This document shows positions 1 to 64,000 of a stretch of DNA of 64,000 nucleotides, piece after piece; position 1 is the stretch's first letter, and every line of letters starts with the position of its first letter. Source of the stretch: Mobula hypostoma (lineage: Eukaryota); NCBI RefSeq assembly GCF_963921235.1, contig NC_086097.1:4650001-4714000 (forward strand), written 5' to 3'. The notes beneath the pieces were generated by a model. It was given only the letters and a program-made list of their open reading frames with translations, did not search any database and was not told the origin of the DNA. The position numbers and the translations under genes are program-made.

Positions 1-82
1 ACAACAATCTCCAGTTGTTATCTCACCGAACTTCAGTGGAAGAAGCCTGCTTGTATTTACCCATTTATACCCCTCATAATGG

Positions 83-295
83 TGCCACACGGTGGCGTAG
101 TGGTCAGCACAATCCCACTGCTGTCTATAAGGAGTCTGTATGACCCAAGACGGTGTGGGTTTCCTCCGGGTGTTCTGGTTTCCTCCCAAAGACATACCGG
201 TTGATAGGGTAATTGATCGCTGTAAATTGTCCCATGAATAGGCTGGGATTAAACTGGGGGTTGCTAGGCAGTGCCACGCTATATTTCAGTAAATA
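83..295 (+). mobile_element. tRNA-derived SINE (elasmobranch HE1-like); related copies near 12620, 15700-16210, 18030, 27035-27310, 39025-39350 and 59480-59725
   Basis: A-box-like GGTGGCGTAGTGG head, core GGGTTTCCTCCGGGTG..CTGGTTTCCTCCCA, A-rich tail; recurs many times in the window. Confidence 0.65.
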
Positions 296-934
296 AATTC
301 AAAGAATTCTATACCTCTATCAAATCTCTCCTACGTTCACAGGGATTAAAGTCTTAATTCTAATCAAACTTTTGTTATAACTTAGTCTTTCACTCCCGGC
401 AACATCCTCGTAAATTTTCTCTGTACTCTTTCAACCTTACCGACATCTTTCCCGTAGGTAGGAGACCAAAACTGCACACAATACTCCAAATTAGGCCTCA
501 CCAATGTCTTCTACAACTTCAACATAACATCTCAGCTTCTCTACTCACTAGATTGATTTATGAAAGCCAACGTGCCAAAAGCTCTCTACGACGCTATCTG
601 CTGTGACTCCGCTTTCAAGGAATTCAAACATCCTCTATTCAAACAATTGCTACGGATTGTGATACTTACAAATGATCCTCGGAGGTAAAAAGTTACAACT
701 TGTGGGAAGACCTTGAAAGATGGCAGTGGAGGCCGTACACATATCGAATGATTATGAGTCTAAATTTAAGAGCAGCATATTTAAAATGTTAGTCAGTATT
801 CAAATATACAAGATGAAACACTATTTAATGGCAGATACACAGCAATTCTAAGGTTGCATCGGAATCAAGGAGTCCAAGTGGACGTTTTCAAATGGCCAAG
901 TTCCAACAGCATGGGAACAAAACAGTTAGCTGTC

Positions 935-1770
935 ACTCTAATTACGGACAGAGAGGTGCAGAGGAGGTTTACCGGGATGCCATCTGGATTAGAGGGCACG
1001 TGCTATGAGAGACTGGACAAACTTGGGTTGTTTCTCTAGAGCGACGGAGGCCGAGGGGAGATCAGATAGAGGCTTACGACAAACTTTTGTAGATTATGAG
1101 AGGCATAGATAGAGTAGAGAGACAGTTGCTTTATCCCAGGGTTGAAATGTCTAATACCAGAGAGCATGCATTGAAGGTAAGAGGGGATCATTTCAAAGGA
1201 GTTTTTTCCCTTTACACAGAGAGTGGTGGGTGCCTGGAATGTGCCATCTGGGCTGGTGGTAGAGGGACTTTTGAGAGACGTTTAGATAGGCACATGAAAG
1301 CAAGGAAAATGGAGGGATATGGGCACTGTGTAGGCAGAAGAGTTTGGCTCAGCTCGCTATTAGATTACTAATTTACTCGGTTCAGCACAATATACCCATG
1401 ATGGGGGAGGCTAGTACGAGAGGGCACGACTTAAGGATTGAAGGACGCCCATTCAGAACAGAGATGCGAGGAAACTTTTTTAGCCAGGGGGTGGTGAAAC
1501 TCTGGAATTTGTTGCCACGGGCAGCAGTGGAGGCCAAGTCATTGGGTGTATTTAAGGCAGAGATTGATAGGTATCTGAGTAGCCAGGGCATCAAAGGTTA
1601 TGGTGAGAAGGCGGGGGAATGGGACTAAATGGGAGAATGGATCAGCTCATAACAAAATGGCGGAGCAGACTCGATGGGCCGAACGGCTGACTTCTGCTCC
1701 TTTGTCTTATGGTCTTATATTGTGGGCCAAAGGGCCTGTTTCTGTGCTCGACTGTTGTATGTTCTGTGTA
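935..1770 (+). mobile_element. Nested 5'-truncated CR1 LINE 3' fragments
   Basis: CR1 ORF2 C-terminal peptides (TRGHDLRIEGRPFRTEMRGNFFSQGVVKLWNLLP) and CR1 3' UTR motifs. Confidence 0.8.
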
Positions 1771-2567
1771 TAGGTGTCCTTATCTAAATCATACCTCTTA
1801 TCTATTGTACTATTTTGACCTCTCATTTATCTAAAATCTCCTTTAATAAATGACATGAAGTTGCCCCATGTTGCGCACTCTAAACATTCCAGGAGCGCCA
1901 GTCAGTTGAATACTCTCTGGTAGATGTAAACCACTGCTCTAAGTCAATGTTTCTACGTCCTTTAAATTATCTGCAGGGCTGAAATGCTAACAATATTCTA
2001 AACAAGTTTCTTTACATTTAATAAAACCTCTTCCTTTCAATTCTTTTCTTTGGAAATAAATTCAATGCACTGCGTTTCTTAAAAATAACTTGCATTACTA
2101 ATCTAGTCATTATCTGCACACACAGATTCTTTGGCTCTTGTGTTGTCTTTGGACTCTGAGGGGTAAAGGTCATTCAACCCAAACACAACACGCTGAAGTG
2201 GCAACATGTCATCTTGCTTGAGGCCTATAGATGATGCAAACACTGAGACAGAGCTCAATGTCAGCACCTATAACCTTACTACTTTGCAAACAGCAGATGC
2301 CAAACTCTCGCTACCAGTGGAGTGCAGCCAAAAGTCACTCAGTGACCAACTGCAGTGGAAGCTCTGAGCTCTGCCATTTGAGCCCAGGCTCCCACCCTCC
2401 ACTGTTGCATTGGTCTCGCGGGCCATCACTCCCTTGCCACCCAGTCACTGAGATTGTCGCTGCTTTCTCCAGAGGGGCGATTAGCGCTTCTGTACAATAA
2501 CATCATTCACATACCTGCCCTGCTACTCAAGATGGTGCTATCTGACAACATGCTATATTGGTCCAGG

Positions 2568-3030
2568 GAGATCTCCATCCTTTCATAGACCCTGAACAGA
2601 GATTTTCATCTTTTCACTGACCCTGAACAGAGATCATCATCCTTACACAGACCCTGAACAGAGATTTTCATCTTTTCACTGACCCTGAACAGAGATCTTC
2701 ATCCTTTCACTGAGACCTGAACGGAGATCTCCATCCTTTCACTGAGACCTGAACAGAGATTTTCATCTTTTCACTGACCCTGAACAGAGATCTTCATCCT
2801 TACACTGACCCTGAACAGAGATCCTCATCCTTTCACTGAGACCTGAACGGAGATCTCCATCATTACACTGACCCTGAACAGAGATCTCCATCCTTTCACT
2901 GAGACCTGAACAGAGATTTTCATCTTTTCACTGACCCTGAACAGAGATCTTCATCCTTTCACTGAGACCTGAACGGAGATCTCCATCATTACACTGACCC
3001 TGAACAGAGATCTCCATCCTTTCACTGAGG
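2568..3030. repeat. Minisatellite with a 31-33 bp unit (ACTGA[GA]CCCTGAACAGAGATCTTCATCCTTTC), about 14 copies
   Basis: Direct tandem repeats visible in the sequence. Confidence 0.95.
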
Positions 3031-3487
3031 CCTGCATCAACATGTCCATCCTTCATGACTAGCTGCTAGCTGTCATTACAAACAAACAACCACACATTAG
3101 CTTGGCTGTAGCCTATTGTGCAGAGATGTAGAAGAGTTAGGAGAAGACAGGTACTAAAGGCATGGTGATTAATTAACTTACGGGGTAGTGGGGTTAAAGA
3201 TAATCCTGGTACTTTCAAGGCTTAGAAATGAAGCATAGGGCCATGGTTAGAGGGGATACCTCTTACATTTCCAAACCATCTATTAGATTACTATAGCAGG
3301 TGAATATGGCGGGTACAGCAGATTGCTTTAGAATAAGTATGCATTTACACTTCCTGTTTCAGGATGATCCTCCAGTAGTTACAGATCATTATATCACAGA
3401 ATCAGCTCCTTCAGCCATCTGTTGTGCCCAGTACAATAGAATCTACGCTGCTCCCTAAATTATTAATTTTCAAATGACTGAGTATTA

Positions 3488-3871
<384 letters not shown>

Positions 3872-4669
3872 TCAGAAAAGATACAAATAAGTTTATATTG
3901 CTAACAAAATTACTGTTCGCAAAGTGCACATTATCTTTTGTATTACATACAAAATCCTAGCAGTACCAACTCATTTCATCTAATGTACTGCAATACAACT
4001 GAACAAATCATTTCAACCACCATTCACACATAATCAAATAATTTCAAGTTATCGTCTTGCCATTTTAAAATGAATTTCAAGCATTCAAGATTGTTTAATG
4101 TCATTTCCAGTACACAAGAGTAAAGGAGAGCAAAATAATTGTTATTCCAGGTTACGATGCAGCATAGAAAAAACACAAAAAAAGATTTTAAAAAAGACAA
4201 TAAATATATACTTAAGATAGCTTATACACATAGATTGATTGCATGCCCATACGGTGACGCTACGCACAGGGGTGTCTGTACATAAGGTGTCTGACAGGAA
4301 ATGAAGTAGTGATGGTGGGGGATGTGGAGGGGTGGGTTACTGGGTGGAGGAGTTGATCAGCTGTGCTGCTTGGGGAAAGAAAGTAGGCTGTTTTTGAGTT
4401 TGATGGTCCTGGTGTGGATGTTACGTAGCCTCCTCCCTGTTGGGAGTGGGACAAACAGTGCATGAGCAGGGTGGCTGGGATCCTTCATGATGCTACTGGC
4501 TCTATTTTTTAAATAATTACTGTATTAAAATCATTGCTTATGTTTTTCACTCAATTGCTTGTAATCATATTATCCTGATAAAGGGTCTCAGCCCAAAACG
4601 TTGACTGCTTATTCATTTCTTTCGATGCTGCCTGACCTGCTGAGCTCTTCCAGCATTTTGTGTGTGGAT

Positions 4670-5369
4670 GTGTGCTTTGCCCACTGCTCTTTTCCCTCTA
4701 TACCAATGACTGTGTGGCTGGGCACAGCTCAAATGCCAGCTATAAATTTGCCAATGATACAATTATTGCTGGCAGATTTTCAGATGGTGTCAGGAAGGTG
4801 TACAGGAGTGAGACAGATCAGCTGGTTGAGTGGTGTCACAGCAATAACCTTGCACTCAACATCAGTAAGACCAAAGAATTGCTGAGGACCAGATAGGGTA
4901 AGGTGACGGAACACATTCCAGTCCTCATAGAGGGTTCAGAATTGGAAAGAGTGAGCAATTTCACATTCCTGAGGGTCAACATCTCTGAGGATCTTTCCTG
5001 GGCCCAACGTATCAACGCAGTTACAAAGAAGGCACAACAGTGGCTACATTTCCTTAGGATTTTGAGAAGATTTGATGCGTCAACACATAGACACATGCAA
5101 ATTTCTACACCTGTACCGTGGAGAGCATTCTAACCAGTTGCATCACCGTCTGGTATGGGGGGTGCAGTTCTATTGCACAAAGCTGCAGGAAGTTGTAAAC
5201 TCAGTCAGCTCCATCACGGGCACGAGCCTCCGTAGTACCCAGGACATCTTCAAGGAGCGATGCCTCAAAAAGACTGCATCTATAATTAAGGACCTTCACC
5301 ACCCAACTCATGCCCTCTTCTCATTGCTACCATGAGGGAAGTGGTACAGAATCCTGAAGGCACACATTC
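4670..5369 (+). mobile_element. Rex1/Babar-type LINE RT fragment, interrupted by a CR1 and resuming at about 10049-10270
   Basis: PLLFSLYTNDC..KFANDT..LALNISKTKEL..VNISEDLSW..KKAQQWLHFLR; the 3' tail (AAACCTGATTCTGATTCT) follows the CR1. Confidence 0.8.
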
Positions 5370-6759
5370 GGAGCAAGAAGGCTGCGAGTGAACGGCTGAT
5401 TTTCAGAGCCAAGGCAGTTTTTACCACTCAGGATAAAAGAGAGGCAAGACTGCGCAGGCGCGTGACGTCAGCCAGTAGAGCGCGAAAGGTTTAAAAAGAA
5501 GACGGCCATATCCAGCGGGTAGCGTTTCGAGCGGGCAGCAGTGATAGGGCTTTGGCTCAATGGGCTTAGGCAGTAATGGGACAAGGCGTTTACCGGTGTT
5601 ATTTGCAGAAAGGAGAAAGTATGAGTGTGAGGCCAATTCTCTGTGCTCAGTGTCAGATGTGGGAAGTCCTGGAGTCTCCCAGCCTCCCGGACGGCCGTAT
5701 CTGCGCCCGGTGTGTCAAGCTGCAGCCCCTGAGGGACCGAATTAGGGAACTGGAGATGCAGCTTGATGACCTTCGCCTGGTCAGGGAGACAGAGGAGGTG
5801 ACAGAAAGGAGTTATAGGCAGGTGGTCACACCGGGGCCACAGGAGACAGACAAGTGGGTCACAGTCAGGAGAGAGAAGGGGAAGAGTCAGGTACTAGAGA
5901 GTACCCCTGGCTGTACCCCTTGACAATAAGTACTCCTGTTTGAGTACTGTTGGGAGGGGGAGACAGCCTACCTGGGGGAAGCAACAGTGGCCGTGCCTCT
6001 GGCACAGAGTCCAGCCCTGTGGCTTAGAGGGTAGGGAAAGGAAGAGGAAGGCAGTAGTGATAGGGGACTCTATAGTTAGGGGGTCAGACAGGCAATTCTG
6101 TGGATGCAGGAAAGACACTCGTATGGTTGTTTGCCTCCCAGATGCCAGGGTCCAGGATGTTTCAGATCGCGTCCAAGATATCCTGCAGTGGGAAGGAGAA
6201 CAGCCAGAGGTCGTGGTACATTTGGTACTAATGACATAGGTAGGAAAAGGGAAGAGGTCCTGAAAACAGAGTACAGGGAGTTAGGAAGGAAATTGAGAAG
6301 CAGGACCACAAAGGTAGTAATCTCGGGATTACTGCCAGTGCCACGCGACAGTGAGTATAGGAATAGGATGAGGTGGAGGATATGTACGTGGCTGAGAGAT
6401 TGGAGCAGGGGGCAGTGATTCAGATTTCTGGATCATTGGGAACTCTTTTGTGGCAGGTGTGACCTGTACAAAAAGGACGGGTTGCACTTGAATCCCAGGA
6501 GGACCAATATCCTGGTGGGGAGGTTTGATAAGGCTACTGGGGAGAGCTTAAACTAGAATTGTTGGGGGGTGGAAACTGAACTGAAGAGACTGGGGAAGAG
6601 GAGGTTGGCACACAAACAGAGAAAGCTTGTAGACAGTGCGAGAGGGAAGATAGTCAGGTGATAGAGAAGGGACACGCTCAGACGGAAGGTTTGAGATACG
6701 TCTATTTTAACGCAAGGAGTGTTGTGAACAAAGCGGATGAGCTTAGAGCGTGGATCAGG

Positions 6760-7500
6760 ATGGAGGAGTTCAGAGACCAGGTGAGATCCTCAGAAATGTG
6801 GACATCAAGGAACTTGAAGCTTGATACATGCTCCACTACAGCTCCATTGATGTAGATGGGGACGTGAGTATGGCTCCTAGCATGCCAGAAGTCCACAATG
6901 ATCTCCTTGGTCTTCTGGGTGTGAAGGGCCAGGTTGTTGTCGGCACACTGCGTGGCCAGGTGCTGGACCTCATCCCTGTAGGCAGTCTTGTTGTCCCCTC
7001 TGATCAGGCCAACCACCGTGGTGTCGTCTGAGAACTTGATTATGGAGTTTGAACCATGCACAGGAATGCAGTCATAGGTGAAAAGGGAATACAGAAGAGG
7101 GCTCAGCACACAGCCTTGAGGCACACCGGTGTTCAGGGTGAGAGTGGAGGAGGAGAGGTTGTATAACTTAACTGATTGGGGTCTGGTAGTCAGAAAGTCC
7201 AAGGTCCAATTGCAGAGGGATGAGCTGATACCAAACTGGCGAAGTTTAGCGATCAGTTTGGAGGGGATCACAGTATTGAATGCCGAACTAAAGTTAATGA
7301 ACAGCATTCCCACGTAAGAGTTGGGGCTGTCCAGGTGGATCAGGGCAGAGTGAAGTGCTGTGGAGATGGCGTCCTCTGTTGACCTGTTGGGGGTCCAGTG
7401 CTGTGGGCAGACAGGATTTCAGATGTAATAAAATAAGTCTCTTAAAGCACTTTGCAATGATGGGGGTGAGTGCAACTGGGCAGAAGTCATTCAGGCCCGA
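6760..7500 (-). mobile_element. Rex1/Babar LINE RT fragment inserted antisense in CR1 ORF2
   Basis: ORF 6702..7313(-): [35 protein letters not shown]; closely similar to the copy at 23570-24900. Confidence 0.9.
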
Positions 7501-9352
7501 TGGCTCAGGGGCAGGAATGGTTACTTCAAGTGCCAGGTTTTAAATGTTTCAGAAAGGACAGGGAGGGAGGCAAAAGAGGTGAGGGCATGGCACTATTGAT
7601 CAGAGATAGTGTCACGGCTGCAGAGAAGGTGGACGCCATGGAGTGATTGTCTACGGAGTCTCTGTGGGTGGAGGTTAGGGACAGGAAGGGGTCAATAACT
7701 TTACTGGGTGTTTTTTATAGGCCGCCCAATAGTAACAGGGTTATCGAGGAGCAGATAGGGAAACAGATCCTGGAAAGGCGTAATAATAACAGAGTTGTTG
7801 TGATGGGAGATTTTAATGTCCCAAATATCGACTGGCATCTCCCTAGAATGAGGGGTTTAAATGGGGCGGAGTTTGTTAGCTGTGTTCAGGAAGGTTTCTT
7901 GACACAATATGTAGATAAGCCTACAAGAGGAGAGGCTGTACTTAATTTGCTATTGGGAAATAAACCTGGTCAGGTGTCAGATCTCTCGGTGGGAGAGCAT
8001 TTTGGAGATAGTGATCATAATTCTATCTCCTTTACAATAGCATTGGTGAGAGATAGGAACAGACAAGTTAGAAAAGCGTTTAATTGGAGTAAAGGGAATC
8101 ATGAGGCTATCAGGCAGGAAATTGGAAGCTTAAATTGGACACAGATGTTCTCAGGGAAAAGTATGGAAGAAATGTGGCAAATGTTCAGGGGATATTTGTG
8201 TGGAGTCCTGCATAGGTACGTTCCAATAAGACAGGGATGTTATGGTAGGGTACAGGAACCGTGGTGTACAAAGGCTGTAATAAATCTAGTCAAGAAGAAA
8301 AGAAAAGCTTACAAAAGGTTCAGAGAGCTAGGTAATGTTAGAGATCTAGAAAATTATAAGGCTAATAGGAAGGAGCTTAAGCAGGAAATTAGGAGAGCCA
8401 GAAGGGGCCATGAGAAGGCCTTGGTGGGCAGGATTAAGGAAAACCCCAAGGCATTCCACAAGTATGTGAAGAGCAAGAGGATAAGACGTGAAAGAATAGG
8501 ACCTATCAAGTGTGACAGTGGGAAAGTGTGTATGGAACCGGAGGAAATAGCAGAGGTACTTAATGAATACTTTACTTCAGTATTCACTATGGGAAAAGGA
8601 TCTTGGTGATCGTAGTGATGACTTGCAGCAGACTGAAAAACTTGAGCATGTAGGTATTAAGAAAGAGGATGTGCTGGAGCTTTTGGAAAGCATCCAGTTG
8701 GATAAGTCACTGGGACCGGATGAGATGTACCCCAGGGTACTGTGGGAGGCGAGGGAGGAGATTGCTGAGCCTCTGGCGATGATCTTTGTATCACCAATGG
8801 GGACGGGAGAGGTTCCGGAGGATTGGAGGGTTGCAGATGTTGTTTCCTTATTCAAGAAAGGGAGTAGAGATAGCCCAGGAAATTATAGACCAGTGAGTCT
8901 TACCTCAGAGGTTGATAAGCTGACGGAGAAGATCCTGAGAGGCAGGATTTCTGAACATTTGGAGAGGTATAATATGATTAGTAATAGTCAGCATGGCTTT
9001 GTCTAGGGCAGGTCGTGCCTTACGAGCCTGATTAAATTTTTTGAGGACATGATTAAACACATTGAAGGAGGAATTAATGGTCAGACTCTTGGCACTGTGG
9101 AGGATCAGAGGGATATTGGGGTCCGAGTCCATAGGACACTCAAAGCAGCTGCGCAGGTTGACTCTGTGGTTAAGAAGGTGTATTGGCCTTTATCAATCGT
9201 GGAATTGAATTTAGGAGCCGAGAGGTAATGTTGCAGCTATATAGGACCCTGGTCAGACCCCACTTGGAGTACTGTGCTCAGTTCTGATCGCCTCACTACA
9301 GGAAGGATGTGGAAACCATAGAAAGGGTGCAGAGGAGATTTACAAGGATGTT

Positions 9353-9590
9353 AACAACAAGAATTCTGCAGATGCTGGAAATTCAAGCAACACACATCAA
9401 AGTTGCTGGTGAACGCAGCAGGCCAGGCAGCATCTATAGGAAGAGGCGCAGTCGACGTTTCAGGCCGAGACCCTTCGTCAGGACTAACTGCAGTTAGTCC
9501 TGACGAAGGGTCTCGGCCTGAAACGTCGACTGCGCCTCTTCCTATAGATGCTGCCTGGCCTGCTGCGTTCACCAGCAACTTTGATGTGTG
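9353..9590. mobile_element. Penelope-like inverted terminal-repeat insertion (perfect palindrome 9389-9592) with 13-bp TSD
   Basis: TSD TTACAAGGATGTT at 9340-9352 and 9591-9603; the arms are exact reverse complements (identical ORF translations on both strands). Confidence 0.85.
9496..9531 (+). ncRNA. Minimal type I hammerhead ribozyme motif (mirror copy at 9450-9485 on minus)
   Basis: Stem I AGTC/GACT, core CTGACGA, stem II AGG-gtctcgg-CCT, GAAAC, cleavage triplet GTC; helix III reduced to palindromic ACGT. Confidence 0.7.
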
Positions 9591-10429
9591 TTACAAGGAT
9601 GTTGCCTGAATTGGGGAGCATGCCTTATGAGAATAGGTTGAGTAAACTCAGCCTTTTCTCTTTGAAGTGACGGAGGATGAGAGGTGACCTGATAGAGGTG
9701 TATAAGATGATGAGAAGCATTGATCATGTGTATAGTCAGAGGCTTTTTCCCAGGGCTGAAATGGTTGCCACAAGAGGACACAGGTTTAAGGTGCTGGGGA
9801 GTAGGTACAGAAATGTCAGGGGTAAGTTTTTTTACACAGTGAGTGGTGAGTACGTGGAATGGGCTGCCGGCAACGATGGTAGAGGTGGATACGATAGGGT
9901 CTTTTAAGAGACTTTTGGATAGGTACATGGAGCTTAGAAAAATAGGGAGCTATAGGTAAGCCTAGTAATTTCTAAGGTAGGGACGTGTTCGGCACAACTT
10001 TGTGGGCCGAGGGGCCTGTATTGTGCTGTAGGTTTTCTATGTTTCTATGATTCAGGAACAGCTTCTTCCCCTCTGCCATCCGATTTCTGAATGGACGTTG
10101 AACCCATGAAGACTACCTCCCTACTTTGTTTTTGCACTACTTACTTAATTTAACAAAAATATTTTGACCGTAATTCACAGTTTTAGTATTATATATTGCA
10201 TTGTACTGCTGCCACAAAATGACAAATTTCACGACATATGCTGGTGATATTAAACCTGATTCTGATTCTTTTCTTTGATTAGAAAAAAATTCTACTTTCA
10301 GCGCGTTGCTTGAATTGTTTGAAGCATGAACAGAGAGGATGTCAGGAAAATTAAATAATATTGGCATCCACAACAGTAGAATTTTACTTTAAACAGTACC
10401 GTGAAAACATCTTAGGCACAGTACAGAAG

Positions 10430-11005
10430 CCCTCTGTTAGTTGGGGTTGACCATGGAGGTTAGACTCTGGCTGTCATCCCCATGCCAGGGCAGTACGATA
10501 TGGAGAGCAAGCTGTTGCTCAGGCAGCAGGCTCCCCCTCTCCACACAGCTGATGAATCCATAGGAATGGCAGAGACCGATATGGTTCAGCACTATCAGCA
10601 TCACAGGGGTTGCCAGTCAGCATTGAACTCAATGTAGAACCGCCTTAGAGACACCAGCTTCAGATTTTTCCTCAGGGTTTAATCCTGAAGCCTTCCCCAT
10701 GAGTGGGTGTAGCCACAAGGCAGCAGAGGTTTGAGATCAGAGTTTTCCTTCTCCTTGATGAGCTGCCAACCAAGGCTGACGAACTCCATCAGCCAAAAGC
10801 GCTGGTTTTAAAGCACCAGTAACCCACCTTTGTCTCTTCTCCTGTCAGTAGAAATGGCTCCATTGGGCTGAGTAGATAAGTCACATGCGAAGGCCAGGAG
10901 CTGGATGATTTTTCTAATTCAGGTGTACACTACTCAGGGAATTTAATAGATAGTGGAAACTTATCCCCACTAACTCCCCACTCCCTGACTACAACAATAT
11001 TAAGG
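10430..11005 (-). mobile_element. Interspersed repeat, probably a non-autonomous RTE-clade element; other copies at about 27640-28560 (-) and 29503-30090 (+)
   Basis: Three mutually similar copies (CCCACTCATGGG..GGCTTCAGGAGTAAACCC..GGAGCTGGAGTCCCTAAG); clade assignment is inference. Confidence 0.55.
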
Positions 11006-12364
11006 AACCTGCACATGCGTAATCTTATTGTTATTTGCTACCATGCCTGTTAACACAGGGAACTAGCTAGGTAAATGTTTGTGCTCGGCCAGGAGAAGGG
11101 GAAGCCGGTGGGCAGGCTGGAAAAGTTGAAGCCGGTGGAGAAGGAACCGATCTGGGTGCAGACCATGTTGTTGCCTGCTACTCGAAGACATCGGAGTTGG
11201 TGAGCGAAAGCAGCTTGCAGTGTAACCATGACTGTCTTAGATGTTTCTCTCGCAATCTCAAGACCCTGTTGTACATTGGTGATGTGAGGTGCCTCAGGCC
11301 TGTTTCCCTTGTTGAGTGGTGAGACAGGTGATGAGGCAGCATCGTGGCCTGGTTGTAGCAAGGACTCGGCCTCAAGCGGGCTTGCCTGCTGCAGCAGTCC
11401 AGGTGAGACGACACTGGAGCTGGTTTAGCATGCAGTCTGTGCTCGGTTGGGAGCTGGCCTCTCCTGTCTGTGCTGCCCTCCAGTATTTGACAAGCAGAAT
11501 GACAGGCTGGATTGCTGGGAGCTGCTCCATCAATTTGCATGTCACTCAGGGACTTGGATTATATCGTTTTCCTGCAGAATGAGAGTGAGTGTGTGAGTGT
11601 GTGTGTGTGTGTGTGTTTGTTTGTTTTGCACCTGGCCCCAGAGGAATCTGCCTCACTTAACTGTATCCATGTATGACCTGAATGATAATTAAGCTTGATT
11701 TGATTTGATCTCATCTCATCTATCTTCACCTTTGATAATCCAAGCTACAGAACCAAGCATGTCAGCTGAAATCTGAGGTACCTAATTTTAATCATCTCCA
11801 ATGTAATTTTTAACTCAACAAGAGTCCTTGAAGAAGAGTTTTTACATAATACACAAAGCTACACCACCCAACCTCCCCATTTGATATGATGTTCTCCGAG
11901 TTAGAGTCAGGCCAATAAATGGTACTGAAGTAATTTCAATAAGAAAGCAAGAGTGATTTACTTTGAAAGTTTAACTTATTGTTCAACGTACCAATTCAAA
12001 ATTCAAGTTTATTTATCACAGGTACACTGAAACATACAGTGAAATGCGCCATTTGCATTAACCAGCAGACCAGACGATGTGCTGGGGGCAGCCTGCAAGT
12101 AGTACCACAAATTCTGGCGCCATCATAGCATCCCCATAAACCTTGGCAAAGCAACACAGAACACAATGAACAACAAAACAAGCCCCATATTCCTCCCTCC
12201 TGCCCACACAGCCCTCCACCCCAGGTCAGACTGTCTTCAGCCCCCTGTGTAGAAAATGCACCTGGGTTGAAAATGATCTATGACAACTCACTTCAGTTTA
12301 GCATGATGTGAGAAATGTGGAATTTTTAGATCCTATGATGATAGAAGTGTGCATTAATGTTCAC

Positions 12365-12489
12365 CTGTAATCCAAATAGGCGACTGGACTTCATAGTGCC
12401 CACTCCATGGTTCCTCTGCTGTCATCAGCCCATCCAAACCAAACGGTAGCTCATTATAGTAACTTGCCAACAGATTCCATGCGATTGTA
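12365..12489 (-). CDS. GALC: GALC exon 9 (125 nt), [41 protein letters not shown](A)
   Basis: Lies inside ORF 12354..12551(-); acceptor gttag|T, donor ACAG|gtgaac; phase 2/1. Confidence 0.97.
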
Positions 12490-12740
12490 CTAACACAGAA
12501 AAAGAAAAGCACTGAAATGTGATTTAACATCACAATAAACATCAAAAACATTTTAACCTTGAGAGTCCTGATCTTTTCATTTTATGATTCAAGCATCTTC
12601 ACAACCACGGTTAATGTTAGTGTGTCATGGTAGTGTAGGAATTGGCAGGACACTATTACAGCTCAGGGCATTGAAAAGTTTGGAGTTCAATTCTGCCACT
12701 GTCTCTAAGGAGTTTGTACATTCTCCACGTAACCATATAG

Positions 12741-13687
12741 CAGTGGTCCCCAACCACCGGGCTGCGGACTGGTACTGGGCCGCAAAGCATGTGCTACCGG
12801 GCCGCGAGGAAACGATGATTTGGCGATATGGAACGATATGAGTCAGCTGTACCTTTCCTCATTCCCTGTCACACACTGTTGAACTTGAAATAACCTACCA
12901 AATGACACATAAAACCTAAAATAACACTAACATATAGTAAAAGCAGGAATGATATGATAAATACACAGCCTATATAAAGTAGAAATAATGTATGTACAGT
13001 GTAGTTTCACTTAACAGAATTGGGAAGATTAAGCCAAAACCGATTTGTAGAAAAAAAAATTGGCACATCACGCATGAGCACACTGGTGCCCGCGCAAGGC
13101 TTCATGGTCATGGCAGTCTTTCTCGGGGTAAACACAAGTGTCCCGTATTTGACTGCTACTTTTGTCCCTTATTTGGGAGTGAGAAAGCTGGCAACCCTAA
13201 TTGAACAACCACCCCCCACCCCCCACCCCGGGTCGGCCAGTCCACAAGATTAAGGGAGCTAGGGCTTTACTCTTTGGAGAGAAAGAGGATGAGAGGAGAC
13301 ATGATAGAGGTATACAAGATATTAAGAGGAATAGATAGAGTGGATAGCCAGCACCTCTTCCCCAGGGCACCACTGCTCAATACAAGAGGACATGGCTTTA
13401 AGGTGAGGGGTGGGAAGTTCAAGGGGGATATTAGAGGAAGGTTTTTTACTCAGAGAGTGGTTGGTGCGTGGAATGCACTGCCTGAGTCAGTGGTGGAGGC
13501 AGATACACTAGTGAAGTTTAAGAGACTACTAGACAGGTATATGGAGGAATCTAAGGTGGGGGCTTATATGGGAGGCAGGGTTTGAGGGTTGGCACAACAT
13601 TGTGGGCCGAAGGGCCCGTACTGTGCTGTACTATTCTATTGTCAATATTAAACCAGTCCGCAGTGCAAAAAAGGTTGGGGACCCCCG
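12741..13687. mobile_element. hAT (Charlie-like) non-autonomous DNA transposon carrying a CR1 3' fragment (about 13250-13640)
   Basis: TIRs CAGTGGTCCCCAACC and GGTTGGGGACCCCCG; 8-bp TSD CCATATAG at 12733-12740 and 13688-13695. Confidence 0.88.
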
Positions 13688-13759
13688 CCATATAGGTTCC
13701 CTTTGGGTGCTCCGGTTTGTTAATTGGTGGAAATAATTGGGAATACGTGTAGCTCAGCT

Positions 13760-14056
13760 AGTTGATGGTTCGGTTCAGTTGTTCTCCAATCTTGGCAATT
13801 TACTTACAAATGATTTTGTCACCATACAAGGAGACACCATCAGTGCGCTGTTGATTGTGGTGTGTCCTCCGAATGCTTGGCCTTTGTATACTTTTCAATC
13901 ACTTGATCGGTTGCCATTTCAGAAACTATAGGTATATAAAGGCCAAGCATTCGGAGGACACACCACAACTAGCAATGCGCTGATGATGTCTCCTCATATG
14001 GTGATGAAACGTTTGCAAGTAAATTGCCAAGATTAGAGAGGAACTCAAGCCAACGA
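13760..14056. mobile_element. Second Penelope-like inverted terminal repeat, with a hammerhead motif at 13977-14017
   Basis: Imperfect inverted arms of about 125 bp; plus arm GCG-CTGATGA-TGTCTCC..GGTGAT-GAAAC-GTT-TGC. Confidence 0.6.
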
Positions 14057-15307
14057 GATTAAATGGTCACCATAAATTGTCCTGCAATTCAGTTAGTATT
14101 AAATAGGTGAGCTGCTGGGTGGTGAGACTCGTTGGCCCTGTTGCGCGCGGGGTACAGATAAGTAGTGGGTATCAAACAAATAGATCTCGTATGTATAAGG
14201 GATATAGGAGTACACAAAAGGAATAAATCAGGGAGGCAAGATTAGGGTGTGAGATAGCATTCACAGATAAGGTAAAGAGGAATCCTGGGAGATTCTGTAA
14301 GTACATGAAGATTAGTGTGGTTGCCTACTTGTAGGATGGGTCCCCATAAAGATCAATGAGATTGTCTACTTATGGGATGGGTGCCCATAAGGATCAGTGC
14401 AATTGTCTACTTATGGGATGGGTCCCCATAAAGATGAGATTGGTTGTCTACTTGTGGAGCCATGGGAGATGGGCTAACTCTTAAATGGGTACTACTTGTA
14501 TGTATTTATTGTGGAGCAGACCATTAAGCATCACAAACATCACAAATTTAGGGTAAGACACATACTTAGCTGCTTATTTGGGACAACTCTTAAAGAACAT
14601 AAACTAATTGAGGAAATTGCTGTGATTTCCTTTGTTTATTTGGAACACTATAGCTTAATTGGGACAGGATACTTTTGTTGAACAGTTTCTAACTAGCATC
14701 AGATGCGTGCATTTGTGTGGCCATTAGACACTACAGCATGCTTGCAGCCATCAGCTTTTTTAATAGTGTCAGTTGTGTGTACTTGTGCTCAAAAAGCAGT
14801 GATTTTTGTCTCTGATAGTTGGTGAGAAATAAGTAGTAAGACAATTCAGAACGGTTTTGCTCACTGCAGTTTCACTACATCAACAGGTTAGGAAGTGCCA
14901 AGAATTTGAAGGTATCGACAATCATCTTGAATGTTATAATGAAAATGAAGACTTGCAGGATGTAATTGCCCAAAGCCTTTATAAAGGCACTCTATTATCT
15001 ACACTAGGCATCTGCACTGATTTTGTTCTTTTACAATCAAAAGAACACGGCAGGAACACTGAATTAATACACCTGTCGATAACTATTAGAAACTAATACA
15101 CAACTTTATAGTACTGTAGTAGTATTGATGGTGTTCCAATTTGTTCTGTATTTCATTTAAATACATAATTTGTTACTCAGTTATATGGTAGTTTATCTTT
15201 TTTATACCATTTTAACAATATCTAAGAAACTTTGCCTAATTGGGACAGCCACTTAATTAGACCAAAATGTATTGGTCCCCATGTGTCTTATCTATGTTTG
15301 TACTTAC

Positions 15308-15463
15308 GACGTCATATTGCCATTAACGTAGTTCTGGTTGAGTATTCGAGCCCAACACCCTCCTCCTACGTTATTATTGACAGTACTGTAGTCCTCAGAT
15401 GACCATAGCTTCTTGCCTGTCTTCCTAGCATTGCTGCTTGAAATAGTTCCAGGATAATGGGCT
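15308..15463 (-). CDS. GALC: GALC exon 8 (156 nt), [51 protein letters not shown](S); contains the nucleophile Glu (SSED)
   Basis: [13 protein letters not shown] and ARILNQNY motifs; acceptor ccatag|A, donor TC|gtaagt; phase 2/2. Confidence 0.97.
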
Positions 15464-16521
15464 CTATGGAATGAAACAGGATGTTCATAATAAATACAAA
15501 ATGCATTTCATTTTTTAAACAACGTGCATTTATATCATACATTTAATACAGCAAAAGATCACCAACTGATAATAAAAAGAAATAAAAAAAATGCATATTT
15601 TGACATCAGGGAGGAGATACAGAAGCGAAAAGGCACAAACTCAATGATTCAGGCAGAGAGACTGCAATATGATTTTATTTATTTGTTTTAATTTTATTTT
15701 ATTTAGAGATAAGAGTTAGAACAGGCCCTTTGAGCTGCTCTGCCCAGCAACCCACCTATCTAACCCTAACCTAATCACAGGGTAATTTACAATGACCAAT
15801 TAACCTACTAATCGGTACATCTTTGAACCGTGGGATGAAACCCAAGCACCCGGAGGAAACTGACATGTTGACAGAGATGACATACACACTGCTTACAAAA
15901 GACTTCTTCACTCAGAGGATCGTGAAAGTATGGGATGAGCTGCCCGCGCAAGTGTCACATTCAAGCTGAATTTCAATGTTTATGAGATATTTGGGTAGGT
16001 ACGTGAATGGTAGGGGTATGGAGGGCTATGGTCTGGGTGTAAGTTGATGAGAGGAGGCAGTTTAAATGGTTCAGGATTGACTCGATGGGCCGAAAAGCTG
16101 CTTCTGAGCTGCATTTTTCTATGACTCTATGATGTTAGAATTGAGCTCTGAACTCTGATGCCTCGAGCTGTAACGATGTCACACTAACCGCTATGCTAAT
16201 GTGGCACCATTGAGACAATGATATCACAGTTGTGAGATTTAGTAATTTTACAGAAACGTCACTAAGTTACAGAAAAAGCTAGATGGTTGCAAATTGGTAA
16301 CTGCAATAGCAAATGACAAGGAACGAGTGATATAGAGGAAGAAAGAGGAATATGCACAGATAATGCTACAAGGAAATTATGTGAAAGTGGCAGTTATGAC
16401 AGGTAGGGAGAGGCAAAGCAGGCACATAAACGAGACAAACAAGATGTTTGGGGTAATGATCCAGAACACAAATCCATTCATGGAGACAGCAGCTAAACAA
16501 TTCAAATTTGTGAATTACATA

Positions 16522-17060
16522 CAGTGGATTCTGGTTAATTGGGCCAACAGTTATTCAGGGCAGCTGTTTGTTTGGGACCACTGTTAAAGAACAAAAACAA
16601 AATTGAGAAAAACAGATGGGATTCCCTTCATTTATTTGGGACACAATGCCACTCATTTAGGACGGGAGAGTTTCTGAACCGTTAGTCATACGCATTTGTG
16701 TGGACACCACAATGTGCTTGGAGCAATCAATTTTTTCCAATAGCGTCAGTTGCATGTGTTGTGCTCAAAAAGCAGTGATTTTTGTCACTGGTAGTCGGTG
16801 AGAAATAAGCAGTAAGACAATTCAGAACGGTTTTGCTCAAAACGGTTTAAAGCATCCAGGCTTGGAGATGCCAGAAATGGCTGGGAGTGAAAATGAAATG
16901 GCTTCATTACCTCAACAAGTTAGGAACTATGAAGGGATTGACAATAATCCTGAATGTTACAATGACAATGAATTTTGGAAGATGCAATCATCAAAAATAT
17001 TGTATGAAGTTAGTCCATTATCTGCGCAAAGGTGTCTGCGCTGATTTTGTTCATTTACAG
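16522..17060 (+). mobile_element. Tigger/pogo-like non-autonomous DNA element; related copies at about 14560-15290 and 26070-26625
   Basis: TA|CAGTGGATTCTGGTTAATTGGG terminus; shared core AAAAAGCAGTGATTTTTGTC..GAGAAATAAGCAGTAAGACAATTCAGAAC in three copies. Confidence 0.6.
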
Positions 17061-19517
17061 ACGAGCCGGGTAGCAGGGTGAAGATACATCTCTACCAAAG
17101 GAGGTTTAAGGCGCTCCTTCCCTCCGCTAGCCTGCAGGTCACTCTTGGGCGAGGTGTCGCATCTGCTTACCCACACCACCCGCCCCCACCCCGATCAGGG
17201 TCATGTGAAGCCATGGGAGCAGCTGGTTCATATCATAAGCCCTGATTATGTGATCACTGACACCAGGCAGACAATCTCTGAAGAGTATTGATAATGGCTG
17301 GGGTCACCCGTCTTCTAAAGACACTGCCCAGAAGAAGGCAATAGCAAACCACTTCTGTAGAAAAAATTTGCCACGACCATTCATGGTCACAGAAAAGCTA
17401 TGATCACCCATGTCATACGGCTCTTCGACCACATCCTGACCCAGACCCGCTACCACAGCCACATCTCCTTCCTGGGAACGTGTCACCTACCTGCCTTCTC
17501 CTTCCCACCCTCCCCCACTTTCTTTAGAGGTCCCCTGCCCCCTCACTCTCCAGTTCTGATGAAGGGTCTCAGCCCTAAACGTTGACTGATCGTTTCCATG
17601 GATGCTGCCCGACCTGCTGAGTTCCTCCAGCGTGTTGTGTGTGTTGCGTTCACAGGTTAGTTGACGTGTATGTATTTCCAATTAATTAATTATTTCAAAT
17701 CTCAACATTGAAACAGCTATTGCTATGCCTAGTCTTTCAGATGAAGATGATGTAGCCACTGTAACATACACAAAATTCTGAGGAACTCAGCAAGTCAGGC
17801 AGCATCTATGGAAAGAAATAAAGAGCCAACATTTTAGGATGAGAACCTTTCTCTTGGCTGAAATGTTGACTGTTTATTTCTTTCCATAGATCTTGCCTGA
17901 CCACCTGAGTTCCCCCGGCATTCTGTATGCATTACTCTGGATTTACAGTATCTGCAGAATCTCGCATGTTTAAGGTGAACCATTGCTGCTCTGGGATTCA
18001 ATGGTGACACATCTTAAAAGAAAGCATCATTGGGGCAGCACAGTAGCACGGTGGTCAGCAATACCAGAGACCCAGGGTTCAATTCCCACTGTCTGTAAGG
18101 AGTTTGGATGCTCTTCCCGTGACCGTGTGGGTTTACACTGGGTGCTCTGCTTTCCTCCCACAGTCCAAGGATGGGCCTGTATTCACTAGAATTCAGAAGA
18201 ATGAGGGGGTGACATCGAAACCTATTGAATGGTGAATGGCCTTGATAGAGGGGATGTGGAGAGGATGTTTCCTATTGTGGGACAGTCTAAGACCAGAGGA
18301 ACACACCCTCAGAATAGAGGGGCATCCTTTTAGAATGGAGATGAGGAGGAATTTCTTTAGCCAGAGAGTGGTGAATCTGTGGAATTCTTTGCCACAGAAT
18401 CTGTGGAGGCCAAATCTTTATATATATTTAAGGCAGAAGTTGATAGATTTGTGATTGTTCCGGGCATGAAGGGATACAGGGAGAAGACCAGGAGATTGGG
18501 GCTGAGCAGAAAATTGGATCAGCCATGATGAAATAGCCAAATGGCCTATTTCTGCTTTATGGCCTTATGGTTTTAACCTGAGCTTAATCACGGGATAACT
18601 TACAATGACCAATTAACTTACTAATTGGTGCATCTGAGTTGCAAAGCAAAAGGGAATAGTAATGGAACAAATGAAGAAGTAAAAGATGGTGTTAAGTGAC
18701 AAGTATGGGAATAACAGAACCATGCTATCATTTCTATTCTCCCCATCCCAATTTATCTGCATCAGTCCCTGGAATACACTGCCTGGGGTGGTGGTAGATG
18801 CAGATACATTCGGGACTTTTAAGAGACGTTTAGATAGGCAGGTGAATGTGAGGAAAATAGAGGGATATAGACATAATGTAGGCAAAAGGGATTAGTTTAC
18901 TTTGCCATTTGATTACTAATTTAATCTGTTCAGTACAACACTGTGAGCTGAAGAGCCTGTTCTGTGTGGTACTGTTCTATGTTCCTGAATAGACTTTCAA
19001 GCAGGGGCTACCGATCTGTTTTATGCCATGGAGCCTTACCTTCTACTGATGGTAAGGAATAAATTACAGGAGTACATTTCTGACCTTGCCATAAAACTGT
19101 TTGTACAATTGTAACTACAGTTCTTACATGTTGTTATTTCAACATGAGTACCTCTGATTGTTTTTTCTTCTGTTTAGATAAAACCATCAATCAGCAGTAT
19201 TTACATATTACACTAATGTCCTGATCTGCTGAATATCCCCTGCATTTGCTACGTTTTCAAAAAATTCTTAAATACTTGAATTCAATTTTATTTTTTAAAT
19301 TAACTAAGGCCCCTCTGTAAAAATTACTTTCATCTCTGGAAAAAAAATGAACAATGCAAATTTTATGTTTTTCGATACTATCCAAGAGCAACTTTACTTA
19401 CAGAACATTTTTCATTTAGATGAAGTAGTTCAAATAGCTTTACAATGGGATAAAAGTACAAATGTGAAAATAAAAATGTAAATAAAAGACAAAAAGAGTT
19501 AGTTAAAAGGTTAAATA

Positions 19518-20724
19518 CAGTGTCGTGTAAAAGTATTCAAACCCCAAACCATTCCCCCCGCCAAATGAGTCTTACAACCAGGAATTTTGGTCAATTTAAC
19601 TGAGAATCTTTATTTGAGAATCACATGCTCTTCCCCACCAACACCACCACCAAGAGTAGAGCCAAAAAAAACAAGGAAAATTGTAAAGCATGAAAAACTA
19701 AAAATTCAAAACCTGAAACATCAGCAGTTTAAAAGTATTCATCCCCCTTTGCTCAGTACTTTGATAAACCACCCTCACAGCTATTACAGCCAGTAGTCCT
19801 TTTGGACAAGTCTCTATCAGCTTTACACAATATGATGGAGCAAGATTTGCCCATTCCTCCTTGTAAAATTGCTCGAGTTGTGCCAGGTTAGTAGGAGAGC
19901 AGTGGTGGCCAACAATCCGAGGTCTTGCCAAAGACGTTCAATCAGATTAATGTCAGGACCCCGAATGGGCCACTCAAAGACATCACTTTTCATCATTTGA
20001 AGCCACTAAAGGACTGCTCTAGCAGCGTTCTCTTGGGTTGTTGTTCTGCTGAAAGACGATCTTCCTCCCCAGTTTAAGCTTTCAGCCAGAGGCGAGCAGG
20101 ATTTTTATCCAGGATCTCTCTGTATTTAGCATCTTCCCATCAATCCTGACCAGATTTTCAGTCCCTGCTGCTAAACAGCATCACTACGGCCTGAGGTGGC
20201 CTCCGCCATACTTTACGGTAGTGATGGTGTAACTGAGCTGATGCAATGTTAGATTTACGCCACATTTACCACAAAAAAAAAGCATATCCTTGCCCATAAA
20301 GACTTTGCAAAGCATAACTTAGAAGACACTGTAAAGATGTGGAAGGAGGAATTGTGATCAAATGAGACTAAAGCGGAACTTCTTGTCCTCAACACCAAGC
20401 GGTACGTGTCGTGTTTTTGGCAAAGCTAATAGATTCTTATCCAAAAGACTACTGATTTTAACAACTGTGAGAAGTGGGTCAACTAAGTACTGAGCTGTGC
20501 ATATGCTTCACAGTTGAAAACTTTTGAACTGCTGACATTTCAGTTTTTTAGTTTTTCATGCTTTACAATTTTCCGTTTTCTTGGACTCTACAGTGAAAAA
20601 AGGAGCACGTGAGTAACTTTATTTCACAAATAAAAATTCTCAGTTAAATTGACCAAAATCTCTGGTTGTAATACTTATTTATGTGAACAAAGGGTTAGGG
20701 GCTGCATACTTTTACAAGGCAGTA
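19518..20724. mobile_element. Degenerate Tc1-like transposon with long TIRs and an internal inversion
   Basis: TA|CAGTGTCGTGTAAAAGTATTCA...TGCATACTTTTACAAGGCAGTA|TA; Tc1 C-terminus (PTNLAQLEQFYKEEWANL) on minus, transposase pieces on plus at 20290-20490. Confidence 0.8.
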
Positions 20725-20726
20725 TA

Positions 20727-21082
20727 AATTGGTTTTGAGATGGTGCTTAAAAGCATTAACTGAGTCTGCATCCCTTATAGTTTTAGGTATTGAGTTCCAC
20801 AGTTTAGGAGCGTAGTTTCATAAAGCAGACCTGCCAGTTATCTTTCAATTTAAGAGAAGGGCAGAAGACGACCTGAGAGTTTGAGCAGGATTATAAAACA
20901 AAAATGATTCTGTGATGTACTCGGTCCCAGTTCATTGAGAGCTTTAAAATCAAGTAAAAGAACTTTAAATTCAATTCTGAAAGATACAGGAAGCCACATC
21001 AGAGTTGCTAGGTTGGGAGTGATAGGTTCCCTCAACCTGGTCTGAGATAAGAGTCTAGCAGCGACGTTCTGAATGAGTTTGA
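20727..21082 (-). mobile_element. L2 LINE 3' fragment (a similar 3' end at about 58010-58310, +)
   Basis: REPITPNLATLMWLPVSFRIEFKVLLLDFKALN resembles the L2 ORF2 C-terminus (HITP.L..LHWLPV..RI.FK). Confidence 0.8.
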
Positions 21083-21109
21083 GAATGAATGGCAGGAAGA
21101 AATGCCTAC

Positions 21110-21237
21110 CCTATGATGTCGACCACATCACTGAGCTCAGTATGAAGCACATACCAAGATATCGGTTCCCAAAGATTATCGCTGGCTATGATTTTCACCT
21201 GCTCTAGACCCATTTTGTCCAGGGTATCTCTCAGCAG
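21110..21237 (-). CDS. GALC: GALC exon 7b (128 nt), [42 protein letters not shown](G)
   Basis: Contains [11 protein letters not shown] as in mammalian GALC exon 7; acceptor ttatgccaag|CTG with U-rich tract and upstream ctaat, donor ATAGG|gtaggc; phase 0/2. Confidence 0.92.
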
Positions 21238-23569
21238 CTTGGCATAAAAAAATACAAAATTAGAGAAAATATTAGCATTTTAAACATCAATGTGCATTTG
21301 CAATTAAAATTAAGAGTGAAGAAAATGTGTCACAAGGCCTATATAGAATGGATGTTGAAAGGAGGCTTCCAATAGTGAGGGAGTCGAGGACCAGAGCAGA
21401 CATCCTCAGAATGCAGGGGATGTCCATTCAGAACAGAGATGAGGAGGAATTTCCTCACAGTAGAGGGGTGTCCATTGAGGACAGAGATGAGGAGGAATTT
21501 CCTCAGAGTAGAGGGTGTCCATTGAGAACAGAGATGAGGAAGACTTTCTTCAGCCAGAGGGTGGGTAACCTGTGAAATTTGTTGCCATGGATGGCTGTGG
21601 AGGCCAAGTCATTGAGTACATTTTAAGTAGAGGCTGGTAGGTTCTTGATTAGTCAGTGTGTCAAAGGTTACAGGGAGAAGACAAGAGAAGACATAGCATT
21701 GTGGGCTGAAGGGCCTGTAGTTTTTCTATGTTCTAATGGGGTTGAGAGGAATAATAAATAACCATGTTGGGACAGCAGAGTACACCCGATGGGCCGAATG
21801 GTCTAATTTTCTCCCATGTCATATGGTCTCCAAGACAGAATTGAGGGTACCTGAAGACAATGTTTCAGATATTGGAAACACTTTTAAAAATGTGACAAAT
21901 AAAACTAAAGACTGCTTGGTGGTGTAAAAATTTTCTTCAGTGCATGGCACTCTGTAATCCGTCCTGCATTGACATCTGGATTTCCTACTCCAAATTTCAA
22001 AGAAAATTGCTTGCTGATACATTTAATGGGAGAATGAATACAGGTCAAGCCACGCTTTCATACAACAGAATACAGACGACAGAAACAATAAATTGCTTCA
22101 AATAAATTGAGGTTTAAATGTGGGTGACAGTGAAGACAGTTCCTAATGTTCAAGCGAAAAAAATTAGCAAGCTCACATTTCACAAGCGACCATTTCGCAA
22201 CATCAACATGAAAACGAAAGGAAGAGAAAGGACAAGTTTTCATTTACTGAAAAATAATTCCAAATGCAATGCCTTAGCAACAATTTATGGCATTAAAAAG
22301 AACCTTCCTGTATATGGAGCAATACACACAAAATGCTGGAGAAACTCAGCAGGTCAAGCACCATCAATGGAAAAGAATAAACAGTCGACGTTTTGGGCCG
22401 AGACCCTTTTCTAAGATGTACCGGTTAGGTTAATTGGTGATTGTAAATTGTTTTGTGATTAGGCTAGGTGGGTTCCTGGGTTTTAGGCTCATTGGGCCAG
22501 AAAGGCGTGCTCCGTGCTGTATCTCTAAAAATAAATCATACCAAGAAATTGGTGCAAATCTTGAATTTGGAGCTACTTGTCAAAAATGGTGATCACAGAA
22601 CTATCTATCTTTACACATAAAAACACAAGATTCTGCAGATGCAGGAAATCCGGAACACATATAAAATGCTGGAGAAACTCAGCAGGTCAGGCAGCATCTA
22701 TGGAAATGAGTTAACAGTCAACATTTCAGGCCAAGACCCCTCCTCAGGACTGGAATGGAAGGGGGAAGATACCAGATTAAGAAGGTGGGGGGGGGGAGAG
22801 AGAGGACAAGCTAGAAGGGGATGGCTGAAGCCAGGTGGGTGGGAGACGGAGAATGGGAATGAAGTAAAAAGCTGGGAGGTGATAGGTGGAATAGGCAAAG
22901 GACTGAAAAAGGAGGAATCTGGCAGGAGAAGAGAGTGGACCATGAAGGAAATGAAATGAGGAGGGGCACCAGGAGGAGGTGATAGGCAGGTGAGAGGCCA
23001 GAGTGGCCGCTGTAAGTGGAGTTGCCAAACTTAGTGGTTTATAACATTTGAGTTTAAACTGGACTAAACTTTGCTGAATGGAATTGGTGAAACAATTATA
23101 ATGTAGTACAGCATGGAAACATATGTCTTAGCAAAAGGAATGGTCCCTTTGCCCCCACTCTGCATGTCAAAGCCATGTACAGTATTGTGTGCTGTCCACT
23201 TATTATGGGGACGTCACTTGAGTGTGCGGGGGGGGGGGTAAAAGCGAAGGGAATAAGTTACGTATTCACGCTTCTTTCAAGGCAGTTTGTAGCTTGGGGC
23301 CAGTGAAGGTCACATCTTTGCTGACCGCTGAGATAAAGCTCAATAAAGCTCAGTTGTATGTTTGCTAATTGCTAATAAAGGATTGAATAAAGGGCTTGTC
23401 TTTTGGAGCAATCATTAGAGCTAGGGGTGAGTCAAGGGGTAACAACTCCATGTGGGGTTGCAGGCTGGTAGCAATGTGTTTTGATTTTGGATCAGTTTTA
23501 CTGCTACACTGCATTTAATAAGGTCATCATTAATCTGACTGTAACTTCAATTCCTCATTTCTGTCTACT

Positions 23570-24900
23570 TCAATAGATTAGATAAGATTCAACTTTATTG
23601 TCATTGGGCCGAGTACAGATGCAAAGCCAATGAAATGCAGTTCGCATCTGACCAGAAATACAAAGAATAGTGTTATTTACAAAATATCTGCGAATAAAAA
23701 GTGCTATAGCACACAAATATAAAAGTACTGAGACAGTACAATATGGGTGCAATACTGCTTAGCGCTGTGACATGAGGTTCAGCAGCATCACAGCCTCAGG
23801 GAAGAAGCTCTTCCTGTGCCTGCTGGTGCGGGAGCGGAGGCTCCTGTAGCACCTACCGGATGGGAGGAGAGTAAAAAGTCCATGGTTAGGGTGAGATGCA
23901 TCCTTGATAATGCTTTTCGCTCTGCCCAGGCAGCGTATATGGTAGATGTTCTCAATGGTGGGCAATTGGGTGTCGATAATCCGCTGGGCAGTTTTCATCA
24001 CATGCTGGAGTGCTTCACGGTCTGATACGGGACAATTGCCATACCACACTAGAGATGCAGTTGGTGAGTATGCTCTCAATGGTACAGCGGTAAAAGTCCG
24101 TCAGTATCCTGGGACAGAGGTGAGCTTTCTTGATGCTCCGCAGGAAATAAAGACGCTGTTGCGCCTTTTTGATCAGGATGGAGGAGTTCAGGGAGCAGGT
24201 GAGATCCTCGGAAATGTGGATACCAAGGAATTTGAAGCTTGATACACGTTTCAGTACAGCTCCATTGATGTAGATGGAGACATGAGTGTGGCTCCTAGCA
24301 TGCCTGAAGTCCACAATGATCTCCTTGGTCTTCTGGGTGCTAAGGGCCAGGTTGTTGTCGGCATACCACGCGGCCAGGTGCTGGACCTCGTCCCTGTAGG
24401 CCATCTCATTGTCCCCTCTGATCAGGCCAACCACTGTGGTGTTGTCTGTGAACTTGATTATGGAGTTAGAACCATGTACAGGAACGCAGTCATAGGTGAA
24501 AAGGGAATACAGAAGAGGGCTCAGCACACAGCCTTGAGGCACGCCGGTGTTCAGGGTGAGAGTGGAGGAGGAGAGGTTGTCTAACTTAACTGATTGGGGT
24601 CTGTTAGTCAGAAAGTCCAAGGTCCGACTGCAGAGGGATGAGTTGATACCAAGCTGGCGAAGTTTGGTGATCAGCTTGGAGGGGATCACAGTATTGAATG
24701 CCGAACTAAAGTCAATGAACAGCATTCTGACGTAAGAGTTGGGGCTGTCCAGGTGGGTCAGGGCAGCGTGAAGTGCCGTGGAGATGGCGTCCTCTGTTGA
24801 CCTGTTGGTGCGATAGACAAATTGATGGGGGTCCAGGGTAGTGGGCAGATTGGTTCTATCACATCTGAAATCCTGTCTCTCAAAGCATTTTGCAATCATC
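23570..24900 (-). mobile_element. Rex1/Babar LINE, 5'-truncated, RT largely open
   Basis: ORF 24015..24899(-) carries RT motifs ([33 protein letters not shown]); ORF 23759..24079 is the C-terminus; 3' tail ACAATAAAGTTGAATC. Confidence 0.92.
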
Positions 24901-27900
24901 CTTATTTACCAGGAGATCATTTATAGAGTACAGCACAGAAACATGCCCTTTTATAGAGTACAGCACAGAAACATGCCAAACTATTAATCTGCCTACTCCC
25001 ATCAACCTGCACTTGGCCCATACCCCTCCAATCCATGTACCTATCCAAATTTCCCTTACCTGGCCTGCTGAGTTCCTCCAGCATTTTGTGCGTGTTGCTT
25101 GGATTTCCAGCATCTGCAGATTTTCTCTCGTCTTTAACATATGTGATTGCTAACCTTTCCTTGTATTGATAACAGGGCATCGATCTGAGTCATTAACTCC
25201 GCTCTTCTCTCCACAGATGCTGCCTGACCTTATCCCAATTGGCAACCCTCTCATGTCAAATCCAAAATTACTGAGTTTACTGTCAGATGCAGAGGGTGAC
25301 AGGTCACAGTTAAAATAGAAATCAGTTTTTATTTCTAAAGTTCAGTGCACGCAATAACAAAGTACAAAGTACAAAGTACGTATACTGTATACAGTCTCGA
25401 GATTCCCCTCCTTACAGGCAGCCATGAGACAAAGAAACTCAACAGAACCCATTAAAGGAGACTGTCAAACACCCAATGTACACAAAAAACAAATTGTGCA
25501 AATCACAAAAAAAAACAAATAACATTCAGAACTAAAGTTCATAAAAGAGAGTTCACAGCCACAAAGCCCGCCCAGGAGTCCATTAGTTGCAGGCCACCCA
25601 CAGCCTCGGTTCACTGTAGAAATGAGTGTACACATCATCGCGCTGTGAGGTGAACACCCATCAACTCTATTCTCTGGCTCCTGAGCTTAAATCGGCCAAG
25701 CACCAGCTCCTTCCTCATTCTCCGGCCCAGCCCCAGACTCTGCCTCACTTCTGATCGGCCACTTCAATTCAGCTTCAAGCCAGCAATATTGTGGGACTGT
25801 CTGTTAACTGGCTGTGACTGTGACCACCCCAGTGATCATCCTCCAAATCCTACCCACCTTCAAAAAGCAGCCAGACCTAGTACCAGGCTCCTTCCAACGT
25901 ATTCCCCCGTTTCCTCTCTGATCAGCTGGCTATATCTTTGTTCTTCCTCTGATCATTTTTATGCTCCATTCAAAGGTGAACCTGAGCTGGTGGATTCAGC
26001 AAAGTTTGACTGAACTTTGAAGGATGAACAAATATCAAACCGGCTAGTTCCTAATAGTTATCGATGGCAGAGTTCATCCAATGTATGCTGTGTTCTTTTG
26101 ATTAAATTTAAATGAACAAAATCAGCGCAGACACCTAGTGCAGATAACAGACTGCCTTCACACAATGTCTATACAATATAATGCCTCAGATAGTGCTCTG
26201 GATGATTGCATCTTCCAATTCCTCATTTTCATTGTAACATTCAAGGTGATTCAATACCTTTAAATTTTTCATAGTTCCTAACTTCAAGTAGTGAAATTGT
26301 TTCATTTTCACTCCCATCCATTTTCTGCCACCTCCAAGCCGGAATGTTTGAAACCGTAGTGAGCAAAACAGTTCAGAATTGTCTTACTGCTTATTTCTCG
26401 CCAACTATCAGTGACAAAAATCACTGCTTTTTGAACACAAACACATGCAACTGATGCTGTTTAAAACTGTTCTCTCTAAGCAAAGTATAGCGTGAAACAG
26501 CTACACAAGCACACACGACTGACGCTAGTTTGAAGCAGTCTTTTGTCCCAATTAAGCGGCGTAGTATTCCAAATAAATGAAGCATCCCAAAGAAATAAAT
26601 GGCAAATTTCTCAATTAGCTTTTGTTCTTTTCATACATACAGTACATGTTGAGAAGGAATTTAGCCTATAAGTATAAATCAGCAACTATCTCTTTGGCCA
26701 AGTATCTTGTTTTGAATAGGAGCAACATATATATGATTCAGCTCAAATTGCAAGCCGTAATGTTGCCTCTGATATTTGTGCATCCACAGGCTGAAAGCTA
26801 CACATTTTTGATGGACTAGGAAACTGAAGAAGCATGTCAGGACTAGTTAAGAAGGTTTATAGGTTGTTTCAAGGAAAGAGTAAAGGAAACAAAAGATTAA
26901 AGGAGAAGAGCAATTTACTTGACTTAATTATCTGTAAAACTGTGTTATACTTTGACAACCCAGCATTTAAAAATGTGACTTCTTTCTCATCTTCCAGAAT
27001 CAGGCTTTTATACCACATTGGTTTTCATTTTATTTAGAGATACAGTGTGGCACAGTCCCTAATGAGCCACACCACCCAGCAACTCACCGATTTAACCCCA
27101 GCCTAATCACAGGACAATTTACAATGCCCAATTAAACTACTAACCTGTACGTCTTTGAACTGTGGGAAGAAACTGGAGCTCCCAGAGGGAAAACATGCAC
27201 TCCCGGAGAGGGAGTACAAACCTTTTACAGAGGATGCCGGAACTGAACTCTGAACTCTGAACTCTGACACCACTAGCTGTAATAGCGTGGCGCCAACCGC
27301 TATGCTGCTGGGGACGTTCATGTGTGTTGCGTCTAACCATTCTGTAGCCAGATCCCATTTCAGGAGTATTTCCAAGTGCAGATTAAAAGGCACTACATTC
27401 ACAGGCACATTCTAAACTTAAACTGGTCTGATGGCTATATTCAACTCAGTTCACTCTACACACCAAGCGTTTAACTAGATTGTCTATAGAGGGAGGTGAA
27501 AGGTTTTTTAATTCAAAGACACACCACTGAGACACTCCCTATGATTGTTTTCTTTAACAATCAACATGATTTTTCAACTGTTCATCCATCAACATAGTCC
27601 CTCCTCTCCCCACAAAAATAAACGTAAATCTGAAATACCCTTCTCCACACAGCTGATAAACCCAAAGGAACAGCAGAGACTAACACAATTTGGCACCAGC
27701 AGTATCACAGGAGTTGCCAATCAGTGTGGAACTCAACACAGAACTGTTTTAGGGACTCCAGTTCTGGAATTTTCCTTGGGGTTTACTCCTGAAGCTTTCC
27801 CCATGCGTGGGTATAGTTACTAGGCAGGAGACACTTGGGATCAGAGTTTTCTTTCTCCAGATGAGCTGTCAACCATGGCTGACAGGCCCATTTGCTTGAA

Positions 27901-28797
27901 GCAACTGGTTATAAGGCACCAGTATCCTGTCTTTACCCCTTCTGTCAGCAGAAATAGTTGAGCTGGGCTTAATAGCCAAATCACTCGTGAAAGCCAGGAA
28001 CCGGACTTGGTTTTCAGAGGCTATTTGAGAGGGTTCAAAGGAGGCTCATGAAAATGATTCCAGGATTAAAAGGCTTGCCATATGAGGATCATTTGATAGC
28101 TCTGGGCCTCCATTCACTGGAATTCAGAAGAATGAGGGTTGACCTTATTGAAACCTATCAAATAGTGAAAGGCCTTGACAGAGTAGATGTGGAAAGGATG
28201 TTTCCTTTGGTAGGGGAGTCTAAGACTCAGAATAGAGGGGCATCCATTTAGAATGGAGATAAGGAGGAATTTCTTTAGCTAGAGAGTGGTATATCTGTGG
28301 AATTTGTTGCCATCGGTGGCTGTGGCAGCCAAGCTATTGGGTACCATTAAGGCAGAGGTATATAGATTCTTGACTGGTCAGGGGATGAAGGATATGAGTA
28401 GGAGGCTGGAATTGGGGCTGAGAGGAAAAATGGATCAGCCATGATGATCAATTGGCCAAACAGCCTAATTCTGCTCCTACATCTTATGGATGCACTTGGG
28501 AGCATTTCACAGATAATTGGAGCTTATCCTCACTACCACCCCATGATAACATTTAGGAACCAGAAATACTTTTATAATAAAGGTAAAACATCGTAATACA
28601 GAAAATGAAACCAAAATCAATCTGTGCAAGATTTTCAATAAAGCAAGATAGCAAATACCCACAATACATAATAGTTCTTATTAAGATCCTTCATCATTTT
28701 GAAATCATTTTCTAATTAAAACTCTACTCTGGACAGCAAGCAAAGAACTTTTAGGAAGAGCTGGATTCTATAGTGCAATTTAGTCCCAAAAACTTAC

Positions 28798-28925
28798 CCT
28801 ATAATTTCAACTGCGTCACTTAAGTATGGGTCAACTATTAAATCATCTGCGATCCCCCAGTTTCCATCTGCAGCAATAATACCAACATCCTTTACACCAA
28901 CTTTATCCAGTAACTGGCGCAGTAC
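28798..28925 (-). CDS. GALC: GALC exon 7a (128 nt), VLRQLLDKVGVKDVGIIAADGNWGIADDLIVDPYLSDAVEII(G)
   Basis: Open frame homologous to GALC exon 7; acceptor tattgccaag|GTA, donor ATAGG|gtaagt; phase 0/2 bridges exons 6 and 8. Confidence 0.9.
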
Positions 28926-30599
28926 CTTGGCAATAGATAAAGACAAACATCACTCGACTAAAAATGGAATAGTAATGAAATAAAACCCCTGAAAGCTCTC
29001 TTTAATAAGGCCTGATACATGGGCAGACAGTGGGAGGGGACAAAACTTCAAAACTTAGTTCAAGGCAAAGAGGATCATTGGGATCCCTTACACACAGAGA
29101 TATTTATCAGCAGCGCTGTATAAACAAAGCCCTTAGCATTGTTATTCATTCCTCCCATCTATCAACAATCTACTTGACCCCCTACCGCCAGGCAGGAGGT
29201 ACCATAGCATTAGGACCAGAAGTGTTAGGATGGAGAACAACTTCTTCCCTCAGATCGTGAGACTACTGAACTCCCTGCCACCACCCAGGTCTCATCACGT
29301 ATGAAGCACCAGTATTGTTACACTATTTACTTTTTGACTTGTGTTGTAAATACACCTCATTATTCGTTAATTTAATTGCAGTAATATTACTTATCTGTTG
29401 AGTGTCCAAGTGTCTGCCTGTCTATTTGTGAGTTTTAAATACTGTGTTGTGCACCTTGGTCCAGAGGAACGTTGTTTCATTTGTCAGTATACATGTGTAT
29501 GGTTCCAAGGCTGTCAAGCCGAGGAGTGGTAGTGGGGACAAGCTCCCACTACCTAAAAGTGCTCCTCACGGCACGCGCCTCAAATAGCCTCTGACAACCA
29601 AGTCCAACTCCTGGCCTTCTCGTGTGGCTTAGCCTCTAAGCCGGGCGGAACTGTTTCTACTGACGGGAGAAGGGGCGAAGGCGGGTCCTGGTGCCTTAAA
29701 ACCAGTGCTTCGGGTAGATGGAGCTTGTCAGCCTGGGAAGGCAGTCCATCTAAGAGAGGGAAACTCTGAATTCAAACCTCCGCTGCCTTGCGGCCATACC
29801 CACTCATGGGAGAGGCTTCAGGAGTAAACCCTGAGGACAAATCCGGAGCTGGAGTCCCTAAGGCAACCCGACGTTGCCTTCAACCTCATTCTAGCAACTC
29901 CTGTGATGTCACTGGTGCCAAGCTGTATCAGCCCTTGCCCCCGTCTCTTGGACAGCATCGGTGGCGTGGAGACGGGAGACTTGCTGCTTGAGCAACTGCT
30001 GGTCTTCCATACAATGTTGCCCAGGCCTGCGCCCTGGAGAGACTGAAGCAAGACTTTCCAGGTGCAGATCCATGGTCTCGCGAGACTAATGGATACATGT
30101 GTATGATTGAGTGACAATAAACTTGAACTTGAAGGGAGATCACCACAGATAGAGGCAAAGGAAAACCAGGGCTACTTGGGAAGAAGGAATTAAGTCACAC
30201 AAGGTACCCTAAAAGGCTAAAGATTTTAATGAACATTTTTATCAATGCAATGGAGATGAAGATAAACCAATACTTCAAAAACTTAGAAAAAACAAGGGCA
30301 TTTCAGACCAAAGTTACCATAGCAAGTGTGGTAAGGGGAATTAAGGGTTATGGGGAAAAGGCAGGAGATGAGTCCATGGCCAGATCAGCCATAACCTTAC
30401 TGAGTGGCGGAGCAGGCTCGACGGGTCAGATGGCTGACTCCTACTTCTTAAGCTCTTATGTTCTTATGGAGCTGTCTGATATGAACGGCCACACTTTATC
30501 TGTTGCCAGCTACCATCCTATAACTTGGCAATTTTCCCAACATGCCCTGTGTTCTCAGCAGATGGTGGAAATCCAGAGCAACACATTTTTAAAGCAATT

Positions 30600-30770
30600 G
30601 GAATTTATAAGAGATATCAGTTTGTCTCCAGAGATGGAGAAAGGGAGGGAGATGTCAGAAACGGACCAAGTGAATTCAATGGCAGGTTGGAAGGTGGAGA
30701 CAAAGTTGATTAATTTGATGAGCTCAGCACAGGTGAAGGAAGTAGCACCAATGTAGTGGAGGAAAAGTAC
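30600..30770 (-). mobile_element. Penelope-like RT fragment
   Basis: LFLHYI..AELIKLINFVSTFQPAIEFTWSVSDISLPF resembles PLE RT (N.FHP.L.FT..S...LPFLD); adjacent to the same terminal-repeat family. Confidence 0.7.
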
Positions 30771-31329
30771 AATTTCCATTGATGCTGCTTGACCTGCTGA
30801 GACCCTCCAACATGTCCTGTTGCCTTCACAGGATGAATCCAATCCAGGTAATTACTCTTTGTTACATCCACTCTCCCCCTCATCACTTGCTATTTTTCAC
30901 ATTGATTTAGCTGTCACATTGATGATGGATTTGAGTCACTTACTGACCAGATTAGTTGGCCATGACATCTTTCCTCTTCTGAAGGACATCAGTGCATGAT
31001 TATCCTCATCTATTAGTTTCCTTCTTCAGCCCATTACCTCTTCGCCCTATCACCTCCCAGCTTCTTACTCATCCCCTCTCTCCAACCTTCCCCCTCACCT
31101 GGTCTCAACTGTCCCCTCGTTTGCCTCACCCCTTCTTATTCTGGCTTCGTCCCCCGTCCTTTCCAGTACAGATGAAGGATCTCAGCCCGAAACATCAAAA
31201 ATTCCCCTCCATAGATGGTGCCCGAGTTCCTCCAACATCTTATGTGAGCTGCTAAAGACTTCCAGCATCTGCAGTATATCTTGTGTTAATTAAATACTTC
31301 TTTTTCTTTTTAAAGACCAGAATTCATTA

Positions 31330-33995
31330 GACCATAAGCTGCAGGAACAGGGTTAGTCCATTCAGTCCATTGAGTCTGCACCAACATTTTCATTTTCATG
31401 CCTTCTCCCTGTAACCTTTGACACCCTGACTAAGCAAGGAACTATCAACCTCCGCTTTAAATATACTCAATGACTTGCCCTCCATAGCTGCCTGTGGCAA
31501 TAAATTCCAGAGAGTCTCTACCTTCTGCCTAAAGAAACTCCTCCTCATCTCTGTTCTAAATGGACGTCTCTCTAGTTTGAAGCTGTGCCCTCTGGTCCTA
31601 AACTCACCCACTATAGGAAACATCGTCCCCACATCCACTCTATCTAGGCCTTTCAATATTTGATACATTTCAATGAGATACAATCTCATTCTTCTAAACT
31701 CCAGTGGTACGGTCCTAGAGCCATCAAATGCTCCTCATGCATTAACCCTTTCATTCCTGCAATCATTCTCGTCAAACACCTCTGGACACTCTCCAATGCC
31801 AGCACAGCTTTTCATTAATAAGAGGCTCAAAACTGCTCACAATGCTCCAATGCCTTATAAAGTACCCTTGCTCTTATATTCTAGGCCTCTCCAAATGAAT
31901 ACTAACATCATATTTGCATTTATTACCACTGACTCAACCTGCAAGTTAAACTTTGCAGTTGTTTCTTGAATTTTCTCCATTTAGAAAATAGACTACAACT
32001 TTGTATCATGCATTTCCCTACACAAGATTCCATCTCCCACTTCTTTGCCTATTCTCTCAATTGGGCTAAGTTCTTCTGTAGCCTCTCTACTTCTTCAAAA
32101 CTGCCTGCCCCTCCATCTATCTTCATATCGTCTGCAAACTTTGCCACAAAGCCAATTCCATGATTCAAGTCACTGACACATAACGTAAAAAGGATCAGTC
32201 CCAACACAGACCCCTGTGGAACACCACTAGTCAACAGCAGCCAGCCAGTAAAGGATTCCCTTATTCCCACTCTTTGCCTCCTGCCAATCAGCCTCTGCTT
32301 TCTCCATGCTAGAATCTTTCCCGTAATACCATGGGCTCATAGCTTTTAAAGCAGCCACTTTGTCAAAGGCCTTCTGAAAATCCAAGTACACAACATCAAC
32401 CAATTCTCCTTTGTCTATCCTGCTTGTTATTTCGTCAAAGAATTCTAACAGATTTTTCAGGCAAGATTTTCCCTTGGACCATAGAACATAGAAGCAGAAT
32501 TAGTACAATTGGACCATCACATCTGCTCCGCCATTCAGTCATGGCTGATCCTGCCTTTTCCCCCTCCTCAGCCCCACTCCCCAGCCTTCTCCCCATAACC
32601 TTTGATGCCGTGTCCAATCAAGAACCTATCAAGTCCCCAACAACCTGGCCTCCACAGCTGCCTGTGGTAATAAATTCCATAAATTCACCACTCTCGGGTG
32701 AAAGAAATTTCTCCACATTTATTGTTTTAAATGACTCCCCTCTATCCTAGGCTGTGCCCTCTTGTCCTACACTCCCCCAGCATGGGACACATCCTTTCCA
32801 CATCGACTCTGCCTGGGTCTTTCAACATTCAAAAGGTTTCAAAAAGATCCCCCCTTCATTCTTCTAAATTCCAGCGAGTACAGACACAGAGTCATCAAAT
32901 GCTCCTCGTATGATAGCCCTTTCATTCCCAGAATCATCCTTGTGAAGCTCCTCTGAACCCTTTCCAATACCATTACATCTTTTCTTAGATGAAGAAGCCC
33001 AAAACTGTTCATAATACCCAAGGTGAGGCCTCACCAGTGCCTTATAAAGCCTCAGCATCACATTCCTGCTCTTGTATTCCAGATCTCTTGACATGAGTGC
33101 TACATTGCATTTGCCTTCCTCACCAACTCTACCTGCAAGTTAACCTTTAGTGTGTTCTGCACAAGGACTCCCAAGTCCCTATGCATTTTAGATTTTTGGA
33201 TTTTCTTCAAATCTGCAAATTTAATTCTACTACCAAAGTGCATGACAATGCATTTTCCAACATTGGATTTCATTTGCCATCCTCTTGCCCATTCTCCTAA
33301 TCTGTCTAAGTCCTTCTGCAGCCTACCTGTTTCCCCAACACTACCTGCCCCTCCACCAATCTATCTCCCTGAACTCCCTATGCAGAACCTTACCGCACAT
33401 CCTACCCATGTCACCGGTACCTACATTGACCACAACTTCTGGCCATTCATCTTCCTATTTGAAGTTGCTGAGGACTCGATCCGAGATATCCCGGACCCTG
33501 GCTCGCGGGAGGCAACATACCACCAGGGAATCTTGTTCTTGCCCACAGAACCTCCTGTCCATTCCTCTAACTAACGTATCCTATCTCCAGAGCCTCGTCT
33601 TCCACCTTCCCTTCTGAGTCACAGAAGCAGGCTCAGTGCCAGAGATCTGAACAGAGTGACTTTCCTCTGTTAGGTCATCCCACACCCCTCCCCCCCAGCA
33701 GTATCCAAAGTGATATACCTGTTGTTGAGGGGGATGGCTACAGGGCTACTCTGCACTCAGCTCTAAGGCAATATTGTTCTGTTCTGAGGCTGTGCCCTCT
33801 GGTCCTGGACTCTCTCATTATAGGAAACATCCTCTCCACATCCACTCTATCTAGGACTTCCAGCATTTGATAGGTTTCAATAAGATCCCCTCTCATTCTT
33901 CTAAACTCCGATGAGTACAGGCCCAGAGCCATCAAACACTCCTCATATGTTAACCTTTTCATTCCCAGAATCATTCTCGTGAACCAACTCTGGAT
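31330..33995 (-). mobile_element. Cluster of nested CR1 fragments
   Basis: SGVPQGSVLG, AKFADD, LYKALVRPHL and RMRGDLIETY peptides on minus. Confidence 0.85.
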
Positions 33996-34408
33996 CTTGA
34001 ATTACGTCAAATTATAGCAAATCAATGTATTCAGGTCAAAGAAAATCCACTTTCTTCACTCTTCACACATAAAAGCATTGCTGACCATAAACTCAGCATT
34101 ATTTGGTATTCTATGCCAAACTCTCTGTATTTCAGCTCTGTGGAGAATGAACGCAGAGGCAAAGTACAACACAGGGATGTTATTACACGGACAGTTCACT
34201 GGGTTTGAAATTTCAGGCACACATCTTTCCAAATGAATGAAACTTCTTCTCATATAATTCAATGAGGCAAAAATTAACATTGGAATACATAACGCACACT
34301 TCTGTAATACCTGACTTCAACAAAAACCAGGGACACATGTTAAAGATGAAGTAGGAACAAAAGCATCAAGAGCTCTTATAATTTCCCAAAGGAAACTGAA
34401 TGAAGATA

Positions 34409-35000
34409 CACTCAGCAGCCACTTCATTAGGTATGCCTGCTCATTAATGCAAATATCTAATTAGACAATCACGTGGCAGCAACTGAATGCATAAAAGCAT
34501 TGAAGAGGTTCAGTTGTTGTTCAGAACAAACATCAGAATGGGGAGGAAAAGTGACTTTGACCGTGGAATGATTGCTCGTGCCAGACGGGGTGGTTTAAGT
34601 AGCTCAGCAACTCCTGATCTCCAGGGATTGATTGATTGATTGATTTATTGACCGCGCGCATGCGCACGCTCTCTCTCTCTCACACACACACACAACAATC
34701 TGTATTGTTTATAGAGAATGGTGCGAGAAACAAAAAAACATCCAGTGAGCGGCAGTTCTGTGGGCAAAAACACCTTGTTGATGAAAGAGGTCAGAGGAAA
34801 ATAACCTGACTGGCTCAAGCCGACAGGAAGGTGACAGTAATTCAGATAACCACGTGTTACAACAGTGGTGTGCAGGAGAGTGTCTTTGAATGCACAACAC
34901 GTTGAACCTTGAAGTTATGGGCAATTGCAAAAGAACATCATGAACACATGCTTTTGAAGACCGCGTATGTAGACTCAGTGGTCACTTTCTTAAGTATAGG
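34409..35000 (+). mobile_element. Tc1-like 5' fragment with an internal microsatellite
   Basis: TA|CACTCAG..GCCACTT.ATTAGGTA end; DFDRGMI..ARRGGLS..TPDL resembles a Tc1 paired-like N-terminus. Confidence 0.6.
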
Positions 35001-35862
35001 AGAAAGTGAGTATAGTGCTGGACTTAATGTTACCACATTGTACTATCCTAAAATATAAAATTGGGTTATTGATTTCATATAATTAGTTTAAAGATGTTGC
35101 TTATTTAGAAACACTAGCATTTTAATGTTTTATCATACTGACGTTGATAAAAACCTTATGTTCTTGCCTCACCATGTAATGAAATCATTCAAAAATGTTT
35201 ACCATGTGAATTTAAATTTGTTTTTTTTTAAAAATGTTACATATAAAAATTAAATTGGAAATATGTTCAAAATATTTTTCGGCAGAAGTTATTCTTGGAA
35301 GGCCCTCCCCAACTCTCCTTAGTGCTTTAATTTCTTCCCCATACGCACAAGGTGCGTTAGTAGTGTAGCTGATGGCATGGGAAGTCAGGGTGAGCTGCTG
35401 GATATGACGTTGCTTCCCATGGTGGGAGAGTCCAGGACCAGAGGACACAACCTCAGAATAGAGGAACGTCCATTTAGAACAGAGATGAGGAGAAATTTCT
35501 TTAGCCAGAGGGTGGTTAATTCATGGAATTCATCGCCACATACGGCTGTAGAGGCCAAGTCATTGGGTATATCTAAAGCTGAGAGTGGTAGGTTCTTGAT
35601 TAGTCAGGCAGTCAATGCTTAAGGAGAATAGGCAGGAGAACGGGGTTGAGAGAGGAATGGATCAGCCATGATAGAATGGCGGAGCAGTCAATAGATAGAA
35701 TGGCCTAATTCTGCTCCCATGTCTTCTGTGGGAGAGAGCAGGTTACAAGACAATACGTGGGAAAACGGGACTGATAGGAGCACCCATAGCCAAATGACTT
35801 AATGGGCTGAACAGCCTTCTGTGTCATAAGAAAATAGGAGATAAAAACTATGTGAAACATAC

Positions 35863-35901
35863 CATGATGTACTTCTTGTCAAAGTGTCTTTCATTCCAAA
35901 T
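35863..35901 (-). CDS. GALC: GALC exon 6 (39 nt), IWNERHFDKKYIM; contains the acid/base Glu (WNE)
   Basis: Clan GH-A WNE motif; acceptor ctccaag|ATT, donor ATG|gtatgt; phase 0/0. Confidence 0.95.
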
Positions 35902-38714
35902 CTTGGAGAGAAACATAAATTAATCCAATTAATTTATGAACATCATTTTGATTTTGCACAAAATATATATCTTTAAATAGAGATTAGTGCCAACTATACC
36001 AGCGACATTAATTTTGCTGCCAATTATTTACCATTAGAAACAAAACATATTTACAATTATGAACACTAAATTACTTTCCTTCCATGAGTAGGATTTGAGA
36101 AATGAAACACAAATCTGAATTATAGGGCTAATTAACAACAAAAAAAAACACATTTTAGTAGAAGACTATTTATTCCAGATTATGGTACTTTCAGCACTGA
36201 CACCAATATTCAACATAAATACCTAAACAAAAAGGCTAATTTATGGGCAAAATACCAATGAACACAACCTCACTATTTTCCCTCTCTTTTTGGATGACTT
36301 ATTTTTCATATTTATGCACTTATTGTAATTTATAACTTTATTATGTATTGCAATGTACTTGTACGAGCCTGTACCTATTTTCCGTCTGTATTGTATTTCG
36401 TGTTGTATGTTTATTATGGGTAATTTTTCATGTGGGTTGGGCATGATAGAAGCAAACAGTATGGTTACAAACGTGTGCTCTATCTTGGGTCAGTTTTGTC
36501 CAGGTAGATCCAGAATGTAAGCCATGGGGGGGCTGATTTTTTTTTTGGGTGACCGTTTAAATAATCTTAAGAATGCTTAGTACCACTGACATCATTATTT
36601 TGTTATATTGCAAGTTTTACTTTAATTAGTTTTTTTAAAAAATCATAACAAGATCATTCATCCTTGCTGGATTCTTAATAAAGGGTCAAACATATTCTTT
36701 GAACTTTGGAACTTCATTAAATTTGAGTGCATCAAATCATACAGTGTCAACACCCCCACCCACCCCCGTGCTTAGTCTTTGGTTTGTTTGCAGTACTGCT
36801 GCAAAACAACAAATTTCACAATATATGCTAGTGATATTAACCCTGATTCTGACCCGAGACTCAAACATCTGAATGGCCCATCCCTCCTGCTTCTTGTTTT
36901 GAAACTGCATGGTAGAGAAAGGAATCATTTGGTAAGTTTACTTGGGCTGACCCTGAAGGATCTGTGAACTTATGACATGCACCCGAGATTTTCCTCAAAC
37001 TCAGCAAATAAACTTCCTTTAAAATTTTCGTATCCAACTGCATTTTAAGTTCACATTGAAGTTGATTTCACAAACCTTTCTTGTGGTGTGGTCTGGATTA
37101 CATATGAGCTTTGTAAAAATAAAAACTTAAAATCACCTTTCTAATGATTCCGCCAATTAACCGATGAATTCCAATACTGGCTCACTTGCCAGAGGAAGCT
37201 GTTTCTCATCAGCTCGGATGTAACTGTTGATAGGTTTAGTATACCAGCTCAAATTTGTGTTCACCTTCAGTCTCCTTAAGAACCACATTACTTGCCTTGT
37301 CAACTTCTCCGACCACCTTTAAGAATTAGTGTGCAAGGAAATTCCCTCAAAGGCCACTTTTCATTAAAGTGTGATTTAGATTACATCAACTCCCTATGTT
37401 GCTTTGCTTGAATGGGTATAACTTTACAGAAAGCTACTCTTTGCTAACGTTTGCTAATATCTTGTTCAGTCTTTGCTTTGCTTCTTAGTTATGTATCATT
37501 CACAAACTTCAGGAGTTTAGAAGAATGAGGGGGATCTCATTGAAACCTATCGAATATTGAAAGGGCTAGATAGAGTGGATGTAGAGCAAATGTTTCCAAC
37601 ATTCCAGAATGTTTCTGGTCTAGGACCAGAGGGCACAACCTAAGAATAATGGGACATCCATTTACAACAGAGAAGATGAGGAATTTCTTTAGCTAGAGGT
37701 TGGTGAATCTGTGGAATTCATTCCCACAAACAGCTGTGGAGGACAAGTGATTGAGTATATTTAAAGTGGAAGCTAACACGTTCTCGATTAGTAAGGGTGT
37801 CAAAGGTTACAGGAGAAGGCAGGGGAATGGGGTTGAAAGGGCAATAAATCAGCCATGATGGAATGGCAGAGCAAAGTCAAAGGGCCGAATGGCCTAATCT
37901 GCTCCTTTTATCTTGTAGTCTTCAAAATTGTTCTTGCTGTACCCATCCATGTCATTTCGTACTTAATCTGACAAACAACTGTCCTTGTATTAACCCCGGG
38001 AGATCTCACTGCATAACTGTCTCTGAGGAGAGAGAGGACAAAGAACATGCATTCATCGCTGCTGTTCCACATTGCTTGGAATTGCTTGATGCAAAATACA
38101 TTTCAAGTGCCCCTTCGCTGCCTTTTACTGACATTTTCTGAACAGTGGTATTTTATCAAGTGCGTTTGAAAGTCATGTAAAATGTTTACTAGACTGATTA
38201 ATGTGAATAAAATACAAGTTCAAACGCCACTACATTTGCACTTGATTTGGCACTAAAATCTGTAGTCACTGATCTATTCGAAATCTCTTAGGTAATTGTT
38301 ATGAATTTGAATGGACAGCTGAAAAAAAACAGCCTTAAGTTTATTTTCCTTTCATAAGATCAAAAGATATTGGAGTAGAATTAGGCCATTTGGCCTGGAG
38401 TCTGCTCCACCATTTCATCATTGCTGATCCATTTTCCCTTTCAGCCCCAATCTCCTGCCTTCTCCCTGTATCCCTTCACGCCCTGACTAATCAAGAATCT
38501 ATCAACCTCTGTTTTATACATACATAAAGACTTCGACTCCACAGTTGCTTATGGCAATGAATTCCACAGATTCACCACTCTCTGGCTAATACCTTCTCAT
38601 CTCCATTCTAAAAGGATGCCTCTCTATTCTGAGGCTGTGTCCTCTAGTCTTAGACTGTCCTACCATAGAAAACATCCTCTCCACATCCAATCTATCAAGG
38701 CCTTTCACCATTCA

Positions 38715-38836
38715 CAAGGAAATCTGCAGATGCTGGAAATTCAAGCAACACACACAAAAAATGCTGGTGAACGCAGCAGGCCAGGCAGCATCGATAGAGG
38801 TACAGTCAAAGTTTCGGGCCGAAACCCTTCGTCAGG
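38715..38836 (-). mobile_element. Penelope-like terminal fragment with hammerhead core, inserted in a CR1
   Basis: 8-bp TSD ACCATTCA (38707-38714, 38837-38844); minus strand GTC-CTGACGA-AGGGTTTCGGCCC-GAAAC-TTT-GAC. Confidence 0.7.
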
Positions 38837-39449
38837 ACCATTCAACAGGTTTCAATGAGATCCCCCCCACCCCATTGTACGTTCAATAACATATTCTCCT
38901 TAATTGCAAACTACATGCACAAGACAGAATAATTATTTAAGTTGCTACCTAATGATCGGTTTAAAGATAATTAAATATAGGTTTAAAATGTTCAATCCTA
39001 CATTCTGCTGTTTTTTTACTTTGTATTTAGAGATACAGTGTGGAACAGGCCCTTCGGCCCAACGCGCTTGTGCCACCCAGCAAGCCACCTATTTTAACCC
39101 GAGCCTATTTGAGAATATAACGTTGGTAATCCACTATCCAACTGAACGGGGAAATTCAATCTATTTAACATGGGGCAATTTACAATGACTAATTAATCTA
39201 CCAACCAGACGTCTTTGGACCAAGGGAGGAAACCCACTTGGTTACAGGGAAAACATACAATCTCCTTACAGATGGAGCTGGAATTGAACTCCGCACTCCA
39301 GAGCACCCCGCACTGTAATAGCATCATGCTACACATGATACTGTCATGGCACCTTGTAAAATTAGTTTAGTTATTTACATTCAACATCAGATGTTAGTTA
39401 CCATTCTACAATATTACCATAAGCAACAAGTATGTTTTATTTTACTAAC

Positions 39450-39589
39450 CCCAACATAGTCAATATCAAGATTATGATAGAATTTAGCACCATGAATCCA
39501 TGAAGAAATATAATAGGCTGTTCTGTGTGGGTAAGAGTAAGGCGACATCTCTCCATAACCAATCCAAGCAGGAAAGGCCCAGGGCAACC
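39450..39589 (-). CDS. GALC: GALC exon 5 (140 nt), [47 protein letters not shown]
   Basis: GLPWxFP and LDIDYxG motifs; acceptor tctcag|GG, donor GGG|gttagt; phase 1/0. Confidence 0.96.
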
Positions 39590-41343
39590 CTGAGAAATAA
39601 ATAAAGGATTCTCTTAAAAAGCAAACTACAATTAGAACAATATTAAAATGGTTTCATGTTTAGAATTCAAGTCCATCACCACCAGGACATCACGTCATCT
39701 CCAAAGCTACACTCCAGTAGCTACCCAGCTCAACAGAACTCACTCAGCTGTGATACCCTGACTGTCCCCAAACAACATCCGTTAAATGGTCTTTCCTGCT
39801 CTCCTTGTTCTGTTGAGAATTATTAACTCTGTTCATATTGTTCACATTTAAGTTTGATTATTGATGTTTGCACATGTGACCGTTCTGCTAATTGTTGATT
39901 GCTCATGGCTCTTTGCACAATTGCCTTGTAAATTGTTGGTTGCTTTTGTGTTGTCTGTACGGTATTGTCCTGTGTTTGGCATCGAACCACAATCAATTCT
40001 GGTATGTTTCACATACGGGACTGGTAATAAATTGATTCTGATTCTCTTGAATTGAGTTAAATTTCCAGGGAAATTTAAAAGGTTTTTAAGTACCTCCCTT
40101 CAGTACCATTCTCCTTGATAGAAATGACTTAGCTGTACACTAGCTTACGGTTAATGTACACAATCAAACTATTAACCTAGCATGCTTGGGACTTGAGTGG
40201 AGCTGGATTATCAGAGTTCCAGACTTGAACACACTTTGTCATTTCTTATTTAGATGTGATATAGTAGTCTCATAAATTTTCTAGTGAACTTAGTAGATTT
40301 AAGTGTAGCAAGGTCAGCTATGGCCTTGGTGTGTTAACGGGAGCACAGAAACAGCAACTAGCTTCAGGTCACCTATTGCAGCTGCCCAGGAGAGGAGACG
40401 CTGGAGGAGGTGTGGGAGAAGGCAGAGGTCTCTGTGTGTGCACACTGGGTTGGGGGCTGCTGCTGCCCTCCAGTGTTTGCTCGATGGGAGACAAGCTGGA
40501 CCACGACAACATTCTACGTGCCATCAATATATAGGCTATGCTATACAAGGGGTATATTTATCTTTGTGATTGTATGTTTTTCTGTTATTGTATGAACTAT
40601 GAGTACTGTGTGTTGCACCTTGGCCCCAGAAGAATCCCGTTTCATTTGGGCTGTATTCATGGGTATGGTTGGATGATCATTAAACTTGAACTTCAACTTA
40701 GTGAACCAAAGGTGGACGAACTCGTGGCACAATTAGAGGTTGGTGGGTATGGCGTTGCGGGCATCACTGAGCCGTGGCTGAAAGGCGGCCACTGTTGAGA
40801 GCTTAACATCAAAGGATATACTTGGTATCAAACAGACAGGCAGGAAGGCATAGGCAGTGGTGTGGCTCTGTTGGTAAGAGATGGGATTACATCTTTAGAA
40901 AGAAGTGACATAGGGTCAGAGAACCTTGAATCTTTGTGGGTGGAGTTAAGAAACAGTATCAATAAAAAAACATCATGGGAATCATATACAGGCCTCCAAA
41001 TAGTAGCCAAGATGTAGGGTTGAGATTGCAAAGGGAGCTGGAGAGGACAAGTAATAAGAGTAATGTCACAATTGTAATGAGGGACTTCAATATGCAAGGG
41101 GATTGGGAAAATCAGGTTGGTGTTGGATCGCGAGAGGGGGCATTTGTTTAATGCCTACAAGGTGGCTTTTTAGAGCAGCTTGTGTTTGAGCCTACTCGGT
41201 GAAAGACTGTCTTAGATTGGATGTTGTGTAATAATCCAGATCTTATGAGGGAGCTTAACATAAAGGTATGCTTAGGAAGCAATGATCATAATATGATTGA
41301 ATTCATACTGCAATTTGAGAGGCAGAAGCATAACTCACATGTA

Positions 41344-43881
<2,538 letters not shown>

Positions 43882-45751
43882 TATCAGTATCACAATGGAA
43901 TAAGGAGAATTATAGAGGCATGGGAGAGGAGCTTGCCCAGGTGGGTTGGAGGAGGATACTGGCAGGGATGATGGCAGGGCAGAGGTGGCTGAAGTTTCTG
44001 GGAATAATTCACAAGGCACAGGATAGATATGTCTCGCAGAGGAAGAAGTTCTCAAATGGCAGTGGTAGGCAGCCATGGCCGACAAAGGAAGTTAGGGACT
44101 GCATAAAAGCCAAGGAATTGGCATACAAGGTAAAAAAAAAAGTGAGTGGGAAGTTCCATGATTGGAAAGCTTTTAAATTCCAACAGAAGTCAACGAAGAA
44201 AGCTACAAGGGAAAAGATGAAATATGAGGGCAGACTAGCTAGTAATATAAAGCGGGATACCAGAAGTTTTTTCAGTTATATAAAGAGTAAAAGGGAGGCA
44301 AGAGTTGATTCTGGACCACTGGAAAATGATACTGGTGAGGTAGTAATGGGGGATGAAGAAATGGCAGATGAACTTAATGGGAACTTTGCGTCTGTCTTCA
44401 CCGTGAAAGACACTCGCAGTGTGCCAGAGGTCCGTGAGTGTCAGGGAGCAGGAGTGGGTGCCACTGAGTGGATGAGGTTTTGAGGTACTTGGAGACTAAT
44501 GATAAGTCAAAAATCAGCATGGTTTGTGTCAAGGGAAATCTTGCCTGACAAATCTGTTAGAGTTCCTCAAGGAAGTAACAAGTAGGATGGACAAAGGAGA
44601 GTCAGTGGATGTCATTTACTTGGATTTTCAGAAGGCGTTTAATAAGGTGCTACATGAGGCTGCTTAACAAGATAAAATCCTGTGGTGTTACAGGGATGGT
44701 ACTGGTATGGATAGAGGAATGGCTGACAGGCAGGAGGCAGCGAGTGGGAATAAAAGGGACCTTTTCTGGCTGGTTGCCAGTGTTCCTCAGGGGCCAGTAT
44801 TTAGACTGCTACTTTTCACATTTTTTGTCAACGATTTGGTTAATGAAATTGATGGCCTTGTGGCAAAGTTTGTGGATAATATGAAGATAGGTGGAGGGGC
44901 AGGTAATGCTGAGGAAGCAATGCAATCGACAAATTGAAAGAATGGGCAAAAAAGTGGCAGATGGAGTACATGATTGGGAAATGTATGATAAATACACTTT
45001 GGTAAAAGGAACAATCGTGTAGACTATTATCTAAATGGGGAGAAGGTTCAAACATCAGAGGTGCAGAGGGACTTAGGATTCCTTGTGCAAGATTAATTTA
45101 CAGGTTGAGTCTGTGATAAAGAGGGCGAATGCAAAATTGGCATTTAGAAGACTCTAGTCAGGCCGCACTTGGGAGCACTGCCACAGTTTGAGGCCCAATA
45201 TTTCAGAAAGGATGTGTTGTCATTGGACAGAGTCCAGGAGGTTCATGAAGATGATCCCGGGAATGAAGGGGTTAACATATGAGGAGCGTTTGGCAGCTTT
45301 GGGCACGTACTCAATGGAATTTAGAAGAATGTGGGGTGGGGATCTCATTGAAACCTATCAAATGTTGAAAGGACTAGGTAGGGTGGATGTGGAAAGGATG
45401 TTTCCAATGGTGGGGGTATCCAGAACTAGAGGGTATAGCCTCAAAACTGAGGGCATGACCCTTTAGAAGAGGTACGGAGGAATTCTTTTAGCCAGAGAGT
45501 AGGAAATCTGTGGAATGCTCTGCCACAGACTGTGGTGGATGCTAAACACGTGGGTATATTCAAGAGGGAAGTTAATCACTTGATGATCAGTCAGGGCAAG
45601 AAAGTATATGGGGTTGAGTGGGATCTGGGATCAGCCATGATAGAATGACAAAGCAGACTCGATGGGCTGAGTGGCCTAATTCTGCTCCTGTGTCTTAAGG
45701 TCTAAAGCTGAACCATCAAAATTCCCATTCAACTGGATAGTGAACTATTAA

Positions 45752-48130
45752 ACATAGAAACAGAAAACCTACAGCACAATACAGGGCCTTCGGCCCACAA
45801 AGTTGTGCCAAACATCCGTACTTTAGAAATTACTAGACTTACCCGTAGCCCTCTATTTTTCTAAGCTCCATGTACCTATCCAAAAGTCTCTTAAAAGACC
45901 CTATCGTATCCGCCTCCACCACCGTTGCTGGCAGCCCATTCCACGCAATCACCACTCTGAATAAAAAACTTACCCCTGGTATCTCCTCTGTACCCACTCC
46001 CAAGCACCTTAAACCTGTGTCCTCTTGTGGCAACCATTTCAGCTCTGAGAAAAAGCCTCTGACTATCCACACGATCAATGCCTCTCATCATCTTATACAC
46101 CTCTATCAGGTCACCTCTCATCCTCCAAGGAGAAAAGGCCGAGTTCACGCAACCTATTCTCATAAGGCATGCTCCCCAATCCTGGCAACATCCTTGTCAA
46201 TCTCTTCTGCACCCTTTCTATGGCTTCCACATCCTTCCTGTAGTGAGGTGAACAGAACTGAGCACAGTACTCCAAGTGGGGTCTGACCAGGGTCCTATAC
46301 AGCTGCAACATTACCTCTTGGTTCCTAAATTCAATTCCACGATTAATGAAGGCCAATGCACCATATGCCTTCTTAACCACAGAGTCAACAGATTCAACCT
46401 GCACAGCAGCTTTGAGTGTCCTATGGACTCAGACCCCAAGATCCCTCTGATCCTCCACACTGCCAAGAGTCTCATCATTAATACTATATTCTGCCATCAT
46501 ATTTGACCTACCAAAATGAACCACTTCCCACTTACCTGGGTTGAACTCCATCTGCCACTTCTCAGCCCAGTTTTTCATCCTATCAATGTCCCGCTGTAAT
46601 CTCTGACAGCCCTCCACACTATCCACAACACCCCAACCTTTGTGTCATCAGCAAACTTACTAACCCCTCCCCCCACCTCCTCATCCAGGTCATTTATAAA
46701 AATCACGAAGAGTAGGGGTATCAGAACAGATCCCTGAGGCACATCACTGCTGACCGACCTCCATGCAGAATAAGACCTATCTACAACCACTCTGCCTTCT
46801 GTGGGCAAGCCAGTTCTGGATCCACAAAGCAATGTCCCCTTGGATCCCATGCCTCCTTACTTTCTCAATAAGCCTTGCATGTGGTACCTTTTTAAATGCC
46901 TTGCTGAAATCCATATACACTACATCTACTGCCTTCATCAATGTGTTTAGTCACATCCTCAAAAAATTCAATCATGATTGTAAGGCACGACCTGCCCTTA
47001 ACAAAGCCATGCTGACTATTCCTAATCATATTATACCTCTCCAAATGTTCATAAATCCTGCCCCTCAGGATCCTCTCCATCAACTTACCAACTACTGAGG
47101 TAAGACTCACTGGTCTACAATTTCCTGGGCTATCTCTACTCCATTTCTTGAATAAAGGAACAACATCCGCAACCCTCCAATCCTCCGGAACCTCTCCCGT
47201 CCCCATTGATGATGCAAAGATCATCGCCAGAGGCTCAGCAATCTCCTCCCTCACCTCCCACAGTACCCTGGGGTACATCTCATCCGGTCCCAGTGACTTA
47301 TCCAACTGGATGCTTTCCAAAAGCTCCAGCACATCCTCTTTCTTAATATCTACATGCTCCATCTTTTCAGTCTGCTGCAAGTCATCACTACAATCACCAA
47401 GATCCTTTTCCATAGTGAATACTGAAGTATTCATTAAGTACCTCTGCTATTTCCTCTGGTTCCATACACACTTCCCCACTGTCATATTTGATAGATCCTA
47501 TTCTTTCACATCTTATCCTCTTGCTCTTCACATACTTGTAGAATGCCTTGGGGTTTTCCTTAATCCTGCCCGCCAAGGCCTTCTCATAGCCCCTTCTGGC
47601 TCTCCTAATTTCCTTCTTAAGCTCCTTCCTATTAGCCTTATAATCTTCTAGATCTGGTTATATGGTTATCCAGCTCTCTGAACCTTTTGTAAGCTTTTCT
47701 TTTCTTCTTGACTAGATTTATTACAGCCTTTGTACACCACAGTTCCTGTACCCTACCATAACGCCCCTGGCTCATTGGAACGTACTCCACACAAACATCG
47801 AACATTTGCCACATTTCTTCCGTACTTTTCCCTGAGAACATCTGTTACCAATCTAAGCTTCCAATTTCCTGCCTGATAGCCTCATGATTCCCCTTACTCC
47901 AATTAAACGCTTTTCTAAATTGTCTGTTCCTATCTCTCTCCAACGCTATTGTAAAGGAGATAGAATTATGCTCACTATCTCAAAAACGCTCTCCCACTGA
48001 GAGATCTGACACCTGGCCAGGTTCATTTCCCAATACCAAATCAAGTACAGCCTCTCCTCTACATATTGTGTCAAGAAACCTTCCTGAACACACCTAACAA
48101 ACTCGACCCCATCTGAACCCCTTGCTCTAG
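45752..48130 (-). mobile_element. CR1 LINE ORF2 3' portion, same family as 5370-10048
   Basis: ORFs 46892..47434, 46111..46404 and 45891..46163 are nearly identical to the plus-strand copy; (TTTCTATG) tail. Confidence 0.92.
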
Positions 48131-49539
48131 TTATATCAACCTTCAGCAAACATTACTGAAGAGGTTTCAGGTTCACCACTTCAATTGCAATCACCTGTGC
48201 TTGTAGAAACGACAACTGAATTGTGATATTACAAGGGAAAATATAAAATTCTGTATTAAAAAGGCAGCACAGTAATGCTTCAGCAACACACACACACAAA
48301 GTGGGAGGAACACAGCAGTCAGGTAGCATCTATGGAGGGGAATAGACAGCCAATGTTTCAAGCCGAGACCCTTCATCACGACTGGAAAGAGGACAGAAAC
48401 CAGAATAAGTTGATGGGGGGGGGGGGAGGGAGGGGAAGGGAAGGAAGTACAAGCTGACAGGTGGTAGGGGAGGGGTTAGGTGGGTGGGTGGGGAATGGGG
48501 ATGAAGGAAGAAGCTGGGAGGTGACAGGCAGAAGGGGGAATGGGCTGAAAGTGGAGTGTAATAAGAGAGGACCATGGACAGGATTAGGAGGGTATCCAGA
48601 AGGTAGGTGAAGGGCAGGTGGGAAGAGAAGTGGTGAGAGGGGAATGGACCATGATATTGTAGGTTGTGCTGTCTCATAGCTCCAGTGGTTCAGGATTGGT
48701 TCTGAACTTTGGTGTTCTCTGGAGTGCAAATCTTCTCCTTGTGGATGTGAAGAATGCCCATGGGTTTTCCATTTTCCTCCCACAACCCATGGCTTGACGG
48801 TTGATCAGTGAATTGCTCACTATGAAACACCTGCAGTGTATGTGAGTGATAGGAGAATTAGGGGCAGTTAGTGGGCATGTGAATGAACGTAATAAAGGAA
48901 AGTAGATTGATCTGACCACAAGCAGAGACTTGAAAGGCCAAATGGACGTCTTTGCTCGAGGAAATAGGATAAACGATGGGGGTGGGGGTGGGGAGAGGCG
49001 TGTAATAGACCTTACGTTAAGAGAGTGAGTGTGGAGAATCTCAGTGAATGTCAAAAGGCCTGTATAGAATGGATGTGAAGAGGATGTTGCCTTTACTGGG
49101 GAGTCTAGGACCAGAGGACACAGCATCAGAATGCAAGGACGTCCCTTTAGAACAAAGATGAGGAGGAATTTCTTTAGCCAGAGGGTGGTGAATCTGTGGA
49201 ATTCATTGCCACACATGGCTGTGGTGGCCAAGTCATTGGGTATGTCAAAGCAGAGTTCCTGATTAAACAGCACCCACAAAATGCTGGAAGAACTCAGCAG
49301 GTCAGACAGCATCTTCAGAAAAAAGCTAACAGTCAACATTTCAGACCCTTCATCAGGAGTGGAGAAAAAAAGATCAGAAATCAGAGTAAGAAGGGGGTGG
49401 TGTTGGGGGGTGGGGGAAGAAGGTGACAGGTGAAACCGGGAGAGGGGGAAGAGGTGAAGTAGAGAGCTGGGAAGTTGCTTGCTGAAAGAGATACAGGGCA
49501 GGAGAAGGGGTTATCTGATAGGAGAGGGCAAAAGGCATG

Positions 49540-50398
49540 TGTGACGAGAATACACATAAAATTAAGATGTTTGCTGGCCTGGGCTAACATCAGTGGCATC
49601 AGCAGTTGGTCTGCCACCTGCCCTCAGGGGAAGGAGAGATAAGGAACAATGGAGCAGCGTCTGGAGATGTGTAATGAAGGGACGTGGGAGAGACAGCTGT
49701 CTAGAGCGGCTCCCCCCTTTGAACCTTGAACTGTTTGAAGTGATGGACAGGCGATACCCCAGCAGGGGGATAAAAAGGGACAGGTTCGCTAAGGCAGGAC
49801 ACACGCCACCCGAGGTAATGAGACCCTGGAAGCGGTGCGCCTCTCACGAGTGGGTGAGAAGTACCAGACAACGGCCAGGGTGGAAAGGTACGATCAGCGG
49901 GAACCCGGTGTGTGTCCGCCCTTGCCTGGGTGCCGGGTTCACTGCAGAGGATCGACCGCATCTGGAGGAGGGGTCACAGTCGGTGACCTCAGGTGACATC
50001 ACCAAGGACCCGCCTGAAAGCTGCTTGTGAGCCATCTCGCCGGTCTGTGAGTGAAGCTGTGCTGAATGATCAGTTGTTCCTGTTCTCTGTCTCTCTTCCC
50101 CCACGTTGTCCATCACCATGGCAACGATTACTGCGAACTGAACTACTAACTGGACTGAACTTTGAGTCACTTTTAAATTTGGTCATTTACCCCTAGACAA
50201 CGATAGAGCTTGATTGATGCTGTTATCTTAATTCTGTGCACATGTGTGGTTATCATTGCTGAACTGTTGCATTTATTATCCTTTCGATTACTGTGTTGCT
50301 TGTTTCTTTAATAAAACTTTCTTAGTTCTAGTACTCCAGACTCCAACTGAGTGATCCATTTCTGCTGGTTTGGCAACCCAGTTACGGGGTACGTAACA
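49540..50398 (+). mobile_element. Solo LTR (859 bp) inserted in a Penelope-like fragment
   Basis: TGTGACG...CGTAACA termini; TSD CATG (49536-49539, 50399-50402); GATAAAAAG TATA-like element and AATAAA near 50310. Confidence 0.88.
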
Positions 50399-50639
50399 CA
50401 TGGAAGAAAGGAGAGAAGGAGGAGCACCAGAGGGAGGTGATGGGAAGGTAAGGAGATAAGGTGAGAGAGGGAAATGGAAATGGGGAATAGTGAAGCAGCA
50501 CCAGACACTATCCACCAGTCTTGATTCATCAGGGTGTGAAAGCTTATTGAGAGGGATAGTAATCAAACATAATGGAATAGCAGAGCAGACACAAGAGGCC
50601 ACTCCTACATCTGAGGCTCAGAGTCAGAACACCACAGTA

Positions 50640-52700
50640 TATAGAAAATGGCCCTTTGGCCCATTGAGTCTCTGCCGAATCAGTAATCTGCCTGGTCCCA
50701 TCAACCTGCACCTGTACCACAGCCTTCCATAACCCTACTGTCCATGTTCCTATCCAAACTTCTCTTAGATGTTGAAATCGACCTCGCATCCACCACTTGT
50801 GCTGGCAGCTCATTCCATTCTCATGACCCACTGAGTGAAGAAGTTTCCCCTTAAACTTTACACCCTTAACCCACGACCTCTAGTTGTATTCCCACCCAAC
50901 CTGCAGTTACCCTATCTATATCACTCATAATTTTGTACATCTCTCTCTCTCTCTCAAATCTCTGCTCAGTCTTCTCTGGTCCAAAGAATAAAGTCCTAAC
51001 CTGCTCAATCTTTCCTTATTATTCAGGCCTTCAAGTCATACAATATCCTCGTAAATTTTCTCTGAACTCTTTCAACGTTACTTACATTTTTCCTGTGAGT
51101 AGGTGACCAAAACTGCTCATTGTAGTCCAAATAAGACCTCAACAACATCTTATACAACTTCAACAAAACCTCTGAGTACTCAGTACTTTGAATTATGAAG
51201 CCAATGTGCCAAAAGCAATCCTTACAACCCTATCTACCTGTGACACCACTTGCAATGAATTAAGGACCTGTATTCCCAGATCCCTTTGCTCTACCACACT
51301 CCTCAGTGCCCTAATGTTCACTGTGTGAGACCTATCCTAGTGGATCTTCCCAAAGTGCAACACCTCACACTCGTCTGCATTAAATTCCATCGGCCATTTT
51401 TTCAGCTGGTCCAGATCCCACTGCAACCCGAGTCTTCCTCACGGTCCACGACACCCCCAATCTTGGTGTCATCTGCAAATTTGCTGATCCAGCTCACCAC
51501 ATTATTATCCAGAGTATTGAAATGGATGACAAGCAACAACAGACCTAGCACTGATCCCTGAGGCACTCTGCTAGTCACAGAGGCAACCCTCTACTACCAC
51601 TCTCTGGCTTCTCCAACAAAGCCAACGTCTCAACCAATTTACTACCTCATCTTAAATGCTGAGTGACTGAACCTTCTTGACTAGCCTCCCATGTGGGACC
51701 TTATCAAATGCCTTGCTACATCCACTGCCTTGCCTTCTCAACTTTCCTGGTAACGTCCTCAAAACACTCCATAAGATTGGTTAGGCATTACCTACCATAC
51801 ACAATGCGATGGTGACCATCCCTGTCTATCCAAATACATAGGACACTCAAAGCTGCTGCGCAGGTTGACAGTGTTGTTAAGAAGGCATTTGCTGTGTTGG
51901 TCTTCCTTAACTGTGGGATTGAGTTCAAGAGCCATGAGGTAATGTTACTGCTATACATTAGTTAGACCCTACTTGGAGTACTGTGCTCAGTTCTGGTCAT
52001 CTCACTACAGGAAGGATATAGATACTATAGAGAGAGTGCAGAGGAGATTTATAAGGCTGTTGCCTGAATTGGAGAGTGTGCCTTATGAGAATAGGTTGGG
52101 TGAACTTGACCTTTTCTCCTTGGTGTGATAGAGGATGAGAGGTGACCTGATAGAGGTGTACAAGATGATGACAGGCATTGATTGTGTGGATAGTCAGAGG
52201 CTTTTTCCCAGGGCTGAAATGGCTAACATGAGGGGGCATAGGTTTAAGGAGCTGGGAAGTAGGTACAAGGGGGAAGTCAGAGGTAAGTTTTTCCCCACAG
52301 AGTGGTGGGCGCGTGGAATGCCCTGCCAGTGGTGGAGGCAGATACAATAGGGTCTTTTAAGATGGGCACATGGAGCTTAGAAAAATATAGGGCTATATGA
52401 TAGGGAAATTCTAGGAAGTTTCTAGAGTAGGTTACATGGTTGCCATAACATTGCGGGCCAAAGGCCTGTAATGTGGTGCAGATTTCTATGTTCTATGTAA
52501 TAAGAGTGGGTAATTTCAAAGGAGATGTGAGGGGCAAGGTGTGTTGTTTTTTTTTTTACAAACAGAAAAAGGTCAGTGCCTGGAATGTGCTTCCTGGAGT
52601 GGTGATAGTGGCAGATACATTAGACATTTAGATAGGCACATGAATGTGAGGAGAATGGAAGGATACGGGCATCATGCATTGTAGTCCTGTGTTCTATGTA
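50640..52700. mobile_element. CR1 fragments (minus 50640-51835; plus 51837-52497 and 52500-52700)
   Basis: CR1 RT C-terminal peptides and 3' tails. Confidence 0.8.
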
Positions 52701-52917
52701 TGTTCTAGAAATAAACATAGATGTTCATAAAGTTTGCTATCACAATTGTGCCAGGAGTTGTATAAATAAAGTATTAATCACTTGAAAGAAACTTGGCTTC
52801 ATATAAACTTCAAAGCTCCAACTAAATTATCATTAATGTGCTGAGATGGACCAGATCCCAATTCCTAGTTACGTCCTATGGCTTTCTGCCGCACTTGCAC
52901 GCGGTTATCATATATAC

Positions 52918-53031
52918 CTATTAATTTAATATTAGGATTCCTCTTCTTTGCTTCTTTCATCAGCCACCACTCATATCCTCGGAAATAATTCTCATCATCT
53001 TCATAGTGCATATGCGAAGGTTCTGTCCCAT
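52918..53031 (-). CDS. GALC: GALC exon 4 (114 nt), [38 protein letters not shown](G)
   Basis: Near-identical to vertebrate GALC; acceptor ttgtag|AT, donor ATAG|gtatat; phase 1/1. Confidence 0.97.
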
Positions 53032-53544
53032 CTACAAAGAAAAGAAACCTCTCTCATTATCACTTCTCAATTGATTTATAAATGGATCAAGTTCAAGTTC
53101 GCTGTCATTCAACCATACGCATGTACCACTAAATGAAACGTTCCTCTGCACAGTACATATAACTTACACACACAAAACAACAAATATTACCACAAATTAT
53201 AAGATGCACTGATCACACAAGTTTAGTAAACAGTATAGCACTGCTGGTGCTTCACACGTGATGAGACCTGGGTGGCGACAGGGAGTTAGGTCATTTCATG
53301 GCCTGGGGGAAGAAACTGTTTCCAATCCCAACAGTTTTTGTCCCAAGATGCAAGTATCCATCTATCAGTTGTCCCAAGCTGTGAGAGGTATAAGCACCCA
53401 CTGATGACAAACCGCAGCAGAAAGAATTAAAACAACTGAATACCAGTTAAATCTTGCTAACAGACCCCAGCAAAAACCATGAGCAAACATGCTGAACTTG
53501 AGTAAAACAGATAATAATGGAACACTCTTCCATTCACTCTTAGC

Positions 53545-55490
53545 GGGAGGGATTTAAGGAGGAGGGGTGGCAGTACTAGTCAGGGAAAATGTCACGGCAG
53601 TGCTCCATCAGGACAGACTGGAGAACTCAACCAGTGAGGAGTTATAGGTGGAACTGAGAAACAAGAAAGAAGCTATGACCACATTGGTGGAGCTATATTA
53701 CAGATCACCCAACAGTCCTAGGGATTGAGAGGACCAAATTTGAAAAGAGATCGCAGACTGTTGCAGGAAACATAAGGTTGTTTGAGTCGGTGAGTTTAAC
53801 TTTCCACCAATCAACTGAGAATCCCAAACTGTTAAAGGACCAGATGGATTACAGTTTGTCAAATGTGTTCAGGAAAGCTTCCTTCAGCTTGGTTCTTCAA
53901 TGGAGATTGAGACCCTTGTTAAGAGGGGAAAAAAGGGATACATAGGAGGTATAGACAACTAGGAACAAATGAGGTGCTTATGGAGTACAAGAAATGCAAG
54001 GGAACACTTAAGAAAATCAGGAGGGCTAAAAGAAGGCATGAAGTTGCTCTAGCAGACAAGGTGAAGGAGATGAAGGAGAATCCAAAGGAATCTACAGATA
54101 TTTTAAGAGCAAAAGGATTGCAAGGGACAAAATTGGTCCTCTGGAAGATCAGAATGGTAATCCATGTGTGAGCCAAAATAGATGTGGAAGGTCTTAACCA
54201 AATTCTTTGCATCTGTATTTACTAGGGAAATGGATACAGGGTCTACAGAAGTGAGGCAAATCGATACAGTGTCTATAGAAGCGAGGCAAAGCGACATCAA
54301 CCTCATGGACCCTGCACAGATTAGGAGGAGGCGTTTTCTACCCTGAGTCAAATCAGGGTGGGTAAATCCCCAGGGCCTAACAAGGTGTTCCCTCTGACTC
54401 AATGGGAGGCAAGTGCAGGAATTGGCAGGGGCCTAACAGAGATATTTAAAACATTCTTAGTGACGGAAGAAGTACCAGAGGATTTGAGGATAGCCAATGT
54501 GGTTCTGCTGTTTAAAAAAGGCTCTAAACAGAAACCAGGAAGTTATAGGCTGGTGAGTCTGACATCAGTTGTGGGAAAGCTACTGGAAGGTATTCTAAGG
54601 GACCGGATATATAAGAATTCCAAAAGACATGGACTGATTAAGGATAGTCAGTATGGCGTTGTGCATGGTAGATCATGTCTAACCAATCTTAGAGTTTTTT
54701 TTTCAAGGAAGTTTGAAGGCAAGGCGGTAGATGGACTTTAGTAAGGCATTTGACAAGGTCGCATGGGAGGCTGATCAAGAAGGTTCTTTTCTTTATTAAT
54801 CTGTTTATTGATTTAAAAGGAGCATAAATACAATCAAGAGGAGAATTATCTCAAATTTTATATTTAACAATATGATTTTGATAATGTTTGTCTTAATCTT
54901 GGTTTAAATTGTTACTGTTTTATATATATACACAATTTAAAGCGAGATTAAGACAAACATTATCAAAATCATATTGTTAAATACAAAATATATAATAAAA
55001 AAGTAAAATAGCAATTCTCCTCTTATCAGTTTATAAAGAGAGTTGAAAAAACATTGAGTTTAAAATGAAGAGAAAAAACCCACTACACTATACGGAAAAA
55101 AAACAGAAAGAGGTAAAAAGGGACTGGGCAGTCCATTTAAGGATACGACCAAAAAAAAAGGTTCAGTCGCTCTGCATTCAGGATGAGCTTGTAAACTGGT
55201 TTAGACATTGGCTTTGTGGGAGAAGCCAGAGACTGGTAGTAGAGGGTTGCCTCTCTGACTGGAGGCCTGTGACTAGTGGCGTGCCTCGGGGATCGGTGCT
55301 GGGTCTGTTGTTGTTTGTCATCTATATCAGTGATCTGGATGATAATGTGGTTAACCGGATCAGCAAATTTGCGGGTGACACCAAGACTGGCGGTGTAGTG
55401 GACAGTGAGGAAGTTTATCATGGCTTGCAGAGGGATCTGCATCAGCTGGAATAATGGGCTGAAAAATGACAGATGGAATTTAATGCAAAC
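53545..55490 (+). mobile_element. Degenerate CR1 ORF2 with an insert at 54787-55157
   Basis: GKSPGP..SYRLVSLTSVVGKLLE..SGVPRGSVLG..ISKFAGDTK; TSD AAGGTTC around the insert. Confidence 0.85.
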
Positions 55491-55693
55491 AACCAACATG
55501 CAACAGACAACAAGCTCAGCAAATACAAAAAGAAAAAAACGTAACTTTAATTTCTGATTGAAAGAAATCTTACAGAAAAGTTGGAAGCACCACTTCTCGG
55601 CAACTCTTTCACCCAATTGGGAAAACACAGACACAAGGGTAGCCAGAATATCAACTTAATCAGCGAAGATCAGCATTCTGTAGCTGGACTTTA

Positions 55694-55795
<102 letters not shown>

Positions 55796-56094
55796 TTATT
55801 AACAGGTCGACATGATTAGGTTATAAATGCCTATAACAGTATTTGCATTCACCATGCCATAGTCTACTTAATGGTTGGATGTTGAACACAAACAATTTAT
55901 GTACAAAATATTGAAATTACAGTGTGGCATCTGCAAAGAGATAAGCAAAGTTAAACAGTCAAATAAACATTTATCTAAACATAGAATCGTACAGCACAAG
56001 AACAGGCCCTGTGGCCCACAATGTTGTGTTCAACCAATTAAATTAGTAATCAAATGGCCAACTAATCTCTTCTGCCCACACAATATCCATATCA

Positions 56095-56313
56095 AGCAAC
56101 ACACATCAAAGTTGCTGGTGAACGCAGCAGGCCAGGCAGCATCTCTAGGAAGAGGTACAGTCGACGTTTCAGGCCGAGACCCTTCGTCAGGCTTGAAACG
56201 TCAACTGTACCTCTTCCTAGAGATGCTGTCTGGCCTGCTGCGTTCACCAGCAACTTTGATGTGTGTGGCTTGAATTTCCAGCATCTGCAGAATTCCTGTT
56301 GTTTGCGTTTTAA
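56095..56313. mobile_element. Penelope-like inverted terminal-repeat insertion with 13-bp TSD
   Basis: TSD AATATCCATATCA (56082-56094, 56314-56326); inverted arms of the same family as 9353-9590. Confidence 0.8.
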
Positions 56314-56559
56314 AATATCCATATCACTTCGTTTAGGGGAACAGGATGCCACAGCATGGGACAAAATAAGCTGCAGCAAGTTGTAAACTCAGCCAGCTCC
56401 AACACGAGTGTGAGCACGAGCCTCCCCAGCACCCAGGGTACCTTCAAGACGCGATGCCTCAAAAAGGTGGCATCCATCATGGGAGGGAGGTGGGGAACAG
56501 AGGATTTATTTAAAATTACGTAAGTAGCACATCAATAGAAATTTTAATAAGTGGGCTCA

Positions 56560-57460
56560 ATGTCCATTTAGGAATAGGTTGGCAGAGAAAAAAGCTGTTC
56601 CTGAATTGCCGAGCGTGTGCCTCCAGGCTTCTGTATCTCCACTGATACAGAAGAGGGCATGGCCTGGGTGGTGGGGGTCCGTAATGATGGGCACTGCCTT
56701 TCTGAGGCACCGTTCCTTGATGATGTTTTGGATACTATGGAGGCTAGTATCCAAGATAGAGCTGACTAATTTTACCACTATCTGCAGTGCACTTCCGTCC
56801 TGTGCAGTAGGCACACCCCCCACCCTTCCCCATACCAGACAGTGATGCAGCCAGTCTGAATGCTCTCCATGGTACATCTGTAGAAGTTTGTATTTTAGGT
56901 GAAATTCCAATTCTCTTCAAACTACTGATGAAGTATGGCCGATGTCTTGTCTTCTTTATAACTGTATCGATATACTGAGACCAAATTAGATCCTCAGAGA
57001 TCTTGACACCCAGGAACACGAAACTGCTCACTCTCTCCACTTCTGATCCCTCTATGAGGATTGGTATGTGTTCCTTCATCTTACCCTTCCTGAAGTCCAC
57101 AATCAGCTCTTTCGTCTTACAGATACTGAGTGCCAGGTTGTTGCTATGACACCACTCCACTTGGCATATCTCACTCCTGTATACACTCTCATCACCATCT
57201 GAGATTCTGCAGGCAATGCATCATCAGCAAATCTGTAGACGGTATGTGAGCTATGCCTAGCCACAGAGTCATGGGTATAGAGAGTAGAGCAGTGGGCTAA
57301 GCCCACACCCCTGAGGTGCACCAGTGAAGACTGCCAGGGAGGTGGAGATGTTATCACCAATCCGCACAGACTGTGGTCTACCATAAGGAAGTCGAGAATC
57401 CAGTTGCAGAGGAAGGTAGCGAGGCCCATGTTCTGTAGTTTATCAATCAGGACTGTATGA
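56560..57460 (-). mobile_element. Rex1/Babar LINE fragment
   Basis: LCNWILDFL, RFADD, WCHSNNLALSICKTKELIVDFRK, GVKISEDL. Confidence 0.85.
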
Positions 57461-60400
57461 ATTCTCACTATAATTTATAGCATTTTTTATTATGTATTTC
57501 AATGTACTGCTGCCACAAAACGAAAAATTTCACAACATATGCCAATGATATTAAAACTGATTCTGATTCTGACCTGGAACAAAGGCTTAGTTATTGAGGA
57601 AATGGAATCAGTCAAAACACGTCTATTTGCTCAATCAGAAACAAAATAAAGGAAATAATTTTACTCACTCTTGCAAATTAACCACATTAAGGAAAAATAC
57701 ACTACAGAATCTGCAAACACGAATTAACATCAAAACACTCAACAGGTCAGGCAGTATCTGTTAACTAAATGTTTTACTGATAAAAATTTGTTACAAAAAT
57801 AACAGATATTTATATAAGATTCACCACCAAGGTATCACTGCTTTTTCTATAGAACATTGAAACAAATCAAGAAAGGCAATTCCTAAAACAAAAACAAAAA
57901 ATGTCACACAGTTACACACAAAGCTGCATCTATTCAGTTCACAAAATAATCAGTGAATATCAATGTAGAACAATGGTTATAATCAAGTGCACTGGAATAC
58001 ATTTCAAACTTTAACTTTATAATCCTGCTTGAGCTCTCTGGTCTTCCGGTGGTCCACTGAATTTAAACAACTTCCCTCAAAAGGTAATGCACTGGCAGGT
58101 CATCTTTTTGAGCTACGCTCTTAAACTGTAAAACTCAATACCTGAAACTAAGGGATGTAGACTCAGATGACACTTTTAAACACCAGCTCAAAACCTATTT
58201 ATTTAACCAACATCTTTTTGTCTTTTATTTTCATGTTTGCACTTTATCCCATTGTAAAGCGCTTTGAACTACATTGTCTGTATGGGATGTGCTCTGTAAA
58301 TAAATCATTGAGATTATTACCAACACGAGAAAATCTGCAGATACTGGAAATCCAGAACAACACACACAAAATGCTGGAGGAATTCAGGTCAGGCAGCATC
58401 TATGGAAAAGAGTGCAGTCAACATTTCGAGTCGAGACCCTTCATCAGGTCTTGGCTTAAAACGTCAACTGTTTATTCTTTTCCACAGATGCTGCCTGGGC
58501 TGCAGAGTTCTTCCAGCATTTTGTGTATTATGATTATTAAATGCTTTCTCAGCCAAAATTGCAAGCAATTCAAAATTGCGAGCTCACCAAGGCAAACAAC
58601 AAAGCAAATTTTATTTTAATTTTTAAAGTTCTAATACAAGGATAGTCAGAGGCTTTTTCCCCAGGGCTGAAGTGGCTGCCACGTTTAAGCTGCTTGGGAG
58701 TAGGTACAGAGGAAATATCAGGGGTAAGTTGTTTTTTTATATAAAAACGCAGAGAGTGGTGAGTGCATGGAATGGGCTGCCAGCAATGGTGGTGGAGGCA
58801 GATATGACAAGGTCTTTTAAGAAACTTTTGAACAGGTACATGGAGCTTAGAAAAATAGAGGGCTATGGGTAACCCTAGTAATTTCTAAGGTAGGGACATG
58901 TTCAGCACAACTTTGTGGGCTGAAGGGCCTGTATTGTGCTGTAAGTTTTCTATGTTTCTATAATGCACTTCATTTCTACACCTTAGTTTCCCCCTGTACA
59001 ATTAACACAATAGTTGCTACTTTAATACCAGATGCAAGTGTCTCAATGCTCAATCATTGATCAGGAAATTTTAGGCAATGAAAATGTACCCTAAAGAACA
59101 ATATTACCGTGCAGTGTTCAGCATTAAACTAATGTCGATGGCTGCCACAATATTAACTTCAATCAGGCAGTACCATGTTTAATAAGAATGCAAGAAGTTA
59201 GGTTAGACAAAAGGCCCCTTATGGCTGCTCCATTATCCAGTAATATCAAAGTTACTTGACTAACCCAGGTCCAATTTCCCGGTTTCTGAGTAGCAAAAAG
59301 GTTATTAATTTCAGGTTTAAATGTACCAAATATTCAGGCACCATTGATTCATAGAACAGACAATTCTAAAGTTTCACAATTCTTTGCAGAAAGAAGTTTC
59401 TTCTAAACTATTTCCTGAGCAGTAGGGACTTGATCTTTTTATTATTGATTTTTCTTATTATTACAGCATGGAATCACCCCTTCCAGCCCGCATAGCAATT
59501 CCCCTACGCGAATCACAGGACAATTTACAATGACCAATTAACCTACCAACCAGTACATTTTTGGACAGTGAGAGGAAATGCACACAGTTATGGGTGGCAT
59601 TCGACTGGCAAATAAGCCACACCCTCACACTGCACGAGGAGAGCATACAGACTCCTTACAGTCGACAGCAGGAATTGAACTTGTGTCGCCTGTCCTGTAA
59701 AGCGTCGTGCTAACCACTATGCTACCTTGAAACAATGGTAATAGTTCTATAATCTCCAATGAGATAAAATGGCTTCTTAGCAATTCCACCATCAAATCCT
59801 CCCACAATCTCACAGTTTAATGAAATCGTCTCTCATCCTTCTATTCTCTATTTACTTTGGCCAATTGGACGCAACACCTCGTCATACAATAGCACATTTT
59901 GTTAAATAAGGAGAATTCAAATGCAGAGAACTACAGGCATGAACTCACAGAAATCTCAAAATGCACGCTGGGTTATTTTATACTTCAAGCATCTTGCAAC
60001 AGAGAACTCCTCGCGCTACAATTTTGTGTTTTTGTGAACTAGTAAACAATGATTCTCTACATAGCAATTTGTCAATGTGTTCAAGGAATTCACACACAAA
60101 ATTTTAAACTCATTGCTCTTAGCCGAGAGATATCCGTGCATGCGTCAACCCACAAGTGCAAGGTTCCCAATGGTTATATTGCCGGGTTGATAGGGTGGTT
60201 AAGAAGGCATGTGACATGCTTGTCTTTATTAGTCAAGGCACTGAGTCCAAAAGTCAGGAAGTTATGTTGCGGCTTTATAAACTCTAGTGAGGCCACATCT
60301 GGAGTACTGCATGCAGTTCTGATTACCCCATTATAGGACAGACGTTGAGGCTTTGGAGAGAGTGCAGAGCAGGTTTACCAGGATGCTGCCTGGGTTAGAG

Positions 60401-60539
60401 AGCATGTCCTATAATGAGAGGGCTGTTTATTCTGACGTGCTGGAGGCTGAGGGGAGATCTGATAGAGGTTTATAAGATTATGAGTGGCATAGACAGAGTA
60501 GACAGGGAGTATCTTTTTCCCCCACAGTTGAAATGTCTG

Positions 60540-61404
60540 GAGACTTCCGGTAGCGCTCATGGAGTGAAGTCGCGTTCTTGACTCGCTCCATTACCTCTGA
60601 GTTTTTTTTCCTCTATGGTCAGCTATACTTTAATTAACCATTAAGGCATCAATTTTTACAATACTTTGAATTAAACTGAATTCTCTGACAATTGGATGAT
60701 ACTTAGATCTGCTATGTCTAAGAACGGGAAAGACGGCAAGGATGGTAAACCTCCGGTTAAACCGAAAGCTACGGATCTCCCCCCGACTGAATCACCAGTG
60801 ACTTTGAAAGCGATATCGGAGTTAATTCAGAGGGAAATTTCAACCTCTGTTAGGGAGATGATTCGTACGGAAATTGCAGGCTCTGTTAAAGACCTGATTC
60901 ATACGGAAATCTCAACTAATTTCCAGAAAATTGCCGATTTAATTGATAAGATGCAAACATGTATTGCGGAACATCAGTCGGCTATATCTGATCTTCAAAA
61001 ATTCGCGCAACAAAGTGAGCTTAAGATGGGGAAAATCGAAGAAACAATTAATGTAATGAAGAAGAAACTTGACTTTCTGACTTTTAAAAACTCTGACTTG
61101 GAATCTAGAATGCGACGGCAGAATTTACGAATGATTGGCGTGAGGGAAGCTGTTGAAGCTAACAACCCCATGAAATATTTCTCTCAACTTTTAAAAGATG
61201 CATTCCCTACTGTATTTCCTGACCAACCACCGCTACTGGATCGTGTTCACAGAATCCCATCATACTCGTCTAGGTCAGATAGACCTAGGCATGTTATTTT
61301 ACGTTTTCATTATTTTCAAGATAAGGAGAGACTGTTTCGATTCGCTCGATCTAAAGGTTTCATTGATTTTTCGGATCTTAAGTTCCGATTCGTGGAAGAT
61401 TTCA
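60540..61404 (+). mobile_element. L1/Tx1-like LINE 5' part (5' UTR plus open ORF1), 3'-truncated, inserted in a CR1 3' fragment (60130-61720)
   Basis: ORF 60696..61415: coiled coil, DLESRMRRQNLRMIGVRE, LDRVHRI, PRHVILRFHYFQDKERL (L1 ORF1p RRM); TSD GAAATGTCTG at 60530-60539 and 61405-61414. Confidence 0.88.
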
Positions 61405-62156
61405 GAAATGTCTGACACCAGATGGCATGCATTTAAGGTGAGCTGTGGTAAGTTCATAGGAGATATAAGGGGCAAGTTGTTTTTTTCGTTTTCACACCGA
61501 GTGGTGGATGCCTGGAATGTGCTGCCTAGGGTGGTGGTCGAGGCAGATATATTGGGGACTTTTAAGAAATGTTTAGATAGGCACATGAATGTGAGGGAAA
61601 AGGAAGGATATGGGCATTGTGTAGGCATAAGGGATTAGTTTAGTTGGTTATTTGATTACTAATTTATTTGGTTCAACACTACATTGTGGGCTGAAGGATC
61701 TGTTGCTGTGTTGTACTCTTCCATGTTCAATGTTCGAGATGAAGTCTTTTCTCTGCTGGGAAGCAACATCAGATCTGAAAGCACATTCACAATGGAATAC
61801 AACAAATTAGAGCTGAGAGCTGGCACATTGCCACTTTGGTGCCAGTCTGCCACAGCAATTTATGGTTAGAAGACGATCTCGGCTCCAGTTTCTGAACATG
61901 GTGCAGGTAGAAGAGATGAGTTTAGCTGGCCATTTCATTACTAATGCAACTGGTTTAGCACAACACAGTGGGCCAAAGGGCGCGTTCCTGTGTTGTACTG
62001 TTCTGTAACTCGTCTATTTAATTTGACACCAAATCAGAACATAATTACACCCTTATTTTACACAAACAAAAGGTTATCCGCAGCATTACCATCTTTTCAG
62101 ATAGTCCGATATTGCAAACTTCCCCATATCCTCAGTATCAATCATAAAGTGCACTA

Positions 62157-62252
<96 letters not shown>

Positions 62253-63632
62253 CTACAACAAAATTATTATGTATTTCTTAGTCATTAACTGAAATGGAAA
62301 CGGCAATGATTTGCTTGGTAGATCACTTAATTTCCAACTGACTGCAATTAGACCATCATTGATCAATTCAACTGTCTAAATTGGAAGGTGCCGGAAAAAG
62401 ACCAGAAGTTTCATGAAGGATCCCACCCACCCTGCTCATGGAGTGCCCTCCCACCAGAGAGGAGGCTATATAGCATCCACTCCAGGACCACCAGACTCAA
62501 AAACAGTTCCTTGCCCCAAGCAGTAAGGCTGATCAACACCTCCACCCACTAACCCATCTCTCCACACCCCCAACCACCACTACTTTATCATTTCCTGTCA
62601 GAGTCGACTCATGCACAGACACCCCTGTGCCAAGTGTCACTTTGTGGACAGACAATCAATGTATATAAGCTATATTTATATTTATTGTGTATTTTTATCA
62701 TTGTGTTCTTTATCTTATTGTGCTCTTTTGCTGCTACATCAGATCCGGAGTAACAATTACTTTGTTCTCTTTTACTCTTGTGTACTGGAAATTACATTAA
62801 ACAATCTCAAATCTTAGAGCATATTGCTATTTGTGAACGAGAATTCAATTAATTTTATATTATTTATTTTAAATACACCTTCCAGACCCATGACCACTAC
62901 CATCTGGAAAGAGAAGAGAAGATACCTGTGAACACCACCAATTGGAACTCCCGCTCCAAGTCACTCACCATCCTGAACATAGAATAGTATAGCACAGTAC
63001 AGGCCCTTCGGCCCACAATGTTGTGCTGGCCCTCAAACCCTGCCTCCTATATAACCCCCCACCTTAAATTCCTGCATATACCTGTCTAGTAGTCTCTGAA
63101 ACTTCACTAGTGTATCTGCCTCCACCACTGACTCAGGCAGTGCATTCCACGCACCGAACACTGAGTTAAAAACCTTCCTCTAATATCCCCCTTGAACTTC
63201 CCACCCCTTACCTTAAAGTCATGTCCTCTTGTATTGAGCAGTGGTGCCCTGGGGAAGAGGCACTGGCTATCCACTCTATCTCTTCCTCTTATTATCTTGG
63301 AAATATATCACCATTCCCATTGTCACTGGGTTAAAGTCATGGAATTCCCTCCCTAACAGCACTGTGGGTGTACCTACACCTCAGGGACTGCAGCGGTTCA
63401 AGGCGGCAGCTCATCGCCACCTTCTCAAGGGCAACTAGGGATGGGAAATAAATGCTGGCGATTCCCACATCCCATAAACAAATACATTAAAAAATCATGT
63501 AGCATTCTCCTTAATCATCTCAAAATGACTCAATTTAACACGCAATGATTCAGAAACAGCTTTTTCCCCTTCGCCATCTGATTTCTGAATGGACATTGAA
63601 CCCATCTATACTACCTCACTAGGTAAGGTAGT

Positions 63633-64000
63633 AATGCTGTTCAGGAAGCAGAGGCGAGGCTGCGTCACAGGAGGCTGGTGGCAGCGGTCACACGAGGCCG
63701 AGCTGGGCTAGGATCCTTTTCAACTCCCCAAATGGACACCAGAGGGAAGGAAAGGCGTCGTCTAGTTCAGGAGGAGGTGAGAGCAGTAGTGGAGGAGATG
63801 AGAGCCTGCAAGGCGGTGGGAATGAAGCAACAGGGAGCTTGGACAAGATGGGAGAATGCAGTTGAGAGGAAAGTGACCTGGGCTGATCTTTGGAAAGCCG
63901 AACCACACCGCATTCAATTTCTCATCCAGGCAGTGTACGATGTGCTTCCAAGCCCATCAAACCTGCACACATGGGGCAAGGCAGAGTCATCTGCGTGCCC
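63633..64000 (+). mobile_element. Hero (R2-group, RLE) non-LTR retrotransposon fragment running off the window
   Basis: Open frame from 63636: AVQEAEARLRHRRLVAAVTRGRAGLG..QQGAWTRWE..WKAEPHRIQFLIQAVYDVLPSPSNLHTWG. Confidence 0.8.

Follow-up and report, generated by a model that had tools for sequence, protein, structure and literature searches.

Exon 7 of the galactosylceramidase gene (GALC) is very probably a tandem pair of mutually exclusive 128-nt exons, 7a and 7b, which yields two GALC isozymes and goes back to a duplication older than the split between cartilaginous and bony vertebrates. Loss of GALC causes Krabbe disease. The structure of the enzyme, its docking with saposin A (SapA) and its kinetics are known from the single mammalian form alone, which is the 7b form. 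Most jawed vertebrates, including model birds, frogs and fish, keep a second version of this part of the catalytic barrel that is conserved as strongly as the first.

The window, which is the whole stretch of 64,000 nucleotides analysed from the devil ray Mobula hypostoma, carries exons 2–11 of GALC on the minus strand (661..62252). These make up most of the 5' half of the gene; exon 1 and the exons beyond exon 11 lie outside the window. The exons were placed by tblastn with Mobula GALC, junction refinement and spliced translation. Exons 2 (about 62184-62252), 3 (55711-55774), 4 (52918-53031) and 5 (39450-39589) precede exon 6 (39 nt, 35863..35901), for which splice sites and boundary refinement were also used. 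Exon 6 encodes IWNERHFDKKYIM, contains the acid/base glutamate of the WNE motif and ends on a codon boundary. It is followed by the upstream alternative, exon 7a (28798..28925), an intron of 7,560 nt (21238..28797) and the downstream, mammal-type alternative, exon 7b (21110..21237). Exon 8 (156 nt, 15308..15463; AHYPG...LWSSEDY), again defined by tblastn and refinement, supplies the nucleophile glutamate, and its first base is the third base of a split glycine codon. Exons 9 (12365-12489), 10 (3695-3822) and 11 (about 661-759) complete the set, the outer ends of exons 2 and 11 being approximate; all lie on the minus strand. Spliced with 7a, exons 2–11 give 354 residues free of stops, and 352 of them are identical to the 7a isoform of M. 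hypostoma (X2). The intron between 7a and 7b holds a LINE reverse-transcriptase fragment (24015-24905, a match to Pfam RVT_1) and SINE-like repeats. An Rfam scan of the window gave no match.

Both versions of exon 7 are open. Exon 7a encodes VLRQLLDKVGVKDVGIIAADGNWGIADDLIVDPYLSDAVEII(G) and exon 7b encodes 42 residues followed by the same split glycine. BLASTP aligned the two peptides with 18 identities in 42 residues (E 3e-9), or 19 in 43 when the shared glycine is counted. At the nucleotide level 65 of 128 positions are identical, divided by codon position as 20/42, 30/42 and 13/42. This pattern across the codons fits an old duplication under constraint at the protein level. An exon 7 peptide profile run against the six-frame translation of the window retrieved 7a and 7b as the only exon 7 copies, with E values of 4e-25 and 8e-21 against 2.6 for the next best match. 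The acceptor of each exon ends in TGCCAAG and each exon ends in ATAGG, followed by the donor GTAAGT in 7a and GTAGGC in 7b; all splice sites of both exons are GT-AG. The two exons are adjacent, homologous and equal in length and phase, and each has its own AG and GT sites, as expected of tandem duplicates. The first-pass annotation had described two open 128-nt exons between exon 6, ending in phase 0, and exon 8, matching at 19 of 43 positions and sharing TGCCAAG before the exon and ATAGG/GT at its end. It had also put exon 7 between the acid/base glutamate and the nucleophile (WNE in exon 6, SSED in exon 8). Coordinates, frames, sites and motifs were all reproduced here.

The same annotation stated that the use of both exons, or of neither, shifts the frame, and the spliced sequences agree. 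When 7a and 7b are joined, the frame reads GGC TGC TGA, with the stop at nucleotides 5-7 of 7b. When both are skipped, a stop appears 36 nt into exon 8. Since 128 is not a multiple of three, the reading frame itself imposes mutual exclusivity on the protein products. Each mRNA would then use exactly one of the two exons, and products with both or neither would probably be removed by nonsense-mediated decay. Steric hindrance is not applicable because the intron between 7a and 7b is 7,560 nt long. No steric intron, U2/U12 incompatibility or competing RNA pairing was found as a defined exclusion mechanism, all sites being GT-AG. The sole exclusion mechanism supported is the reading frame together with decay. 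There are 61 pairs of inverted repeats around 7a and 7b, transposon-like in character, and some bracket 7a. They were rejected as evidence of RNA pairing, as there were no introns of other species for comparison.

The pair is already present in annotation. RefSeq has GALC isoforms X1 and X2 for Mobula birostris, for M. hypostoma itself and for many non-mammalian vertebrates, and these are the same thing as the pair in the window, in the form of nameless automatic records. Among batoids, both isoforms are annotated for Mobula and six others. The 7a peptide is 100% identical to M. birostris X1 and M. hypostoma X2, and the 7b peptide is identical to M. birostris X2 and M. hypostoma X1. In all seven batoid isoform pairs of equal length, the whole of the 24-26 differences falls inside one span of 40-42 residues. 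Isoform pairs of snakes and caecilians are one residue apart in length (661/662 and 668/669 aa), and from WNE onward the segment differs in exon 7 only, although this was not a position-by-position comparison. The 7a peptide matched 46 proteins, every one a GH59 member with an IIAAD-type segment. The isoforms of other species are mostly Gnomon models and not cloned cDNAs. As for the literature, judged by titles and abstract openings, no description was found of the pair or of its age, frame logic or structural position. The terms isoform, exon and splic- are absent from the text of PMC11002810, and subfunctionalization, paralog and duplicat- are absent from the available part of PMC12493051.

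Assembled sequencing runs gave contigs that are called transcript-like here, as the RNA label is a guess or unknown in all 22 runs. In runs X19 and X6, from two organisms related to the window species, separate contigs of 183 nt lie exactly on 21110-21238 and 28798-28926. Their aligned part covers record positions 30-158, and the further 29 and 25 letters do not continue into the intron. The length of 183 nt is that expected of a k=31 assembly bubble if 7a and 7b have 30 nt of upstream context in common and also share what follows the common ATAGG downstream (30 + 123 + 30). Exon 8 is matched exactly by contigs of 1.2-2.8 kb in four of four runs; those of X19, X3 and X6 start four letters before exon 8, and X2 has a contig of 2775 nt through it. 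Among the rows listed, X2 and X3 show no piece on 7a or 7b. The connections 6-7a-8 and 6-7b-8 in X6 and X19 are deduced from this contig geometry and were not read directly. Contig depth (7a 147.4 against 7b 66.2 in X6; 8.5 against 20.9 in X19) is no guide to the rank of the isoforms. Full-length open frames with 7a were obtained on Logan contigs of 2.2-2.8 kb from a skate cluster (P0077), a frog cluster (P0126, P0346 and P0347) and a cyprinid cluster (P0322), and a GenBank protein of Potamotrygon motoro bears 7a. The use of one exon or the other is thus seen in the exon-exact contigs, the annotated isoform pairs and the full-length 7a frames.

The pair was also found in sharks, a chimaera, teleosts, sturgeon, lungfish, amphibians, squamates, tuatara and birds. 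On the evidence of these sequences, 7a is spread across jawed vertebrates, birds included, and is not special to cartilaginous fish. In a tree of 75 exon peptides over 44 columns, the 7a sequences form one clade (41 rows, SH-aLRT 94) and the 7b sequences another (23 rows, 91), each with chondrichthyans and osteichthyans. The exon 7 of hagfish was placed in neither clade with confidence. Averaged over 28 pairs of species, identity reaches 0.705 in 7a and 0.713 in 7b. On this evidence the duplication predates the cartilaginous/bony split, which is usually dated to more than 400 million years ago, and equal constraint has acted on the two copies ever since. The suggestion of an old duplication kept under selection is borne out by the separate clades spanning both lineages, the equal conservation and the intact frames and sites. 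A 7b-type protein labelled Lampetra planeri (P0216) was rejected as lamprey evidence; segments of it reach 83-85% identity with teleost GALC, so it may be a contaminant. A metagenome scan with the 7a profile gave a single locus, where a bird-type 7a exon stands at the end of a contig and no sequence follows in which a tandem arrangement could be read.

Mouse GALC carries the 7b-type sequence (chain positions 179-220), in line with the statement that mammalian GALC is of this type. The accompanying claim that 7a is absent from mammals fits the data and is not proven: no mammalian sequence was among the 120 matches listed of 202 obtained with the 7a profile, and these are 90% clusters that may hide isoforms. 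To our knowledge, mammalian GALC genes have a single exon 7. Non-vertebrate GH59 regions scored higher with the 7a profile in 117 of 142 cases, and in 106 of 142 when one common set of 10 species was used for both profiles. Against Pfam GH59, 7a scores 24.6 bits and 7b scores 20.0 bits. By these profile scores 7a is closer than 7b to invertebrate and bacterial GH59, and the copy retained by mammals therefore appears to be the more derived one. However, amphioxus scores 46.8 bits with the 7b profile and 37.3 bits with the 7a profile, and the tree has only 44 columns, so that an ancestral-like 7a is a tendency and not a settled polarity.

Both Mobula isoforms match the GH59 families far above the cut-offs (PF02057 with 410.8 bits for 7a and 404.4 bits for 7b, PF17387 and PF21708). 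The TIM barrel, the central beta-sandwich and the C-terminal lectin domain are present in both. Mobula GALC aligns with mouse GALC chains at E 1.4e-292, and the catalytic pair is conserved, the glutamate in exon 6 being mouse E182 and that in exon 8 mouse E258; neither lies in exon 7. Mammalian GALC (mouse 3ZR5 and 4CCC; GALC-SapA complex, PMC5764952) is the same three-domain GH59 enzyme with the same glutamate pair and the 7b version. A PDB sequence search with the peptide of 7a by itself gave no hit. The catalytic roles of E182 and E258 are from the accessible text of PMC4445328, which gives the galactose contacts as G48, T93, W135, N181, E182, E258, S261, W291, R380 and W524. None of these contacts is inside mouse 192-235, the exon 7 segment. 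The two isozymes would thus share the catalytic glutamates, the galactose pocket and the other domains, with a 43-residue segment of the barrel exchanged. From the usual TIM-barrel layout, we take this segment to run from the end of helix 4 through strand 5, the strand 5-helix 5 loop and helix 5 to the start of strand 6. An analysis of type-specific columns showed that the buried strands are largely common to both types (IIA-D, W214, L227, G235). The largest fixed differences are in one loop, S210-D-N-L-W-E215-P216 in 7b and A-D-G-x-W-x, one residue shorter, in 7a. E215 is the glutamate of LWEP in 7b, with an offset of +14 from chain index to residue number. According to the available part of PMC5764952, the Krabbe mutant E215K still folds and traffics and remains active; the residue adjoins the SapA site. 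The idea of different loops near the active site holds in part: the ADGNWG-type and SDNLWEP loops do differ most, but in the literature the loop adjoins the SapA site and not the galactose pocket. The swapped loop carries E215, whose mutant stays folded and active, and it lies alongside the saposin site, which makes the pair a natural experiment on a poorly understood saposin-side surface.

How far the two isozymes differ in function can be considered from the same features. It is hardly credible that either exon is a pseudo-exon in decay or part of a paralogue brought in by misassembly, with the second isoform as an artefact of annotation. The isoforms are mostly automatic models and several ab initio models wrongly fuse 7a and 7b, but a single gene holds both exons, oriented alike between exons 6 and 8 and with intact frames and splice sites, exon-exact contigs exist for both in the runs of two organisms, and the fused models of teleosts, a pigeon and lizards keep the same order of 7a, then 7b. 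It is quite improbable that the pair is real and alternatively spliced while the isozymes are functionally equivalent, with 7a as a redundant spare. Such equivalence would agree with the unaffected catalytic and sugar-binding residues, with the fit of both versions to the GH59 profile and with mammals apparently doing without 7a. On the other hand, the distinct clades have been equally strongly conserved since before the chondrichthyan-osteichthyan split, and an alignment of 13 diverse 7a peptides has 20 invariant columns out of 43. Frequent decay or loss would be expected of a redundant exon, but 7a is present in every major non-mammalian jawed-vertebrate group sampled.

The first-pass annotation had suggested that the enzymes possibly differ in substrate, pH or saposin preference. 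It is unlikely that the difference is chiefly one of stability, pH optimum, processing or trafficking rather than of the handling of substrate or activator. The swapped segment has two barrel strands and a helix and could tune the stability of the fold, whereas the strongest type-specific differences are in the one surface loop at mouse 210-216, which borders the SapA site, and not in the largely shared buried strands. We prefer, with a little less than even confidence, that the isozymes may differ in the presentation of lipid substrate or activator protein and not in the chemistry of hydrolysis. A wider form of this preferred reading, in which 7a would be an ancestral-type isozyme with distinct lipid or activator specificity and ostariophysans would have split the versions into the genes galca (7a) and galcb (7b), is tentative and somewhat unlikely. 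If 7a does represent a distinct second activity, mammals would have lost that activity altogether.

Zebrafish galca and galcb also provide two GALC proteins per animal, but as separate genes and not as alternative exons. In the 90% cluster that contains a carp entry named 'Galactosylceramidase a', all six members covering the segment have 7a only, and the other four, including the named entry, are without the segment. Three further ostariophysan clusters examined are all of the 7a type. We hypothesise that galca is 7a and galcb is 7b in zebrafish. As reported in the available part of PMC12493051, the galcb knock-out removes more than 80% of the activity cleaving galactosylceramide (GalCer), and the galca knock-out removes none. 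If the correspondence is right, these knock-outs show the 7a type to be near nil in galactosylceramide hydrolysis, and another role is needed for it. The pair also offers a testable explanation for a galca without measurable GalCer activity. A tree of full-length sequences with the ostariophysan 7a-only genes added mirrors the species tree and is uninformative on the origin of galca and galcb in the teleost genome duplication.

Classical mutually exclusive pairs of vertebrates derived from tandem exon duplication include exons 9 and 10 of PKM and exons 5a and 5b of SNAP25. As commonly described, they resemble the GALC pair in being homologous neighbours of equal length, used one per transcript, which swap a segment and keep the rest. 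PKM is a metabolic enzyme like GALC, and in PKM the exchange is generally understood to change regulation and not catalysis. GALC differs from both in gene and fold, and its 128-nt frame makes products with both exons or neither nonsense. Ab initio models that wrongly fuse both exons were seen in P0004, P0009, P0022 and P0090-P0098, and this kind of gene-model error, with both exons joined in one protein, is explained by the 7a/7b pair.

GALC lies on the minus strand, and ten of its coding exons were located in the window by tblastn with a full-length ray GALC as the query. Exon 6 occupies 35863-35901 and exon 8 occupies 15308-15463 on that strand, as placed with tblastn and boundary refinement. 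The stretches between them, 7a (28798-28925) and 7b (21110-21237), are open and 128 nt long each when reverse-complemented, and their translations are the peptides given in the first-pass annotation, which had proposed two alternative versions of exon 7. The acceptor and donor ends that it described as shared are present at both exons: a pyrimidine-rich tract with TGCCAAG at its end comes before each exon, and ATAGG, the last bases of the exon, is followed by GTA. Exons 2-11 spliced with 7a give a stop-free product of 354 residues, of which 352 match the 7a isoform of Mobula hypostoma and 348 that of M. birostris, so the window is devil-ray DNA. CCAAG also ends the acceptor of exon 6 (ctctccaag, 35902-35906), as in 7a (attgccaag, 28926-28930) and 7b (tatgccaag, 21238-21242); one acceptor ending common to three adjacent exons is unusual.

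The reading frame was likewise as claimed. When both exons are included, the frame past 7a reads GGC TGC TGA, with the stop at nucleotides 5-7 of 7b, and when both are skipped a stop is met 36 nt into exon 8. Because both stops are far upstream of later exon junctions, such transcripts would be expected to undergo decay. Steric or spliceosome-type exclusion was ruled out, since the 7a-7b intron is 7,560 nt long and all splice sites are GT-AG.

The isoform records agree with mutually exclusive use of the pair. A search with the 7a peptide returned 46 proteins, all of them GH59 galactocerebrosidases with an IIAADG-type segment, and the top match, with 100% identity, was M. birostris 'isoform X1'. 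RefSeq has a 7a and a 7b isoform in each of M. birostris, M. hypostoma, Hypanus, Hemitrygon, Amblyraja, Rhinoraja and Leucoraja. Seven of seven isoform pairs of equal length have all of their 24-26 differences inside a single stretch of 40-42 residues. In a snake and in a caecilian, whose 7b is one codon longer, the two isoforms differ only in exon 7 over the segment from WNE onwards. A GenBank protein of Potamotrygon motoro also carries 7a. Full-length open frames with 7a were found on Logan contigs of 2.2-2.8 kb (skate, frog and cyprinid clusters), which are too short to hold the introns.

Transcript-like contigs from relatives of the window species were considered next to these records. The exon 7a query returned 22 sequencing runs, whose RNA nature is a guess, none being recorded as RNA, and contigs from four of them were aligned to 15300-35299. 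In runs X19 and X6, distinct 183-nt contigs lie exactly over 21110-21238 and over 28798-28926. Each contig covers its exon with positions 30-158, and the further 29 and 25 letters depart from the intron sequence; a bridge was counted only at 31 letters or more. The contigs of 1.2-2.8 kb touch the aligned region only at exon 8 in all four runs, and the exon 8 contig starts four letters ahead of exon 8 in X19, X3 and X6. A length of 183 nt would be that of a bubble in a 31-mer assembly graph, composed of 30 shared upstream letters, 123 differing letters and 30 shared letters. The shared downstream letters would be ATAGG together with 25 exon 8 letters, and the closing contig would begin at ATAGG. 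Since the lengths and offsets fit such a bubble, from the contig geometry we infer that both kinds of transcript, 6-7a-8 and 6-7b-8, are made in two organisms. A rare 7a-7b joint may occur in those runs. The RefSeq pairs, differing in the exon 7 span only, and the exon-exact contigs for 7a and 7b uphold the proposed mutually exclusive pair.

The two peptides are identical at 18 of 42 residues (E 3e-9), and the DNA agrees at 65 of 128 bases. The second codon positions are the closest (30/42) and the third are near random (13/42). The old exon duplication suggested earlier is borne out by this peptide identity and codon-position pattern, which point to a duplication held by protein-level constraint. 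An exon 7 peptide profile run against all six frames found 7a and 7b as the only copies in the window. A tree of 75 exon peptides (44 columns) gathers the 41 rows of 7a in one clade and the 23 rows of 7b in another, with SH-aLRT of 94 and 91, respectively, and cartilaginous and bony vertebrates are inside each. Over 28 pairs among eight species having both exons, 7a has a mean identity of 0.705 and 7b one of 0.713; the two are equally constrained.

The 7a profile outscores the 7b profile in 117 of 142 non-vertebrate GH59 representatives, and still does so in 106 of 142 when one set of ten species supplies both profiles. Pfam's GH59 model likewise scores 7a above 7b; amphioxus is an exception, being higher with the 7b profile. 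From these preferences 7b, the sole version known in mammals, tends to look like the more derived copy. In the 44-column tree the hagfish exon 7 falls, as a provisional placement, outside both clades. This sequence, from protein P0165 (Eptatretus burgeri), has VLRQ, VGII and W-x-I as in 7a together with ASD and D-x-EL as in 7b; the 7a profile gives it 63 bits and the 7b profile 53. The hagfish exon could represent the pre-duplication state or one member of an unseen pair.

A profile from 13 diverse 7a peptides gave 202 protein matches. The 120 listed include rays, skates, sharks, chimaera, many teleosts, sturgeon, lungfish, frogs, caecilians, lizards, snakes, tuatara and eight entries from birds. 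Mammals are missing from these 120 of 202, which is in line with the claimed absence of 7a from mammals, and the loss is to be read as apparent only. Members of both types are present in bird, sturgeon and frog clusters. The batoid 7b has 43 codons (128 nt) against 44 in sharks, sturgeon, frogs, birds, the snake and the caecilian (a comparison of the window's 7b with proteins including P0050-P0052, P0078 and P0082); it has a one-codon deletion of the ray lineage that kept the frame class. The order 7a then 7b recurs in wrongly fused ab initio models of teleosts, pigeon, gecko and skink. In the fused models P0004, P0009, P0022 and P0090-P0098 the two are joined through trimmed exon ends; the exon pair gives rise to this annotation error repeatedly. 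As lamprey evidence, the partial 7b-type protein P0216 ('Lampetra planeri') was rejected, being 83-85% identical to teleost GALC segments and placed among the 7b sequences of teleosts; a lamprey assembly contaminated by teleost DNA is its probable source. A 7a exon of bird type, VLRQSLDRLGLRNIGIIAADGDWNISREMIVDPYLNDAIEVV, stands at the end of a metagenome contig (locus L001, 10001-10125); its acceptor is ttactaag followed by GTACT, and it is presumably host DNA. GTACT is the start of 7a in both ray and bird.

For the understanding of the exchange at the protein level, exon 7 was placed on the mouse enzyme. The structure chain index is the residue number minus 14 (E168 is E182 and E244 is E258), so exon 7 covers mouse residues 192-235. 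None of the ten galactose contacts named in PMC4445328 (G48, T93, W135, N181, E182, E258, S261, W291, R380 and W524) is in this span. Type-specific columns came from comparing 98 different 7a peptides with 29 different 7b peptides. Position 1 is V in 7a and L in 7b, S210 is A and N212 is G in 7a, L213 and E/Q215 are variable in 7a, P216 is deleted in 7a, and a PY versus xE pair precedes the shared L227. According to PMC5764952, E215 is a surface residue adjoining the saposin A site, and GALC with the Krabbe mutation E215K still folds, traffics and is active. With E215 at this rim and no known galactose contact in exon 7, the swap would thus remodel the rim beside the saposin A site and leave the chemistry untouched. 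On this sequence-based reasoning, a difference between the isozymes in lipid or activator handling is a plausible but tentative reading, somewhat short of an even chance. That the isozymes differ in stability, pH or trafficking is considerably less probable, and true redundancy of the two forms, which are conserved to nearly the same degree, is unlikely.

Tandem-duplicated mutually exclusive exons are a well-known device, and exons 9/10 of PKM are the closest analogue of the GALC pair in a metabolic enzyme. The GALC isoforms are already annotated in RefSeq, Mobula included, yet undescribed; judged by titles and abstract openings, no paper on mutually exclusive GALC exons was found in the literature, and the words isoform, exon and splic* are absent from the main text of the zebrafish paper PMC11002810. 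The moderate interest of the pair comes from the Krabbe enzyme, the apparent mammalian loss of 7a and the tie to fish models.

In ostariophysans, the exon versions may be divided between the zebrafish co-orthologues galca and galcb. Carp, goldfish, barb, milkfish, catfish and knifefish appear in the 7a list as plain 'galactocerebrosidase' records with 7a only (P0155, P0141, P0160, P0121, P0150, P0120 and P0320), and the carp 'Galactosylceramidase a' entry shares a 90% cluster with such proteins. As given in PMC12493051, galca and galcb are equally expressed in zebrafish, and more than 80% of the GalCer-cleaving activity is gone in the galcb knock-out and none in the galca knock-out. If galca is the 7a-type gene, these published knock-outs would already indicate that the 7a-type enzyme is not a major GalCer hydrolase. 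A full-length tree with the 7a-only genes follows the species tree and does not separate the possible origins of the two paralogues.

Exon 7a is bracketed by SINE-like, transposon-like inverted repeat pairs of 157-191 nt, 73-80% complementary (21517-21689 with 31393-31565, 28036-28226 with 33802-33992 and 28227-28383 with 31424-31580). On the evidence of this one sequence, their pairing in the pre-mRNA could conceivably loop out 7a. Other transposon remains in the GALC introns are at 24015-24905 (-), 6702-7418 (-), 7647-8609 (+), 41703-42623 (-) and 60675-61415 (+). They comprise LINE reverse-transcriptase fragments, one of them within the 7a-7b intron, and an endonuclease-reverse transcriptase fragment, together with a frame resembling L1 ORF1 and a Tc1/mariner-type transposase frame that has HTH and DDE domains.
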